The notes below the pieces were generated by a model. It did no database searches, was not told the DNA's origin, and worked only from the letters and a program-made list of their open reading frames with translations. From Candidatus Moraniibacteriota bacterium (GTDB taxonomy: Bacteria; Patescibacteriota; Minisyncoccia; Moranbacterales; UBA1568), in assembly GCA_016699385.1 (NCBI GenBank), contig CP064974.1:692654-756653 (forward strand): a stretch of DNA of 64,000 nucleotides, given 5' to 3'. Shown here one piece after another: positions 1-64,000 of this stretch. How positions within the stretch are numbered: the stretch's first letter is position 1; each line of letters begins with the position of its first letter. The position numbers were made by a program, and so were the translations under genes.

Positions 1-617
1 TCCTGTTCTGCGACAGCAAGATCATACGGCGCTTTCTTCTTCGACACCCACCAGGCAGCAAGAAGATAGAAAATAACCCATACAAGAAATGCTCCACCAA
101 GGAAAGGAGACAAGATAAATAATGTCACAAGAATCCCCATCAAGTTAACCAGCGTCATCCATATCGAAAAAACAAACTGATCAAACAAATCCTCGAATGA
201 CTTCACATATCGTTTTGCCTTCGCTACCAAACTCCCTACGAAATTCCCCGAGAAAAAATGATAGCTATGTTGCTCCAACGCCGAAAATGTCCGATCGGAC
301 ACATGCTTCATGATCCGACTCTGCGCATACACTATAGAATAATCTCCCGCTCGATAGAACAGTTGGTACGCCACAATACAAACAACGAGCCAATGGAAAT
401 TCTGGAAGAGAAGCTCAACAACATCGCCTCGAACATCCGCGGTAGACACAGTATCGATAATACTCCGATAGACCAATGGGAGAATCGCATTGGAAATCAA
501 TGTCGCGAATCCATACGCAACAAACATGAAAAACATCCAAAAGCGATACCCCTTAAATGAAGGTGCATACGATAAAAAAACTCTCACGAGTAAATTATTC
601 GACTTTCGTTCTGACAT
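1..617 (-). CDS. ABC transporter transmembrane domain (MsbA-like), partial; runs off window start
   Basis: Manual translation of the minus strand from the ATG at 617 gives MSERKSNNLLVRVFLSYAPSFKGYRFW..., and the frame stays open to position 1. The product has hydrophobic helices typical of an ABC exporter TMD. It is absent from the ORF track because it has no stop in the window. Confidence 0.5.
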   Translation of the reverse strand, partial: MSERKSNNLLVRVFLSYAPSFKGYRFWMFFMFVAYGFATLISNAILPLVYRSIIDTVSTADVRGDVVELLFQNFHWLVVCIVAYQLFYRAGDYSIVYAQSRIMKHVSDRTFSALEQHSYHFFSGNFVGSLVAKAKRYVKSFEDLFDQFVFSIWMTLVNLMGILVTLFILSPFLGGAFLVWVIFYLLAAWWVSKKKAPYDLAVAEQ

Positions 618-782
618 ACACAATTTCTACGGACGAAATATCCCCATCCAAAGACGGGGATATTTCAAAAGCTTTATTCTAAACACTGTTGTGGGGGAAA
701 GATTTTCCCAGTCATCCGACGGAGCATCCGGTTGAATGACCGGATGAGCCTACAATCAACTCAATACTCCTCGTTCTCCATA

Positions 783-857
<75 letters not shown>

Positions 858-1084
858 ATATTTGAGTTGCTCTTTTCCGCAACCTGATTTCCAATATTTT
901 TCTCTTTTTCTTGCTGTTAACCTGTCATCGCAATACTCAATAATTTTCACGGACAAAATCTCCTTCTGTCTTGTTGATTGAGTTTTTCCTCTTTTATGTT
1001 CACTAAGCCTTCTTTCGAAGTTATCAGTCATTCCAACATACACAGTTCCATTCAAAAAGTAAAGTGCATACACTGTGTACATAA

Positions 1085-1165
1085 ATTTGAACCTGCAACC
1101 TCCTGGTTACCTGCCTGCCGGCAGGCAGGTGAGCCAGGCGAGCTGCCAGACTGCTCCACCCCGCG
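1085..1165 (-). pseudogene. Truncated tRNA-fMet copy (positions 1 to about 60) with a 20-nt perfect palindrome inserted in the anticodon
   Basis: Matches the tRNA-fMet at 784-857 from the acceptor 5' end through the T loop with one SNP. It lacks the 3' half of the T stem and the acceptor 3' strand. CCTGCCTGCCGGCAGGCAGG is inserted at 1110-1129 between anticodon positions 35 and 36. Confidence 0.6.
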
Positions 1166-1220
1166 ATAAATACTGCGCTATACTTCCCAAGAGTACAGAG
1201 AACTCTCAAAAAAGTCAATG

Positions 1221-1294
1221 TGGGCGTGCCAAGATTCGAACTTGGGACCTCGACATTATCAGTGTCGCGCTCTAACCACCTGAGCTACACGCCC
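1221..1294 (-). tRNA. tRNA-Ile (anticodon GAT)
   Basis: GGGCGTG acceptor, D arm GCTC/GAGC, anticodon stem CGACA/TGTCG, loop CTGATAA, T arm CCAAG TTCGAAT CTTGG, discriminator A. Confidence 0.9.
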
Positions 1295-1360
1295 AAAAAC
1301 CAACAAACGCGCCGAAGCACTTCAGAGAAAACTTACCAGAAAAACACTCCGAATGCAAGG

Positions 1361-2032
1361 CTAGCACTCCAAGAGATGACCATTCTCCTTGAGCCACCGT
1401 CGTTCTCGCTCAAAGTTGGGACACATAACCGCGACCGCTTGCCAAAACTTCCGCGAATGATTGGGATGCGCGAGATGTGCAAGTTCATGAGCAACCACGT
1501 AATCAATAACCGAAATCGGCGCCATCACCAAACGAAAAGTGAAGTTGAGATTCCCCTTCCCACTACATGACCCCCAGCGCGTCCGTGCGGTATTTATCCT
1601 GACTGAGCGATACACGAGCCCGTGCTTCTGTACAAAAAATGCGACGCGCTCCAAGAGAACTTTCTTCGCCTCTCGCCTATACCACGCAAGCAATCGATCT
1701 TTTGCTCGGCTCAGAAATCGCTCTGCAAGAACAAATTCGCCATTCGAAAAATTCAGAGAGTACTTCCCTGTTGCCGATATTCGAAGTGGGTATTGCTCTC
1801 CAAGATACCAGAAGCGTTCACCTTCACCGTATTGGTGCAAAGATACACGAAGATGAGCTTGCATCCGTTCCAGCGTCCGACGAATCCAATCAACATTGCG
1901 TTCAACAAATGATTCGATACATCCGACCGACGTCCATATTGGCGCTCGCACCGTAAGTGTTGCATCACGCGTCACAGAAAGCGCGACGCTCTTTCGCTTC
2001 GAGCGCACGAGTGTATAAGGAAATGACGACAT
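1361..2032 (-). CDS. YgjP/DUF45-family metal-dependent hydrolase (HEXXH)
   Basis: 223 aa with a C-terminal HELAHLAHPNHSRKFW motif typical of COG1451/DUF45 (SprT-like zinc hydrolase). Confidence 0.6.
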   Translation of the reverse strand: MSSFPYTLVRSKRKSVALSVTRDATLTVRAPIWTSVGCIESFVERNVDWIRRTLERMQAHLRVSLHQYGEGERFWYLGEQYPLRISATGKYSLNFSNGEFVLAERFLSRAKDRLLAWYRREAKKVLLERVAFFVQKHGLVYRSVRINTARTRWGSCSGKGNLNFTFRLVMAPISVIDYVVAHELAHLAHPNHSRKFWQAVAVMCPNFERERRWLKENGHLLEC

Positions 2033-2179
2033 AGAAATCTTCCCTTACTACAAATCCATCTCAGCATTACCCGAACGCAAAAGTTCGACAAGTTTCTCCG
2101 ACACGAAATCCGCGGTATCCATTGGTGATTGAGACTTATTTTCGATATGAATGAGATTTTTGTTGGGAAAAATCCCCTG

Positions 2180-2255
2180 TGGTGGACTGTAGGAGATTCG
2201 AACTCCTGACCCCCGCATTGCAAATGCGGTGCTCTACCAACTGAGCTAACAGCCC
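2180..2255 (-). tRNA. tRNA-Ala (anticodon TGC), CCA encoded
   Basis: GGGCTGT acceptor with the G3:U70 Ala identity pair, anticodon loop TTTGCAA, T arm AGGAG TTCGAAT CTCCT, ACCA 3' end encoded. Confidence 0.9.
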
Positions 2256-2506
2256 AAAAAACACACGATATTCAAAATTCAAAGAGCGAAAAATGCGCTC
2301 TTTAAAAGTGCCTCCATTGTAGGGAAAAGAAAGCAATTTGTCCACTCAAGCAAAATCCCGACAGAATATGTCGGGATTTTCTTGTTGAGAGGATGTCTCC
2401 CTGTATGGGAGAAAGGGCGGAGATCTCCGTCCCTCTTGTATTGAGGGGCTCGTCCGATAAAGGACAAAGCGATGAGTGGTGGCAAATTGTATATTAGTAT
2501 TGGTGT

Positions 2507-3349
2507 TTACATAGGCGTGGCGTTTCGTGAAGAATTGAGATGAACACGATGAAGGAGCAAGCGATATACAATACCTGCTGCCACAATTTCGAGGCATCCA
2601 ATGAGTCCAAGCGCTATCATGCCAATCGTACGAACCACTGTTTCCGACAACAGAAAGGTCGGAAAGGCTGTTAAAAAGTAATCATCGCGAGGAAGTGAAG
2701 TCGTCTCTGTACGACTTGCAAGAGGAGCTGCTGAAATATCCACATGAGAAGGATGATTCATTGCTTCAGTCTGCTCACGAGAAGCTACTGCTCCTGAAAC
2801 CACTGGAGAATCATTCGAGATATTCTTCCAAGGAGACGTATCAGCAATCGATTCACCAAATCGAGTTCCAAAAAGCTCGACCGTGAGAATCGTTGTCTTC
2901 CCATTCCAAGGAATCTCGGCAACTGCGATACCCGTTTCAACATATTTCGGGGAAAGAATATTCTCTCGATGCTTCTCACTTGCCATCCATGCTGATTCTT
3001 CACTTTCCACGTTTGTAAAATGAATTGCGAGATTCTCTCCGGCATAGCGATAGGTATACCCTGCCTTCTCGAAGAAATACCAAGGCGTCGTGCCATCTGG
3101 CGACGTATGGGAGAAATATTCTTTTGTCGCCATATCCTTTGCCTTCGCTGCTGCCGCCTCAGAAAGAGTCTCGTCAAGACGAAGAGGAGAGAGTCCGGCT
3201 GCCACACGATCCTGATTGACCTGATCAGCAACCTCTTGAGAGGAAAACGTCCCTGATTCCGCAAAAGCCTGCATAGGAACAAAAAGAAGCATGGCGAGAG
3301 CGACACCTTTTGTGAAGCATGTGGCAAATTGAAGGCAAATGTGTTTCAT
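2507..3349 (-). CDS. CAP/SCP/PR-1-like secreted protein (YkwD-like)
   Basis: Signal peptide, a CAP-domain-like core (DRVAAGLSPL...YAGENLA...SEKHRENIL) and a C-terminal hydrophobic anchor. Confidence 0.55.
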   Translation of the reverse strand: MKHICLQFATCFTKGVALAMLLFVPMQAFAESGTFSSQEVADQVNQDRVAAGLSPLRLDETLSEAAAAKAKDMATKEYFSHTSPDGTTPWYFFEKAGYTYRYAGENLAIHFTNVESEESAWMASEKHRENILSPKYVETGIAVAEIPWNGKTTILTVELFGTRFGESIADTSPWKNISNDSPVVSGAVASREQTEAMNHPSHVDISAAPLASRTETTSLPRDDYFLTAFPTFLLSETVVRTIGMIALGLIGCLEIVAAGIVYRLLLHRVHLNSSRNATPM

Positions 3350-3537
3350 AGGGCTTCCCCACAGGGGAAATGCTTAAAAAAAGAGGAAACGGGCGTTGTT
3401 CACCCGTTTCCTCATTGATTACACATCCATTATACCCCAGAAAACCACCCTTGTCAAACTAGACAAAGAAAATCGCGCCTCCTCACCGCGACTTTCCAGT
3501 CCTCCCTCTTCACCTCTATCAAACAACATCGAAAATC

Positions 3538-3948
3538 TTATGGACCAAAAAACACATCTCGAAAGGTCTCCGGCGTCTTTTCGTGTTCCGCCACTCGCGC
3601 ATCAAGCATACCAAGCGCTGAATTGAATCGTTCCTGTTGAAACTTCACTTGCTTGTTCTTGGACAGCCGATAGGATTGTTCTTCATCGGCACTCCAGTGA
3701 AACGCATACAGACTCTGATACCACGAAAAAACTCCCAAACCGGCAACAACAAGAAAAAGGAGGAGGAATACCCATGAGCTCCACTGCCGCCACCAAAGCC
3801 CTGCAACTCCAAGCGACCTCGAAAGAGAAAAATTCTTCGGAAGAGAAAGTGTCAACATAGCGCGTATGATAAAACTAGGGAGTGGTATAGATAACCGTCG
3901 AAAAAGATGCCTGCACTTCTGGAGGACGCTCTGGAGATACTTGCACAT
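3538..3948 (-). CDS. Small membrane protein (hypothetical), last gene of the pilus operon; the real start is probably M31 near 3858
   Basis: One predicted TM helix. The ORF as given overlaps the upstream gene by 74 nt, so an internal ATG start is more likely. Confidence 0.25.
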   Translation of the reverse strand: MCKYLQSVLQKCRHLFRRLSIPLPSFIIRAMLTLSLPKNFSLSRSLGVAGLWWRQWSSWVFLLLFLVVAGLGVFSWYQSLYAFHWSADEEQSYRLSKNKQVKFQQERFNSALGMLDARVAEHEKTPETFRDVFFGP

Positions 3949-4666
3949 CCTGAGGAGATGCTACCGACACAGAGGACGATTTCACAGCAAAAGGACTCGA
4001 TGAAACACCAGACACAGAAACCGGCACTGACTGCCCATCATCCGCTGTTTCTGCTGGAGAAATCTCCACAGACAACACATCGAGCAATACCGGCATCGTA
4101 TCGAGCTTCTGAAGAAATGCAAGCACATGATTATACGTACCCGTTACCTTGAACGTGATAAAGATAGATCGCTCTTCTGGCAACAACGACACAAGTATAT
4201 CTTTTGTCGGTGCCTCCCCCGTTTTTTCTGAGGACGCCGGTTCATCACTCGTTGGTACAACACTCTTCACCAACATCTTCTTTGCCGGAGGAGCCGCAAG
4301 AAGTGAAGTTGGAGAAGCCTCAGAGAGTACGGAAACACCAAGCTCCTGTCCAATTGACTCAAGAGACTCTACCAGCGAAACAATATGATCTTTCGGCAAA
4401 AAAACTTCGAGCTTTCCGTCCGCCGCCTGGATACGCTCCCACGTCTCACGCATGTTAGAAATCCCTGCTGATTGCTCTTCGAGCATCTTTCTATCAACCA
4501 TCGCCTGTTGAATCGACTCCATCTTTCCTTGATTGTTCTCCAAGATACGAACGACACCGAAGTAGATAAGCGCCACAAAAAACCCCGTCATACCAAGAGC
4601 GACGATAATTTCCCGTGATTGTTTCCAAAAAATTAACATACCAGGAAGATAAGAAATCTTTAACAA
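3875..4666 (-). CDS. pilO: PilO-like type IV pilus assembly protein
   Basis: N-terminal TM helix followed by a coiled-coil and a periplasmic domain. It lies directly downstream of pilN and pilM on the same strand. Confidence 0.45.
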   Translation of the reverse strand: MLKISYLPGMLIFWKQSREIIVALGMTGFFVALIYFGVVRILENNQGKMESIQQAMVDRKMLEEQSAGISNMRETWERIQAADGKLEVFLPKDHIVSLVESLESIGQELGVSVLSEASPTSLLAAPPAKKMLVKSVVPTSDEPASSEKTGEAPTKDILVSLLPEERSIFITFKVTGTYNHVLAFLQKLDTMPVLLDVLSVEISPAETADDGQSVPVSVSGVSSSPFAVKSSSVSVASPQDVQVSPERPPEVQASFSTVIYTTP

Positions 4667-4689
4667 GAAGCAAGCACACCTCGCAATCT

Positions 4690-5292
4690 CTACTCTTTCT
4701 GAGTGTCAACAAGGCACGATTTCCGTATAGTGGCGCTTAGCTGAAAATCGATATCTTCTTTCACAAGTTTGTCAGAGAGCGGTACCGTCGCATTCAAAAA
4801 ACAATCAGAGTTATTCATAGAATTTTCAAGAGCGAGCAGTGCCTCACGATTCGGCGCCGTACCGCTTGCTGAAAATGAAAGATCATTTCCGGCAAGCACC
4901 TTTGTATAGAACACTCCAAGAGGTGTCGCTCTATCAATTACCTGAAAGAAATGTGTCCATGAAACATGCTCTCCAAGAAGTCGGGAAATTTCTGATACTT
5001 GTTTATTGGTGTCTTGAAAAGTTTTCTCATATGACTCGATTTCTTTCTTTCCAGAAACAGTGGACGTCCCATCATTGGATAAGAGACCCTGCGCCGCCGA
5101 CAACTGTGAAGAAAGGAGCGCAGAAATACCAAGAAGCGCACAGCAATAGAAAAATCCGAGGAAAATAATACCAGAACCCTGCGCAACAACCATGCGAAAG
5201 CGCGTTTGCTTTCGCATCTCTGATTTTTTTTCAGCTGGAAGAAGATTAAGCAGGATTTTCATAGTTTCGTATACCGCGGAGCGCAAGTCCAA
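4690..5292 (-). CDS. pilN: PilN-like type IV pilus assembly protein
   Basis: N-terminal NLLPAEKK motif (PilN INLLP signature), a single TM helix and a periplasmic domain. It overlaps the 3' end of pilM. Confidence 0.55.
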   Translation of the reverse strand: MDLRSAVYETMKILLNLLPAEKKSEMRKQTRFRMVVAQGSGIIFLGFFYCCALLGISALLSSQLSAAQGLLSNDGTSTVSGKKEIESYEKTFQDTNKQVSEISRLLGEHVSWTHFFQVIDRATPLGVFYTKVLAGNDLSFSASGTAPNREALLALENSMNNSDCFLNATVPLSDKLVKEDIDFQLSATIRKSCLVDTQKE

Positions 5293-6367
5293 GCGCCGTT
5301 GAGTACTGCACTGACTGCTTTTTATTGATTACAGGGATAGATTTCCCAATGTGGAGATTGACCCAAGGGTTTCCAAATTCAACAGGCTTTCCCATTTTCC
5401 TTGCAAGATACGGGAGTATGCCACGCATATTGGAGCCACCACCACATAGAACCACTTTGTCTACCGCCGAAGAATACCGAAGCGTATTGAGATAGAAGTC
5501 CACCGACCTCTCCATCTCTGCTGTAAGACTCGAAAGCACTGGCTCCACCATACAAAAAAGCGGGTCGCCTTTCGTCTGTGAACCAATACCCTCAGAAATC
5601 TTGATACGTTCTGCTTCCTCAAACGGCACATTCATTCCCTTTGCAATAGAGTCAGTAATCATCTGAGACGAAAGCGGAATACTTGATGTAAAAACAGGAA
5701 TATTCCCAAGCGCAATCAAAAAACTCGTTCGCCGATCGCCGATATCAATAATGAGCGTCGTCACATCGCTTTCTTCTTCAGGAAGGAGAATACGCGCCTG
5801 CGCAATCGATTCCGTTTCAAAGCCCACTACCTCAAGCCCGGCGGATTCGAGCGCACCGACAAACTGATCGACAACCGATCGCGCAACTGCCACAACCAGA
5901 ACACTCATTTTTCCCGCATCTCGAGTGATATTGCGATCAAGAATTTGATAATCGTAGTACACCTGATCAAGCGTAAGTGGAATATTCGCCTCAATTTCCC
6001 ATTTAATCGCTTCCGTCACCTCGTCCGCATCCATCTTCGGCAAACTCACAATACGCAAGAACGCCTTCGTCTCCGGCAATGAACAAAAAACGCGACGAGA
6101 ATGAATCTTCCCTGGACCTGCCACCTGAAGAAGTGCCTTCACGCCAGCAATAACCGCTTCTTCTTTCAAAATTTTTCCATCAGACACGGATTCAAATGGG
6201 AGGTTGACGGCGCCATAACTCACAATCTTATCCCGCTCGCCCTCTTCATCAAGAAACACTGCCTTAAGAGACAGGTCGCTCAAATCCAACCCAAACGGTC
6301 GTGGCGTGAGTCGAAAGATATTTCTATTCCAAAGAGACATTTTGTTTGAATTTGTTTTGACGAACAA
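5246..6367 (-). CDS. pilM: PilM type IV pilus assembly ATPase-fold protein (actin-like)
   Basis: 373 aa with two actin/FtsA-like subdomains (LDLSDLSLKAVFLDEEG..., IIDIGDRRTSFLI..., VVLCGGGS). Confidence 0.7.
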   Translation of the reverse strand: MFVKTNSNKMSLWNRNIFRLTPRPFGLDLSDLSLKAVFLDEEGERDKIVSYGAVNLPFESVSDGKILKEEAVIAGVKALLQVAGPGKIHSRRVFCSLPETKAFLRIVSLPKMDADEVTEAIKWEIEANIPLTLDQVYYDYQILDRNITRDAGKMSVLVVAVARSVVDQFVGALESAGLEVVGFETESIAQARILLPEEESDVTTLIIDIGDRRTSFLIALGNIPVFTSSIPLSSQMITDSIAKGMNVPFEEAERIKISEGIGSQTKGDPLFCMVEPVLSSLTAEMERSVDFYLNTLRYSSAVDKVVLCGGGSNMRGILPYLARKMGKPVEFGNPWVNLHIGKSIPVINKKQSVQYSTALGLALRGIRNYENPA

Positions 6368-6382
6368 TGCCTATTCATTTTA

Positions 6383-7825
6383 TCACAGCTCTTCCCACAA
6401 ATCTATCAGATACTGCTTTCCTGTCGGGAAATATGGTGGTGGCGAAATAGAAAGATTTTCATCGAAATGAAGTTCGCGATCCTGATACCCTGTACCGTCC
6501 GTATATCCAAATCCAATACGTCCTTTCGATGCTATAGCACCAAAGATAGTAATCTTATTTTTTATATTCCCGTAATTCGCCCGCTGCACCGCACCCTTCT
6601 GAGCAAGAAGCGCCCCGTTTATCTCTAGGTTATTTGCAGAATCATAAGGAAAATCTATCGATCCCTCCGCAATAAATCCAAGCGCTTCTTGTCCGCCACT
6701 TCCATTCTTATATACTGCGCCGTCAATAATGTAAAGATTGGGATCGGTTCCAAATTCAAGGTCAGTAACAGCAAGAGTCATTCGTTCAGCATCCACCTCC
6801 ACTCCAGATACACCCTTACCGTCAAACCATACAGTATCTTCCACAAAAATAAGCCCCTTAGAAGGGAAATCTTTAGAGATTTTTGTAGAGTTATCAAGCT
6901 TGGTAATAGTATTTCGACTACTGTTAATTGTTTTTACCTCAGTAATGTCATATCCTGTTGGCTTGAAAGTGACAAGATATCCATACTGACCGCTTGGTCC
7001 GTAGTAGTGCGCTGCTGACCCGCTATTCTTTGCAATATCCTTCATGTACGAAAGGTCAGCAGTCACACTATTGAAATCAATAGTTGTCACGGGAAAGTTT
7101 TTTCCACCAAGAAATACTGAGTTACCAAGCGTTGTATTGTATTCCGTCCCCGGCCAATCACCTGTCCAAACTCCCGGACGTTCACAGCTATTTACAGTCG
7201 ACGTATCAGGATCGTCATAGCATGTCACCCCAGCAGACACAACATTATGTGCCACACCATCAAAACGGATACCGCCATTCCCATGCATCGGACCAAAAAT
7301 CTCTGTTGAACTACTCAATCGAAACGGATCGTTCCCAAGAATCATATACTCGCTCCAACTTGGTCGACGAAATCGAACCCGTATAGTGCGCGTATGACTC
7401 GGGTATTGATATGTCCACCCGGTCGACTCAAGCGTGAAGAGCGTTGAATTTGCCACGGGCGGTGTCACTGTAATGCGATATTTCCCCAATCCCTGGAAAT
7501 CATCTTCATAATCACTCCCGACACCAAGTGGCGACGGACTCGTAGATTGCCAAAATTCATTAATCTGCTCCGTATTTTTCCCATCAAGCTGATGAGCAAT
7601 GTACCATCGATAGAAATGCGCCCCCGCCTCCGCTACTTGAAGCGACTGCTCCCGAGAAGCTACAAACAATCCGTATTTCAAATGTGACACAACATACGAA
7701 ATAACACCGGAGAATATAATCGTTGCTATCGTCGTCACGACAAGCACAAACACCAGTGCAGACCCACGAATCTTTGACAGACGCCGAGAAAATATAGTAC
7801 GCAAGAAAGAAAATGGTAGAGACAT
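6383..7825 (-). CDS. PilX-like minor pilin / pilus tip-associated protein
   Basis: N-terminus RGSALVFVLVVTTIATIIFSGV resembles the PilX_N hydrophobic segment. A large extracellular domain follows, and the gene lies within the pilin gene cluster. Confidence 0.45.
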   Translation of the reverse strand: MSLPFSFLRTIFSRRLSKIRGSALVFVLVVTTIATIIFSGVISYVVSHLKYGLFVASREQSLQVAEAGAHFYRWYIAHQLDGKNTEQINEFWQSTSPSPLGVGSDYEDDFQGLGKYRITVTPPVANSTLFTLESTGWTYQYPSHTRTIRVRFRRPSWSEYMILGNDPFRLSSSTEIFGPMHGNGGIRFDGVAHNVVSAGVTCYDDPDTSTVNSCERPGVWTGDWPGTEYNTTLGNSVFLGGKNFPVTTIDFNSVTADLSYMKDIAKNSGSAAHYYGPSGQYGYLVTFKPTGYDITEVKTINSSRNTITKLDNSTKISKDFPSKGLIFVEDTVWFDGKGVSGVEVDAERMTLAVTDLEFGTDPNLYIIDGAVYKNGSGGQEALGFIAEGSIDFPYDSANNLEINGALLAQKGAVQRANYGNIKNKITIFGAIASKGRIGFGYTDGTGYQDRELHFDENLSISPPPYFPTGKQYLIDLWEEL

Positions 7826-7829
7826 AGGT

Positions 7830-8441
7830 TTATTTTCTCCAGAGATTTCTCAAGGAAGCAAATGATGAGATTTCAACAGCATGTGAACCCGCGAGAGGAG
7901 TTGCATCAACTAAAATAGAAACATGAACCATACGGACATCTGCGAGTGTTGGTGTTGCTGAAAGTGCAGCGTTGGTCCTGTCATAATAGGAAAAAACTGG
8001 TTCAGAACCATCATTCACAACAGAAGTAGCAACAACAGATACTGAATCATCACTTGCTGGATATGTTGGTGGCGTCGTCGTCGATGGATTAGTCACTCCA
8101 TATTTAATAGTCTTTGGCGTAGTGGATGTATCATAAAATAAATGCACTCGTTCTATTATTCCATCATGATTCTCATCGGCAAAAAATGAAAATTCTGTTG
8201 CCGTTGCCTGCGCAACAGGAAACGAGCCATCAGCACCTGTTTGCGCATTACGTATAAGATCCACCATTCCCTCAACACCACGTGATGCTGCAAACGAGTC
8301 CTGTCCAGTCTGCATTGTAAATGACTGTGTTCGCCAGACACTTGCCAAGAACGTCGACATGCCAAGCATAACAATCGACAGAATACCCATTGCCACAATG
8401 AGTTCCACCAAGGACATACCTCGAAGAGATGCTCGCGCCAT
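7830..8441 (-). CDS. Prepilin-type N-terminal cleavage/methylation domain protein (pseudopilin)
   Basis: MARASLRGMSLVELIVAMGILSIV: a class III signal with G at -1 and E at +5, followed by a hydrophobic helix. Confidence 0.6.
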   Translation of the reverse strand: MARASLRGMSLVELIVAMGILSIVMLGMSTFLASVWRTQSFTMQTGQDSFAASRGVEGMVDLIRNAQTGADGSFPVAQATATEFSFFADENHDGIIERVHLFYDTSTTPKTIKYGVTNPSTTTPPTYPASDDSVSVVATSVVNDGSEPVFSYYDRTNAALSATPTLADVRMVHVSILVDATPLAGSHAVEISSFASLRNLWRK

Positions 8442-8488
8442 ATTGAACTCCAAACAAAATAACATTCCTTACCAAGTATCACTCAGTA

Positions 8489-9865
8489 TCATAAAGCAAT
8501 AAGTGTCACCGATTCCTCAACAAGTCCATCTGAGATTGTCACCGTTCCGCTCTTGTTTTGATATCCAGTTGTTGTTATCTCATAGGAGTAGTCCTGAAGC
8601 AAAAGTGTTTCGCTTTCATCATGTGGGAAATACACCTTTCCAAACTGATCCGTCGTCGACGTATGGTCATACCCACTCGGATTAAGCGCATCAAAAAATC
8701 TCACTGAAGCATCCGGCACTGGAGACGTACCATCGGTCACTGTAAAGAATGCTCCCGGACGGGCATCGTCTATCGCAACCAGTGTAAAAGTATTCGGAGT
8801 CCCATCTGTACCGACTGATACAGAAAACGCATCCAAAACCGTTGCTGGATCAAGCTTCCAGTACCGGTAGGTTGAAGGAGAAATCGATGAACTCTCAACG
8901 AAATACGCTCCCGGCGGTGCGTTTGAAAGTGATACTTCACCCGTCACAGCTGTTGGAGAAAGTGAATATACCGGGCTATTTCCATCAGAAGGATTCGTCC
9001 CAAGAAGTCGTCCACCCGCAATCGAATAACTTACGGTATCCAGTGTGTCCCCAGACAATACTTCTTTTGGAGAAAATGCAATTGTGTATGACTGATCCAT
9101 CGTAAACGACACCGTTTGTAATTGACCCGACAGAATAGAAACATGCTTATAAATCGGATCAAGCGTTGACGTCGCATCAAGCGTTTCAACAGGCTCATAT
9201 CCGGACTTCGAAAGCGACACCTTGTACCGCGGCGTGAGTCTTTCATCAAGACCCACAAACAAACAGCTGCCGCTTTCGGTAATACATTGTGTCTGATTAC
9301 TGCTATCGAGATCAGTCACCGTTACTGTCACCGAAGACACGCTTGTGCCACTCGAATCAGAGACATTAACAACAAGATTGCCGCCACCAGCTGTTGTTTC
9401 TATACCATCGGGAACAAAACGCGTCGTCAGAGTAATGGCCTCTGTATCTGTCGCTCCCCACGATACTTTCACTGTCACTTTCTTCGAATCATTGGGCACT
9501 ATATCATTTGGCGACCCCCCTGCCGTCCCATCAAATGGGTCATCAATATTCTGCACAATTGTTTTCACTGTAAACGATGATCCAGCAGAAGAGACCGTTT
9601 TCTCTCGTTCGCTCGCCGGAAGCGTCCCACGAAGCGCTGTCGATATCTCATCTACAAAGCCAACATCGGTATAGGCGAGATTTCGAAGTTTTTCAAACTG
9701 TTCATTGGCTACAGAAACAGCAGCAAGCCGGCGCTTGGAGTCAAGCGCGAGTCGAGCGCCATTTGAATAGACCTCATAGAAAGACAAGGTAATAATCGAA
9801 AAAATTGCGAGCACGAGGAGTCCTTCGATAATCGTCATGCCTTTCTGGTTTTTTTTCTGTTGCAT
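8489..9865 (-). CDS. Pilin-like protein with prepilin N-terminus and a large Thr/Ser-rich extracellular domain
   Basis: Start at MQQKKNQKGMTIIEGLLVLAIFSIITL (G|MTIIE prepilin motif, 'cat' at 9863-9865). The upstream in-frame extension in the ORF track is judged non-coding. Confidence 0.55.
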   Translation of the reverse strand: MQQKKNQKGMTIIEGLLVLAIFSIITLSFYEVYSNGARLALDSKRRLAAVSVANEQFEKLRNLAYTDVGFVDEISTALRGTLPASEREKTVSSAGSSFTVKTIVQNIDDPFDGTAGGSPNDIVPNDSKKVTVKVSWGATDTEAITLTTRFVPDGIETTAGGGNLVVNVSDSSGTSVSSVTVTVTDLDSSNQTQCITESGSCLFVGLDERLTPRYKVSLSKSGYEPVETLDATSTLDPIYKHVSILSGQLQTVSFTMDQSYTIAFSPKEVLSGDTLDTVSYSIAGGRLLGTNPSDGNSPVYSLSPTAVTGEVSLSNAPPGAYFVESSSISPSTYRYWKLDPATVLDAFSVSVGTDGTPNTFTLVAIDDARPGAFFTVTDGTSPVPDASVRFFDALNPSGYDHTSTTDQFGKVYFPHDESETLLLQDYSYEITTTGYQNKSGTVTISDGLVEESVTLIAL

Positions 9866-9890
9866 GTGACAGTCACAATGGAAGAAAGCG

Positions 9891-11114
9891 TCATTTGATA
9901 TTCTCCAACACAGAGTACATCGGCTGCAACATCGCAACCGCAAAAAATCCGACACCACCACCAATCAAAAGCATAAGTATCGGCTCGATAATAGAAGACA
10001 TGTTCTTGGTAATCTGCGTCACTTCGTCTTCATAAAATGTCGCAAGCTTCTCAAGTACCATTTCAGTTTTCCCTGTTTCCTCACCAACCGCAATCATTTG
10101 AGGGACAAGAAGTGGAAAAATCCGCGGATACCGCAAGATAACCACGCTCAATTCCGTCCCGCGTTGTATCTCGCCGATTGCCTGCGTAATGGAGTTTTTG
10201 TATGCATCATTTGAAAGCACGCGCGAAACGATGCCAAGTCCGTCAACTACCGAGACACCACTTCGCAGAAGTGAACTGTAAATACGTGCAAACCGAGCGC
10301 AATTCACTTTGACAACGATATTTCCCACAATGGGCATATAGAGGAGCGAAATACTAAACGCACGCTTCCCTGCCGCCGTGCTCAGAAACATCTTCCCCGC
10401 GATAATACCACCAAGAACAAGAGCAATACTCGCAATGTAGTGCCCACGCAGAAAGTCGCTGATACCAATAATAAAAACTGTCATTGCTGGCAACTCGACA
10501 TCCATATCTTTAAAGGTGCCCACGATACTTGGCAGAATATATGTGAGCATGAGTATGGCGATACCAACCATCGCCACCAAGATGACTGCCGGATAAATAA
10601 GCGCGCCCTTCACCTTGCTCGTGATATCATGCTCTTTCTCCAATTGCGTCGCCAAAATTTCGAGTACCATTTCCAGGTTTCCCGATACCTCACCGACATA
10701 TACCATGTTGACAAAGAGCTCATTGAAAACGGATGGGAAGCGCGCCATACCTTCAGAAAGCGTCTTTCCGGTTTGAATATCAGCATGAACCGACTCGAGA
10801 ATATTTTGAAATTTTTTATTTTTTGTCTGCGTGCTGAGATTTTTGAGAGCACGAGACATTGTCAGCCCCGATGACACCATGACCGCGAGATTCCGCGTAA
10901 AAACCATCTTCTCTTTGAGAGACACGGATGTGAAACGATCAAAGAACTTCACATGAACACCATGCAATTCTTCTTCAATCACTTTGATCGAAGTCGGCAC
11001 GAAATCCTCAGCAGCAAGTGCCGCGGCAACACCTTTTTCGTCCTTCGCAGTAACCTCGCCACCTTTCGACTCTCCGGTTTTGAGATTTTTTGCAGTATAA
11101 AGATACTTCGGCAT
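9891..11114 (-). CDS. pilC: Type IV pilus / T2SS platform protein PilC/GspF
   Basis: 407 aa with two GspF repeats and three TM segments, typical of the PilC family. Confidence 0.85.
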   Translation of the reverse strand: MPKYLYTAKNLKTGESKGGEVTAKDEKGVAAALAAEDFVPTSIKVIEEELHGVHVKFFDRFTSVSLKEKMVFTRNLAVMVSSGLTMSRALKNLSTQTKNKKFQNILESVHADIQTGKTLSEGMARFPSVFNELFVNMVYVGEVSGNLEMVLEILATQLEKEHDITSKVKGALIYPAVILVAMVGIAILMLTYILPSIVGTFKDMDVELPAMTVFIIGISDFLRGHYIASIALVLGGIIAGKMFLSTAAGKRAFSISLLYMPIVGNIVVKVNCARFARIYSSLLRSGVSVVDGLGIVSRVLSNDAYKNSITQAIGEIQRGTELSVVILRYPRIFPLLVPQMIAVGEETGKTEMVLEKLATFYEDEVTQITKNMSSIIEPILMLLIGGGVGFFAVAMLQPMYSVLENIK

Positions 11115-11140
11115 AATTCACACAAAGATATATGCCCAAA

Positions 11141-12193
11141 TTATACCACAGTTTTGTCAAAAAATTTCAGATACAATCCATAACCCTTTGCTTCGAGTTC
11201 TTCTTTGGGGACGAACCTGAGCGCGGCGGAGTTCATGCAGTAGCGTTTGCCGCCCTTGTCTGCCGGACCGTCATCGAAAACATGTCCCAAATGTGAATTT
11301 CCTTTCTTTGATCGCACTTCCGTTCGCACTGAAGTCAGCTCCGTATCATCGTGAAGTGAAACTGCATCCGAATCAATCGGCTTCACAAATGAAGGCCAGC
11401 CCGTCCCGGAATCATATTTATCTTTCGAGAGAAACAATGGCTCGCCAGAAACCACATCGACATACAACCCCTCCGCTTTGTTGTTGCAGTATTCATTTTC
11501 AAACGGTCGTTCCGTTCCGGCGTTCTGCGTCACTTCATACTGAAGCGGAGAAAGCTTCGCACGCAATTCTTCTTTCGAAAGCTTCTCCAAGGAATCCTCA
11601 CTCGATGCAGATTCAAAAACCGCAGACATTCCGTCGTGATGCGCCGCGATAAACGCTTCGCGCCCAGAACCTGTTCGATACGCCTGATACCGAAGCGGAT
11701 TCTTCGCGGCATAGCCTTGGTGAAAATCTTCCGCTCGCCAAAATTTCACCCTCGGCACAATGAGAAGAGCAAGCGGTTTGTCATAGATTTTCTGCGCCTC
11801 CACATCTCGCACTACCCTCTCGGCAATATGTTTCTCCTCCTCGGTGTCGAAATAAATCGCCGGCGCATACTGCTCTCCACGATCAGCAAACAAGCCATTC
11901 GCATCCGTTGGGTCGCTATAGAAAATAATATGCTCTACCAAACTCCGATACGAAGTCTTCGTTGGGTCATACGTCACCTCAACCACTTCGCGATGTCCAC
12001 CCTTGGCATAATTCTCATACGTCGGATTCTCCGTCGTCCCGCCCGCATATCCCGACTCAACCTTCACGATGCCTGAGAGCTTCTCAAAATCCGCCTCCAC
12101 ACACCAAAAACACCCCCCAGCAAACATCGCCGTTTTGTATTCCGAAAGTTGTTTCACCTGCCGAGACAAAGAATCTTGCGAAGACTGCGTCAT
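11141..12193 (-). CDS. msrAB: Bifunctional methionine sulfoxide reductase MsrA-MsrB fusion
   Basis: N-terminal MsrA motif GGCFWCVEA and C-terminal MsrB motifs ([19 protein letters not shown]). Confidence 0.85.
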
Positions 12194-12351
12194 AGAAAAA
12201 TATCAAAAGTTGGAACACTCACATCACCAAAGAAAGTATACCAAACAATCTCACCAACCAAAAAAACTCCCCCGCCAGACATCCTGTCTGCGGGGGTTCA
12301 TATTCCCTTCAATCAATCCTTTCCATTTCATCCATACTTACACTCCTCACT

Positions 12352-14805
12352 TCAGTGAGCAATCGCTGCTGCTTGCTGCTGATAACCCTGTTCCGTACAT
12401 GTCACATCCTTGCACCCACACTTCCATACATCGTCCACCTGGTGACAGATATAGGCGAGAATGAGCGTCGGTTGTACTACCGAGCTCGTATCTACCTGAG
12501 CACCCGAGACAGTAAGCCTCGCACCACCCCGGCAGTAGTCACCCCACAGTTCACCCTCAGAGCATTCAACGGTGAGCGTTGTATCCACCCCCGTCTTGCT
12601 GTTGCGAACATGCACCGTCTTGTAGACAAGCACATTCGGGTCACCCTCCGTCCCGAATATCAGATCAAGCATATCGGGTTGGTTTGGAGAGCATATCGGG
12701 GAAATAACCAGACGATTCCCCGAAAACCAATCGAAGGGCGGTGAGTAGGGCTGCACACTCCATTTTTCCCACGTATCGGGAGTGATCAGCGGGCAAGCAA
12801 TCGGAGCATTTGGATCTACGAGCGTTCCGTCCTCTATGTCATCGTTTTCCGGTTCGGAAATGGTAAACGATATTGAGGCAGTCATCACACTCCGATCAGA
12901 CTGCGCTGTACGAAAGTCGTAGTCCACCTCTGCCGAGAACACATAGTCTCCCGGCATCGTCGGCATGACGAATGAAACTTCCTCCTGAGCCTCGTCATTG
13001 GTACGAAGATGATCATGTCTCGTTTGGTCGAAACCAATGACAATCGGATCGGGACCGTACTGCGGTCCTTGCACTCTCCACTCGGTATTCACCTTGTCGG
13101 AACCAAAGGGCGTGCCCGAATTCCGAATTCGCACATACGCCGTCACACCTTCTCCGGGTTGCGCTGCCGGGTTGGAAAACCACAGCTGCGATATGGAAAG
13201 ATGCGGGTTTTCCGTCAGCGTAAAGACCTGCTCACCTTTCCAATTGTTCTTCTCGTTCGATTCAGGCTCCCTGTTGTCGGGGTCAATGTGCACCCCGAAG
13301 TTGAATGCGCCCGGATACCCGGACGGGTAATTGTCTCCGTGGATATCAACGCAGTGCCTCGTAGTTGCTTTGGCTGTCCGTACCTTGCTGAGGTACTTCG
13401 CTGGAATCATTTCGGATCCAACCGGATCGGGATGCTTGTCTTCTCGATTGCCTTTCGAGACATAGAAAGTGATTTTCACATCTCTCGATACATCCTTGTT
13501 TCCGGCATTCTTACTCTCGGCAACCATACACACCGTGTCGCCAAAGCCAATGGTATTCCATACATGACCACTGCTTCGCTCCGTCCAGAGCTTGGTCACG
13601 ACGAGATCGGATTGTTTCCCGCTCGCATTGTTCCCTGTGATGGGAGCAAAGGTCTCGGCAGGATCCGCCTCGGCATAGCTGCCCAGGTCAATTGCCTTGT
13701 CTCCGTTCATACCGGGACCGTCAGTCAGGATAACCACCCGCTTATTTGTTCCCTTGATCTCATAGACTTCACCCGCATTGTGCACCACGAGATCTCGCTG
13801 AACCGATGGATCGGCAGCAAGCGCCGCTGGCGTTTGGACAAGACTGAAGAGCGAATCCAATCTGGAAAACAAGAAACTCAACCACGATGACCACCATGGA
13901 GCCTTCTCCACGCTAACGATATCGCTAACCTTTACGACTCCACCATTGTCCCTAGCGCTTTGTAGTGTGGACTCGATGGCTTTCTCGATTCCGGGACATG
14001 CCTCACTCTGACTCACTTCTTTCGTCACCCAGTAGTCACTCCTCAATCCATCAACAATCTTGAAGCGAGCATTCGCCGTAGCACAGAGGTCGGAACCTTG
14101 GTAGATATAGTCACCTCCTCGGTAAAAATCTTGTGTGCCTTTGGGGATGAGGGTGGCGGGGTGAATAGAATTTTGAAACGGATGAACAGTGCATAACGGG
14201 TCATTCCTGTCTGGATGATCAGAAATCAGCACTCGTCCAAAATGTTTTGGTGGGATGGTTATGCACTCATCCTTTGTATCCCACACCGTCTCATGAACAT
14301 GATCACCTCCGATATAATACCCTACCTTGCCAACAGGCTTCCCTGCTTTCACTAAGATATTTTTTCCAGAAATATCCTGCCGAAAACAACCTCCTTTTTC
14401 GCTCCTCTTTATTTGCTCCACACCATTTGAATCCTTTCCAAATCGCTCGTAAAAATCTTCCCATTGCATATGAGCAGAAAGAGAAGCAAATGGCCTGCCA
14501 TCATCCGTGTAATGACGAAACACAACACCGACATTTCCAGAGCCCCACCCATTACATGAGATATAGCTAATGATACCATCAGCCACCATCAGCACCTCAT
14601 AATTAAGAGGTGCTATTACATCAACAGATAGATGATCCCACAGTCCATCGCCAAGATAATCTTTCTCCATGTAGTCACCACCGACACTAAATTTAGATGT
14701 TCCGGTGGGGTAGTAGAGTCCATTCAGAGTTTGGTCAGCCGCGTGAACTACATTCAACAGTAATCCTTCGCCTATCAGAAAGAACAAACTCAACATTCTC
14801 TTCAT
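12352..14805 (-). CDS. Large secreted multidomain protein: N-terminal M23 (LytM) metallopeptidase domain plus vWA-like domain
   Basis: Signal peptide. M23 motifs HLSVD, ADG, AHM and GDHVHE are in the canonical order. ILTDGPG is a vWA-like motif. 817 aa. Confidence 0.5.
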   Translation of the reverse strand: MKRMLSLFFLIGEGLLLNVVHAADQTLNGLYYPTGTSKFSVGGDYMEKDYLGDGLWDHLSVDVIAPLNYEVLMVADGIISYISCNGWGSGNVGVVFRHYTDDGRPFASLSAHMQWEDFYERFGKDSNGVEQIKRSEKGGCFRQDISGKNILVKAGKPVGKVGYYIGGDHVHETVWDTKDECITIPPKHFGRVLISDHPDRNDPLCTVHPFQNSIHPATLIPKGTQDFYRGGDYIYQGSDLCATANARFKIVDGLRSDYWVTKEVSQSEACPGIEKAIESTLQSARDNGGVVKVSDIVSVEKAPWWSSWLSFLFSRLDSLFSLVQTPAALAADPSVQRDLVVHNAGEVYEIKGTNKRVVILTDGPGMNGDKAIDLGSYAEADPAETFAPITGNNASGKQSDLVVTKLWTERSSGHVWNTIGFGDTVCMVAESKNAGNKDVSRDVKITFYVSKGNREDKHPDPVGSEMIPAKYLSKVRTAKATTRHCVDIHGDNYPSGYPGAFNFGVHIDPDNREPESNEKNNWKGEQVFTLTENPHLSISQLWFSNPAAQPGEGVTAYVRIRNSGTPFGSDKVNTEWRVQGPQYGPDPIVIGFDQTRHDHLRTNDEAQEEVSFVMPTMPGDYVFSAEVDYDFRTAQSDRSVMTASISFTISEPENDDIEDGTLVDPNAPIACPLITPDTWEKWSVQPYSPPFDWFSGNRLVISPICSPNQPDMLDLIFGTEGDPNVLVYKTVHVRNSKTGVDTTLTVECSEGELWGDYCRGGARLTVSGAQVDTSSVVQPTLILAYICHQVDDVWKCGCKDVTCTEQGYQQQAAAIAH

Positions 14806-14895
14806 CGCAAAGATACCTCATGTCGTATTTTTAAAGAGCTCTTATCTCAAAGAACTCACATGTAGGAGTAAACCAACAAAACGTTAAGTCACGCC

Positions 14896-14934
14896 CTACA
14901 GATTTCACGCAAATTTATAACGTGAAATCTGTAG
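14896..14934 (-). other. Perfect 14-bp inverted repeat hairpin (CTACAGATTTCACG, 11-nt loop, CGTGAAATCTGTAG) 4 nt after the stop of the upstream gene
   Basis: Read directly from the sequence. There is no U-tract, so it is not a canonical intrinsic terminator. Confidence 0.4.
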
Positions 14935-14938
14935 AACA

Positions 14939-15604
14939 CTACTTTAGAAATGCCATCCTCGTAAGAATCCATGGGTACAGTGTAGCCAATTCCGACGGAT
15001 AAAAATTTTCGCCTGATTCAAATGTCCCATCTAATTCAGAGGAAACAAGATAATATTTATTCCCATAAAATATGTATGCTAACACATTGCCAAATCCATA
15101 AGATACAATAGTATCATAACCATCAACTCTCGTGTGCCACACCTTATTTTCAGGAGTTTTTATTCGACGAGAGAGAATATCATGAAATCTCGATGCTTGC
15201 AGATTTTCCCTGTCTGAAAAAGAAATCCGTATCGGACAAACAGATGTCTCTTCAACAAAGTACTTTCTTTCCTTTTCCTGCAAACAAACCCCTTCACCAT
15301 CCGCCTTTCCGCTCCAATCTTCTGGTATCTTCACCTCAAATCCTAATTCTTCGTCTCGATAGGTCTGCCAAGTGGAGGTATCAACCGGTGCAAAAGTATA
15401 CTCCCCATCAATGAGATCTTTAACGCTTTCAATCTCACTTTGAGAGGTGCTCCGTTGAGAATTAGATTGTTCCAAAGAAGAAATTTTATCCTGAACAGAC
15501 TGAGTCGTTTTCTGATTTCGGAAAACACACCACGCACCGACAATGGTGGCGATGAGAATTGCTGAAATGATACCGAAAAGCACGTACTTGTTTGGGAGTT
15601 TCAT
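14939..15604 (-). CDS. Membrane-anchored hypothetical protein
   Basis: N-terminal TM helix followed by a Ser/Gln-rich linker and a globular domain. No motif recognised. Confidence 0.4.
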   Translation of the reverse strand: MKLPNKYVLFGIISAILIATIVGAWCVFRNQKTTQSVQDKISSLEQSNSQRSTSQSEIESVKDLIDGEYTFAPVDTSTWQTYRDEELGFEVKIPEDWSGKADGEGVCLQEKERKYFVEETSVCPIRISFSDRENLQASRFHDILSRRIKTPENKVWHTRVDGYDTIVSYGFGNVLAYIFYGNKYYLVSSELDGTFESGENFYPSELATLYPWILTRMAFLK

Positions 15605-15665
15605 AAATGTGTGAATTACTATAGTTTATGTACGTATTTTTGTCAAATGTAAAAATGTACTCTCA

Positions 15666-16601
15666 CTACAAAACGGCGGTTTCGACGTCGCTCATGCGGC
15701 GGCGGAAGGATTCGAAGACTTGGGGACCGCGAGGATGCGGGAGGAAGACGAGTGCCTCATCGGTCGCCTCAATGATGCCTTCGGATGTATTCGTTTTTGG
15801 ATTCGCGGCAATTTTCTGCTTCTGAAGTCGGCGAAGCAGAGACTCAAAACCAATGCCTACCAAAAGTATTTCCCCTATCGTCCTCGACAGTCGCGCCCAG
15901 AAAGTGTCCGGGAGAAGCGCGCTGTGAGGGAGTCGCGCGCTTTCAAAATGCGGACGGAACCGGCGTATCCATCCGTTTGAGCGTTGGAATTTCCGAAAAA
16001 CAGACTCGCCGAAAAATGGAATAATGAAAAAGTACTCGCTCGATGAAAAAAGATCCTTGAGTCGAATCTCGAGTGAATGCGTCGTCACCCAGAAATTGAG
16101 ACAGGCTCGACGCGCAATATGTCTGCCGTGCCGACGCAATCCGAAGAGATGAAGCAGTGCCGTCACCGTCGCGCGCCCCGTCCAGATAGAGCCACTTCGA
16201 AGCACAATAAAGAAATCCCAGTCACTTCCGCGATCGGCGTTCTTCATGGAAAGACTCCCCGTCAACCCCACCATGCGCACAAAAGGAAAGAATCGCATAA
16301 TGCTCGCAATTTTCCGCGCGCCTCGGATATTCCGATCGGCGATTTTCTGCCGCTCAAGGCGCGTCGCGATGAGGCGTTCCCGCCCGCGCAAGAACACAAA
16401 CCCATACTCTCGTCCCAAGCGCTTCCGCAAATAACTTCCATTGAGAGTCTCCCTCACTTCGCGAAACGACACTTGCTCCATCGTCATTCCCTCACCATCG
16501 GACATCAAGAGGAATTTCCACACCTCAAATTCCGTAAGCGGATAGTCAAACGCATCATAGTACGCAACCGTCTCGAGAAGAGCGCGATGAAGAGAGGTCA
16601 T
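15666..16601 (-). CDS. Minimal nucleotidyltransferase (Pol-beta superfamily)-like protein
   Basis: GS-x9-SDWD in VGLTGSLSMKNADRGSDWDFFIV fits the hG[GS]...[DE]h[DE]h NTase signature. The rest is unrecognised. Confidence 0.35.
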   Translation of the reverse strand: MTSLHRALLETVAYYDAFDYPLTEFEVWKFLLMSDGEGMTMEQVSFREVRETLNGSYLRKRLGREYGFVFLRGRERLIATRLERQKIADRNIRGARKIASIMRFFPFVRMVGLTGSLSMKNADRGSDWDFFIVLRSGSIWTGRATVTALLHLFGLRRHGRHIARRACLNFWVTTHSLEIRLKDLFSSSEYFFIIPFFGESVFRKFQRSNGWIRRFRPHFESARLPHSALLPDTFWARLSRTIGEILLVGIGFESLLRRLQKQKIAANPKTNTSEGIIEATDEALVFLPHPRGPQVFESFRRRMSDVETAVL

Positions 16602-16614
16602 AGTATGAGAAACA

Positions 16615-19539
16615 TCACAAATACTTCCCCGTCAAGCTGCGTTTGCATTTCTTGAGATCGGTAGGCGTCCCCGCAAAGACAATTTCACCGCCAGCAGCAC
16701 CCCCTTCGGGTCCCAGATCGATTACCCAGTCACTATGGCGGATCACTTCAGAATTATGCTCAACAACAAGCACGGTGTTTCCTTTATCGACAAGTGCGTC
16801 GAGGATAAGGAGGAGTCGACGAATGTCCTCGAAGTGGAGACCGATAGTCGGTTCATCGAGAATATACAGCGTCTTGCCAGTTGCCTTCCGCGCGAGCTCG
16901 GTCGCAAGCTTGATACGTTGTGCTTCGCCACCCGAAAGATTGGTCGCGCTCTGTCCCAAAACAAGATAGCCCAGCCCCACTTCATCAAGCGCACGGAGCT
17001 TTTCCTCGACTGCCGACTGGTCAAAGAAAAACGCGCGTGCCTCGGTCACCGTCATATCGAGCACCTCGGACACGTTCATACCGCGATACTCGATTGCAAG
17101 TGTCCGCTCATTGTAGCGTGTCCCACCACAGGTCTCGCACGGCACATACATATCCGGCAAGAGATACATTTCAATCTTCCGCATACCACTTCCCTGACAG
17201 ACTTCGCATCGCCCGCCACGCATATTGAAGCTGAAATGACTCGCCGAAAACCCTGCCTTCTCCGCTTCTGCCGTCGCGGCAAAAAGATCCCGAATCGGCG
17301 TCCATGCACCCGTATAGGTGACCGCGTTCGAGCGTGGCGTCCGCCCGATTGCTTCCTGGTTAACGACAATCGCCTTATCGATATGTTCCATACCGCGAAT
17401 CGCTCGGTGCTTCCCAATCGAAGCGCGAGCACCATGAAACTCTCTGAGGAGCGCTCTCCCGAGAATATCCGTAATAAGCGTCGACTTCCCCGACCCGGAC
17501 ACGCCGGATACGACAACGAATGTCTCAAGTGGAATATGCATGTCAACATTTTTGAGATTGTGTTCTGTTGCGCCGATCACTGAAAGCATTTTTTTGGATT
17601 TTCGGAAAGATTTCTTCGTCGATACACTGCGTCGACCGGAAAGATACGCACCCGTCTCCGTCTTGGATTGCCACAAAGCCTTTGGTGTCCCAGAGAACAG
17701 CACCTCCCCGCCCTCGCGCCCAGCGCCAGGTCCCATATCAACCACCCAATCCGCTGCATGCATAATTGCCGGGTCATGCTCCACGACCACCAAAGAATTG
17801 TCTTGTCCTTGAAGCGCACGAAGCGTATCAATGAGACGTTCCGTATCGCGGTTGTGAAGCCCGATTGACGGCTCATCGAGAATATAGAGTATACCGGACA
17901 ATTCCGACTTCATCTGTGTCGCGAGCTTGATACGCTGAGCTTCCCCACCCGAGAGTGTCTCGGCACTTCGAGAGAGTTCCAAATAGCCAAGTCCGACCTG
18001 CCGCACCGCACCGAGTCGCTCCGTCGCTTCCCGCAAAAGCGGCGCCGTCATCCGATTTCCCTTGGCAAGAGACGCTTCTGCCAAAAGACCCAGAAGGTAC
18101 TGCTCCAACTGATCGACCGGCATATCAGACAGCTGATCAATTGACTTCCCATCGAACAATACCGAAAGTGCCTCCGGACGCAAACGTTTCCCTTTGCATG
18201 ATGGGCACGGCGATGATGACATGAATTTCTCGATGCTCGAGCGGATATGATCAGACTTTGTCTCGCGATATTTTTTCTCGAGAATCGGAATTACCCCGGG
18301 GAAAAATGGTTTCTTCGAACGACGCTCGCCAGACTCGCCAAAGAGCACTTCATTGAAATCGGCTTTCTTGAGTTTCGATACTGGCACATCAAGCGCAATG
18401 TGTCGCCGCCCGGCAAATGCACGCAACAATTCAAAGCTCCCATTGCCAGACTCGCGCTTCCCGTTTCCATTGCCATGCCCGGCACTCTCGAGCGTACCCG
18501 CATCGTCGTCATCATCTTCGCATCCATTCGACGGCGACGCACACGGTGTCCGACTCCACGGACGAATCGCCCCCTCGAGAAACGAGAGTTTCTTGTTTGG
18601 AAGTACCAAATCCGCATCAAGCTCGAGCTTCTTCCCAAGACCGGCGCAGGCCTTGCAGGCACCCTCGGGATTATTGAACGAAAACGTATGCGGTGTGATA
18701 TCCGTGATGCCCGTGCCACATGATGCGCAGAGATATTCGCGACTATAGTGACGCTCCTCCGATCCATTCACCACCACCGTGAGCGTTCCATGCCCCAACT
18801 TAAACGCCGTTTCAATCGAATCAAGCACCCGCTCGACATCCGGACGCTTTGCATTGAGCGTTATGCGGTCGATCACAACATCCATCTCAGAAAGCAACAT
18901 ATCGGAAGCGTGTGGCGTCGCTTCGGATATGAGCATGATTTGATTATGAAAACGCACGCGCGCATAGCCCGCTTGGAGTAGTATTTGAAGCGCCTCTTTC
19001 TCTGTCTTCTTGCGCGTCTGTTCCATTTTGGTCAGAAACATCGTCCGCGTCCCATCGGGAAAGTCGAGAATCTCTCGCAAAATATCCTGCGACTCTCGTC
19101 GGTCAAGACGCTTCCCACACATGGGACAGTGCGGCGCACCCGCCTTGGCAAAGAGCACGCGAATATAGTCATACGCTTCCGTGAGCGTCCCCACTGTCGA
19201 TCGCGGCGAGCGCGTGATACTCTTCTGATCGATAGATATCGATGGACTCAGGTTGGAGATAAAGTCCACGTCCGGCCGATCAAGAGCCTCCATGAAATGC
19301 CGCGCATACGACGAGACCGACTCCATGTACCGACGATTCGCCTCCGCATGAATAGTATCGAAGGCAAGCGACGATTTCCCCGACCCCGACAACCCCGTAA
19401 TCACCACAAATTTCTCACGCGGAATATCCACGTCCACTCCTTTCAAATTGTTTACGCGCGCACCCCGAATCTCGATTACCGCGCGTTTGGACTTCTTCTT
19501 CACTCCCGAGTCGACTCGTGCCACAGCAGTTTTTGGCAT
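16615..19539 (-). CDS. uvrA: Excinuclease ABC subunit A (UvrA)
   Basis: Two ABC ATPase modules (GLSGSGKSSLAFDT, GVSGSGKSTLI), zinc-finger cysteines and LSGGEAQR signatures. Start set at MPKTAV ('cat' at 19537-19539). Confidence 0.9.
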   Translation of the reverse strand: MPKTAVARVDSGVKKKSKRAVIEIRGARVNNLKGVDVDIPREKFVVITGLSGSGKSSLAFDTIHAEANRRYMESVSSYARHFMEALDRPDVDFISNLSPSISIDQKSITRSPRSTVGTLTEAYDYIRVLFAKAGAPHCPMCGKRLDRRESQDILREILDFPDGTRTMFLTKMEQTRKKTEKEALQILLQAGYARVRFHNQIMLISEATPHASDMLLSEMDVVIDRITLNAKRPDVERVLDSIETAFKLGHGTLTVVVNGSEERHYSREYLCASCGTGITDITPHTFSFNNPEGACKACAGLGKKLELDADLVLPNKKLSFLEGAIRPWSRTPCASPSNGCEDDDDDAGTLESAGHGNGNGKRESGNGSFELLRAFAGRRHIALDVPVSKLKKADFNEVLFGESGERRSKKPFFPGVIPILEKKYRETKSDHIRSSIEKFMSSSPCPSCKGKRLRPEALSVLFDGKSIDQLSDMPVDQLEQYLLGLLAEASLAKGNRMTAPLLREATERLGAVRQVGLGYLELSRSAETLSGGEAQRIKLATQMKSELSGILYILDEPSIGLHNRDTERLIDTLRALQGQDNSLVVVEHDPAIMHAADWVVDMGPGAGREGGEVLFSGTPKALWQSKTETGAYLSGRRSVSTKKSFRKSKKMLSVIGATEHNLKNVDMHIPLETFVVVSGVSGSGKSTLITDILGRALLREFHGARASIGKHRAIRGMEHIDKAIVVNQEAIGRTPRSNAVTYTGAWTPIRDLFAATAEAEKAGFSASHFSFNMRGGRCEVCQGSGMRKIEMYLLPDMYVPCETCGGTRYNERTLAIEYRGMNVSEVLDMTVTEARAFFFDQSAVEEKLRALDEVGLGYLVLGQSATNLSGGEAQRIKLATELARKATGKTLYILDEPTIGLHFEDIRRLLLILDALVDKGNTVLVVEHNSEVIRHSDWVIDLGPEGGAAGGEIVFAGTPTDLKKCKRSLTGKYL

Positions 19540-19685
19540 AGCGGAACAGGTATAAAAAACGATGCATTGCCACCCATTGTACCGCAATTTTCCGCAATTG
19601 TCACTTTTGCGGGAGTATTCGCATTCCACCGGACACAAATCACCAACATCGTGGCAAAACACAGATTTGTGCGATATACTGTATC

Positions 19686-20438
19686 TTGAAAGCAAGTGTG
19701 CTCGATATCGAGCAGAGATTCCCTCTTTATTTCTCCATGTTTATGACATCACTCTTTAGCGATCTCACAGAAGAAGACAAATCCAAAGCAGTCAAAGATC
19801 TCATTCACGAGTCAATGCCGCGACCATCGTTTTTCCTCCTCATTGGACTCTCCGTACTCATGGCGACCTTCGGTCTCGCGCTCAACAACTCCGCCGTCGT
19901 CATCGGCAGTATGCTTATCGCACCCATTCTTTCTCCGATTCTCTCCCTCTCTCTCGGTATCGTCATGTCCGACAGCTCACTCCTCATGCGATCCGTCCGC
20001 ACACTCTTCCTCTCATCCGCGCTCGGCGTGGGACTCGCCGCTGTCTCAACACTCTTTCTCTCGAATCCCTTCGGCGCAGAAGTCATGAGTCGCACCCTCC
20101 CCTCGCTCATCTATTTCTCCATCGCATTCGTCGCCGGATTCGCCGTCGCCTTCGCTCGCGTCAATCCCACCATGAGCGACACCATCCCCGGTATCGCTGT
20201 CTCCGTCTCCCTCATTCCGCCACTTGCCGTCATCGGCATGGGAATCGCCCGACTCAACTGGGCTATCACAAGCGGCGCCTTTCTCCTCTTCCTCACCAAT
20301 ATCGTCGGCATTGTCTTCGCCACCATGATTGTCTTCTCTCTCATGAACTTCTACATCAAGCGCTCCGTCGCGACCGCCACCCTCCAAGAAGAAATACGTA
20401 CTCAACAACTCGAAACCAAAGAAAAAGACGAGGAATAG
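19686..20438 (+). CDS. DUF389-family integral membrane protein
   Basis: Multi-TM protein with a MLIAPILSPIL-type DUF389 signature. The start may be the internal ATG near 19737. Confidence 0.5.
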   Translation: MKASVLDIEQRFPLYFSMFMTSLFSDLTEEDKSKAVKDLIHESMPRPSFFLLIGLSVLMATFGLALNNSAVVIGSMLIAPILSPILSLSLGIVMSDSSLLMRSVRTLFLSSALGVGLAAVSTLFLSNPFGAEVMSRTLPSLIYFSIAFVAGFAVAFARVNPTMSDTIPGIAVSVSLIPPLAVIGMGIARLNWAITSGAFLLFLTNIVGIVFATMIVFSLMNFYIKRSVATATLQEEIRTQQLETKEKDEE

Positions 20439-20444
20439 CAGTCT

Positions 20445-20545
20445 CCCTATTTCCAAAGAAAAAACAGGGGGTAAAACAAACTATTTTTCCGAGAAATAGG
20501 AGGGGGCTTGGAAAGGACTGTGGATAGTCCTTTAAGCCGCCCTCT
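20445..20545. terminator. Nested GC-rich hairpins between convergent genes, ending in a T-run (candidate bidirectional terminator)
   Basis: CTCCCTATTTC...GAAATAGGAG 11-bp stem, AAGGACT...AGTCCTT stem, then GCCGCCCTCTTTTTG. Confidence 0.35.
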
Positions 20546-20565
20546 TTTTGTTTCCAAATTCCCGA

Positions 20566-20952
20566 CTATCTGAAAACAGATTTTGTCCTACCATTTTTGA
20601 GCACGTCGCCTTCAAACATACACAGACATTCGCAAGGTTTCTGCTTAAGAATAACTCTTTGTTCATCTAAGGTATCAATAAACACGCTCTGGCTACTAGA
20701 ACCAATAGCAAATTGCTTATTAAGCGGGGTGTGATGCTTGTATCCGCGACGATCAAATTCTTTTACAAGCGCTTCGTGTCTCAAGTAGAGTGCCTTTTCT
20801 TTGCCAACCCAGCGCAAAGTCTCCGGATGTCTAGAATATCCACCCTTGCCTTTATGCTTGGTCAGAATATTCCAAAGTCCATGGAGTTCTCTATGCTCCG
20901 CGAGCAAGTGCTTCCGACACAAATGTTTCGGATGTATATCCCATACACGCAT
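20566..20952 (-). CDS. Pyrimidine-dimer DNA glycosylase (T4 endonuclease V / DenV family)
   Basis: MRVWDIHPKHLCRKHLLAEHRELHGLWNIL matches the DenV N-terminal L.DQHLMAEYREL catalytic region. 128 aa. Confidence 0.65.
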   Translation of the reverse strand: MRVWDIHPKHLCRKHLLAEHRELHGLWNILTKHKGKGGYSRHPETLRWVGKEKALYLRHEALVKEFDRRGYKHHTPLNKQFAIGSSSQSVFIDTLDEQRVILKQKPCECLCMFEGDVLKNGRTKSVFR

Positions 20953-20956
20953 ACCA

Positions 20957-21724
20957 TTATTTCTTTGGAAACATTGGAATAAATACGCTCACCCTTCTCT
21001 TATATTCGGCAAATTCCTGGTTCTCAGCCATTTTTTTCTCAAGCATTGGAATGCCAGATACCTTCAAAATTAAAAAGGTAATCGTGATCGGTCCAACAAT
21101 ACCAAGCAAACCATTTGGAACAGAGAGGGCGATGAACCACAAACCCCACCACTGCGCTACTTCACCAAAATAATTCGGGTGGCGAGTGTATGCCCAAAGT
21201 CCTTTTTGCATCAACTTTCCCTTATTTTCTGGATTTTTAATAAATTGTGCCAACTGTGCATCACCCACGGATTCAAAATAAAATCCAAAAAGCCACACGG
21301 CAACACCAAGTATATCGAGTATACCTAGTGCTGTTCCCGCACTCTTGTTTATAAGCAATACCGGCAGAACAATGAGAAATAAAAGTAGACCTTGCAAAAG
21401 ATACACTTGCGCATACGAACGCAGGTAAAACCATGTGCCCCATTCTTTACGCCACGCAAGATACCGATAATCCTCCGCCTTACCCTTGTTTCGATTGTAA
21501 ATATGCCACGCGAGGCGCAATCCCCAAATACTTACCAATACGCCCACCAAGACTCCCTGTATTCCGAAATCACCCGAAAGGAAAAAGGATGTCCATGTCA
21601 TAAGCACAAACCCCAAGCCCCACGCTACATCAGCCACATCATTTCTCTTTTTGACGAGAGACACCACAAACCATAGGCTCATGTATACAAACAATACCAA
21701 AATGATGTTTAGGTAATAATTCAT
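20957..21724 (-). CDS. ICMT / steroid-5alpha-reductase-like membrane enzyme (DUF1295 family)
   Basis: Multi-TM protein with the C-terminal RHPNYFGE...EKKMAENQEFAEYKRRVSVFIP motif typical of the ICMT/PEMT/DUF1295 superfamily. Confidence 0.55.
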   Translation of the reverse strand: MNYYLNIILVLFVYMSLWFVVSLVKKRNDVADVAWGLGFVLMTWTSFFLSGDFGIQGVLVGVLVSIWGLRLAWHIYNRNKGKAEDYRYLAWRKEWGTWFYLRSYAQVYLLQGLLLFLIVLPVLLINKSAGTALGILDILGVAVWLFGFYFESVGDAQLAQFIKNPENKGKLMQKGLWAYTRHPNYFGEVAQWWGLWFIALSVPNGLLGIVGPITITFLILKVSGIPMLEKKMAENQEFAEYKRRVSVFIPMFPKK

Positions 21725-22119
21725 AAACCAGTTTTAATCGCGATGAAATAGGTTATGGTTGATACAGAAGCTGCAAGCACTGCCCCCCACACCAAATCCA
21801 CCATTGTCACCAGAAGTGGCCAATCTTTCGCAACTGCCAAATTCGTTAGGTCATAGGTAGCATAGCAAACTAAGCCAAACAAAGCGCCGAAAAGAAGCGC
21901 GTGAGTCCATGATCCTTTCTCAATCGCTGGTGTAATAATAAAAACTACAAGACCAACGATAAATAAGAGATAAAAAAGAATTGCCGCTGTCCAATTCACA
22001 TCTGGTTTCAAGAGCGAACCAATTTGTTTGGCATAAAATCCTTTGGCAACCACTCCAAGCCAAAGCATATCAATAGCAAGGAATACCGGTAATGCAATTG
22101 CGTATAGTTTTATAAACAT
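21721..22119 (-). CDS. DUF2177-like small membrane protein
   Basis: 132 aa with four TM helices. It overlaps the downstream gene start by 4 nt, indicating operonic coupling. Confidence 0.4.
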   Translation of the reverse strand: MFIKLYAIALPVFLAIDMLWLGVVAKGFYAKQIGSLLKPDVNWTAAILFYLLFIVGLVVFIITPAIEKGSWTHALLFGALFGLVCYATYDLTNLAVAKDWPLLVTMVDLVWGAVLAASVSTITYFIAIKTGL

Positions 22120-22132
22120 AAAATGTAAGAAA

Positions 22133-22771
22133 TTAGTTACTCATTTCCACCAACACTTCGTTGCGATTCATCCACGGTGGTGTCCATGGCGCATTGTATC
22201 CGGCGTATGAAGCGCCCTGTTGTACCACGACTCCGTCACGAGCAAGGAGTGAGAGTAATTTTTCTTGCATACTTTTTATTCTCGCATCCGACCGATACCA
22301 AGAAAACTTCATCACCGCGTATTTCTTTTCTGGAATCATTACGATCTTAACTCTCGAATCATTTGGTGTCGGCAGTGTTTCTAGGGTATACGAGCGTGGC
22401 ATACCAAAAGATATCGTCTGCGAGTCTCCCTCCCCCGTCACCATAACGGGCGCGGTCATAGCGATGTTTTCCGAAACATTCTTCACTCCTTCTTTTTGTG
22501 CTACCACCGGCGCGGTCATGGCAATGCTTTCTTTCTTGGCATTCCCGCCAAAAATATATCCCGCCACAATTCTAAAACCATTAGCCATCGATTCTCCATA
22601 GGAACCACGCACTGTCGTCTGAGCGACAATATGCGCCGGATATTGTCGCACTTCATAACCACTCATCTTCTTCACCACCGTATAGTCGGCCTGTTCGACA
22701 CGAGAACCAAAAAATCCCCAAATAGACCAGAGCACGACAATGACGACCAGAGCGATGAGGACACTATTCAT
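22133..22771 (-). CDS. SOUL/HBP-family heme-binding protein
   Basis: N-terminal TM anchor followed by a SOUL fold pattern (YPAHIVAQTTVRG...GFRIVAGYIFGGN...IAMTAPV). Confidence 0.6.
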   Translation of the reverse strand: MNSVLIALVVIVVLWSIWGFFGSRVEQADYTVVKKMSGYEVRQYPAHIVAQTTVRGSYGESMANGFRIVAGYIFGGNAKKESIAMTAPVVAQKEGVKNVSENIAMTAPVMVTGEGDSQTISFGMPRSYTLETLPTPNDSRVKIVMIPEKKYAVMKFSWYRSDARIKSMQEKLLSLLARDGVVVQQGASYAGYNAPWTPPWMNRNEVLVEMSN

Positions 22772-22775
22772 AATT

Positions 22776-23180
22776 CTATTTATTGAGATACGTTATAGTT
22801 AATTGTAAACAAGTGGCAAAGGTGCCCCAGAGAAGATACGGGATGTTGACATAGACTACCCAACGGAGTTCAGGTACATTGTGCCAAACTGTATAGAATG
22901 CCCAGATAAGGGTACCAACAACGAACAAGATATCCACTGCCGCTAGTAGGTTATTTTTGAGTCCGAATTGAATTGGCGTGAAAGCAAAATTAAAAAGTAA
23001 ATTGAGTGCAAAAGGCAAAGCCACAACCCAAGGAATCTGCTTGGTGAACACCCTATAAAAAACAGTGCCAAAGGAGACGGCAATAATCGCATACAAAACT
23101 GTCCACACTGGTCCAAAGAGCCAGCTCGGCGGAGCCCATGTTGGTTTTATTAATTGTGAATACCAGTTGTATGTATTCAT
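22776..23180 (-). CDS. tspO: TspO/MBR tryptophan-rich sensory protein
   Basis: WYSQLIKPTWAPPSWLFGPVWTVLY is the canonical TspO N-terminal signature. Five TM helices, 134 aa. Confidence 0.85.
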   Translation of the reverse strand: MNTYNWYSQLIKPTWAPPSWLFGPVWTVLYAIIAVSFGTVFYRVFTKQIPWVVALPFALNLLFNFAFTPIQFGLKNNLLAAVDILFVVGTLIWAFYTVWHNVPELRWVVYVNIPYLLWGTFATCLQLTITYLNK

Positions 23181-23452
23181 AGAGTTATTATTTTAATAGT
23201 CTACTTATGCAACCAGGTAGGTGTCTTTCTCTCATGCGACAGAAAAGATACACCCACTAAAGACTAAGAAGCCGGAAAAGAAGATGAAGATGGGGCTCCA
23301 TGTGATCGCGATACCCCAAAGAAGCAATGCCATTCCGATGATGAGTAAAATTATGCGCCCGTCCGTCACTCTCCTCATCGCGCACACAATCCATTACCAG
23401 TGTACTCGAAATTGCCAAAGAAAGCATCCACTCCACTATTCATCGTTCGTTT

Positions 23453-23968
23453 TCACTGAGAGGAATTCATAGATCGCTTCACTGCAGCTTCAAGTTCTTC
23501 GGGAACATCCGTTCCTATGCGATAGACTTTTCCATTTTTCAGAGTTATCTCAACCGCATCAAAACCCGAAACATTGTATATCCACATTTTGGGCCACAGC
23601 CACAATCGTATTCCCCATCCATAATACCAACGATTCTTTACCGATCTGACTGAAGCTATCTGATCCAGCGCAAACTTCTTGGAAAAAATTCCGCAACCAA
23701 ATTTGATCCGAAGAAAATTTTCATCAATCAAGACTGTTAGCGTGACAAACGATGCAAGCACAAACAGAATAAACACCATTACAGCAGAAATGGCGAAATT
23801 TGGACCAGAGTCAACTGAAGGAGGCTCAGCCAAAGCCGAAATATAAACCCTCACAAAGAGCCCCAGCACGGCCAACAGAACAACCAACATCAGATATCCA
23901 ATTTGCGTGTGTTTGTATGGAGTCATAGATTTTGATTCCAACCGGTGATGGAGATTTCTCAATACCAC
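23453..23968 (-). CDS. Hypothetical membrane protein
   Basis: Two TM helices plus a C-terminal soluble domain. No motif recognised. Confidence 0.3.
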   Translation of the reverse strand: MVLRNLHHRLESKSMTPYKHTQIGYLMLVVLLAVLGLFVRVYISALAEPPSVDSGPNFAISAVMVFILFVLASFVTLTVLIDENFLRIKFGCGIFSKKFALDQIASVRSVKNRWYYGWGIRLWLWPKMWIYNVSGFDAVEITLKNGKVYRIGTDVPEELEAAVKRSMNSSQ

Positions 23969-24232
23969 AGGCTTGATACAGAAAGAGTAAGATGAAATAA
24001 GAGCGAACTTGCTTAATGTTCAATTGAAAGATTTAACAACATTTTTTCATTACATTCTCGCTTTCACATATCCACAGCGAGCTTGTCTCACACCATAGCC
24101 ACACACTTCAGGGTAGTGCGCATAACAGTGTTTCTCTCTGGATAAATTAAATCTTTAAAGGTTTTTGCATTTGAGTAACGAAAAATAATATTTCGAGCGA
24201 CTTCTGGCGACCCGTTTCCACGCCAACAAGAT

Positions 24233-24436
24233 CTATGATCCCGTCCATTCTTCCTCGCATTCAGCACAACGGTTATTTCCAGTATGCTCAAACATGTCGG
24301 TAAAGCCGTTTGGCTGATACATCCTCTCCTTATCACTCCAAAAAAACTCGTCATCAATAAGTGTTTCAACGAACTTGCGCTCTGCCCCACAATGTTGGCA
24401 CGCATGTTTTGGGTATTTTTTTGTTTCACTCTTCAT
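24233..24436 (-). CDS. Small zinc-ribbon protein (CxxC...CxxC)
   Basis: 67 aa with CQHCG and CAEC pairs. It starts 27 nt after the stop of the DpnI-like gene on the same strand. Confidence 0.3.
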   Translation of the reverse strand: MKSETKKYPKHACQHCGAERKFVETLIDDEFFWSDKERMYQPNGFTDMFEHTGNNRCAECEEEWTGS

Positions 24437-24462
24437 GCCCAGATCTTTGATCGAATCTATTC

Positions 24463-25230
24463 TTATGTCAAGCGATATTTTCCATCCCCCACAAACTCGA
24501 GATACCCCTTATCCCGTAAAAATTGTAACTGCTGTCTTACTTTTGGCTTAATATTCTTGTTTTCAGGGTGAATTACAGATAAATCACTCTCAAAAGCATA
24601 CACTTCTTGCAATGTAAATTCTTTTTTATTAATTGAATCAACGCAATTCATAATATCCAAAATCCAACCCTTAGCATCAGTTTTTTTAACTTTTTTCAGA
24701 AATACGGTCTTTTGCCATTTTTCCAAAACATCTTTTTTGGCAAGCTCTTTCCCGTTTTCGATATAGAAAATTTGTCCTGCTTTTGGTATTTTAGAGAATA
24801 AAATATTTGAACCAATCCAACCAGCTCGCCTTGCGTTTTCTGCTAGAGGTTTTCGTTTTTCGATAATTTCAGAAACAAAAAAATGCTTTGGAATAACAAA
24901 AAAATCATTAACGCTTAACATCTCCAAAAGATAGTTCATGAAAAAGAAATTTGGTTTTCCATTGGAGTTAATCCTCTCTACCATTTTTGAGTAAGCGCCT
25001 GCAGATACCTTTTTTCCAAACTTTCTCTGTTTTGATTTAAGTTCAAAGTCTTCCATGCATTTCACACAATAAAAATCAGCAACAGGCCTGTTATTTTGAT
25101 ATTCAAAAATTGATTCGCCGCAACTTGGACAATAAATTTCTCGCAAAACCCAGCCCTCACTCAAAACTCGGATTTTTTGAGAGGAGCTGGTATAGTTCGC
25201 TATTAAATTTTCATCAAAAGTCAGCTTCAT
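24463..25230 (-). CDS. dpnC: DpnI-like type IIM methyl-directed restriction endonuclease (cuts Gm6ATC)
   Basis: 255 aa, co-linear with S. pneumoniae DpnI: SSQKIRVLSEGWVLREIYCPSCG...NNRPVADFYCVKCMEDFELKSKQ...RKPLAENARRAGWIGSNI...QQLQFLRDKGYLEFVGDGKYRLT. This gives an N-terminal PD-(D/E)XK catalytic domain and a C-terminal winged helix. Confidence 0.85.
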   Translation of the reverse strand: MKLTFDENLIANYTSSSQKIRVLSEGWVLREIYCPSCGESIFEYQNNRPVADFYCVKCMEDFELKSKQRKFGKKVSAGAYSKMVERINSNGKPNFFFMNYLLEMLSVNDFFVIPKHFFVSEIIEKRKPLAENARRAGWIGSNILFSKIPKAGQIFYIENGKELAKKDVLEKWQKTVFLKKVKKTDAKGWILDIMNCVDSINKKEFTLQEVYAFESDLSVIHPENKNIKPKVRQQLQFLRDKGYLEFVGDGKYRLT

Positions 25231-25247
25231 GTGTTTCCAAATTTTAG

Positions 25248-25460
25248 CTACTGTCCGATATTTTCGGACACTTCAGAGTAGCCCTCTTTTATAAGTTTTT
25301 TCTTGAGGTCGCTCCAATATTTTCGGGGGCGCGCGGTATCTGTTAAAACCTCGATAACATCAATTATAGAAAACCACCATTCATTTTTATAAAGAATCTT
25401 TCGAACTTCCTTTTTCTGAAATATCACTATCTTGGTACTTGTTTGATTTTGCGTGGTCAT
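25248..25460 (-). CDS. Bro-N / DinD-like N-terminal domain small protein
   Basis: KIVIFQKKEVRKILYKNEWWFSIIDVIEVL fits the Bro-N pattern (F.F..vR....e.wF...Dv...L). It is translationally coupled to the HTH gene by a 4-nt overlap. Confidence 0.35.
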   Translation of the reverse strand: MTTQNQTSTKIVIFQKKEVRKILYKNEWWFSIIDVIEVLTDTARPRKYWSDLKKKLIKEGYSEVSENIGQ

Positions 25461-25462
25461 AA

Positions 25463-25669
25463 TTATTTCAAAAGTTCGTTAATCGGAACACCTAGAGCCT
25501 TGGCCAGATTCGCAATAGTCGAAAGCGTCGGATTTGTCTTCCCATTCTCAATGTTGCTAATAAAAGATTTATCAACAGCGAGTTGTCTGGCAATCTCGGT
25601 CTGAGTAGTATTTTTCCTTGTTCTGATTTCCTTGAGATTTTCTCCAAGCTTTTTCGAGTAGTCTTCCAT
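25463..25669 (-). CDS. XRE-family HTH transcriptional regulator (controller-protein-like)
   Basis: 68 aa containing QTEIARQLAVDKSFISNIENGKTNPTLSTIANLAKALGV, the classic Cro/C1 HTH. Confidence 0.8.
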   Translation of the reverse strand: MEDYSKKLGENLKEIRTRKNTTQTEIARQLAVDKSFISNIENGKTNPTLSTIANLAKALGVPINELLK

Positions 25670-25687
25670 AAAAAGAATATATCACAC

Positions 25688-25709
25688 TTGTTGTATTTTA
25701 CTACAACAA
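25688..25709. promoter_or_regulatory. Inverted repeat TTGTTGTA-N6-TACAACAA upstream of the HTH gene (candidate operator)
   Basis: A perfect 8-bp arm inverted repeat lies 19-40 bp upstream of the HTH start codon. This geometry is typical of C-protein or XRE autoregulatory operators. Confidence 0.35.
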
Positions 25710-26076
25710 TATAACTTTTTGCAAATACAATTTGGGAGCAAGAAAAGGCCGGAAAACGGGCTCACTATTATGCAATAAAGTTCGAGATTCAGAGGTTTTC
25801 AAAAATGCAAAAGTTCTTTCTGGGGACGAAAGAAGAGGTCAGTATCCCAGGTATCGATATTCAAGGGTATGCCAAGTACCTTCTCCGAAGAGGAACAAAC
25901 GAGGAGAAGCGAGAAATACTCGGTTGTTTAAAAAGTCGGATCTATCCCACTCAGAAGAAGATTACTCTAGAAAGGTAACCAAAGATCAAGGCAAGTAAAA
26001 AGCACGGAAATCCCGTGCTTTTTACTTTGTAACCGACCAATATTGCAGGTAAGCATCTCATGCTACCTGCTGACTG

Positions 26077-26163
26077 CGGAGAGGCAGGGATTCGAACCCT
26101 GGAAGGGGTTTCCCCCTTAACACATTAGCAGTGTGCTGCTTTCAGCCGCTCAGCCACCTCTCC
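26077..26163 (-). tRNA. tRNA-Ser (anticodon GCT), type II with long variable arm
   Basis: GGAGAGG acceptor, 3-bp D stem, anticodon stem GCACA/TGTGT with loop CTGCTAA, variable arm GGGGG/CCCCT, T arm CAGGG TTCGAAT CCCTG, discriminator G. Confidence 0.8.
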
Positions 26164-26528
26164 AAATTCTCTGGTAACGATTTTTCAAACAACTTGCCTC
26201 TCGGAAATCCACCAACCCCTCTGAAGATGCACACAAACCAGGTGCAAGGAGGCACAAGGCGTGCATAGGAGCAGTGTATCACTGCCAAACGCCCTCTGGC
26301 AAGGCGAGAATGCACATGTCAGCCCGCAAGCCCCACCTCTTGCACAAAGATGAGAAGCATGCTACACTTGCGCCAGTAGTAAGTTTTCTCTCAATGGGTT
26401 TCTAGCGAAATCCCGCTTCGGTGGGATGTTCTAAGGGCGAGATATTCGAGCTTTTAGGGAAAGCGGGAGCAGAGAAAGGAGAAGGTCGACTTACTCGCGT
26501 TACTCTTACCTATAGGATTAGAATCTCT

Positions 26529-26840
26529 ATGGCACAGAAGCTCTACGTCGGAAACCTCTCATATGGCACCACGGATGACAGCCTCCGAGAAGCATTCTCG
26601 GAAGCAGGATCCGTCACGTCAGCGAGCGTCATTACCGATCGCGCTACTGGTCGTTCAAAAGGCTTCGGCTTTGTTGAAATGGCTAGTGATGCAGATGCCG
26701 AAAAGGCGATCTCCATGTGGAACGGAAAGGATCTCGATGGTCGTACCCTCGTTGTAAACGAGGCTCGCCCATTCGAACCCCGCCCGCGCCAAGGTGGAAA
26801 TGATGGCGGTTACGGCGGTGGCAACAAGCGGGACTGGTAA
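26529..26840 (+). CDS. RRM-type RNA-binding protein (glycine-rich C-terminus)
   Basis: MAQKLYVGNLSY (RNP-2) and KGFGFVEM (RNP-1) motifs. Start set at MAQ rather than the upstream in-frame ATG. Confidence 0.8.
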   Translation: MAQKLYVGNLSYGTTDDSLREAFSEAGSVTSASVITDRATGRSKGFGFVEMASDADAEKAISMWNGKDLDGRTLVVNEARPFEPRPRQGGNDGGYGGGNKRDW

Positions 26841-26866
26841 TTCTCTCCTGACAGTTGTTCTCCAAA

Positions 26867-26900
26867 AGACTCCCCGAGCAATCGGGGAGTCTTTATTTTT
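26867..26900 (+). terminator. Rho-independent terminator after the RRM gene
   Basis: AGACTCCCCGAGCAATCGGGGAGTCT hairpin followed by TTATTTTT. Confidence 0.55.
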
Positions 26901-26942
26901 CCTCTTTCTCTAGAATTTCATTTTCATTGCACTCCGCCAGCT

Positions 26943-28121
26943 TCAGTGCACTGTCACGGGCGTGCCGATATCCGTCCAGGTATAGACGCGTTCGGCAGGA
27001 CCGACGCCGAGACGGACACAACCATGTGAGACGGGTGTCCCGAGATGATTCGCGCCCTCTTTGTACCCGCCCGGCCACTCAGGGAGCTCATGAATACCAT
27101 ATTTCCCACTCGCAACAAGCGCCATCCAATACGGCATATAGAGACCATACGACTTGGACCAGGCGCGCGGCGCCTTGTTGTGGATAGTATAGTCCCCTTT
27201 CGGCGTATCCATACCCCGCTTGCCGGACGATACCATATAGGCGTCCAGCACTTTCCCATCTTCGAATATCGTCATAACTTGAGTCTCCGTATTGATATCG
27301 ATATACTTTCCCGTTATCACTGTGGGCACAGTGTAGCGTTTTGCATTGAGGAGTCGCGTCGGGAAATCCGCCGCCATGACAGAGGGCGCAGGTGGAAGCG
27401 TCGCAAAGCTTCCCGTATACGCCGTTTCAAATGAGGCATCCGACGACTCTCGATTCCGCACGCGAACCACGAGCGAATACGTCACACCCGACTGAACATT
27501 GTTCGGAAGAATGCGAAACTCCTGCTTATCTGAATCAATACCATACACCACTGCCTTTTCTCCATTGAATGAAAAATCAAGAAACGAGTCCTTTGCTGAT
27601 CGGTCAAGACGAACGACAACCGGATCTTCCGCCCCGAGGAGCACATCTTGCGCGCCATCCTCCGGAGAAACCGACATGACGACCGGAGGCGACCAGGTTT
27701 CGAAAGAAAGCGTTGTCGCTGGAATCGTTCCAAGCCATACAGTTTTCCCCGCTGGGAGTGAAAGCGCATACCGAGTTCCCGATACCCAAAATGTTGCCGG
27801 CTTAATGAGAAGTTTTCGATTTTCATCCTTCCATTCAAAAACAACCGGAATATCCGGCGTCAGGTGAACGCCCTCTGTAAATCCATCCGTATCAACCGAA
27901 GAAGGAAAGGTAACGCCAAGAGTGCTCTCAGGCTTCACGTCTGCAATTATGGTATCAAATGACGGTCGCGCTTCAAGAATGCGAGCATAGGCACGAAATC
28001 CATAGACACCTGCTGACATCAAGAAAAGCCCGATAATAAAAAGAGGCAATATGCCCCATCGCACACCTCGCTTCCCGCTCTTTTTTGATTGTTGTTTTCT
28101 CGACAAAAAATTGAAGGTCAT
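26943..28121 (-). CDS. L,D-transpeptidase (YkuD domain) with N-terminal membrane anchor
   Basis: C-terminal catalytic region YGIHELPEW...GTPVSHGCVRL with the conserved H and C. Start set at MTFNFL ('cat' at 28119-28121). Confidence 0.8.
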   Translation of the reverse strand: MTFNFLSRKQQSKKSGKRGVRWGILPLFIIGLFLMSAGVYGFRAYARILEARPSFDTIIADVKPESTLGVTFPSSVDTDGFTEGVHLTPDIPVVFEWKDENRKLLIKPATFWVSGTRYALSLPAGKTVWLGTIPATTLSFETWSPPVVMSVSPEDGAQDVLLGAEDPVVVRLDRSAKDSFLDFSFNGEKAVVYGIDSDKQEFRILPNNVQSGVTYSLVVRVRNRESSDASFETAYTGSFATLPPAPSVMAADFPTRLLNAKRYTVPTVITGKYIDINTETQVMTIFEDGKVLDAYMVSSGKRGMDTPKGDYTIHNKAPRAWSKSYGLYMPYWMALVASGKYGIHELPEWPGGYKEGANHLGTPVSHGCVRLGVGPAERVYTWTDIGTPVTVH

Positions 28122-28225
28122 ACAAATACGGAAATACGCGTTGTAATCAAAATGCCTTTCGACTTCTCCTACCAACAGAAGTCATTCTGAGTATATCAGA
28201 ATGACTTCCGAAAGGACTCTCCCCT

Positions 28226-28456
28226 CTACATTTGTGACATATCTGTTCCGCACACCCGGCAACCCTTCTTGTGCATTGTAACTTCATAGAGGGCTGCGAC
28301 ACCTACCAATACATAGATGAGTCGCGACACCGGCGCATCCATCCCGCCAAAGAGAAAATCTCCGATATCCGAACCAAACACCCCAACAAGCAACCAATTG
28401 ATTCCCCCAACAATGAGGAGAATGAAGGCTGCCATATGCATCATCTTCATACGCAT
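28226..28456 (-). CDS. DUF378-family small membrane protein
   Basis: 76 aa with two TM helices. The GINWLLVGVFGSD...RLIYVLVGVAALY pattern is typical of DUF378. Confidence 0.55.
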   Translation of the reverse strand: MRMKMMHMAAFILLIVGGINWLLVGVFGSDIGDFLFGGMDAPVSRLIYVLVGVAALYEVTMHKKGCRVCGTDMSQM

Positions 28457-28635
28457 GTGCGTAAATAATTATGCCATCGCTTTCTGCAAAAATTATACCA
28501 CAAATATGAACGATGCGGGAGGTCTATGCACCACAAGCATCTCCCCCCAAAAGACTCTTAAAGCCCACAAAAGAAGTGCCACAAAACAAACTTCTCACAC
28601 TGTTTTTCAAAGAAACAACCCTTCTTGATAGATTC

Positions 28636-29493
28636 TTATTGTTTCGGCTGATGAATAACCCGTTGCGGAAACGGAATTTCAATACCCTCTTTATCGAAGG
28701 CAATCTTGATTCGCTTGCGGAGTTCGCCCGTCACATCCCACTGCTTTATTGGTTGTGTGTCACCAAGAATTTTGATAACAATTGCCGAGTCGCCAAAGTC
28801 ATCGACGCGAAGAAATTGTGGTGGTGCGATAATCATATCTTTCCAATTCGGGTCATTGGAAAGTTCCATACCAACGCGATTCACCACCGCAATGACATGC
28901 TCCAAATCGGCATTATAGGCGATACCTATATTGAGATTGACCCGCGAAAAATTTTTGGAAAGATTCGACACCTGCTTCACCTCGCCATGCGGCACATGAT
29001 GGACGGTTCCATCCATATCGCGGAGCGTCGTCATACGAAGACTGATATCTTCAACCAAGCCACAGGTACTATCGAAACACACTACATCGCCAATCCGATA
29101 CTGATTCTCCATGATAATGAACAACCCACTGATGAGATCGCGGATAAGGTACTGCCCGCCAAATCCAAACGCAAGTCCCGCTACTCCGGCTGCCGCAATA
29201 AGCGGCCCTACCGCAAAGCCCAGTTCTGAAAGTCCCATTAGCCCAACGAGCATCCACAGCAATATTTCAACCGACGTCGTAAAAATACGAATCAGCGTGT
29301 CCTCGCGCTTTCGCTCGGCCTCCTTACTCAGAAATCGACTTGGCACCACAAGCCTCCGCACAGATTTCTCGATAAATATTCCCGTAAACCGCTGAATAAT
29401 CAGCGCTGAAACAACGATAGCTAGTACCTTAACCCCATGATCCAGAAACCACGGCGTCACATTCTCCACAAGAGATTGGATGAAATTTTGCAT
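28636..29493 (-). CDS. mscS: Small-conductance mechanosensitive channel (MscS family)
   Basis: Three TM helices followed by the MscS beta-domain motif LIRDLISGLFIIMENQYRIGDVV. Confidence 0.85.
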   Translation of the reverse strand: MQNFIQSLVENVTPWFLDHGVKVLAIVVSALIIQRFTGIFIEKSVRRLVVPSRFLSKEAERKREDTLIRIFTTSVEILLWMLVGLMGLSELGFAVGPLIAAAGVAGLAFGFGGQYLIRDLISGLFIIMENQYRIGDVVCFDSTCGLVEDISLRMTTLRDMDGTVHHVPHGEVKQVSNLSKNFSRVNLNIGIAYNADLEHVIAVVNRVGMELSNDPNWKDMIIAPPQFLRVDDFGDSAIVIKILGDTQPIKQWDVTGELRKRIKIAFDKEGIEIPFPQRVIHQPKQ

Positions 29494-29523
29494 AGAAAAG
29501 AAATTTTCTTATAGAAAATAATG

Positions 29524-29613
29524 TGGCGGTGGGGGTGAGATTCGAACTCACGGTACCGTTTCCGGTACGGCAGTTTTCAAGACTGCTACCTTAAACCGCT
29601 CGGTCACCCCACC
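29524..29613 (-). tRNA. tRNA-Ser (anticodon TGA), CCA encoded
   Basis: GGTGGGG acceptor, anticodon loop CTTGAAA, long variable arm CGTACCGGAAACGGTACC, T arm GTGAG TTCGAAT CTCAC, GCCA 3' end. Confidence 0.85.
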
Positions 29614-29738
29614 AAATACGACGCGCCGCAACACCAAAAAACTTCTTCCCTCCCCAGACTACCAAGAAAGAAACGGCTTGTAAAACATGCTATACTATAT
29701 TCATCTTCAGTCTCATCTTCAAAAAAGCGTGACTTCCT

Positions 29739-30206
29739 ATGGAACACGATTCTTCACAACTCATCTGGATGGCACCGGAATTCGATGAGTCGCCCATACA
29801 CCAGCGAGCGCTCCTTATACTCCTCGTGGTTTTTCTTGCCATCATTATATATGCGCTAATCGAAAACAGTTCCATAATGGCAATGACCTTTGTACTCCTT
29901 GGAACTATCACCTTCCTCCACAGCCGGAAGCCTCCAAAAACACTCGACTGTGCTATCGCATCAGAAAGCGTTGTTGTCGAAAAAGAAGCGTACATGTTCG
30001 AAAATATTGAGTCATTTTGGATTATCTACGAAGAAGATGAGAAAAGTCTTTCCCTCAAAACACGCGGTTCACTCATTGCTTCCGTCCGCATCCCGCTCGG
30101 CACTATGAATCCAAACACCGTTCGAGATACGCTGCTCAAATACATCCGAGAAGTCCGATACGAGCCGACACTGGTTGACACCCTCTCTCGTTTCCTGCAT
30201 ATTTAA
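29739..30206 (+). CDS. Hypothetical membrane protein
   Basis: 155 aa with two TM helices. No motif recognised. Confidence 0.3.
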   Translation: MEHDSSQLIWMAPEFDESPIHQRALLILLVVFLAIIIYALIENSSIMAMTFVLLGTITFLHSRKPPKTLDCAIASESVVVEKEAYMFENIESFWIIYEEDEKSLSLKTRGSLIASVRIPLGTMNPNTVRDTLLKYIREVRYEPTLVDTLSRFLHI

Positions 30207-30216
30207 ACGAGGTTGC

Positions 30217-30289
30217 GCGCTCGTAGCTCAGTGGATAGAGCGTCTGGTTGCGGTCCAGAAGGTCGCAGGTTCGATTCCTGCCGAGCGCA
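30217..30289 (+). tRNA. tRNA-Arg with anticodon GCG (unusual; ACG is expected in bacteria)
   Basis: GCGCTCG acceptor, D arm GCTC AGTGGATA GAGC, anticodon stem TCTGG/CCAGA with loop TTGCGGT, T arm GCAGG TTCGATT CCTGC, discriminator A. Confidence 0.75.
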
Positions 30290-30372
30290 CTATCGACAAA
30301 TCATCAAGGGAGAAGCAAGAAAAAGACAGGCAAGTCGCCTGTCTTTTTCTCTTGCAAAGAAGCTACATGAGA

Positions 30373-30978
30373 CTACGCACCGCTCCAGAAGCTCATCATA
30401 ATGCCGAGATCACGGGTGTTTACCACATTATCAGCATTCACATCGGAGGCAAATCCCGACCCTGTCTTCAGCCAGTCAACAACCAATGCTGTAAAATCGG
30501 CGATAGAATAGGTCTTAACCTGAGTATTTGCGGAAACAACCGTCGACTGCGCCGACTCTCCAAATCCACTATACGCTGTCACAGCATAAACATATGCTCC
30601 GGATGAGAGTCCGGTATCAGAATAGGTGGTTGTTGTTGCATTTGTTGTTCCGATTTTCGTTGTCGGCGTGCAACTAGCACCACTACATCGGTAGATATTG
30701 TATCCCGAAAGCCATCCGTCCGTCACCGCATCCCATGACAGGTTAATCTGTGTTGCTGAAGGAGATGATGCAACAAGATTCTGCGGCACTGGCGGTGCAC
30801 CTGATGGCGGTGGAGGTGGAGGTGGAAGCGCAGCGAACACTGATGGAATAAAAGATAATGCTGCAATCGAGAGGACTCCAAGGAGCACGCTTCTAAATGC
30901 TCGCCTCCCCCTCTTCTTAAAGATGCTCGATTTTCGCTTCATAAGATTCTGCGATGGATGAATTAAGACTTGCTTCAA
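30373..30978 (-). CDS. Secreted protein with a fibronectin type III domain and a C-terminal dockerin-like Ca-binding repeat
   Basis: Pro-rich linker PPPPPPPSGAPPVP, FN3 pattern INLSWDAV...GYNIYR, and C-terminal DVNADNVVNTRDLGIMMSFW resembling a dockerin segment. Confidence 0.45.
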   Translation of the reverse strand: MKQVLIHPSQNLMKRKSSIFKKRGRRAFRSVLLGVLSIAALSFIPSVFAALPPPPPPPSGAPPVPQNLVASSPSATQINLSWDAVTDGWLSGYNIYRCSGASCTPTTKIGTTNATTTTYSDTGLSSGAYVYAVTAYSGFGESAQSTVVSANTQVKTYSIADFTALVVDWLKTGSGFASDVNADNVVNTRDLGIMMSFWSGA

Positions 30979-30998
30979 AAGGCACTCGCTAGAGAAAA

Positions 30999-32873
30999 TT
31001 ACCGAACGCGGATAAGAATAGTCTTCGATGTGCTATTGCCGACATCGTCATACACTTTGAGTTCGAACATGTGAATACCGACTGGTGTATTCGCTGGAAT
31101 ATTGAAAGATTTACTCTTTGTCGTCTTCCAGTATCCAAGGAATTGATAGCGATAATGGTCAATATCCTTGTTGTCTACGGCATCCCACCATACTTTTTCA
31201 CCACGCGCCTTGGAGAGGAACAGAGGGAGATCGGTAATCTCCGGATCCTTATCATCTACGAAAATGGTATAAGTGGCCGATTTATCAATCTCATTTCCAT
31301 TCATATCAAGGTATCGGATGGAGTATCGGAATGATCCGTTCTCTTTTTCCGTCACCTTAATCGACCAGTCTCCATTACCGTTCACACTGGTTTTATCCTT
31401 CAATTTTCCTTCACGATAAACCTCAACCTTCCCATTCTTTATATCATCATCTGACCCCTTGAAAGAGAGTCTCGAATCATTTGTCATAATCTTATCGCGC
31501 TTTCCAAACTTCGTTTTTTCACCGACTACCTCAATAGAATCTCGCGAGAACTTTCCGCGATCATTTGAAGAAACATCGACCGTGCAGGACTGCTCAATGT
31601 CTGGATTGCCACCCGAGCACCCACTGGGAATCCCTACTGAATCACGACTTTGCTTCCCTCCCAAGCATGACCCCCATTCACCATAGGAGAAGCTCGAGCA
31701 AACCACTGTCGGAGGTGTATAGGTGCAACTCTGGCTCGAGGACGGCGGAGTACCACCGGAGCACCCTGCCGGGACACCGGACACCGTACGAATCTGCGTA
31801 TTATCTACCTGGCAATCACCCCACGAAGACGTCGTAAAACTGGTACACGTTGTATCTCCCCCGGTATAGGTACAGCTCTGCGTCGATGCTGGTGGAGTAC
31901 CGCCGGAGCATCCAGCTGGGACGCCCGTCACCGTCTGTGTCTGTGTGCCATTCGGCTGGCACTCTCCCCATCCTGACTCCGTAAAGCTCGTACAGGTTGG
32001 CGGCGTATAGGTACACGACTGTGTTGTCACTGCTGCCACACCACCCGAACAAACATCTGGAACAGTCGAGACAACCGTTTGCGTCTGCGTACCATCGGGC
32101 TGGCACGCGCCCCATCCGGAATAGACATAATCAGTGCACGCTGGCGCACCAACAAGTGCCCGAATACCAGAGACGCTCGCGAGCAAATCATTGCCATTTG
32201 CCCCTTCCTCAATCACATCTGAATCAGTTGAATTATCTGCTCCCACATAAGTAAACCGGATATTATTCGTCGAGGAAGATACCGATCGAAGCGCTTTGAA
32301 CGTTAAAGTTGCCAAAAGACCGGCATTGTTCCGAACACCCGGCGCCGGCTTGGCAAGTGTCAAAGAAATCGTCCCACCAGCCGTATCATTGTCTACGATT
32401 TGACAGGGATTTCCCTGATAGACACAGCTATTACTGACGCCAAATATAGATCCACTCGTATCCCATCCGGTCAGCTGGAAATCCGCCGGGTCATAGGTCA
32501 CAATAGCGCGCGTCGCCACCACATCAACACCACCCGTATCCAACACCAAATCTACAGAGAACGTATCGTCTTGCGCAACATTGACCGTTGTCCCGTCACC
32601 CGATGCATCCGGCGACGTCATAGAAAGCGTCGCCGTTCCACTTGCCTTGGAGAGACTCTCGATTTCCAGTGACACACTCCATACAAATGATACAAAGGCG
32701 CCGGACACAAACGCAAGCATGAAAAGCCCTTGCCATGTCTTTACACGTGCACGCGACACAAAAACCCATGACTTCCCGAGAAGCGGGAGGGTATCGTTTG
32801 CAACACTATCAATATGCCGATTCATGGTCCCACCTGTTTGAAGTGGATCTTTTTTTTGTTTTTCTTCAGCCAT
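30999..32873 (-). CDS. Membrane-anchored protein with a cohesin-like domain and four TSP1-like Cys repeats
   Basis: N-terminal TM helix and a cohesin-like beta-sandwich region. A repeat of about 43 aa (Y.GWG.CQ..GTQTQTV...P..CSGG.....TQSCTYT) occurs four times. 624 aa. Confidence 0.45.
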   Translation of the reverse strand: MAEEKQKKDPLQTGGTMNRHIDSVANDTLPLLGKSWVFVSRARVKTWQGLFMLAFVSGAFVSFVWSVSLEIESLSKASGTATLSMTSPDASGDGTTVNVAQDDTFSVDLVLDTGGVDVVATRAIVTYDPADFQLTGWDTSGSIFGVSNSCVYQGNPCQIVDNDTAGGTISLTLAKPAPGVRNNAGLLATLTFKALRSVSSSTNNIRFTYVGADNSTDSDVIEEGANGNDLLASVSGIRALVGAPACTDYVYSGWGACQPDGTQTQTVVSTVPDVCSGGVAAVTTQSCTYTPPTCTSFTESGWGECQPNGTQTQTVTGVPAGCSGGTPPASTQSCTYTGGDTTCTSFTTSSWGDCQVDNTQIRTVSGVPAGCSGGTPPSSSQSCTYTPPTVVCSSFSYGEWGSCLGGKQSRDSVGIPSGCSGGNPDIEQSCTVDVSSNDRGKFSRDSIEVVGEKTKFGKRDKIMTNDSRLSFKGSDDDIKNGKVEVYREGKLKDKTSVNGNGDWSIKVTEKENGSFRYSIRYLDMNGNEIDKSATYTIFVDDKDPEITDLPLFLSKARGEKVWWDAVDNKDIDHYRYQFLGYWKTTKSKSFNIPANTPVGIHMFELKVYDDVGNSTSKTILIRVR

Positions 32874-32963
32874 AGTGCTGCAAAAAGATATTTAAAATTA
32901 TGGGTATTGCTAATTTCGAATAGGTATTAGATACTGGAGTCATAACCCATAACTCCACGATCT

Positions 32964-33353
32964 ATGCCCTGTCCCAAATGTGCCTCCGAACGCTTCACAA
33001 AGAACGGTTTTCTGAAACAACGCCAACGGTATCTCTGCCAAGAATGCGGGTACACCTACTCAACACCTCACGGTCACGGTAAACCCAAAGAAATGAAGCG
33101 TCAGGCACTTCGGCTGTATCTCGAGGGAATGGGATTTCGGGGTATCGGACGGATTCTCGGAGTAAGCAATGTGGCGGTTTTGAAGTGGATGAATCTTGCC
33201 GCCGATCGTTTGCGGATGCATCTTCAACGGGAAATGCCGAAACAATCGAAGAAAATATCGGTGATGGAATGGGATGAGTTGTGGCATTTTGTTCGAAAAA
33301 AAAGTCAAAACTCTGGATCTGGCTGGCAGTGGATAGAGAAACAATGGCCATAG
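32964..33353 (+). CDS. insA: IS1 InsA-like protein (zinc finger plus HTH); N-terminal part of the transposase
   Basis: CPKCASERFTKNGFLKQRQRYLCQEC parallels the IS1 InsA Cys4 motif. GFRGIGRILGVSNVAVLKWM is the HTH. Confidence 0.7.
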   Translation: MPCPKCASERFTKNGFLKQRQRYLCQECGYTYSTPHGHGKPKEMKRQALRLYLEGMGFRGIGRILGVSNVAVLKWMNLAADRLRMHLQREMPKQSKKISVMEWDELWHFVRKKSQNSGSGWQWIEKQWP

Positions 33354-33658
33354 TTGATTTTGCGGTAGGAAGCCGAGGAGCGAGTACTGGAAAAAAGCTC
33401 TGGAAGAAGATACGGCATTTGGATTGTTCGCTTCATACGTCGGATTATTGGGAAGCCTATCGGAAGTTTTTGCCACAGGATAAGCATATCACTTCAAAAG
33501 CGGAAACGTTTTCAGTTGAAGGAATGAATAATCTGCTCCGGCATTTCATCGCTCGTTTCAAAAGAAGGACGCATTGCTATTCGAAGAGTGTAGTCATGGT
33601 GCTGAAGACGCTTTTGCTCTTTCAGTATCGGGAAATGGTGGTTTCTATTTTAAGTTAG
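33281..33658 (+). CDS. insB: IS1 InsB-like transposase catalytic part, in the -1 frame relative to InsA; the frames switch within an A8 run
   Basis: KLWIWLAVDRETMAIVDFAVGS...TSDYWEAYRKF...SKAETFSVEGMNNLLRHFIARFKRRTHCYSKS parallels IS1 InsB (RWLFYAYD...MTDGWPLYE...[32 protein letters not shown]). The frame switch occurs inside the DDE domain at AAAAAAAA (33293-33300). Confidence 0.65.
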   Translation: MAFCSKKKSKLWIWLAVDRETMAIVDFAVGSRGASTGKKLWKKIRHLDCSLHTSDYWEAYRKFLPQDKHITSKAETFSVEGMNNLLRHFIARFKRRTHCYSKSVVMVLKTLLLFQYREMVVSILS

Positions 33659-33719
33659 CAATACCAAATTATGATCTCCGTAAAAAATAATCTCAAGAAA
33701 GTGCCCGAGATGGTAGCCT

Positions 33720-34238
33720 TCACGATACTGGAAAATCAAATGACTTCAATACATCTGCAATTGCCACTATACCTACCATAATATCATCACTACTCGTCAC
33801 TGGGAAGACACTGAGCCCTGTTTCTTTGAATTTCCCAATAAGTTCCTGAACCGACATACTTTCTAGCACTACCTGGCATGGCGAACTCATGATATCCTTT
33901 GCTTTTGCTTGCATAAGACGATCCACCATTTCTCGCCGACTCCCATTCATCTCACTCGCAACACGCATCTTCCGCATGAAATCTATATATGAGGGGAGAT
34001 AGATATTCGACGAATCTTTCGTGAAAAAGTCCGTCTCCGTAATAATACCAACTATTTTCCCTCCATCAAGCACCGGAACGCCATGAATGCGATTCTCAGT
34101 AAGAATCGACGCCACCTTCTGCAAAGGTTCATTCGGTTCAACAGAAATAACCGAAACGGTCATAATATCCCTCACAACAGAATCACTCATACGTGCAAGA
34201 AAATATATAGAAAATATTCCTTCAGAGGAAGTACTCAC
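33720..34238 (-). CDS. CBS-domain pair protein
   Basis: Two CBS motifs (VRDIMTVSVISVEPNEPL...HGVPVLDGGKIVGIITETD and AKDIMSSPCQVVLESMSV...LSVFPVTSSDDIMVGIVAIADV). Confidence 0.75.
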   Translation of the reverse strand: MSTSSEGIFSIYFLARMSDSVVRDIMTVSVISVEPNEPLQKVASILTENRIHGVPVLDGGKIVGIITETDFFTKDSSNIYLPSYIDFMRKMRVASEMNGSRREMVDRLMQAKAKDIMSSPCQVVLESMSVQELIGKFKETGLSVFPVTSSDDIMVGIVAIADVLKSFDFPVS

Positions 34239-34355
34239 AGTATAAACTATTCTCTCTCCATTCGCAAAATCGAATGTAAAGTACCCGTGTCAATATGCGA
34301 GACAAATACTCCTCTCCGCCTTTACAATCAAACAAAAAAACGCTCTATTGGAAGT

Positions 34356-36440
34356 ATGACATCCTATCAAACTCCCATCACTGCCCTTCCGACGATTAAG
34401 AAAACATTCGTCCAGAAATTCGCGACACTCGGGATATACACCGTTCGCGACCTCCTCTTCCATATCCCTTCACGATACGAAGACTTCTCGCAAATAAAGA
34501 AAATCACCGAGGCGATCGAGGAAGAAAAGACAACCTTTGAAGGAACGGTTGCGCCCTTCCGAGAAAAGAAAACGTGGAAGCGACAGATGACGATATTTGA
34601 AACTGACCTGACTGACGAATCGGGAACCATTCGCCTCGTCTGGTTCAATCAGAAGCTCATTGCAAACAGCCTCGTGCCGGGCACACGGATTCGCGTCTCC
34701 GGCAAAGTCTCGAGCGACCGCGATGGACTCGTCATGGTTTCACCCGCCTTCGAGCGCGCCAATCGTCGCCCGACACACACCGCACGCCTCGTCCCCATCT
34801 ATCCAGAAACGTATGGTCTGACGTCAAAATTCATTCGCTGGCAAATCGAAAGTCTCTTCGAAAAGAAAATTGGTGTACCGGATCCACTTCCAGAAACACT
34901 CACTGACAAGCTCCATCTCCCGACACTACCTCGTGCCCTCCGCATGATTCACTTCCCCACATCCATCAATGAGGTGGAGATCGCTCGCAAGCGACTCGCC
35001 TTCGACGATATGTTCCTCGCACAACTCAAAAGCCTCGAGCTCAAATCACTCTGGAAACAATCTGCCGCCGTTTCTTTCCCAATGGACATCACGTTCACTG
35101 AACGTAACGCTTCACTTTTCCCTTTCCCCCTCACCAACGCGCAGAACAAAGCTCTCGAAGAAATCCTCCTCGACCTCGATCGCACCATGCCGATGAATCG
35201 CCTTGTGAATGGCGACGTCGGCTCCGGCAAGACCGCTATTGCGGCACTCGCTGGACTTCGCGTCGTGCAAGGCGGATTCCAAGTAGCACTCCTTGCGCCG
35301 ACAGAAGTACTTGCCCGACAACATTTCGAAACATTTTCCACACTCTTCGCCCAATCGTCATTTCAAGTTGCCCTCCTCACACGCTCTTCGCAAATACTTG
35401 CAGCTGAAACCGTCGCCAAAGAAACACTCAAAAATGCCATCCGGAGCGGACTCGCGAGCATCGTTATCGGCACGCACGCCCTGCTTCAAGAAGATGTGTC
35501 ATTCAAAAATCTCGCACTCGTCATCGTAGACGAACAGCACCGTTTCGGCGTCTCCCAGCGCGCCGCTCTGCAAGAAGCGACACGACATTCGGCAGACGGT
35601 CTCCCCGCCACGACGCCACACCTCCTCACACTGACAGCGACTCCCATACCACGCACGCTCGCCATCACTTTCCTTGGCAATCTCGATATCTCCGTACTCG
35701 ACGAAATGCCAAAGCATCGCATCCCCATTACAACCAAAATCGCCGCATCGCGCGATGCGAGAGAAACCGTTTTCCGATTTGCAAGACAAGAAATAAAGAA
35801 AGGTCGACAAGTCTTCATCATCCTGCCACTCGTCGAAGAATCCGCTGCTCTCTCCGAAGTCAAAGCTGCCAAAACCGAACACGAGAAGCTCTCCGCAAAA
35901 GTATTCCCCGAATTTTCTGTCGGACTCCTCTACGGAAAAATGAAATCTTCTGACAAAGAAAAAGTCATGCGCGATTTCAAAGATGGAAAAATACACGTGC
36001 TCGTCTCAACCTCCGTCGTCGAAGTGGGCGTCGACGTGCCCAATGCCACCGTCATGATTATCGAAAACGCCGACCGATTCGGACTCTCTCAGCTCCACCA
36101 ATTCCGCGGTCGTGTCGGACGCGGTGCTCACCCATCTTACTGCTTCCTCCTCCCTGGAAAAAACGGCGCCAACAATGACCGTCTCGATGCCCTCGTCGAG
36201 AGCAACAATGGCTTTTTCCTCGCAGAGAAAGACCTCGAAATACGTGGTCCAGGCGCATTCTTCGGACTCCGACAGTCTGGCATCCCCGATATTGCAATGA
36301 GTCATCTCGGCAATGCCCGCCTCATAAAAATCGCCCAAGAAGAGGCCTCATCACTCCTCCTTGCTGACCCCTCCCTCGAACAGCACCCTCATCTCCGCAA
36401 AGCCCTCGCAGAAATGACCGAAAACGTACATTTGGAATAA
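34356..36440 (+). CDS. recG: ATP-dependent DNA helicase RecG
   Basis: Wedge/OB-fold N-terminal domain and helicase motifs (GDVGSGKT, DEQHRFG, TATPIPRT, QLHQFRGRVGRG). Start set at MTSYQT (ATG at 34356). Confidence 0.9.
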   Translation: MTSYQTPITALPTIKKTFVQKFATLGIYTVRDLLFHIPSRYEDFSQIKKITEAIEEEKTTFEGTVAPFREKKTWKRQMTIFETDLTDESGTIRLVWFNQKLIANSLVPGTRIRVSGKVSSDRDGLVMVSPAFERANRRPTHTARLVPIYPETYGLTSKFIRWQIESLFEKKIGVPDPLPETLTDKLHLPTLPRALRMIHFPTSINEVEIARKRLAFDDMFLAQLKSLELKSLWKQSAAVSFPMDITFTERNASLFPFPLTNAQNKALEEILLDLDRTMPMNRLVNGDVGSGKTAIAALAGLRVVQGGFQVALLAPTEVLARQHFETFSTLFAQSSFQVALLTRSSQILAAETVAKETLKNAIRSGLASIVIGTHALLQEDVSFKNLALVIVDEQHRFGVSQRAALQEATRHSADGLPATTPHLLTLTATPIPRTLAITFLGNLDISVLDEMPKHRIPITTKIAASRDARETVFRFARQEIKKGRQVFIILPLVEESAALSEVKAAKTEHEKLSAKVFPEFSVGLLYGKMKSSDKEKVMRDFKDGKIHVLVSTSVVEVGVDVPNATVMIIENADRFGLSQLHQFRGRVGRGAHPSYCFLLPGKNGANNDRLDALVESNNGFFLAEKDLEIRGPGAFFGLRQSGIPDIAMSHLGNARLIKIAQEEASSLLLADPSLEQHPHLRKALAEMTENVHLE

Positions 36441-36698
36441 CCGATAAAATCTACACGTATAAAAAGACCTGATTCCTCGTCATTCCCGTCCCGCCAGGGC
36501 GAGAAGAATCCAAATACCACTTGCTCAATATAACCGATTTACAAACAAACCCTGTATTATGCCCCCTGAAAGCTGGTGGAACCTAGACACGCCCGCCCTC
36601 GCGAGTGTGACGAGTGAGGAGTTTTGGCTTATATTGAGAGAAAGATTCATTTCGCACGAGGTAAGTAATCAGATTAGTGGCGATGCAAAATATTCTCC

Positions 36699-38033
36699 TT
36701 ACGTGAGAAGCGCATCATCTCGAGCACACACACCAAGAAGAAACCCTAAAAACAGGGCGCCAAAATGCCCGCTCCACAACCAGTGATCAATCAGAAGCAT
36801 TGGCACAAGCGCAAAGAGTATCGAAAGCGAAAGCACATTCCTTTGTTTCCATGCCCGAGCAAATCCAAAAGCAAAGAGCAAAAGAAAAAGTACAAAACCA
36901 ATCACGCCAAGCTCGACAAAGACCAGTATTGGCACCATATGGACCGGCTGAAATGCTCCGACAAACGCCCCCGCATCCGGGAAGCGCTCCATCGAAAACG
37001 CCGTGAAATTCCCCCCGCCCACACCGAGTATTGGATGCTCGCGTATTGCAACAAGCGCCTGCTCCATATAGACTGCCCGATCCGAAAGCGACCCCTCACG
37101 AGCAAGTGTCTCATCCGAAAACCGACTCATTGCGATATCTCGAACCAAAAGGAATCCAAGAGAGAAAGAAGTTCCTACAAAAAACAACGATATAGCAAGA
37201 CGCTGTGCCACTTTCCGAACGGCGATTATTCTTCTATTTAAATTTATCAAGCCAAGAAATAATACTCCTCCACCACAACCAAGTGCCATCCACGCACTCC
37301 GCGAAAAGGTGACAACCAATGCAAAACTCGACACAACCGTCATGCCAAGAAGTGCAACTCGTACACAGAGTCGCCGTGCCGTCACCGAAAGCCACACGCC
37401 AAAAAGTATCGCCATTGCAAGCGCTCCCCCCAAAACGTTCGGATGCTCGAATCCGCCATATGCCCGGAGAAACCGCCCACTCTCCGTCTTCAATACAAAC
37501 GTCCCCCATTGCGAAGGATCATGCTGAGCAATACCAAAAAGACTTGAGGAAAAAACGAATTGCGAAACCCACTGCGAAAGCGCAAGTCCCGCCTGTACCG
37601 TCATGGAAAAAAGAAACATCGCAATCGTTTTCCGAAAAGAAACGCCGCCATACCGCATGCACACATACACAAGCGTCATAAGAAAAACGCGCCACACCGA
37701 AAGGAGCGCGAGTTCTCGATTGATTGCCCAGAGTGTCGAAAGAAGCGACCATGCAAGGAGCGCCACAAAAATCCGCACGAACACATCGCGAGACAATTCT
37801 CGCCACGTTTCACGCGACGCGCACAGATAGAAAAAAATCGCAAACGCCACGAGCACTATATCCGACACATACATCCCAATAGTCGCATACTGCCATTTCT
37901 CCCCATCAACAAACACCTCGCGAAAAATCCACACCGTCTGCCACGGCAAAAGAAAGACAAAAGTGTACCACAGAAAATTTTTGACGCGTTCACCCATACC
38001 AAAAAGCATATCACCCGCCACCCAAGAGAACAA
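36699..38033 (-). CDS. O-antigen ligase / Wzy-like polytopic membrane protein
   Basis: About 10-12 TM helices with a large periplasmic loop near the C-terminus, typical of the Wzy_C family. Confidence 0.5.
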   Translation of the reverse strand: MFSWVAGDMLFGMGERVKNFLWYTFVFLLPWQTVWIFREVFVDGEKWQYATIGMYVSDIVLVAFAIFFYLCASRETWRELSRDVFVRIFVALLAWSLLSTLWAINRELALLSVWRVFLMTLVYVCMRYGGVSFRKTIAMFLFSMTVQAGLALSQWVSQFVFSSSLFGIAQHDPSQWGTFVLKTESGRFLRAYGGFEHPNVLGGALAMAILFGVWLSVTARRLCVRVALLGMTVVSSFALVVTFSRSAWMALGCGGGVLFLGLINLNRRIIAVRKVAQRLAISLFFVGTSFSLGFLLVRDIAMSRFSDETLAREGSLSDRAVYMEQALVAIREHPILGVGGGNFTAFSMERFPDAGAFVGAFQPVHMVPILVFVELGVIGFVLFLLLFAFGFARAWKQRNVLSLSILFALVPMLLIDHWLWSGHFGALFLGFLLGVCARDDALLT

Positions 38034-38060
38034 ACAAAAAAGCCCTCAAAGAGCTCCATA

Positions 38061-38101
38061 AAAAATCGGGGGCGGATGGGAATTCATTTCCACATCCGCC
38101 C
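38061..38101 (-). terminator. Intrinsic terminator-like hairpin (9-bp GC stem GGGCGGATG/CATCCGCCC) followed by TTTTTT on the minus strand, 28 nt upstream of the O-antigen ligase start
   Basis: Read directly from the sequence. On the minus strand it reads hairpin, then CGA, then TTTTTT. Confidence 0.45.
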
Positions 38102-38420
38102 AAAAATATTACCGGTAACTGCCGCGGAATCCACCCTGTCCTGGACGGACAAGGCTATTCTGACGACGATTCTGAGACTTATGATTACCCCCGCTCTGAT
38201 GAGAATAATCAGATTTTGTCCATCCAATCACCATGGCGACATTCTGCAACTCAGCAGAGCTACCAACGTTGATGGAGACAACATTACCACCAGTTCTTAT
38301 TTGCAGCATTTCTCTTCCTCCGAAAGTGGTCGTCTTTTGGCGACCTGTTAAAAAAACTTCCGACCGTTTGAAAATCTCGAACTCCTCAGCTCAAGACTCT
38401 AAACAAAGTGGCATCAGACA

Positions 38421-38762
38421 TCAGGACTGAATAATTCTTAAATACTCTTTCCTCATGCCATAAAACAATGCGTATTCTACATCTTCTGGCGTTACAACAA
38501 AATATTCAGGATCTCTGATATAATGAGAATCTTCCGTCAAAATAACACGGAGACGACGCCCTAATAGTTCTCCGAAACAAGAAGATCTTGCCTCTTCTTC
38601 AGAGCATTTGACTTCGTAAACTTCCTCCGAAACATCCACCTCAGAAAAAGAGTGAGGGGATCCTTTTTTGGCTCCCGGGGTAGAACTGCACTTCATTTTC
38701 ATACCACCCTCCTTTCGGGTGAGAAAAAATTCTGACAAACATTCCCTGTCAAAGAACCACAC
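38421..38762 (-). CDS. Hypothetical protein
   Basis: ORF only, with no recognisable motif. It could be shorter (internal MKMK start). Confidence 0.2.
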   Translation of the reverse strand: MWFFDRECLSEFFLTRKEGGMKMKCSSTPGAKKGSPHSFSEVDVSEEVYEVKCSEEEARSSCFGELLGRRLRVILTEDSHYIRDPEYFVVTPEDVEYALFYGMRKEYLRIIQS

Positions 38763-38909
38763 GTTTTCTATCCTAGCACAAGACCACTATTCTGTCAATA
38801 TAAACCGACATAAATGGCATATCAGCGGTATTTTCTCGAGAGAAAAGCAAGAAAACAGCCAGTCATGACTGTTTTCTTTGCTCCCTTTTTCTCATCACTA
38901 GGCACTCGC

Positions 38910-40709
38910 TCACTTCCCCTTCCGTCCCGCTTTCACGCGATCGTTCTCCGTGAGAAATTGCTTGCGGAGGCGGACACTTTCGGGAGTGATTTCGAGATAT
39001 TCGTCGCCAGACATCACTTCGAGTCCGCGCTCGATAGAGAGTGTCCATGGTGGCGTGAGCTGTATCGCATCATCAGCGCCAGAAGAACGCATGTTTGTAA
39101 GCTGTTTGCCTTTGGTCGGATTGACACTCATGTCATCCCCCTTCGAGGCATTGCCGATTACCTGTCCTTCATAAACATCCGTTGCGGCGCCAATATAGAG
39201 CACACCACGCTCCTGCAAATTCCAAAGCGAGAAACCGAGCGCCTTTCCTGTCGCCATCGAAATCATCGAACCGACGCTTCGGTGTTCGATATTCCCCACA
39301 TGCGGACGAAACTCCAGAAATCGCGAAGAAAGTATTCCTTCACCCTTTGTATCAACGGTAAATTGCCCGCGATACCCCAAAAGTCCGCGCGTCGGAATCT
39401 CAAAGAGGAGTCGGGAGTCATTTCCCTGCCCTTGCTTCATATCGATCATGATGCCCTTGCGCTTGCCCATCCGCTCGATAACCACACCTGAGTATTCCGT
39501 CGGCACATCCACCGTCACCTCTTCAAACGGCTCGCATTTCTTGCCGTCGATTTCCTTCATAATAACTTTTGGCTGAGACACCTGACATTCATAGCCCTCG
39601 CGACGCATCGTTTCCAAGAGAATCGCGATATGAAGCTCGCCACGCCCAGACACGAGGAAATTCTCGCCCGAATCAAAATCAATCTTGAGCCCCACATTTA
39701 TCTCGAGCTCGCGACGCAAACGCTCGCGAATTTGCTCTCGCGTGACAAACTTCCCCTCCCGTCCAGCAAAGGGCGAATCATTCACGAGGAAATGCAGAGT
39801 AATCGTCGGCTCATCAATCGCAATCGACGGAAGATTTTCCACTTCTTTGGTATGAGCAATCGTATCGCCGATATACACATCCGCAATGCCGGAGATAAGC
39901 GCAATATCACCCGCAGACACTTCCGGCGATTCTTCGCGATTCATACCACGGAAGGTGAAAATTTTGGTAATGCGCCCCGAAGAAACTTCGCCTGTCGGCT
40001 TCTTGGCAAATACGGTGTCACCCACCTTTGCCGAGCCTTCGTAGACACGACAGATAGCGAGTCGCCCGAGGAAATTGTCATAGCCGAGATTGAACGGTTG
40101 AGCGCGAAACGGCGAAGCGGTATCCTGCCCCGCTGCCGGCACTGCTTCGAGAATCGTGTCGAGGAGCGGCGAGAGGTCCGACGACTCATCAGCCATATTC
40201 CGCTTGGCGATTCCCTGCTTGGCAATCGCATACACTGTCTTGAATTCCAACTGCTCATCCGTCGCTCCCAAGTCAAGGAAAAGCTCAAACACCTGGTCGA
40301 GTACCCACTCGACGCGCGCCGCCGGCTTGTCCACCTTATTGATGACGACAATCGGTTTGAGCCCAAGTTCAAGCGACTTCTTGAGCACAAATCGCGTCTG
40401 AGGCATCGGACCCTCCTGCGCATCGACGACGAGAAGCACCGAATCAATCGAGCGAAGCACACGCTCTACTTCACTGCCAAAGTCCGCATGCCCAGGAGTA
40501 TCGACAATATTTACTTTCGTCTCCTTATAAAACAACGCCGCGTTCTTGGAATAAATCGTGATACCACGCTCCTGCTCAAGCGCATTCGAATCCATGCTCG
40601 CCCCCTCCTCAGTCATGCCTGTTTGGCGCATCAAAGCATCGGTCAGGGTTGTCTTCCCGTGATCGACGTGCGCGATAATAGCGATATTTCGGATTTCCAT
40701 AAGCAACAC
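38910..40709 (-). CDS. typA: Translational GTPase TypA/BipA
   Basis: G1-G4 motifs ([19 protein letters not shown]), EF-G-like domains and a C-terminal BipA domain. 599 aa. Confidence 0.9.
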
Positions 40710-41105
40710 TTTAGCGCGAAAGAAGTGAAAACAAAAAAACCAACAAAAAACGGCTCTTGCCGCAGAAGTCTTGACAGACTACCAAAGAAACCCAAATTTG
40801 TCAAAAGTCAGGCACCTTGCCTTTTCGGCAATAAAAAACTCTTGCTCATATCGCTATACACAGAGTATGGGACGAGAGCAAGAGTAAAAATCAGCACTTT
40901 CTATTTCGCCAAGAGGCTACATCCAACCGTGAAGTCGGTGATGAATGCGAGCGAGCATGTCATAGACAATCCATCGCCACTTTCCCCGAGTCCATTGCTG
41001 AACAGATTTCGTATCAAACCACTCATTCGAAAGGAAATCTGTCGCGAAAGCAATTCGCACTCCAAATATTTTCGTGCGATGGAATCCAGTTTGAAAATCG
41101 GTGAT

Positions 41106-41504
41106 TTATGAAGATGCAAGAGCTTGACGTACTCGCTTTACCATATCAGGAAGTGCAATATTCGATTTCACGATATAATCAAGCGCGCCAAGCTCTTTGG
41201 CGTGCGCAATATCTTTTCCCTGACTCAAGTTCGACATCACAATCACACGAATATCTGACAGAGCCGCATCCGCACGAAAGTCAGCAAGCACCTGAAAGCC
41301 GTCCTTGAGTGGGATCATGATATCAAGAAGCACAAGATCCGGCTTCCGTTCATGAGCCTTTCGAATCGCTTCTTCACCATCTCGCGCAAGGTCAACCTCA
41401 AATCCCTCAAGGACTAGCTTTCTCTCGTAAACATCCGAGATGAACTCATCATCTTCGACAATGAGTATATATTTCATAGATTGCTGCACATTCTTATTGT
41501 TCAT
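41106..41504 (-). CDS. Stand-alone response regulator receiver domain (CheY-like)
   Basis: DD acidic pocket, phospho-acceptor D in LVLLDIMIP, conserved T/S and K. No output domain. Confidence 0.85.
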   Translation of the reverse strand: MNNKNVQQSMKYILIVEDDEFISDVYERKLVLEGFEVDLARDGEEAIRKAHERKPDLVLLDIMIPLKDGFQVLADFRADAALSDIRVIVMSNLSQGKDIAHAKELGALDYIVKSNIALPDMVKRVRQALASS

Positions 41505-41522
41505 AGGAAAACTAGCAAAATA

Positions 41523-43217
41523 TTATTTTTTAGCAAGTGGAAGCTCAACAAGAAAAGTTGTTCCTTTTCCCTCTTTACTTTCAAATGAAACGCGACCACC
41601 CATCTCTTCAACAAAATTCTTTACTACAGCAAGTCCCAATCCTGATCCTTCGGTCTTCCAACGAAGCGCATTCGAGGCTCGGAAGAATTTCCCAAATATT
41701 TTCTCGCGCTCTGATTTCGGAATGCCGATACCCGTATCGGAAACCGAGAAGACAATCTTGTCTTCTGTAGTTGTATCCAGATGAATCGTAACTGTTGATC
41801 CCGAAGGGCTGTATTTCACGGCATTATGGATGAGATTTTCACACACTTCATGAAGACGCCGTGGGAACGACAGCACTTTCCAACTATTCGATTTTTTCGA
41901 TGGAGCAAAGTCGATATGCACGCCGGATTTCTCAGCGAGCGATTGCAATTCCCCAAGAACCGTCGATATTGTCTCGACAACACCAACCGCTTCGGATGAT
42001 TCAGGATCCTGCCCCGCATCAAGCAGTGCAACATTCAAAAGATCATTGATAAGTCCGATCATACGAAGCGTATTCGCGTGTATCTTTTTCACAGTTTCCG
42101 TGGCTTCCGGAGAAATCTCTCCAACATCACCACCAAGCAGCATCTCCATATTCCATCGCATTCCCGAAAGCGGTGTCCGAAGCTGATGCGCTGCAACAGA
42201 GAGGAAGCGGTCTTTGGCGTTATCCATCGCGCGTTCTTCCGTCATATCCTTGAAAACAATCATGCATCCAAGCAACCGATTGTCGTCGGAGTGAATCGGA
42301 TTGATAGAGTACGAAATTGGCAATGTCTCCAAACCCTTACGAACCAACAAACCGCGAGTGTCCTCCAGAGAAGACTTCTTCGTAATTATCTGCTCGAGAA
42401 AATCTATCGGGACATTCGGACGTTTCTCAGTTGCAAGCGAAAAGAAATCCTGACATCGGTTCCCCAATACAGACTGAGATTTGACATCATACTCCGGAAT
42501 ACCGAGAATACTCCCCGCCGCCTCATTGAGAAAGAGGATATTCCCACCAAGATCAACAGCTATAACGCCATCACCAATAGATTGCAAGAAGCGAAGAACC
42601 GAATCACGCTCTTCTTTCTCTCGACCAAGTGATTCATTCGCAACTTTCAAATCCTCCGATTGAGCCACCAGTTGCTTTTCATACTGACGCCGTTTGGTAA
42701 TATCTCGTTCAACACCAACAAAGAAACGAACGTCTCCTTGTTCATCGAGAAGTGGAGAAACGCCGATTTCTGCTATGTACTGCTCGCCTGACTTCCGCCT
42801 ATTCGTCACCTCACCCGAAAATCGTTTTTTCTGTTCCTTGATAGTCTTCCAAAAATTCTTGTAGAAATCAATTCCCATTTGACCTCCCCACAACGCCGGA
42901 GTTTTCCCGAGTATTTCATCAATCGAGAAGCCCGTAATATGTTCGACTGCTGGGTTGGCATAAAGTACAGTACCATCCGGATCAGTGATGACCATATGGT
43001 CAAAACTCCCTTCCGCCGCCATACGGAATTTCTTCAATTCATCAGCCTGATCTCGAAGCTGACCCTCAAGAATACGTGCATCATCAAGTACGTTGAGTAT
43101 CGCTTTCTCCGTATCCTCGAGCTGATGAACTTTCTTCTCAAGATCACGCACATACTCTGCCGAAACAGGCGTGCTTTCCAAATCCAATACCCCTTGTGAT
43201 TTCGTAGCGTGTGGCAT
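41523..43217 (-). CDS. Cytoplasmic PAS-domain sensor histidine kinase
   Basis: Two or three PAS-like segments, HisKA H-box (LSVAAHQLRTPLSGM) and HATPase_c N, G1 and G2 boxes (NLIHNAVKYS, DTGIGI, GSGLGLA). No TM helix. Confidence 0.85.
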   Translation of the reverse strand: MPHATKSQGVLDLESTPVSAEYVRDLEKKVHQLEDTEKAILNVLDDARILEGQLRDQADELKKFRMAAEGSFDHMVITDPDGTVLYANPAVEHITGFSIDEILGKTPALWGGQMGIDFYKNFWKTIKEQKKRFSGEVTNRRKSGEQYIAEIGVSPLLDEQGDVRFFVGVERDITKRRQYEKQLVAQSEDLKVANESLGREKEERDSVLRFLQSIGDGVIAVDLGGNILFLNEAAGSILGIPEYDVKSQSVLGNRCQDFFSLATEKRPNVPIDFLEQIITKKSSLEDTRGLLVRKGLETLPISYSINPIHSDDNRLLGCMIVFKDMTEERAMDNAKDRFLSVAAHQLRTPLSGMRWNMEMLLGGDVGEISPEATETVKKIHANTLRMIGLINDLLNVALLDAGQDPESSEAVGVVETISTVLGELQSLAEKSGVHIDFAPSKKSNSWKVLSFPRRLHEVCENLIHNAVKYSPSGSTVTIHLDTTTEDKIVFSVSDTGIGIPKSEREKIFGKFFRASNALRWKTEGSGLGLAVVKNFVEEMGGRVSFESKEGKGTTFLVELPLAKK

Positions 43218-43231
43218 AGAAAAAATTTCGA

Positions 43232-44782
43232 TCAGTTATGTTTCTTGTCGATGAGTTTTCGACACTCGCCTATTTCCTTCTTGAGTTCGATCATGCGAAG
43301 CTCTCGACTCACCATGATAGCATTCAAACGCTCGGTCTCTTTTCGCTTCTGCACCTCTGCCTCCTCTAGCTCTTTCCGTTCAGTTATATCGACCGCCGTA
43401 TGGAGAAATCCCAAGAAGACACCGGATGAATTCGAAAATGGAACGCTATTGTCGAGCATCCATCGATACTGATTCTTCGCCAGCGAAACACGATATTCCA
43501 TCCGAAGAGGCTTCCGATTCTCAAATGCAGAGACGCACTGCGCGCGATATCCAGGCTCGTCATCAGGATGAATACTCTTCTGCCACACCTCCGTGAAATG
43601 TTCTTTCGAAGTCTCTCCGATGAGCAACAAGGTTTGTTTGTTTACATAGAGACACTTCCGTTCCCTATCAATCATCCAGAGAAACGCCGGCATGGTATCC
43701 GCAATCGTTTGAAACCGACGCTCAGCGAGATCACCTCGCTCACGCACCTGCAAGAGCGATCGAAGCATCGCATTAATCTCTTCGGCGAGTTTTGCAATCT
43801 CATCGCTCCCAGAGAATTCTATACCCGATTTCGACACTCCTCTCTCTCTTGCATGAGCGAGCGAGCGGCTCAGATAGTTCACACGAGAAAGTACTGCCCA
43901 ATGAAGTAAGAAAAAAATAAGTAATGTTGAGACCAAGAAAAAGCCAATCAAAGAAAGTACGACAATTATCTTTGATACACCAAATGCTGTGGGTATCGCC
44001 CGTTCAATCTTATAAAACAGCAGCGGACTCCCAAATACATCCGCAACGAATCCGTAGCCAGAAATAGTTGCCTCTCCAACAAAAGTCTTAGGTTTATTGG
44101 AAGATGTGAGTTGACCCGCAATATTCGCAAAATCCGATGGAAAACTCTTTGATCCATACAACTCGAATGAAACAGGGTATCCGAGAAAATTGGATATTCC
44201 ATAGCGATATGAGTCATCAATCATCTTCACAAACGCCAATGTCCCGCGAGATGGTCCCTCTCCATGCGACGTCATAATCGGTCGCGTCGCGATAAATGCA
44301 AGTCCTGATGAAAGTTGAATAATCCCCGAATGCACCTCTGTATTGGAATCAAATGTCGAAAGGAGAGAACCCGGTTTAAGTTGATCTTCAACATCATCAG
44401 GAACGGGAATCTGTTCCCGAGTCTTCATGTCCACTCCCTGTCGCGCAAGCACCGTCCCGTCCCGCTTGGCGATAACGATGAAGTTCACACCAAGAACATC
44501 AAGGGAGTCCGTTGGAAGATTCGACTTGACAAACTCTTCCGTTGGCGCACCTGCAAACGAATACATATCATCCCATTGCGACCAATCAAGAAGCTGATGA
44601 TCCAGAGTCCGCATATCTCTCGCAATCACCCGACCCGTCCACTCAACATTCTCTTGAACAGCATGCTGTTCATTCTCAACAAGTCGCCCCAAGAAGAAAA
44701 TGCCAAGCCACGCATAGAGAGCAATCAAGACACCTTCCAATGCATATGCCACAATGAAAAATATTTTCTTTTGCAGAGTCAT
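43232..44782 (-). CDS. Membrane-anchored sensor protein with a periplasmic domain and a C-terminal PAS domain (no kinase domain)
   Basis: N-terminal TM, extracytoplasmic domain of about 250 aa, second TM, then a PAS domain (FQTIADTMPAFLWMIDRERKCLYVN...RMEYRVSLAKNQYRWM) and a coiled coil. Confidence 0.5.
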   Translation of the reverse strand: MTLQKKIFFIVAYALEGVLIALYAWLGIFFLGRLVENEQHAVQENVEWTGRVIARDMRTLDHQLLDWSQWDDMYSFAGAPTEEFVKSNLPTDSLDVLGVNFIVIAKRDGTVLARQGVDMKTREQIPVPDDVEDQLKPGSLLSTFDSNTEVHSGIIQLSSGLAFIATRPIMTSHGEGPSRGTLAFVKMIDDSYRYGISNFLGYPVSFELYGSKSFPSDFANIAGQLTSSNKPKTFVGEATISGYGFVADVFGSPLLFYKIERAIPTAFGVSKIIVVLSLIGFFLVSTLLIFFLLHWAVLSRVNYLSRSLAHARERGVSKSGIEFSGSDEIAKLAEEINAMLRSLLQVRERGDLAERRFQTIADTMPAFLWMIDRERKCLYVNKQTLLLIGETSKEHFTEVWQKSIHPDDEPGYRAQCVSAFENRKPLRMEYRVSLAKNQYRWMLDNSVPFSNSSGVFLGFLHTAVDITERKELEEAEVQKRKETERLNAIMVSRELRMIELKKEIGECRKLIDKKHN

Positions 44783-44839
44783 AAAAAATTGCTTCGTTTT
44801 ATTTTCTTGAGGAAAAAGGTTCGAAAAAACACCGGGCGC

Positions 44840-47092
44840 CTACTCATATCGAAGGGCATTTAGCGCAGATATTTTCGTCGCGCGTCGCGCCGGATAGAGC
44901 CCAGTCAACACGCCGACAGCGAGAGAAAATATGAGAATGGTAACTACGAAAAGATTTGGTATATATGCCACATCAAGAACACCGAGATTTTTATCACGGA
45001 AAAATGCCACAGTAGAAATAAGCACGCCAATCGATTTGCCAGCAAGAAATCCCAAGAAAAGGCCGAGGACACCGCCAAAAAACGACATCACCATAGACTC
45101 AGTGAGAAAAAGCTCCTGCACCTCGAACGCCTTCATGCCCATTGCTTTCATGAGTCCGACTTCGCGTGTTCGTTCAAGAAGTGAAACGGTCAACGTATTG
45201 AACATACCGAGCGCTGCAACACCAAGCGCTGCCATACCAAGAAGCGCAAGCACAATACGAGCTGTTCCAAAGAAGTTATTGATCTGCTCCACCGTATCCG
45301 CAACAGATGTCGTCACATATCCCGTACCTTCGACTTGTCGACGAACATTTGCGAGCGATTCTTGAGTGGCAACCGTCAGTTTCACTTGGGAATAGTTGGT
45401 CACACCAAGTGTCCGCACATCAATGAAAGGAATATAGAATACGGGAGTCTTGTCATCAGGGATAACGCCGATAATCGAATATTCCGACTCGACGGATTCA
45501 ATCTTTTGCGCCTTACCACCAAACAATGCTCCGGTAATAACAAAAGACACATTGAACTTTTTGCCAACTGCTTCTGATTCAGAAAGTGAAAGTACCTGAA
45601 GCATCGCGCGATTCACAACCGCCTCACGTTTTGCCGCCTCTCCAAGCGTCGCTTGCTCAACCGTTTTGTCTCCCTTTGACGTATCGCCAAGATCAATTTC
45701 CACCCACTCACCATCGGATGCAGATACCTTGATATTGTTCACCGTCGACGATGAATCGGTCGCGGAATCAGTTGTACTAGCAGAGGCTTCTGTTGTTGCA
45801 GCAGTCTCTGTAGACGCTGTCGCCTCGGTACTTTCACCAAGCACAAGACCCGAGTCATCAAGCGATGTTTCATGAGCCTTGTCTATCGGAGTAACAACAA
45901 TATCCTCATCCACAAGAGCAAAGTATCCCTGTTCAACCAGAACCAATCCATCAGCGCCTTTCATCGAGGTGAAGCCCCCGGCACATTCATCCGAAGAATC
46001 GCACTGGGAAGATTTCTCCCACAAAGAAGTTTCGATTGAAATCCATTTCCCCAAGGTCTCTCCATGGGAATCTTGATATGCTTCCCCTGAATGAGAAACC
46101 GTGCTCCCATACGGCTTCCCTGCAACGATATCACCATCAATAGGGATACGAGAAAGTCGACTATATCCGAGAAGTCGCGATTTCGGATCAGGAGATTCTC
46201 GCAGTCGAACCCACACTATCGAAGGTGTTTGCACCGAAGCCGGCTCGAGGATATCGCCGAAACCTTCGGGAGACAGAGGAGCCGAATCGGACACGCCAGC
46301 AACCGTTTCCGTCGTTGGAAGGCTCGCTGAGAGATCATTACTCTCAAATATCGTGCCAGACGATGGTTGGATTGCCGATTGGCGAAGATAATCCGACGTC
46401 ACCGCATAGACAGCCATATCCGACACCGATCCCTGATAATTCACTTTGCCGACCACTGCAACAAGCGGTGCAACCGATTCGACATTTGGAATCTCCCGCA
46501 TGTTCGCAAGTGTTTCATCGTTTATCTTCACCTTACCGCCTGCCTGAGGAGACACATCCATTTGTCGCATCTCTTCGAGTCTCGCCACTTGGGAGATTAC
46601 CAGCCGCTGGACACCATACCCAAGCGAGACAAGAAATACAATCGAGGCAATACCGAGTGCCATACCTCCGATAGTAATTGCTGTTCGAGTCTTCTTCACC
46701 TTCATATTGCGAACAGCAATACCAATAAGACTGATACGATCGATAGACTGTCGTCGTTCGATACGAAAAAGTTTCTCAATTTTGCTATAGAGTGCCGCAA
46801 ACATTTCTTCACTCGAACGCGGAGACGGACGACGAATAATCTTGAGCACTCGACCATACGCCGAAAACACCCCACGCGCAACAATGTAAAACAAGAGAAG
46901 TACCACAAAGAGAACCAATCGAAGAAATGTGCTCTTAAAAAACTCAGGAATCCCCACTATCCATCGCCACAGCCGCACAAAAAACGCGACGTGTTGAAGA
47001 GGAGCAGAGACTTCAAGAATCGCCACACCATGTGCGGCAGCATCTTGAACATCTTTGATCGGTTTTTTCTTTCCAAAGAAAGGGAAATGCAT
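44840..47092 (-). CDS. MacB-like ABC transporter permease (FtsX family) with a large extracytoplasmic domain
   Basis: N-terminal TM, an extracellular domain of about 500 aa, and a C-terminal FtsX three-TM bundle (...VLGLFLGFLAGKSIG...LYPARRATKISALNALRYE). Confidence 0.65.
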   Translation of the reverse strand: MHFPFFGKKKPIKDVQDAAAHGVAILEVSAPLQHVAFFVRLWRWIVGIPEFFKSTFLRLVLFVVLLLFYIVARGVFSAYGRVLKIIRRPSPRSSEEMFAALYSKIEKLFRIERRQSIDRISLIGIAVRNMKVKKTRTAITIGGMALGIASIVFLVSLGYGVQRLVISQVARLEEMRQMDVSPQAGGKVKINDETLANMREIPNVESVAPLVAVVGKVNYQGSVSDMAVYAVTSDYLRQSAIQPSSGTIFESNDLSASLPTTETVAGVSDSAPLSPEGFGDILEPASVQTPSIVWVRLRESPDPKSRLLGYSRLSRIPIDGDIVAGKPYGSTVSHSGEAYQDSHGETLGKWISIETSLWEKSSQCDSSDECAGGFTSMKGADGLVLVEQGYFALVDEDIVVTPIDKAHETSLDDSGLVLGESTEATASTETAATTEASASTTDSATDSSSTVNNIKVSASDGEWVEIDLGDTSKGDKTVEQATLGEAAKREAVVNRAMLQVLSLSESEAVGKKFNVSFVITGALFGGKAQKIESVESEYSIIGVIPDDKTPVFYIPFIDVRTLGVTNYSQVKLTVATQESLANVRRQVEGTGYVTTSVADTVEQINNFFGTARIVLALLGMAALGVAALGMFNTLTVSLLERTREVGLMKAMGMKAFEVQELFLTESMVMSFFGGVLGLFLGFLAGKSIGVLISTVAFFRDKNLGVLDVAYIPNLFVVTILIFSLAVGVLTGLYPARRATKISALNALRYE

Positions 47093-47113
47093 AGAAAGGC
47101 TCCTTGAGAAAAT

Positions 47114-48025
47114 TTATGTCGCAGGCTGGGAAGCTTGTTTTCCGCCACTCGACCCTCCATACGAAAACACGATTGGTTCAGCATTTGGATCTTCTTCGAT
47201 ACCCGCACCCTGCTGAATACTCACACCTCGTTTATACTTCAACTCTTTTTCCAAATTCGCTTTTTCTTCGCCTCGATAAATTCCGAGGAGATGACCGTCT
47301 CGCATAGAGAGTGCCGTCTTTGCATACGCGAGATACTCGAGGTCATGCGTCACCATGATGAGCGTCTTTCCATTTTCATTCAGAGACCGGAGAAGTTTCA
47401 ACAACATTTCACCGGCATCGTAGTCGAGATTTCCCGTCGGTTCATCCGCAATAATCACTTCCGGATCGGTAATAAGTGCCCGCGCCACAGCGATGCGCTG
47501 TTGCTGTCCACTCGAGAGATCCATCGGGTGATATTCCGCCCAATCAATAAGCTCTACCGAGCGAAGCGCTTCTCTCGCCCGTTCAAATGCCGCCAGCCGA
47601 TCCCATCCAAGCAAGAACAAGGGAAACGCGATATTTTCCAAAACGCTCAAAGATTTCACCCAATTCGACTGCTGATACACCATGCCAATGTGTTTTTTGC
47701 GAAACTCCGATCGGACATCCTCTTCTATTCCCGGACCATACAAATTCTTTCCGAGAAATGTCATATCCCCTTTCGACGGTCCCTCAAGTCCAAGAATAAT
47801 ATGAAGAAGCGTCGACTTTCCGCATCCGGAAGGACCAAACACGATTAAGAAATCCGATCGTTCCACAGTGAAACTGATGCCCTTCAAAACGTCAATGACC
47901 TGCGCCCCAACATGGAAGGATTTATACACATCCGTCACCGTAATGACCGATTCCCCTGCTTGAGGAACCGATTCATACCCTCCGGAAAAAGGCTGTTGCG
48001 AAAGAGGAGTAATGACTTCTGACAT
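47114..48025 (-). CDS. ABC transporter ATP-binding protein (MacB/LolD-like)
   Basis: Walker A GPSGCGKST, Q-loop, ABC signature LSSGQQQRIAVARAL, Walker B IIADEPT, H-loop. It has a C-terminal extension of about 70 aa. Confidence 0.9.
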   Translation of the reverse strand: MSEVITPLSQQPFSGGYESVPQAGESVITVTDVYKSFHVGAQVIDVLKGISFTVERSDFLIVFGPSGCGKSTLLHIILGLEGPSKGDMTFLGKNLYGPGIEEDVRSEFRKKHIGMVYQQSNWVKSLSVLENIAFPLFLLGWDRLAAFERAREALRSVELIDWAEYHPMDLSSGQQQRIAVARALITDPEVIIADEPTGNLDYDAGEMLLKLLRSLNENGKTLIMVTHDLEYLAYAKTALSMRDGHLLGIYRGEEKANLEKELKYKRGVSIQQGAGIEEDPNAEPIVFSYGGSSGGKQASQPAT

Positions 48026-48033
48026 AACAAAGT

Positions 48034-51000
48034 TTACTGACCAAAAATAGACTTCAGACTCGAGAATACGATATCGAGCGCATTCTGAGTTGCCTTCGGC
48101 GCAATGGAAACAATATCGATTGATTCCCCGATATTCCCCGCTTTGTCTTTTGAAAGAACACGCAAGTGATACACTTTCGACGGCGTCAGTTTCGAAATAA
48201 CCACCGTATGATTCGACACCAATGAAGCATCCTCCTGTGTCTTCTGCGGATAGACTGACCCCGTGCCTTCGCCATACTCAACCTGCGCTGTTGCCGATTC
48301 ATCTGTTGTCCATGTGACAACAAGTTGTGCTTCCGGTTCGCCCTGACTTCCATCGGCCGACTTCACGATAAGTCCCTCGACATTCGCATCAATAATTTGC
48401 GGGGCACGCGTATCCGTTGCCGTCGTAAATTGCAGAGCAGTGGATTTTGCCTCATTCCCAAAATTATCCCGACCTTTCACGATGAGCGAATACGGTGTCT
48501 GTGGCAAAAGATCTCGAAGCAATATCCGGTGTTCCCCGGTCACCATCTTTGCATCAACCTCATCCTTCGCATCACCATCGCGTCCTTCAGGAGAGTATGT
48601 GACAATAGAAGATGTTTCGGTATTTGTTTTCCACGAAATAAGCAGTACTGTTTGCGCCGTTCCTTTCACCTGTTGAATACGCACCTCTTCAATCTTCGGT
48701 CGTGGCAATGTTTCAAAAGAAAGTGTACTCCCTTCGTATTCTTCTTCCTCACTATCAACCGTATTTATCTTGTAGTAATATTTCGTCCCATCAAGGAGAT
48801 CTTCAAGACTCGTCGTGTATGTTGTTTCAGAGGTTGATGTAGCCACTTCTTTCACGAGACCGAAGGCTTCTGTTAGCCCGTAGTATATTTTCACTTTGCT
48901 TGCCCCCTTTGCTGTAAATTCCAAGATAGCACTCGTGAGTCCCGCGCTTTTCAAATTTGGATCAACCACCGTCGGAGCGGGATCTGTTTTGAACGACTTT
49001 TCTCCCGAGAGCCCCGTGTTGCCATCTTCATCTGTCCAACGCGCACGATAGTGATATGTCGTCCCCGGAGAGAGATTCGAGAGCTTAATCTCATGATCCG
49101 TCACCTGCTCGGAGTTGCTCGGCTCTTCGGAGTAGTATGACCCGGATCCTTTTCCATACTGCACTTTACTATCTGATGTCCGATCGGTAGACCAGCCAAT
49201 CGTCGCACTCTTTGTCGTAATAAGTGAAACTAATGGACCAGATGCGAGTCCAGCTGCTTCGGTATATTTTCCCGTTGGATATGCCGAGACAATTTCACTA
49301 AAGGCTCCGCAATTGTTAACACTATCACAAGCACGAATCTTGTAGTAATGAACCACCTGCGTCAATCCCGTATCCACAAAGGCGATACCACTCGTCGAAG
49401 CAACCTTTGTATATGTCCCGCCTTCACTCAGCGAGTGATATATCTGATAGGAATCGACACCAGAGCCAATATCTGATGGAGCTTCCCATGAAACGGCAAG
49501 CTTCCATGACTCGGTATTCTTCACCGATACGTCAGCAATATCCATACTCAGAGGAATCCCTGGCGCACTTGTATTGGCAACAAACTCAGCCGTTTCATAG
49601 GCGCCATAGTTGATAACCCCTCCCAAATCCTCCGGGTTCTTGGCAACCACATAGAAGGTATTCGTTCCCTTCTGCGTCGCAAACGAAGATGCTGCTACCG
49701 ACTCCACACCAGGAAGCGTAAATGAACAAGTATCTTCCGATGGCACTGCATTCACGGTATAGCAATACGTCAGGTCACTAGCGTCTCCCGAAAAACTAAA
49801 CGGCGGATCCCAAATGAAAGCAAAAGAGTTCGCAGTGTTTGTAGCCGGTATTGCCTGAACATTCTGCGGCGCCGTCGGTCCCGATCCAGCATAGTAGAAC
49901 GACGTGCGAACATTTCCCGAGCTCACATTGCCCGCGACATCGATAGTACGCAAATAGAAGAAATTCTCCCCGGTTTGATAGGCAGCACCAGTGATATCCA
50001 CCTGAAGAGCCGTCGTCGTTGTTGACCACCCATCACTTGCGACGACGGCAGCGATCTGATATTGATATCCAGCAATCATAGAATTTGTTGCTGGGTTGCC
50101 ATTTCCATCTGTTCCAGCACTCCAGAGGAATGAGAAATCAGCATCGGGAGAATAGACCGCCGGCGCCGCTGTCACACCAAGGGGATTCGTTGGAGCAGTC
50201 GAGTCAAGCCAATACGAAAATGCTACCGGAAACACTACACTCGTATTCTGTGCGATATCTTTCGCTTTCACGATAAGATAGTATTTCTGTCCACTCACCA
50301 GTGCATTCCCATCTGTATCGACGGTTGCCACGTAGCTATTCCCCACCTGGAAATGCCCCTGTGTCGTCGGCTCGGCACTTGCCGAAGTACCAAAGTACAC
50401 AAAGTATCCTGACACACCCGATCCGCCCGTATCTGTCGCCGGAGACCATTCAAAATAAGGCGCCGTATAAGAATACCAGGTACCCGTTGTAAGATCTGTC
50501 GAGCCACCATCTGAGTCCTTCGCACTCAGGGTCGGCGTTCCTCCCCACGCCGGCGCCACAATATCCGCTGTAGCCGTCAAGTCAACGGAATTGAGCTGAA
50601 CCAGTTCATTTCCATCTCCAAGAAATATTGCCTGCCACAAAAGTCCGCCAGATCCCGCGGGAAATGTCGAGATATTCGTCGATATCGTTGAGGCATCATT
50701 CGACTGTGCATATCCAGATGATGTCGCCCATGCGGAACCATTCCAATACTGCCACGTTGACCCACCATTATCCGAGAGGCGATAGGTAAGAGTGCCGGGC
50801 GACTCCTCGTCCGTGACAAATGCATCCCATTTCTTCACTCCAGAAGTATGCACTGCAGAAGCAAGTGTCACCGTTTCATATCCACTCGAGTAAGGGGTTG
50901 ACTGAAAAGATGTGCGTGCAACAGAGCTAATGCGGAGCTCATCAAGAGAACCCTGAAAGAACCCTTCTGGTTTCCCGTACTCGCGACCAGCATAGGTTGT

Positions 51001-54000
51001 CCCAATCAAGATATCACTCGATGAATCTGAAATGGACATCGAGATAGATCGCGAATTATTCAGTGTCCCATCGACATACAAACTCATGGTCGAACCATTA
51101 TAAGTCGCTGCAACATGATGCCAATTGGTATCGAAAGAGCTTGTCGCCGACTGGAGAAACGCATTGTTTCCAAATGACCACACCGCCGCATCAGCATTGG
51201 CTGTATTTCCAGTTCCAGCATAAAACTTTCCCTTGTAAGCACTAAATGCTCCCACCTCTTCAATCGTTGATCCCCAACTTCCATTCACATTATCACCGCC
51301 GACCTGCGACCACGACGACCCGACATACCGCCACACCTCTCCATCTCCGGCAGTTGTCCCCAATCCCGCATAGAGTGCTCCATTATATACCGCGAGTGTC
51401 CGGACCCGTTCATACGTCCCACTCGACCAACTCCCGCCGACATCATCTCCGCCAATTTGTATCCAGGACGAACCATCATATTTCCACACCTCCGCATCAT
51501 CAGTCGATGTTCCGAGTCCTACATAGAGAAACCCCGCATAGACAATCAGACTATCCACTTGCTCATAGGTACTGTTTGCCCAGCTCGAATTTACACCATC
51601 TCCGCCAACACGACTCCATACTGGAGTACCTTCGCAATTCGTGCACTCCCAAACTTCAGCATCACCAGCGCTCGACCCGAGACCCGCATAAATTTTCCCC
51701 GCATGCACACCAAGTGCTGTCACGCGCTCAAAGTTCGTCGTCCAGCCGGAGTTGAGACTGTCACCACCGACCTTGGTCCATGTCGAACCATCCCATCGCC
51801 ACACTTCAGCATCATTGGCGCTATTTCCAAGTCCAGCATAAAGAAATCCGCCATATGAAGCGAGTGAGTTTACCTCCTCAAAATTTGTCGTCCAGCCGGA
51901 ATTGAGACTATCGCCACCAATCTGTTCCCACGTTGATCCATCCCAATGCCACACTTCAGCATCATTAGCACTTGATCCTAAGCCGACATAAAGCTCACCC
52001 TCGTGTCCAATAAGACTCGTCACAGTTTCATAGGTATTCGCATCCCAGCTCCCATTCACACCCTGACCGCCAACAAGTGTCCAGGTTGTTCCATCAAACT
52101 GCCACACCATGGCATTACCAATAGTGGCAACTCCCGTCCCGGCATAGAGATAATCGCCTGTCACATTCAAAACTTCAACGCTTCGAAGGCCACGAAATCC
52201 CCAGCTAAAATTTACATAATCACCACCGATAAGTGTCCACGAAGAACCATTCCATGACCATTCTTGCGCTGAAACAGTGCTACTTGAAGTGCTAATACCC
52301 GCATAGAGTGTTGAACCGTCCACTGCGAGCGTACTCACAATAGTATGTGTATTTGTAAAGCTCCCATTCACTCCGTCACCACCGATTTTGGTCCATGTCG
52401 AACCATTAAAACTCCACACCTCATTATCACCAGCAGTCGATCCAAGACCAGCATACAATGTCGTTCCATCGTTCACGAGAGAATACACCATTTCATAGCT
52501 TGAGCTATCCCAACTCGAATTCACGGTATCGCCACCTATTTTGCTCCATGTCGAGCCATTCCATTTCCACACTTCGGCATCACCCGCCGTGAGGCCGAGA
52601 CCCACATAGAGATTCCCGCCAAAATACGTCATCGAATAAACATATTCGTAGGTTGCATCCCAACTCGAATTGAGGCCATCTCCACCGATTTTTGTCCACG
52701 ATGAACCACTCCATTTCCACACCTCTGAGTCACCCGCCGTCAAACCGAGACCGGCATACACATTCGTGCCGTCATTTGTCAAACTATAAACACCTTCATA
52801 ATTCGTCGTCCAGCCGGAATTGAGACTATCGCCACCAATCTTGGTCCATGTCGAGCCATCCCATCTCCATACTTCGGCATCATTGGCGCTATTTCCTAGA
52901 CCCGCATAGAGATACCCTCCGACAAATGTCAGCGAATTCACCGCTTCAAAGGTGTTTATTTGCCAACTCGAATTCAACGCATCGCCACCTATTTTGCTCC
53001 ATGTCGAGCCATCCCATTTCCATACTTCGGCATCACCCGCCGTCAGACCAAGACCCACATAGAGATTTGTTCCGTCATTCGCCATGACATACACTGCTTC
53101 AAAAGTGTTAATCGCCCAACAGTTATTCAATCCATCTCCGCCAATCTGCGTCCATCTCGTCCCATCCCACTTCCACACTTCCGCATCACCTGTCCCATTT
53201 CCAGTACCGACGTACAAATTCCCACCAAGAACATTTGACGATTCTATTGTTGGATTCCCATTCAAATCCCAACTTCCATTAATGTCGTTCCCCGCCTGCT
53301 GTGTCCATCCGGACGCCGAGGCATTTGCCAATTCATAGGTAAGCTTTCCTGTTTCATTATCAAAGTAGAGCTGATAATCCCCCTTATCGACAATTCCCTG
53401 TCGTTGAGGGTGGCTCCCCACCGAGAAAGCCGACGAAAACTTCGTCCATGCCTCAATCGTATTTGCCTGCGACAAAGAATTTGCAGCCGAATCCGGAGCT
53501 GATGCAAACGCCGTCGTCCCATTGAATGAAAGTGCATTATTGAGGTTGCCTGAAGCAAAGCTTCCTCCCGACACAGTTGCGTTGTTTGCATTCGCCGAGC
53601 TATCAGTGGCAGTTGTCCCGTTTGACTCGTCGAAGTGATAGAGTGCGACAGTGTCACTGTCACTTGTATAATTCTTGACCGAGAGATGCGACTCCGTATT
53701 CGCACCATCAACCGTCACGCCACTTGAAGCAACATAGTCTCCCGACGTCGCAAAATCCCATGTTTCGGTAATCTCCCCATCAGCAAAAATATTGTGGATA
53801 CGTCCAGAGAAAAATAAAAAAGCGCCCGCTACTACAGAGGCAGACAGAACAGAAAAAACAACATACCGTGGCTTCAAACTCCACAGCAGCCGAATACTCC
53901 AAGCAACCAATCGCCCCAAGGAAACTCCCCAGAACAAAAGTCGCGAATAAAACGTTTTGTATTTTTGCATATACCAGACCACGAGAATATCCCGCAGTTG

Positions 54001-54021
54001 GAAAGACATCTCATTTCTCAA
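48034..54021 (-). CDS. Giant (1995 aa) membrane-anchored surface protein: LamG-like domains, about 17 tandem Kelch-like beta-propeller repeats, multiple FN3/Ig-like C-terminal domains
   Basis: N-terminal TM. LamG motifs (ALYHFDE...TIEAW and WHHVAATYNGSTMSLYVDG). A 48-aa repeat LY.GLG...GDAEVW.WDGS.W..IGGD..NS.W. FN3-like segments in the C-terminal 700 aa. Confidence 0.7.
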   Translation of the reverse strand: MRNEMSFQLRDILVVWYMQKYKTFYSRLLFWGVSLGRLVAWSIRLLWSLKPRYVVFSVLSASVVAGAFLFFSGRIHNIFADGEITETWDFATSGDYVASSGVTVDGANTESHLSVKNYTSDSDTVALYHFDESNGTTATDSSANANNATVSGGSFASGNLNNALSFNGTTAFASAPDSAANSLSQANTIEAWTKFSSAFSVGSHPQRQGIVDKGDYQLYFDNETGKLTYELANASASGWTQQAGNDINGSWDLNGNPTIESSNVLGGNLYVGTGNGTGDAEVWKWDGTRWTQIGGDGLNNCWAINTFEAVYVMANDGTNLYVGLGLTAGDAEVWKWDGSTWSKIGGDALNSSWQINTFEAVNSLTFVGGYLYAGLGNSANDAEVWRWDGSTWTKIGGDSLNSGWTTNYEGVYSLTNDGTNVYAGLGLTAGDSEVWKWSGSSWTKIGGDGLNSSWDATYEYVYSMTYFGGNLYVGLGLTAGDAEVWKWNGSTWSKIGGDTVNSSWDSSSYEMVYSLVNDGTTLYAGLGSTAGDNEVWSFNGSTWTKIGGDGVNGSFTNTHTIVSTLAVDGSTLYAGISTSSSTVSAQEWSWNGSSWTLIGGDYVNFSWGFRGLRSVEVLNVTGDYLYAGTGVATIGNAMVWQFDGTTWTLVGGQGVNGSWDANTYETVTSLIGHEGELYVGLGSSANDAEVWHWDGSTWEQIGGDSLNSGWTTNFEEVNSLASYGGFLYAGLGNSANDAEVWRWDGSTWTKVGGDSLNSGWTTNFERVTALGVHAGKIYAGLGSSAGDAEVWECTNCEGTPVWSRVGGDGVNSSWANSTYEQVDSLIVYAGFLYVGLGTSTDDAEVWKYDGSSWIQIGGDDVGGSWSSGTYERVRTLAVYNGALYAGLGTTAGDGEVWRYVGSSWSQVGGDNVNGSWGSTIEEVGAFSAYKGKFYAGTGNTANADAAVWSFGNNAFLQSATSSFDTNWHHVAATYNGSTMSLYVDGTLNNSRSISMSISDSSSDILIGTTYAGREYGKPEGFFQGSLDELRISSVARTSFQSTPYSSGYETVTLASAVHTSGVKKWDAFVTDEESPGTLTYRLSDNGGSTWQYWNGSAWATSSGYAQSNDASTISTNISTFPAGSGGLLWQAIFLGDGNELVQLNSVDLTATADIVAPAWGGTPTLSAKDSDGGSTDLTTGTWYSYTAPYFEWSPATDTGGSGVSGYFVYFGTSASAEPTTQGHFQVGNSYVATVDTDGNALVSGQKYYLIVKAKDIAQNTSVVFPVAFSYWLDSTAPTNPLGVTAAPAVYSPDADFSFLWSAGTDGNGNPATNSMIAGYQYQIAAVVASDGWSTTTTALQVDITGAAYQTGENFFYLRTIDVAGNVSSGNVRTSFYYAGSGPTAPQNVQAIPATNTANSFAFIWDPPFSFSGDASDLTYCYTVNAVPSEDTCSFTLPGVESVAASSFATQKGTNTFYVVAKNPEDLGGVINYGAYETAEFVANTSAPGIPLSMDIADVSVKNTESWKLAVSWEAPSDIGSGVDSYQIYHSLSEGGTYTKVASTSGIAFVDTGLTQVVHYYKIRACDSVNNCGAFSEIVSAYPTGKYTEAAGLASGPLVSLITTKSATIGWSTDRTSDSKVQYGKGSGSYYSEEPSNSEQVTDHEIKLSNLSPGTTYHYRARWTDEDGNTGLSGEKSFKTDPAPTVVDPNLKSAGLTSAILEFTAKGASKVKIYYGLTEAFGLVKEVATSTSETTYTTSLEDLLDGTKYYYKINTVDSEEEEYEGSTLSFETLPRPKIEEVRIQQVKGTAQTVLLISWKTNTETSSIVTYSPEGRDGDAKDEVDAKMVTGEHRILLRDLLPQTPYSLIVKGRDNFGNEAKSTALQFTTATDTRAPQIIDANVEGLIVKSADGSQGEPEAQLVVTWTTDESATAQVEYGEGTGSVYPQKTQEDASLVSNHTVVISKLTPSKVYHLRVLSKDKAGNIGESIDIVSIAPKATQNALDIVFSSLKSIFGQ
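50760..53210 (-). repeat. Tandem coding repeats (about 144-bp units, about 17 copies) encoding Kelch-like blades
   Basis: Periodic nucleotide and amino-acid repetition (GGDSLNSGWTTNFE.V.SL...G.LYAGLGSSANDAEVW.WDGSTW). It produces many spurious repeat-derived ORFs in other frames. Confidence 0.6.
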
Positions 54022-54164
54022 ATTTTACAACAAAATACAAAAAACTCCTAGCACGAGAAAACAAACGAAAACCTCTCTATTCCAAAAAGTTTCTCTGCAA
54101 ATATTCTCAACTTGCCCGAATGGCTATTCATGCTAGAGTAAACATAAGGGAGAGCCTCAAAATT

Positions 54165-54611
54165 ATGCCTACTTTTGCCTACAACAAACGTGCGCGATTT
54201 GACTACGAACTCCTCGAAACAATCGAAGCGGGTATTGCTCTCTTGGGACATGAAGTCAAATCCATCAAAACCGGACACATTAGTCTCCAGGGGAGCTTCG
54301 TCACGATTCATGGCAATGACCTCATGCTCACCAATGCACTCATCCCCTTCTACCCCTTTGCCGGCGACTCCTCACGCTACGAACCCACGCGCCCGCGCCG
54401 ACTCCTCATCAAGAAAAACGAAGCAAAACGCCTCATCGGCAAAGTCCGGACAAACGGCTTGACACTCATTCCGCTTCGGGTCTATACTAAGAGACACCTT
54501 GTGAAGGTCGAGTTTGCTTTGGCAAAAGGAAAGAAAGAGTACGACAAACGTGCCACAACACAGAAACGCGAAGCCGACCGAAAAATGGCACGGGCAATGA
54601 GAGAACACTGA
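54165..54611 (+). CDS. smpB: SsrA-binding protein SmpB
   Basis: 148 aa with KRARFDYELLETIEAGIALLGHEVKSIKTGHISLQGSFV matching the SmpB core. ATG at 54165 with an upstream AGGGAG. Confidence 0.9.
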   Translation: MPTFAYNKRARFDYELLETIEAGIALLGHEVKSIKTGHISLQGSFVTIHGNDLMLTNALIPFYPFAGDSSRYEPTRPRRLLIKKNEAKRLIGKVRTNGLTLIPLRVYTKRHLVKVEFALAKGKKEYDKRATTQKREADRKMARAMREH

Positions 54612-54782
54612 GGGATTCCTAATAAGGTGAGGGAAAAGCATACATCTCGTACTGTTCTTCCGGGAAAATTATTTTCTGCAGCTTTCGAAGCAAATATAGA
54701 CAAACAAAAAAATAATTTTCCCTGAAAAATAACCTCTAGACAAATGTACAATGCTGAGAATTCAAAATATTCTCATCGTCGT

Positions 54783-55183
54783 GGGGTTGTCTAGATTCGA
54801 CAGGATGCACTTTGAAAATACGCAAGCCGATTATGAAGGTGATATCGCAAATCTCTCCTTCACGATGACATCTGCAAACTTCATCACAAAGGCAAAGCAA
54901 GCCTTCGCGCAAGCGTTCCAGCCTGCTTTCGCTTCCGCTCTCGCCTAACTTCGTTCGGTGAGTGCCATCGGACTCCCGACTCCCGATAGGGAATGTTCCG
55001 GTGTTATATTTTCGGGAAAACCCGATACTCTCGCCTCATGGAGTATCGATCGTTTCTGCACATGAGACACGTCGACCCGTTTTCGCACGCTTTTACGGTC
55101 CGACGCATATGAAGCGCGCTATGCTTGTAGACTATTTTTAAACCTCATCACTGGACATGGGTGCAATTCCCATCAACTCCACC
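54783..55183 (+). ncRNA. ssrA: tmRNA (ssrA), standard one-piece form
   Basis: 5' GGGGTTGTCTAGATTCGACAGGA. tRNA-like 3' end GGAC ATGGG TGCAATT CCCAT CAACTCC ACC with a G3:U70 pair. Internal tag reading frame ending ...AFQPAFASALA-TAA. Confidence 0.8.
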
Positions 55184-55203
55184 TATTTTTTTACACAAAA
55201 AGA

Positions 55204-55752
55204 ATGCGTCGACGTCGTTACCGAAGGCCCAGACCGAAAATTGTCGAAGCACCGAAAGCACGTGTCAATGAGCACATTCGTGTGCCATTTGTGTTTGTCG
55301 TCGATGCAGACGGAACCGTCAATGAGAATATGCCTACCGAACAGGCAATTGCCCGCGCCAAGGAGCAGGAGCTCGACCTCGTCGAAGTCTCCCCAAAGGC
55401 ATCCCCTCCGGTCTGCAAGATTCTCGACTACGGCAAGTACCTCTACGCCGAGGGAAAAAAGGAACAGAAAGCCAAGAGCAAGCAGAAGAAAGTCGAGACC
55501 AAAGGTATCCGCCTCCGTCTGCGCACCGACACGCACGATCTCGACTTCAAACGAACACAGACAGAAAAATTCCTCACGCGCGGACACAAGGTAAAGATAG
55601 AAATCGTGCTCCGTGGTCGCGAGAAGGCGCTCCCCGACAAAGCAAGAGATGCAATCCGCGAATTTCTCAACAGTATAAAAGCAACCTTCACGGTCGAAGA
55701 AGACATGAAACGATTCCCCAACGGACTCCACATCATCATCGCTCCCAAATAA
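55204..55752 (+). CDS. infC: Translation initiation factor IF-3
   Basis: IF3 N- and C-terminal domains (ELDLVEVSPKASPPVCKILDYGKY..., KVKIEIVLRGRE). The exact start codon is uncertain. Confidence 0.85.
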   Translation: MRRRRYRRPRPKIVEAPKARVNEHIRVPFVFVVDADGTVNENMPTEQAIARAKEQELDLVEVSPKASPPVCKILDYGKYLYAEGKKEQKAKSKQKKVETKGIRLRLRTDTHDLDFKRTQTEKFLTRGHKVKIEIVLRGREKALPDKARDAIREFLNSIKATFTVEEDMKRFPNGLHIIIAPK

Positions 55753-55763
55753 GGCACACACCT

Positions 55764-55958
55764 ATGAAGCAGAAAACTCGGAAATCCGTCACAAAGAAAG
55801 TCAAAGTCACCAAGAGTGGCAAAGTGATTCGTCGTACAACCAAGCAGAATCACTACAATCTCCGCGAAACCAAAGATTCCAAACGAGCCAAGCGACGAGA
55901 TATCACCATGACCGGCAAAGACGCCAAAAACATCAAAGCCGCCCTCCCCTACGCCTGA
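55764..55958 (+). CDS. rpmI: 50S ribosomal protein L35
   Basis: 64-aa basic protein MKQKTRKSVTKKVKVTKSGKVIRR, typical of L35, directly after infC. Confidence 0.85.
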   Translation: MKQKTRKSVTKKVKVTKSGKVIRRTTKQNHYNLRETKDSKRAKRRDITMTGKDAKNIKAALPYA

Positions 55959-55983
55959 TAAATAACCTCTAGAAAGTACTCTT

Positions 55984-56328
55984 ATGCCACGAGTCAAGCG
56001 CGGTGTCACCGCCAATAAACGAAGAAAGAACGTTCTCAAGATGGCAACCGGTTTCCGCTGGCGCCGCAAGACAAACTACCGCGCCGCCAAAGAAGCTATC
56101 ATGAAGGCGGGCAAATACGCCTACCGCGACCGACGCGCCAAGAAGCGCTCTTTTCGAAGCCTCTGGATTGTCCGTCTCAACAATGCACTTCGCGAACACG
56201 GTCTCACCTATGCGCGATTCATCGATATTGAGAAGAAAAAAGGCATCGAGCTTGACCGCAAAGTCCTCTCCGAACTCGCCGTACAGCATCCTGCTATCTT
56301 CAAGACCTTCGTCACCTCGGTGAAATAG
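55984..56328 (+). CDS. rplT: 50S ribosomal protein L20
   Basis: [29 protein letters not shown]... is the canonical L20 N-terminus. It completes the infC-rpmI-rplT operon order. Confidence 0.9.
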
Positions 56329-56348
56329 AACCCACTCCTATACGAAAA

Positions 56349-56378
56349 CCGCCCTCATAAAACGAGGGTGGTTTTTTC
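56349..56378 (+). terminator. Rho-independent terminator after rplT
   Basis: CCGCCCTC-ATAAAA-CGAGGGTGG hairpin followed by TTTTTT. Confidence 0.6.
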
Positions 56379-56638
56379 TCATTATTTCGGACACAATTTC
56401 CACACATTGGGTTGGACATACCCGTCGTGATACCAAATCACAACCACGGAATCATGGTAATCGAAAACGACACAATGAAAAATCGGGCACAGGGCGGAAA
56501 TTCGAAAACAGGCGAGGATAAACCGCCGCCCCTATGGAACAACACTGAATCTGTAGGGGAGCCCCTCATGGGTGCCCTGCTCCCACATAGCTCCCTATTT
56601 CTGTTCCCGCGTGGGCATTACAAACTATACTGCAGAAA

Positions 56639-57070
56639 TCACTTCCCTTTCTTCCTCATCCACCACGGGAAAATAATGAGACAAAAGATCAACGAAAGAA
56701 AAATTCCTGTGGCGTCGATAACAATATCGGAAACCCTTCCCTGTCGACCGGTCACAAAGAGTTGATGTGCCTCATCGGAAATAGCAAATGGCAACGAGAT
56801 CAAGAGCGTTCCAGCCGCGACTATGTGCGTATTATGAGGAAACCAATGCCTAAAGAGCCGGAAAGAAAGCGCTCCGAGAATGAAATACTCGGCAATATGC
56901 GCACCCTTACGCACCAAGAGATAGGGAAGCGAGATATGCTGCCCCGCGACGCCAAGGCTTGGCTGAGCAGACAGCAAGAAAATAACACCCATCCATACAA
57001 CAACCGGCACCACATAGAAATAGAGTGAAACGCCACACTGCGCCAGCCGTTCCGAAAAAGTATGTTTCAT
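56639..57070 (-). CDS. VanZ-like family membrane protein
   Basis: Four TM helices with the VanZ-family core LLVRKGAHIAEYFILGAL. Confidence 0.6.
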   Translation of the reverse strand: MKHTFSERLAQCGVSLYFYVVPVVVWMGVIFLLSAQPSLGVAGQHISLPYLLVRKGAHIAEYFILGALSFRLFRHWFPHNTHIVAAGTLLISLPFAISDEAHQLFVTGRQGRVSDIVIDATGIFLSLIFCLIIFPWWMRKKGK

Positions 57071-57421
57071 GATTCACGATCGATATGGAGTAAGCGAGCT
57101 CCGCCCTATTTCTTGGAACGATTGGTGATCTCCTTCACAAGGATACCAAAAGCAAAAAACGGAAGCCATAACCACAGCGTTTTCTTGAGAATTTTTTCGA
57201 GAAACTGTCCCATATTTATGACAAAAAACAATTATCGTCGCTATCTCCTCACCCTCCTCTCCTTTGTAAGTGGAGGAGCCTCGTATTCGAGGTGGAGGGG
57301 TTCCATACACCAACCACCTCCAGCCCTTCCTTGCAAAGGAAGAGTGGCAAATCATTATGTCATTCAGCTTCGATTCCTGCCAAGGTGGGATCGCTTCGGT
57401 CAAGATGAAGCAAAGGGCGCC

Positions 57422-58156
57422 TTATTTATGCAAAGGAAGCGAGTGATAACACTTCGGGTCTATTTCGTATACAACATCCTTCTTTTCTACTACGATACGC
57501 CAACTATTTTTTTCTGCCACGGCTTTGAGATTTTCATTGGGATTGAAAGCAATCGGATGTTCGACCAATTCCAAAAACTTGATATCCGACTCCGTATCAC
57601 CAATGCCGTAGGAATCAGCAAACGACACGTGATATTCTTCAAAAAGTTTTCGCGCTGCCGTCCCCTTGTCCCGACTCGGCTCATACGATGCCACGCCCGT
57701 GTATCGCCCATCCTCCCCTATTTCATAGACACTCCCGACAACCGTATCAAAGTGAAGATAGTCGCGATTGTACGCCTCGACAATCTCAAGTGGCGATCCA
57801 GAAATAGCAAAGAGAAGATACCCGTCATCTCGGAGCTTGGTAATGAGATTCTCAGCAAATATATAGGTCTGTCGCTCACGAAACGGCACCACACTCTCTG
57901 CCGCTCGCGCCACATCTTCCGGCGTACACCCGCGTAGAAACCGCGCGTAGAGATCGATAAGCGCGATACGATAGTCCTCATAGGTTCCCGTATGCGTGAG
58001 CCACTTTGAGTAGAGGTCGACCAATGTCTTCCGCACATGCGACGGAAAGATGCGCAACCACGACAATTCATTGATAAGTTCGAAATGAAGATTCTTCCGA
58101 AATATCGTTCCATCTATATCGAAAATAGCCGCTTTGGTTTTCTTTGTTGATTTCAT
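57422..58156 (-). CDS. HAD-superfamily hydrolase, subfamily IB (phosphoserine-phosphatase-like)
   Basis: Motif I IFDIDGTI, motif II AISGSP, motif III/IV K...GDTESD. Start set at MKSTKK ('cat' at 58154-58156). Confidence 0.75.
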   Translation of the reverse strand: MKSTKKTKAAIFDIDGTIFRKNLHFELINELSWLRIFPSHVRKTLVDLYSKWLTHTGTYEDYRIALIDLYARFLRGCTPEDVARAAESVVPFRERQTYIFAENLITKLRDDGYLLFAISGSPLEIVEAYNRDYLHFDTVVGSVYEIGEDGRYTGVASYEPSRDKGTAARKLFEEYHVSFADSYGIGDTESDIKFLELVEHPIAFNPNENLKAVAEKNSWRIVVEKKDVVYEIDPKCYHSLPLHK

Positions 58157-58187
58157 AAAAGAAGTATATCGACTTCTGCACAGACGG

Positions 58188-59201
58188 TCAACGCGAGCGA
58201 AATACTTCATACGCCGCATTCCAGAGCGCGGGAGTCTCCCGTTTCTCTTTGAGCCAGTACCACCACTCCGCTCCCCAGAGATACACCTCCGAAAAACCAA
58301 CCTGCTGTGCATATCGGACATTCTCAATGAGCTGCCCAGCATTCATCGTCTTCCACTGTTCATCGAGCGAAACATCCGTCAACGATCCATTTGCCCACGG
58401 CTCTGCCTGAAGTTCAATGACCATAAATCGTTCTTGATGCGTAAACAGCCGAACAAGCATTTCCTTGAAGCGAAAGAAATTCGGTCCAATCGGATACGTG
58501 ATATACCCAAAACGATTGCTCCAGAGCTTCCGATAGAGCGTTGTCCCAAATGCATCTCCGCGACTCGCTGCCGGAATCCACGTCGAAAGCTCGCCACTGT
58601 CGGTCGTGAGTATCGAACGAGAAGGATCTGCCATATGCGCAGCGGCAACCTCCCGATCAAGCACGTCACTCGAAATGGGCGGACAAATACCAAAAGCAAG
58701 AAACGGCTCATTCTCAATCTGCCAGAGAGAGATCTCTGAATGATTCTTGTATCGACCAATCGTCTCTTGAATAAAGCGAATCGCAGCTTCGTTTTTCAAT
58801 GCTTCTGTATCTGCCCATGCTGGGACAAAACACTCCGGCCATCGTGGCACCTTCTGCCCCACCGCGAGGATTACTTCGGCGCCATACTGCCGCGCCATAT
58901 CAAGTTGCCAGTCTATGTCCGAAAAATCAAAACTCCCGCGCTCACGCTCAACCGCATCCCAGTATACCGGGATGCGCACCCTCCGAACGCCCAGGTCAGA
59001 GAGAATCGCTCGCAGCGTTTCAGACGCATCGAGTCCCAAGTCCCGCGCAAACCGACTCGAGAATGTCACTCCGAACTGCACATCTTCGCGAGGTGCTGGC
59101 CCCGGAAGGTTGAAGTACACAAAAAGAATCACCGAAAGAATACAAACAAAAAGAACCATCCACAGAGAAAATTTCAAAAACAGAAAAAATATTTTTTTCA
59201 T
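58188..59201 (-). CDS. Glycoside hydrolase, clan GH-A (GH5-like) with N-terminal membrane anchor
   Basis: (beta/alpha)8 hallmarks including the catalytic acid in WQIENEP and a late ELQAEPW nucleophile region. Start at MKKIFF. Confidence 0.55.
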   Translation of the reverse strand: MKKIFFLFLKFSLWMVLFVCILSVILFVYFNLPGPAPREDVQFGVTFSSRFARDLGLDASETLRAILSDLGVRRVRIPVYWDAVERERGSFDFSDIDWQLDMARQYGAEVILAVGQKVPRWPECFVPAWADTEALKNEAAIRFIQETIGRYKNHSEISLWQIENEPFLAFGICPPISSDVLDREVAAAHMADPSRSILTTDSGELSTWIPAASRGDAFGTTLYRKLWSNRFGYITYPIGPNFFRFKEMLVRLFTHQERFMVIELQAEPWANGSLTDVSLDEQWKTMNAGQLIENVRYAQQVGFSEVYLWGAEWWYWLKEKRETPALWNAAYEVFRSR

Positions 59202-59206
59202 TTCTT

Positions 59207-60202
59207 TTAGAAAAGAGAAATCTCTCCGCGAACCGAGAGCCACACGCCGATTGATATACAAACAAAAGCGCCTGCCTTCCGAAGCCAATCTGCATGAGAC
59301 AATCTCTCCGAAAAAATAGTGGGAAATCTCCCTGAAAGGAGAAGTGCTATCAAGAAGACAAATGCAAATTGAACACCGACAAGCGCTTGAACAAGCGCAA
59401 CCGGTCCACGATATGTCGCAAATATGATGAGAATCGCACCAATCCCACCAAGCGTCTTGCCGGAAATAAAAATAAGCCATGTCGGGAGAGCGCCCGTCTG
59501 CCGACGTTGCAGAGTATTGCTCTGCGAAAGAGCAGAGCGAGAAAACATTGCTTTCCAAGAAGGCATCTTCTTGGGCAAAAATGGCATAATATCTCGACGA
59601 TATATGGGAATAAAAAGCAAAAGCATTCCACCAAGAAACACTCCAAATCGCGACCAGATGAGTCCACTCACAAAATTCGCCCCACTCCCTTCGCCAAACT
59701 TTATGAGAAGATAAAATCCTGCAAGAAATACACCCGAAAGAAGCGAAAGTCCAACATCTCTCCGCGAATACGGTCGCCCATCGGAGCCGGAAAAAGAAAG
59801 CAATACCGCGCCACCAAGCAACAAGAAAAACGAAAGAAAACCAAAAATGGGAATCTCCCCTGAAATAAAAATACGAACAATCGAAGGCAACAAAGTCACA
59901 ATCGCCGAGAAGATACCAACGAGTGGCAAAATCCTAGATACTTCACCTGTCTGAAATGCTGTAAACAAAAAAAGCAAGCTCCAGGAAAAGAGCATCCCCG
60001 ACACCAAGAAAATCGCCATCCCCATCGGCGGAAGTATCTGTAGTCCAAATGGTGCGAGCACAAATGAAACAAGGCTAAACAATGTTAAAAGTACAACATA
60101 TACAACCGGCTTCTCGATTCGCCCAGACACCAAAAACTTATCAGCAACCCCTGAAAGCGCCGTCATCCCATACCCCCCAATAGCCGCGAAGAGCCAGAGC
60201 AT
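59207..60202 (-). CDS. EamA-like (DMT superfamily) 10-TM transporter
   Basis: Two similar five-TM halves. No soluble domains. Confidence 0.45.
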   Translation of the reverse strand: MLWLFAAIGGYGMTALSGVADKFLVSGRIEKPVVYVVLLTLFSLVSFVLAPFGLQILPPMGMAIFLVSGMLFSWSLLFLFTAFQTGEVSRILPLVGIFSAIVTLLPSIVRIFISGEIPIFGFLSFFLLLGGAVLLSFSGSDGRPYSRRDVGLSLLSGVFLAGFYLLIKFGEGSGANFVSGLIWSRFGVFLGGMLLLFIPIYRRDIMPFLPKKMPSWKAMFSRSALSQSNTLQRRQTGALPTWLIFISGKTLGGIGAILIIFATYRGPVALVQALVGVQFAFVFLIALLLSGRFPTIFSERLSHADWLRKAGAFVCISIGVWLSVRGEISLF

Positions 60203-60315
60203 ATCTTTTTGTATTACAGCAAAGAAGAGTGACCTTCTTTCATTATACCATCAAAGCACTCAAAAAAGAGTGTAAAAAAGACAGCTACTCCTCTCTCGTT
60301 GACCACACCAAAAAA

Positions 60316-60972
60316 TCAGAAAAACCTCGAATAGACTCCTTTCACATCCGCAATCCACTTGGCAACGCTCTCTGGAGAGTGCCCCTCACAAGATGAACCA
60401 CACTTCCACACGATGAGTCGCTCCGGAGAATCCAGATGCTTCTCGTGGACAAGCTCAGAAAGCCGATTGCCTACGGTTTCAATTGCTTCCTCTGGACCTG
60501 CAAAACACGCGTAGCCCATACTCGTACCGCGACTCCCCGTTCCTTTGTAGCCCCAGTAATTGTAACAGTCAAGACTATCCTTCGTCGGCGCGTGCTCGCC
60601 CCACGAGCTTTCCTTCCGAGCAATGCTCACCAAAAATGCCGCCGTCTCATGGTCACGCTTCGCAAGAAAAGGCACCATCGTTTCCATCGGCTCGCCCTGA
60701 AGCGTCGAGGCAAGAAGCATTCGAAATCGGAAGTCTTCCTCTGATTCACCCGTCCTTGGAGATGTTTCCGCTTCACATGACGGAGAAACAAACGCCTCTT
60801 CCACACTGAAATCAGCGCTACCTCCATGAAATTCCAACGGGTTGTCCTGCACACTTATATCCGACGCCTGTACCACAGTCGGCATCCCACTAAAAAAGAA
60901 CGCAAAAAAGAGGCTCAAAAAGCCAAAGAGTCCGAAAATACGCCGTGTCCCCCTGCATAAAGGAATATCCAT
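60316..60972 (-). CDS. Secreted GH73-like glucosaminidase-domain protein (paralog A)
   Basis: Signal peptide. LVSIARKESSWGEH...NYWGYKG resembles the GH73 AQA.LESGWG...NNLFGIK catalytic region. The C-terminal domain is shared with the next gene. Confidence 0.45.
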   Translation of the reverse strand: MDIPLCRGTRRIFGLFGFLSLFFAFFFSGMPTVVQASDISVQDNPLEFHGGSADFSVEEAFVSPSCEAETSPRTGESEEDFRFRMLLASTLQGEPMETMVPFLAKRDHETAAFLVSIARKESSWGEHAPTKDSLDCYNYWGYKGTGSRGTSMGYACFAGPEEAIETVGNRLSELVHEKHLDSPERLIVWKCGSSCEGHSPESVAKWIADVKGVYSRFF

Positions 60973-61021
60973 ATAAAAAAGTGTTACCGAACGATAACAC
61001 TTATTTCTATCATATTTAATT

Positions 61022-62071
61022 CTATTCGTCAAGCTGGTGGAAATAGAGATCGACATCCTGAATCCACTTCTTCGTGTCCGCTTTGTTGTGAGTCGAGCAG
61101 TCATATCCGCACTTCCACACCACCATCATTTCTGCCGGCGTATCGACTTTCTCCGCATAGATGAGTTTCTCCAGACGACGCGACACCGTATCAACCGCAT
61201 CCTTCGGGCTATTGAAACACGTATGCCCGCCCGTCCCCATGAGGCGACGCTTCCCGCGATACCCCCAATAATTGAAGCAATCGTGACTCTTCAAGAGCGG
61301 CACTCGCTTCCCCCATGCACTCTCTTTCTTGGCAATGCCGACGAGAAATGCCGCCACAATTTTATCTTTCTCCATAATATACGGCACCATGTCTTCTATC
61401 GGATACCCCGAAACCATCTCTCGAATCTTTACTTCAAGCGCTTCTTTTTCTTCAATCTCCCGAATGCTCTCAAGATCATCCGTCACCTCGTTTACAAAAC
61501 GATCATCAGACTGATCACTCGCCCCGAGGACAGTTGGCTCATCTGGTATCACTGGTTCAGGGCGTTCTAGGACAACCTTTGAAGTGGCTATGGATTCTCC
61601 CTGAGCAAAGGCGTGCTCACCAAAATATCGATAGGTCAATGTTGTCGAAATCACGCCAAGAAAAACTGCGCCGACGAGCGACGTGCGAAGTGCGAGACGT
61701 GGAGAAAGTGAGAAGAGAGCGCCTGTTCTTATAATACATTTTTCAACCGCACGAAGCCGACACGCATACCGATACCGCAGAGACACTGGGTGCAAGTGCT
61801 TACTCTCGGCAGACATGCCCGGAGAACGCAACCGAATATCATCAATATGCTTCCGTGATAATCCTTCTGATTCTTTCGAGTGGGGACGACCACCATAGGC
61901 AATGCGACTTCCACGAAAAAACACGGTTGATTCAAGTGGCTGTGCAAGAAAATCACGAGAAGAATGTACGTTCTTCCGGACAACGGCGGTCTCTGATTGT
62001 TTTTGTTTCAGAGCAACATCGATATACACGCGCCCTCTCGCACCTCGCGATGTTTGTGAAGGTAAATTCAT
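61022..62071 (-). CDS. Secreted GH73-like glucosaminidase-domain protein (paralog B); start uncertain
   Basis: LVGIAKKESAWGKR...NYWGYRG and C-terminal MVVWKCGYDC... are paralogous to 60316-60972 (MVPYIMEKD vs MVPFLAKRD, VWKCG.C). Confidence 0.4.
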   Translation of the reverse strand: MNLPSQTSRGARGRVYIDVALKQKQSETAVVRKNVHSSRDFLAQPLESTVFFRGSRIAYGGRPHSKESEGLSRKHIDDIRLRSPGMSAESKHLHPVSLRYRYACRLRAVEKCIIRTGALFSLSPRLALRTSLVGAVFLGVISTTLTYRYFGEHAFAQGESIATSKVVLERPEPVIPDEPTVLGASDQSDDRFVNEVTDDLESIREIEEKEALEVKIREMVSGYPIEDMVPYIMEKDKIVAAFLVGIAKKESAWGKRVPLLKSHDCFNYWGYRGKRRLMGTGGHTCFNSPKDAVDTVSRRLEKLIYAEKVDTPAEMMVVWKCGYDCSTHNKADTKKWIQDVDLYFHQLDE

Positions 62072-62087
62072 GATTTCACTTCTATTT

Positions 62088-62489
62088 CTATTGAATGCCA
62101 GCTTTCTCTTTAAAGAACTTTTCAGCATCTGGCCCACCAACAAAACATTTCCCTTCCGCCCAGACAAATGGCACGCCCATGCTGGACTTTTCTATCTTAC
62201 ATTCATCGGCTCGGCTCTGCATTTCGCGAGAGTTTTTCGTATTGTGCCACACTTCTTTCTTCGCAAAAGAAACCTTCTCGGCGATATGATTTTCTTCGAG
62301 AAATTTCTCAAGATCTTTGCAATGCGGACATTCTTTCCCGTAATAATAGACTATCGACGAATTGGGATCACCAGAATCATCAGGTGATGGAGCGCTTGCC
62401 GATGGCGCACTCGTGATTCCCCAGGCAATAAAACCCAAGATTCCCACGACGAGAGCACCTATAAGAGCCACCTTTGCATACTGAGACAT
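62088..62489 (-). CDS. Membrane-anchored thioredoxin-fold protein (CPHC active site)
   Basis: N-terminal TM helix, then YYYGKECPHCKDLEKFL glutaredoxin/thioredoxin-like CxxC. Confidence 0.6.
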   Translation of the reverse strand: MSQYAKVALIGALVVGILGFIAWGITSAPSASAPSPDDSGDPNSSIVYYYGKECPHCKDLEKFLEENHIAEKVSFAKKEVWHNTKNSREMQSRADECKIEKSSMGVPFVWAEGKCFVGGPDAEKFFKEKAGIQ

Positions 62490-62507
62490 ACATGCGCAAA
62501 TAAAGGA

Positions 62508-63356
62508 TTACCCTGTACGAGAAAGTATAGCATTTCTTCCCTTTCTCATCCACCACAAGAGAATTCCTGCAGCAACAATCAGCGCCAAGCAAAGGATCTG
62601 TCCTAACGTAAAAATACTCCAAATAAAGCCGATCTGCCTGTCTGGCTCACGGAGATATTCGAGAAAGAATCGAATCCCTCCATACAAACCAAGCGCCCAG
62701 GCAAAAAGTTTCCCCGGAATCTTCATTCGCTTTGAGAGAACAAGAAGCGCCGCCCAAAGAACCACTCCTTCGCCACACGCCTCATAGAGTTGGGACGGAT
62801 GATGAAGGAATGCATCGCCAGCACGCGGAAAGAACATGCCCCATGACACACTCGTCACGCGACCAAAGAGCTCTCCCGTAAAAAAGTTCCCGAGACGCCC
62901 AAAGAAAATAGCAATCGGCACAGAGAGCGCTACCGCATCCAACAATACACACACAGACTTCCGATACTTCCAAGCAAAAACAAGTACTGCGAGCACTATA
63001 CCAACAATTCCCCCATGAGCGCTCATACCAGCAATACCAATCCATGCGCCCGTTTCAAGATCAAATGGCGAGACAAGCGAAGCGGGATGTGCAACGAAAA
63101 AAGCAGCATTATAGAAAATCGCGTATCCAAATCGAGCACCAATAATTGCACCACCGAGAAGAAACAGAGAAAAATCTAAGAATTCCTCTCGAGAAAGCAC
63201 TGCTATAGAATCTCGGCAAGTCACTCCCCACAAAAATAACAAAGAAAAAAGTGCACCAAGAAGAAAAGTGACGCTATACCAAGAAAGAGAAAAACTGCCG
63301 AAAGAACAAACAATCGGATTAATGTGTTCTGGAATATGCTGCCACCAATTCATCAT
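62508..63356 (-). CDS. lgt: Prolipoprotein diacylglyceryl transferase
   Basis: Lgt signature GRLGNFFTGELFGR. Conserved H and Y in early TM helices. 282 aa. Confidence 0.85.
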   Translation of the reverse strand: MMNWWQHIPEHINPIVCSFGSFSLSWYSVTFLLGALFSLLFLWGVTCRDSIAVLSREEFLDFSLFLLGGAIIGARFGYAIFYNAAFFVAHPASLVSPFDLETGAWIGIAGMSAHGGIVGIVLAVLVFAWKYRKSVCVLLDAVALSVPIAIFFGRLGNFFTGELFGRVTSVSWGMFFPRAGDAFLHHPSQLYEACGEGVVLWAALLVLSKRMKIPGKLFAWALGLYGGIRFFLEYLREPDRQIGFIWSIFTLGQILCLALIVAAGILLWWMRKGRNAILSRTG

Positions 63357-64000
63357 GCCGATCCACTCTGATTGTAGGTATCAAGATCCACCTTGAACTC
63401 CCGCGCATAGATCCGAACCAGTGCAAGAAAAAACGAAACAATGATCGGTCCGATAAGCAACCCCACAATACCAAAAAGAGCAATACCGCCAAGCGTTGAG
63501 AAAAACACTAGGAGCGGATGAATCTGCGTATCGCGCCCCACAAATTTCGGTCGAAGTACATTGTCTATCGTCGAAATAATCCCTACGCCAAAAGCAAGCA
63601 GAAAGGCCCCTTGCCATGCATCTCCTGAGAAAAGGAGCCAAAGCCCCATCGGAAGCCAGACAATACCAGACCCGACCGCCGGAATAAGCGAGAAAAATCC
63701 CATCACTGCTCCCCAGATAGCCGGCGATGAAACCCCGGCGACTGCGACACCAATACCACCCACAACTCCCTGCAGAATCGCGACAGCGATAGAACCCTTC
63801 ACGACCGCCCGACTCATAGATGCAAAGTCATACATAAGCTCCTCATCATCACGATCCGACAGAGGGCTCATACGTTTCAAGAAATTCAGCACGCACTCAC
63901 CATCAATGAGAAAGTAAAAGAGCGCGAAGAAGAGTGCAAATATCCAAAGAATCAACCCCGCGACACTTCCATAGAGTGCTTGCAGAAACGAAATGAAAGC
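63353..64000 (-). CDS. AI-2E family transporter (PerM/UPF0118), partial; continues beyond the window end
   Basis: C-terminal GIVGLLIGPIIVSFFLALVRIYAREF is typical of AI-2E. The frame remains open upstream of 63955 to position 64000. It overlaps lgt by 4 nt. Confidence 0.7.
   Translation of the reverse strand, partial: AFISFLQALYGSVAGLILWIFALFFALFYFLIDGECVLNFLKRMSPLSDRDDEELMYDFASMSRAVVKGSIAVAILQGVVGGIGVAVAGVSSPAIWGAVMGFFSLIPAVGSGIVWLPMGLWLLFSGDAWQGAFLLAFGVGIISTIDNVLRPKFVGRDTQIHPLLVFFSTLGGIALFGIVGLLIGPIIVSFFLALVRIYAREFKVDLDTYNQSGSA

Follow-up and report, generated by a model that had tools for sequence, protein, structure and literature searches.

A giant surface protein and a MacB-type ABC transporter kept together across Patescibacteria and, at some loci, adjoined by a split phosphorelay

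MacB-fold transporters use ATP hydrolysis in the cytoplasm to move an extracytoplasmic domain rather than to pass a substrate through the membrane, and we know of no MacB-fold permease with a transmembrane substrate channel. In the type VII ("mechanotransmission") systems MacB, LolCDE, YtrEF and HrtBA, a separate ATPase works with a MacB_PCD plus C-terminal FtsX permease whose TM1 and TM2 are separated by a large extracytoplasmic domain. FtsEX is likewise a MacB-superfamily ABC pair, dedicated to a single extracytoplasmic partner (PcsB, EnvC, CwlO or RipC) that is controlled through ATP-driven movement and not transported. In BceAB-BceRS, FtsX-superfamily ABC genes adjoin those of a histidine kinase and a response regulator. 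In chemotaxis (MCP, CheA, CheY), the membrane sensor has HAMP but lacks a kinase, the kinase is soluble, and a single-domain receiver exerts its effect by binding to proteins of a molecular machine. LapA (LapBCE, LapD, LapG) is a very large, repeat-rich surface protein whose display is controlled by a neighboring ABC system and by a device for inside-out signalling. Here we describe a locus that shares features with each of these. It was found in a 64,000-nucleotide stretch of DNA (the window) from an ultra-small (Patescibacteria/CPR) bacterium, and its pairing of a surface protein with an ABC transporter is kept phylum-wide. The features of the locus are as follows.

54022-54164, no strand assigned: AT-rich spacer separating the divergent giant and smpB genes, a probable promoter region by inference only
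48034-54021, minus strand: ORF of 1995 aa, giant envelope protein and partner of the ABC pair (ORF, Pfam and homologues)
47114-48025, minus strand: ORF of 303 aa, ABC ATPase
44840-47092, minus strand: ORF of 750 aa, permease
43232-44782, minus strand: ORF of 516 aa, CHASE4 protein
41523-43217, minus strand: ORF of 564 aa, histidine kinase
41106-41504, minus strand: ORF of 132 aa, receiver (REC)
40832-40885, minus strand: likely terminator of the six-gene unit, a hairpin with a U-run about 220 nt past the REC stop codon

The initial annotation had counted seven consecutive genes in 41106-54021, but six minus-strand ORFs exactly fill this interval. The seventh co-directional gene, typA/bipA, lies beyond it at 38910-40709. 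The six genes do share the minus strand and are separated by short gaps of 8-57 nt, as had been described (8, 21, 57, 14 and 18 nt in the order giant, ATPase, permease, CHASE4, kinase, REC). Operon breaks between the giant and ABC genes had been named as evidence against a single module; a pattern scan found no terminator-like site in any internal gap of the cluster. The hairpin at 40832-40885 (-28.2 kcal/mol, z = -3.8), overlooked by the pattern scan owing to its long loop, was the first good one downstream of REC. Judging from the short gaps and these simple scans, the six genes probably form one operon. The identical six-gene order was present in relatives whose CHASE4 proteins are 82%, 66% and 47% identical and whose flanking genes differ on either side; since the order is kept while the flanks differ, the cluster goes beyond chance. 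The idea of one co-directional module thus holds in that the unit is conserved and co-directional, but the unit is composite, consisting of a phylum-wide core of giant and ABC genes joined by two-component genes at only 19 of 79 genome loci. About 60 of the 79 carry the trio without any adjacent two-component gene, and the machine can therefore do without the relay.

The giant, ATPase and permease genes constitute a conserved, Patescibacteria-wide unit. They occurred together, with the giant homologue upstream of the ATPase and permease, at 57 of the 58 loci with 5 kb or more of flank on the upstream side. The initial annotation had said that conservation of the pump without the giant protein would speak against its proposal; the pump was almost never present without it, and this outcome favors the proposal. 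A strict definition (same strand, gaps of 0-600 nt) was passed by 43 of the 58, and 4 more failed it solely by a 22-39 nt overlap of aligned ends. Record titles place the trio in Moran-, Collier-, Shapiro-, Nomura-, Woese-, Davies-, Beckwith-, Roizman- and Pacebacteria, WWE3, WS6 and Saccharibacteria, with giant orthologues 40-65% identical across 900-2,090 residues. The module is apparently absent from the cultured saccharibacterium Southlakia epibionticum, and the trio is thus widespread rather than universal. A literature search gave no published description of the giant-ABC pairing or of the attached relay, in agreement with the initial view that this is not a described system; the pairing of a giant protein with a MacB-type ABC transporter is apparently undescribed.

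The giant protein is 1995 aa long when counted from a TTG at 54021, although the true start may be an ATG at 53970. It has more than 500 homologues; among the 120 matches listed, lengths were 1839-2083 aa (nearly all 1910-2083), identities were 50-91%, mostly across at least 96% of the query, and the only names were "hypothetical", "LamG" or "FN3". Its parts are as follows.

53803-53868, minus strand: single N-terminal hydrophobic segment, aa 52-73 (Kyte-Doolittle scan)
53293-53736, minus strand: N-terminal beta-sandwich, aa ~96-243 (13 strands, AlphaFold2 model)
51151-53250, minus strand: two 7-bladed beta-propellers, aa ~258-957 (repeat listing, AlphaFold2, Foldseek)
50908-51231, minus strand: Laminin_G_3 (concanavalin-like) segment, aa 931-1038 (Pfam 4.8e-14; slice alone 8.2e-17)
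48142-50574, minus strand: FN3/Ig-like domain array, aa ~1150-1960 (Pfam fn3, Pur_ac_phosph_N, PhoD_N, Ig_Rha78A_N)
48037-48114, minus strand: conserved C-terminal tail, ...ITPKA(T/S)xNALxLVxxxLxxxFG (homologue tails)

The hydrophobic segment at aa 52-73 was the only one detected in the scan and would serve either as a Sec-type signal anchor or as a signal peptide that is not cleaved. Scanned alone, aa ~96-243 had no Pfam match; a sequence motif suggests a LamG/ConA-like fold for this sandwich. The propeller region comprises 14 repeats of ~50 aa, which form 14 four-stranded blades in the AlphaFold2 model (pLDDT 89.5, pTM 0.88), and the top Foldseek matches of this model were the double 7-bladed propellers Elp2, GH74, PorZ and Aip1. 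Pfam matches to Laminin_G_3, fn3 and Pur_ac_phosph_N over the whole protein bear out the LamG and FN3 domains of the initial annotation but not its Kelch repeats, as Pfam gave no Kelch match and only a weak one to the Rax2 beta-propeller (1.7e-7). A PDB profile search with the FN3/Ig-like array returned FN3-type proteins only and no enzyme. "Short-class" orthologues align to residues ~1050-1994 only (tblastn), and the FN3 stalk and C-terminal tail are all that is common to every giant orthologue. The tail may be a docking element.

In other lineages the head of the giant is replaced by a C-type-lectin domain that is hypermutated by a diversity-generating retroelement (DGR). A reverse transcriptase gene lies just upstream of the giant orthologue at 10 loci, with bAvd also present at 5 of these, and a variable repeat was found inside the giant gene at all four loci tested for repeats; at L023, the locus scanned with Pfam, it falls in an FGE-sulfatase/C-type-lectin domain. 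Mismatches in the variable repeats were at template adenines in 16/16, 14/15 and 13/18 cases. The orthologues are thus genuine DGR targets, like the retroelement-diversified surface receptors of CPR bacteria, whereas no DGR accompanies the copy in the window. Such hypermutated heads argue that the giant is a receptor or adhesin which binds ligands and is mounted on a conserved stalk coupled to the ABC pair. Of the two roles first suggested for this protein, an adhesin controlled by the system is the better one: a regulated adhesin or receptor fits best, given the hypermutated orthologue heads, with the control itself presumed. Transported cargo is unlikely, because the giant carries a Sec-type hydrophobic segment at its N-terminus and MacB-fold permeases are not known to offer a channel for it.

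The ATPase (Pfam ABC_tran, no TM segment by hydropathy) has intact Walker A, Q-loop, LSSGQ signature, Walker B with catalytic Glu, and H-loop motifs, and its best NCBIfam matches were LolD, FtsE and MacB, every score falling under the family cut-off. Pfam matches of the permease to MacB_PCD and FtsX support its initial description as MacB-like. Hydropathy indicated five hydrophobic helices arranged as an extra N-terminal helix TM0 (aa 48-80), TM1, an extracytoplasmic domain of ~430 aa (aa ~170-596) and TM2-4 (FtsX domain). The extracytoplasmic domain contains an inserted beta-rich subdomain (aa ~281-402) with conserved Cys364 and Cys370 and a disordered Ser/Thr-rich loop (aa 405-476); F62, L65, Y69, C364 and C370 were invariant in the alignment. 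Foldseek matched the AlphaFold2 model to MacB, LolE/C, Spr0694/5 and YtrF (E-values of 1e-14 to 1e-18) as well as HrtB, YbbP, BceB (distant) and FtsX, and the best PDB sequence match was B. subtilis YtrF. Sequence and predicted fold are concordant, and on this evidence the permease is of the MacB fold (type VII).

The ABC pair resembles MacB, LolCDE, YtrEF and HrtBA in its separate LolD/FtsE/MacB-like ATPase and in its permease layout, but it differs from them in the conserved TM0, in an extracytoplasmic domain of about twice the usual size with the inserted subdomain and disordered loop, in the absence of a membrane-fusion protein, outer-membrane channel or LolA-type acceptor, and in having a 2,000-residue LamG/propeller/FN3 protein as its constant partner. 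LapA, for its part, uses a type I secretion exporter (ABC_membrane fold) with membrane-fusion and outer-membrane proteins, all absent here, and its control by c-di-GMP and a protease has no counterpart at this locus. Membership tests placed the system outside type I secretion and chemotaxis as well as outside the Bce and FtsEX groups.

The other three genes encode a CHASE4 sensor, a soluble kinase and a receiver, which form a conserved split trio; the order CHASE4, kinase, REC is retained in two clades ~30% identical to each other. Pfam matched the sensor to CHASE4, PAS and, weakly, HAMP but to no output domain, and hydropathy placed one TM segment on each side of the CHASE4 domain. The layout is TM, CHASE4 (aa 53-206, outside the cell), TM, HAMP, PAS (aa 355-475) and a conserved coiled-coil tail, ...ERLNAIMVSRELRMIELKKEI. 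This output-less form of ~515 aa persists in homologues from 97% down to 29% identical, and its tail is nearly invariant, so the split noted initially reflects a conserved family rather than a frameshift; a fused relative, P0013, is also known. The kinase, correctly described as a cytoplasmic PAS kinase, has two PAS domains, HisKA and HATPase_c (Pfam) and no TM segment by hydropathy. It begins with a helical segment and contains the H-box AAHQLRTPLSGMRW and N, G1, F and G2 boxes, and the H-box HQLRTPLxxx(R/K)W is common to the kinases of loci L044, L062, L065 and L057 and to P0013. REC likewise has no TM segment (hydropathy) and matches only Response_reg in Pfam, in keeping with the claim that the regulator lacks a DNA-binding domain; the canonical D18/D19, D61, S91 and K113 are present. 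Although this arrangement recalls chemotaxis, there is no MCP signalling domain, CheW, or CheA Hpt/P2/P5 domain here, the kinase is an ordinary HisKA/HATPase_c protein, and the sensor-kinase link is presumably a coiled coil.

We consider the most likely reading, to which we give an even chance of being right, to be that the probable operon comprises two modules, in which the relay controls or reports on an ATP-driven surface machine post-translationally. The giant would be an extracellular protein of ~2,000 residues, held through its one N-terminal hydrophobic segment, with a putative ligand-binding head (beta-sandwich, two propellers and LamG) on an FN3 stalk with the conserved tail. As ATP hydrolysis in MacB-fold proteins produces extracytoplasmic movement, we infer that the dedicated ATPase and permease work mechanically on the giant; FtsEX is the closest functional analogy, and, as with FtsEX acting on PcsB or EnvC, the conformation, anchoring or ligand grip of the giant could be altered. 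The CHASE4-HAMP-PAS sensor may signal via its coiled-coil tail to the adjacent soluble PAS-PAS kinase, which is predicted to phosphorylate the receiver-only regulator. Because the regulator cannot bind DNA, its output must be protein-protein contact. Since relay genes recur beside the giant-ABC module in varied orders, the phosphorylated receiver may tune the ABC motor, and the relay would then gate a device for adhesion or recognition that is driven by ATP. The relay may instead report the state of that device.

It is also conceivable, though somewhat unlikely, that the two modules are neighbors with separate functions, merely co-transcribed or co-inherited, the relay controlling another target such as type IV pili, cell-wall enzymes or metabolism. 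Unrelated genes are tightly packed in small CPR genomes, most trio loci have no two-component gene, and the split trio also occurs away from ABC genes, beside a small LytR_C protein, at 13 loci; the relay may sense something unconnected with the giant. However, sensor, kinase or receiver genes adjoin the giant-ABC trio in seven gene orders from at least five lineages of the permease tree (arrangements A and B, being sister clades on it, count as one event), in some cases within the trio, with the giant gene on one side and the ATPase gene on the other. A CHASE4-type sensor is present in four of the seven arrangements, the sensor family is the commonest neighbor family of the module (15 loci), the adjoining regulators are receiver-only in every case (119-150 aa), and just one kinase or receiver match in ~1.4 Mb of loci was not contiguous with the module.

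Extraction or release, in which a LolCDE- or HrtBA-like ABC transporter pulls the N-terminal segment or C-terminal tail of the giant, as its substrate, from the membrane, appears clearly unlikely. LolE/LolC and HrtB are among the nearest folds, the giant has a single hydrophobic segment and a conserved tail, and TM0 could bind a partner helix; yet the giant has no lipobox and there is no acceptor protein such as LolA, and a permanent partner at 50-60% identity over 2,000 residues suggests a stable complex, from which release is still possible. We regard as very improbable an FtsEX-like control of the cell wall, with the ABC pair activating a peptidoglycan hydrolase or a division or elongation factor, and the giant as factor or scaffold. 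The good, if below-cut-off, FtsE score of the ATPase, the YtrF relationship of the permease (the ytr operon affects wall thickness) and the housekeeping-like conservation of the trio are consistent with it, but the giant, about 5 times larger than FtsEX partners, has no hydrolase, LytM, CHAP or coiled-coil activator domain (Pfam, PDB profile search), the permease is of the MacB_PCD and not the FtsX_ECD type (750 versus ~300 aa), a phosphorelay is attached, and the hypermutated lectin heads of orthologues point to recognition of variable ligands. A Bce-like system, in which the transporter removes or senses an antimicrobial peptide, signals to the kinase and is itself induced, is hardly credible: two-component systems are indeed partners of MacB/FtsX-superfamily permeases in Firmicutes and BceB is a distant fold match, but the initial analogy is contradicted on all three defining features tested, with 4+1 TM helices and one FtsX domain instead of the ten helices of BceB, a soluble PAS kinase and separate CHASE4 sensor instead of an intramembrane-sensing kinase, and a receiver-only protein instead of an OmpR-type DNA-binding regulator, so that transcription could not be induced directly; the obligate partner of 2,000 residues also speaks against it. 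As to the length of the receiver, gene callers prefer 123 aa on the matching contig to the 132 aa of the ORF.

The architecture of this locus is composite: a conserved trio, made up of a giant surface protein, an ABC ATPase and a MacB-fold permease, is followed by a two-component relay that is split, has a receiver-only output and recurrently lies beside the trio. The initial annotation had described seven co-directional genes; the minus-strand cluster is there, but six open reading frames (ORFs), rather than seven, fill 41106-54021.

ORFs of the cluster, from the giant gene onward, and the next co-directional gene
48034-54021, minus strand: giant protein, 1995 aa
47114-48025, minus strand: ABC ATPase, 303 aa
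44840-47092, minus strand: permease, 750 aa
43232-44782, minus strand: CHASE4 sensor, 516 aa
41523-43217, minus strand: histidine kinase, 564 aa
41106-41504, minus strand: receiver (REC), 132 aa
38910-40709, minus strand: typA/bipA, 396 nt beyond REC

The gaps between the six genes, from the giant gene to REC, measure 8, 21, 57, 14 and 18 nt. A pattern scan detected no terminator-like site in these five gaps, a result of little weight as overall counts did not exceed those in shuffled sequence. Approximately 220 nt past REC, a minus-strand hairpin with a U-run (40832-40885) was predicted at -28.2 kcal/mol (z = -3.8); 200 shuffles yielded no fold of equal stability. The short gaps, the gap scan and this hairpin make it plausible, as judged from sequence, that the six genes form one transcription unit. 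The 396-nt spacer between REC and typA (40710-41105) also contains a TTGACA promoter-like box and a second, weak hairpin immediately ahead of typA (40750-40763). Upstream of the giant gene, and divergent from it, are smpB (plus strand, probable start 54165) and, directly after smpB, the gene for tmRNA (54783-55184; 93.8 bits in Rfam), which is the sole RNA nearby; Rfam searches of the cluster found no non-coding RNA or riboswitch.

Conservation of the trio was assessed through the permease, which has hundreds of near-full-length homologues at 41-56% identity, the named ones being Moraniibacteriota or Patescibacteria. Scanning one genome per species gave at least 555 permease relatives, and 79 loci were returned, with titles covering Moran-, Collier-, Shapiro-, Nomura-, Woese-, Davies-, Beckwith-, Roizman- and Pacebacteria as well as Microgenomates, WWE3, WS6 and Saccharibacteria. 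Many trio-bearing MAGs are titled "uncultured Bdellovibrionales", "Gammaproteobacteria" or "Pseudomonadales bacterium" (L009, L011, L015-L018, L026-L028, L037 and L044, among others; L-numbers denote homologous loci from other genomes or metagenomes), and one giant homologue is labelled Thiothrix sp.; these labels are probably taxonomic mislabels of bins. When the window proteins were used in tblastn searches, a giant homologue and the ATPase were found upstream of the permease in 57 of the 58 loci that had 5 kb or more of flank. A strict contiguity test was passed by 43 loci, and four more failed it solely through alignment overlaps of 22-39 nt. The pump is thus essentially never present without the giant, the opposite of the pattern (pump genes kept in its absence) that had been named as evidence against their association. 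The single exception, L069 (JACKGU010000001.1), is an additional permease paralogue that lacks both partner genes, giant and ATPase, within 10 kb; it lies in the same Nomurabacteria genome as L024 but on a different contig.

Over 500 proteins belong to the giant family. Those listed, 120 homologues, have lengths of 1839-2083 aa, almost all of them 1910-2083, and show 50-91% identity, in most cases across 96% or more of the query; they are annotated as hypothetical, LamG or FN3 only. A second size class of ~1,550-1,630 aa is alignable over the last ~950 residues only. The module seems to be absent from the cultured Southlakia epibionticum, the organism of the Tn-seq essentiality tables. At L057 the giant gene consists of two overlapping ORFs of 782 and 1339 aa (L057:2598-8806), and the ATPase of L003 is called at 186 aa (L003:6850-7410), although the near-identical L004 has one of 300 aa; frameshifts, misassembly or pseudogenes account for both cases. 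Four loci (L037, 12134-14884; L073; L074; L080) share a conserved run downstream of the permease, comprising a ~110-aa protein with hydrophobic segments, which may be VirB2/TrbC pilin-like, a ~430-aa protein and two more small proteins. That this run is type IV secretion-like is only a guess.

The giant protein of the window had been described as a Kelch/LamG/FN3 protein. LamG and FN3 were recovered with Pfam (Laminin_G_3, fn3, Pur_ac_phosph_N), but the Kelch label gained no support: within the repeat region no Kelch family scored at E <= 1, and the only Pfam match was the Rax2 propeller (1.7e-7). An AlphaFold2 (AF2) model of residues 75-1060 (pLDDT 89.5, pTM 0.88) consists of a 13-strand beta-sandwich followed by 14 four-stranded blades, with proteins containing two 7-bladed propellers as its best Foldseek matches (Elp2, GH74 xyloglucanases, PorZ, Aip1). 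The repeat region is thus modelled as a double 7-bladed propeller of generic type. Hydropathy identified a single hydrophobic segment (aa 52-73), and the N-terminus is Sec-type. The C-terminal half is an FN3/Ig-like domain array, ending in a tail kept among homologues (...ITPKA(T/S)xNALxLVxxxLxxxFG). We found no hidden enzyme by Pfam searches of slices or by phmmer of the C-terminal half against the PDB, which gave no match, and the full-length profile matched only FN3/Ig and LamG-type entries in the PDB.

The window copy carries a propeller/LamG head; some orthologues have heads of other types. In a census of neighbouring gene families, a reverse transcriptase (RT) gene was found directly upstream of a short-class giant gene in 10 loci (L023, L024, L025, L035, L036, L047, L052, L073, L074 and L080), five of which also have a bAvd protein beside the RT. 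All four loci tested (L023, L024, L047, L080) contain a ~116-nt template repeat with a copy inside the giant gene. Mismatches between the repeats fall at template adenines in 16/16 cases for L023, 14/15 for L024 and 13/18 for L080. An FGE-sulfatase/C-type-lectin domain end of canonical form, ...RGG(S/N)W...GFRC..., is encoded by the variable repeat. In L023 the variable repeat falls within that domain, and the template repeat lies between the avd and RT genes (retroelement span L023:2173-5656). These RT and repeat pairs are diversity-generating retroelements (DGRs) aimed at the head of an ABC-partnered giant protein. The features of a DGR target are present in the orthologues of these four loci and, as judged from the neighbouring genes, not in the window copy, which is flanked by smpB and the ABC ATPase and by no RT or Avd gene. 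DUF2341 constitutes a third head type, in L058. From the DGR targeting and the alternative heads of orthologues, we infer that the head is an exchangeable ligand-binding module and that the FN3 stalk and tail are the constant part accompanying the ABC pair.

For the three relay proteins, Pfam and NCBIfam bore out the initial domain annotation. The sensor has CHASE4, a weak HAMP and PAS but no output domain, with two TM segments flanking CHASE4; the kinase has two PAS domains, HisKA and HATPase_c and no hydrophobic segment; and the 132-aa regulator has Response_reg only, with no DNA-binding domain. Hydropathy placed no hydrophobic segment in the receiver or in the ABC ATPase either. The H, N, G1, F and G2 boxes of the kinase are present (residues 344-530), as are the acidic pocket D18/D19, the phospho-Asp D61, S91 and K113 read from the receiver sequence, so that the pair has the residues of canonical two-component systems. 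In those systems input and kinase share one polypeptide, whereas here they are split into separate ORFs in different frames, 14 nt apart. At least 17 protein clusters keep the ~515-aa output-less CHASE4-HAMP-PAS form, at identities between 97% and 29%, and its tail, ...ERLNAIMVSRELRMIELKKEI, is strikingly conserved. The exact 516-aa window sensor occurs on two independent assemblies, and its stop codon is therefore real. A frameshift or assembly error as the source of the split was rejected on the strength of this recurrence and of the conserved output-less form and tail. We infer that the signalling contact is formed by the sensor tail and the N-terminal helix of the kinase. A fused CHASE4-PAS-PAS-kinase relative of 858 aa (P0013) also exists.

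The order of sensor, soluble PAS kinase and receiver-only regulator is kept at ~30% identity in L008, L093, L094 and L131; L092 keeps sensor and kinase, its contig stopping within the kinase gene. In 13 loci of this clade, a gene for a small membrane-anchored LytR_C protein takes the upstream position instead of an ABC permease. The LytR_C protein is ~190 aa long, is encoded directly upstream of the CHASE4 gene (L007:9394-9951, L008:644-1252, and 11 metagenome loci: L092-L095, L102, L107, L119, L128, L131, L136 and L148) and could act as a co-sensor or as another envelope partner. The CHASE4 sensor of these loci is away from ABC genes, with kinase and REC present where the flank allows.

Comparison of gene neighbourhoods revealed the window's order of six genes again in relatives with CHASE4 identities of 82%, 66% and 47%, where the flanking genes are different. 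Further arrangements of signalling genes beside the trio were also found.

Arrangements of two-component genes beside the trio
A, window clade: trio, then split CHASE4 sensor, kinase, REC
B, L013-L018, L020, L085: trio, then CBS protein and CHASE4-PAS, kinase absent
C, L039: fused CHASE4-HAMP-kinase and REC, divergent from the giant gene
D, L044, L046, L062, L065: fused CHASE4-PAS-kinase and 1-2 RECs, between giant and ATPase
E, L057: PAS-PAS-kinase and two RECs upstream, one REC downstream
F, L058: two RECs downstream
G, L035: GAF-kinase and REC downstream

In a rough neighbour-joining tree of the permease, A and B are sisters, and C, D, E, F and G fall in other lineages. All trio-adjacent regulators are receiver-only (119-150 aa), and an unusual H-box, HQLRTPLxxx(R/K)W, is common to the kinases of A, D and E and to P0013. 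One may argue that the relay lies beside the trio by coincidence: the association is facultative, being seen in 19 of the 79 genome loci, and the LytR_C loci have a relay of the same kind elsewhere. Against this, home-made HMMs for kinase and REC gave only one match across ~1.4 Mb of loci that is not contiguous with the trio, and the sensor family is the commonest neighbour family (15 loci). The case for a functional link between relay and trio is good, though not conclusive. Arrangement B belongs to a sister Moranbacteria clade (L014:12077-13961) in which genes for a CBS-pair protein and a 472-aa CHASE4-PAS protein come after that of the permease, with neither kinase nor receiver nearby. The PAS of the 472-aa protein matches the first PAS of the window kinase at ~55% identity, rather than that of the window sensor, which suggests that an ancestral fused kinase was broken at another point.

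The ABC pair had been called MacB-like, and domain searches agree: the permease matches MacB_PCD (3.1e-17) and FtsX (1e-15) in Pfam, and the ATPase is an ABC_tran protein with intact Walker A, Q-loop, LSSGQ, Walker B with its Glu, and H-loop. The permease has five hydrophobic helices, including an additional N-terminal one, and one FtsX domain. In its AF2 model (pLDDT 74.9) the order is TM0, TM1, extracytoplasmic domain, TM2-4. TM0 is a long additional helix in which F62, L65 and Y69 are invariant across 57 homologues, and the enlarged extracytoplasmic domain contains a Ser/Thr-rich loop that is disordered and a beta-rich insert, in which C364 and C370 are conserved. Foldseek matched the model to MacB, LolE/LolC, Spr0694/5, YtrF, HrtB, YbbP, BceB and FtsX, with E = 1e-14 to 1e-18 for MacB, LolE, Spr0694/5 and YtrF; the nearest solved relative by sequence is B. 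subtilis YtrF, in the TM part only. Because of this topology, the Foldseek matches and the YtrF similarity, we assign the permease to the MacB-fold superfamily, with additions. The TM helix, MacB_PCD and three-TM FtsX domain match those of type VII systems, TM0 and the larger outer domain being extra, and the ATPase is of the corresponding LolD/FtsE/MacB type (NCBIfam LolD 4e-57, FtsE 4e-53 and MacB 2e-47, all of these scores being under the equivalog cut-offs). Characterised MacB-fold transporters pass ATP-driven movement to their outer domain and act by mechanotransmission, not transmembrane transport. The locus as a whole belongs to the MacB-fold ABC superfamily and to ordinary HisKA two-component signalling.

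Within this superfamily, several better-known activities have to be weighed. A LolCDE-like extraction or release of the giant protein would fit the LolE/LolC fold matches. A Bce-like resistance module would combine a transporter of the FtsX superfamily with a two-component system, and BceB is among the fold matches. However, BceB has ten TM helices and two FtsX domains, whereas the window permease has five hydrophobic helices and one. The Bce kinase is intramembrane-sensing, with two TM segments and no extracellular or PAS input, whereas the window kinase is TM-less with two PAS domains and a separate CHASE4 sensor, and the Bce regulator is an OmpR-family DNA-binding protein, unlike the Response_reg-only regulator here. 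FtsEX-like control of the cell wall, to which the FtsE match might point, agrees poorly with the proteins found: FtsX is a ~300-aa protein with the FtsX extracellular domain while this permease has 750 aa and MacB_PCD and scores 25-30 bits against NCBIfam FtsX models with cut-offs of 225-255, and the FtsEX partner carries a hydrolase or LytM/CHAP/coiled-coil activator, no such domain being found in the giant by Pfam or PDB profile searches. The locus also differs from type I secretion, which uses an ABC_membrane-type exporter rather than a MacB/FtsX-type permease, together with a membrane-fusion protein and an outer-membrane factor, whereas the cluster contains neither a HlyD- nor a TolC-like gene. 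Its substrates lack an N-terminal signal, unlike the giant with its hydrophobic N-terminal segment. Likewise, no MCP signalling domain, CheW or CheA Hpt/P5 of chemotaxis systems was found in the six proteins with Pfam or NCBIfam.

By analogy, the locus would work most like FtsEX with its partner, joined to the sensor, soluble kinase and CheY logic of chemotaxis. Assuming mechanotransmission in this ABC pair, as in its characterised relatives, the pair would actuate or anchor the giant as a receptor or adhesin. The soluble kinase would receive from the CHASE4 sensor a signal that is either external or reflects the state of the envelope machine, and the phosphorylated receiver would modulate the ABC motor. 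Receiver-only regulators work by protein binding. We consider this sequence of events about evenly balanced between right and wrong, and hold the composite architecture and the coupling of giant and ABC pair with much higher confidence. Direct docking of the receiver on the ABC proteins is a tentative proposal that we think on the whole unlikely. A broader conjecture, decidedly doubtful in our view, is that of an unrecognised phylum-wide ATP-powered surface device, in which the giant would have a swappable head (propeller/LamG, DUF2341 or DGR-hypermutated lectin) on a conserved FN3 stalk worked mechanically by the ABC pair, and in several lineages a CHASE4 phosphorelay would turn the device on and off through a CheY-like protein docked on the motor, as a chemotaxis-style circuit controlling host-cell attachment or recognition.

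Much of bacterial diversity belongs to the CPR bacteria (Patescibacteria), whose members live attached to other cells, and we know of little, beyond type IV pili, on how they recognise and hold their hosts. The giant is a testable candidate for host recognition: it has ~2,000 residues, is 50-60% identical across several named lineages, has its own ABC motor alongside and is hypermutated at the head in some lineages. Should the coupling hold, the idea of an FtsEX-type mechanical actuator would reach a new class of partner for MacB-fold transporters. The CHASE4 sensor, soluble kinase and receiver-only regulator provide a compact example of non-transcriptional two-component output, and their recurrent adjacency points to which target of the relay should come first. 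The literature on CPR biology, DGRs and YtrEF, of which our coverage is incomplete so that an earlier description of the trio is possible, yielded no account of the trio or of its two-component link; CPR papers make generic remarks that large surface proteins bear FN3 or ConA domains.

Elsewhere in the window, the segment 24001-26000 has a G+C content of 0.37, versus 0.44-0.53 in the remainder, with a tRNA gene just past it (26077-26163), and could be an island or foreign DNA.
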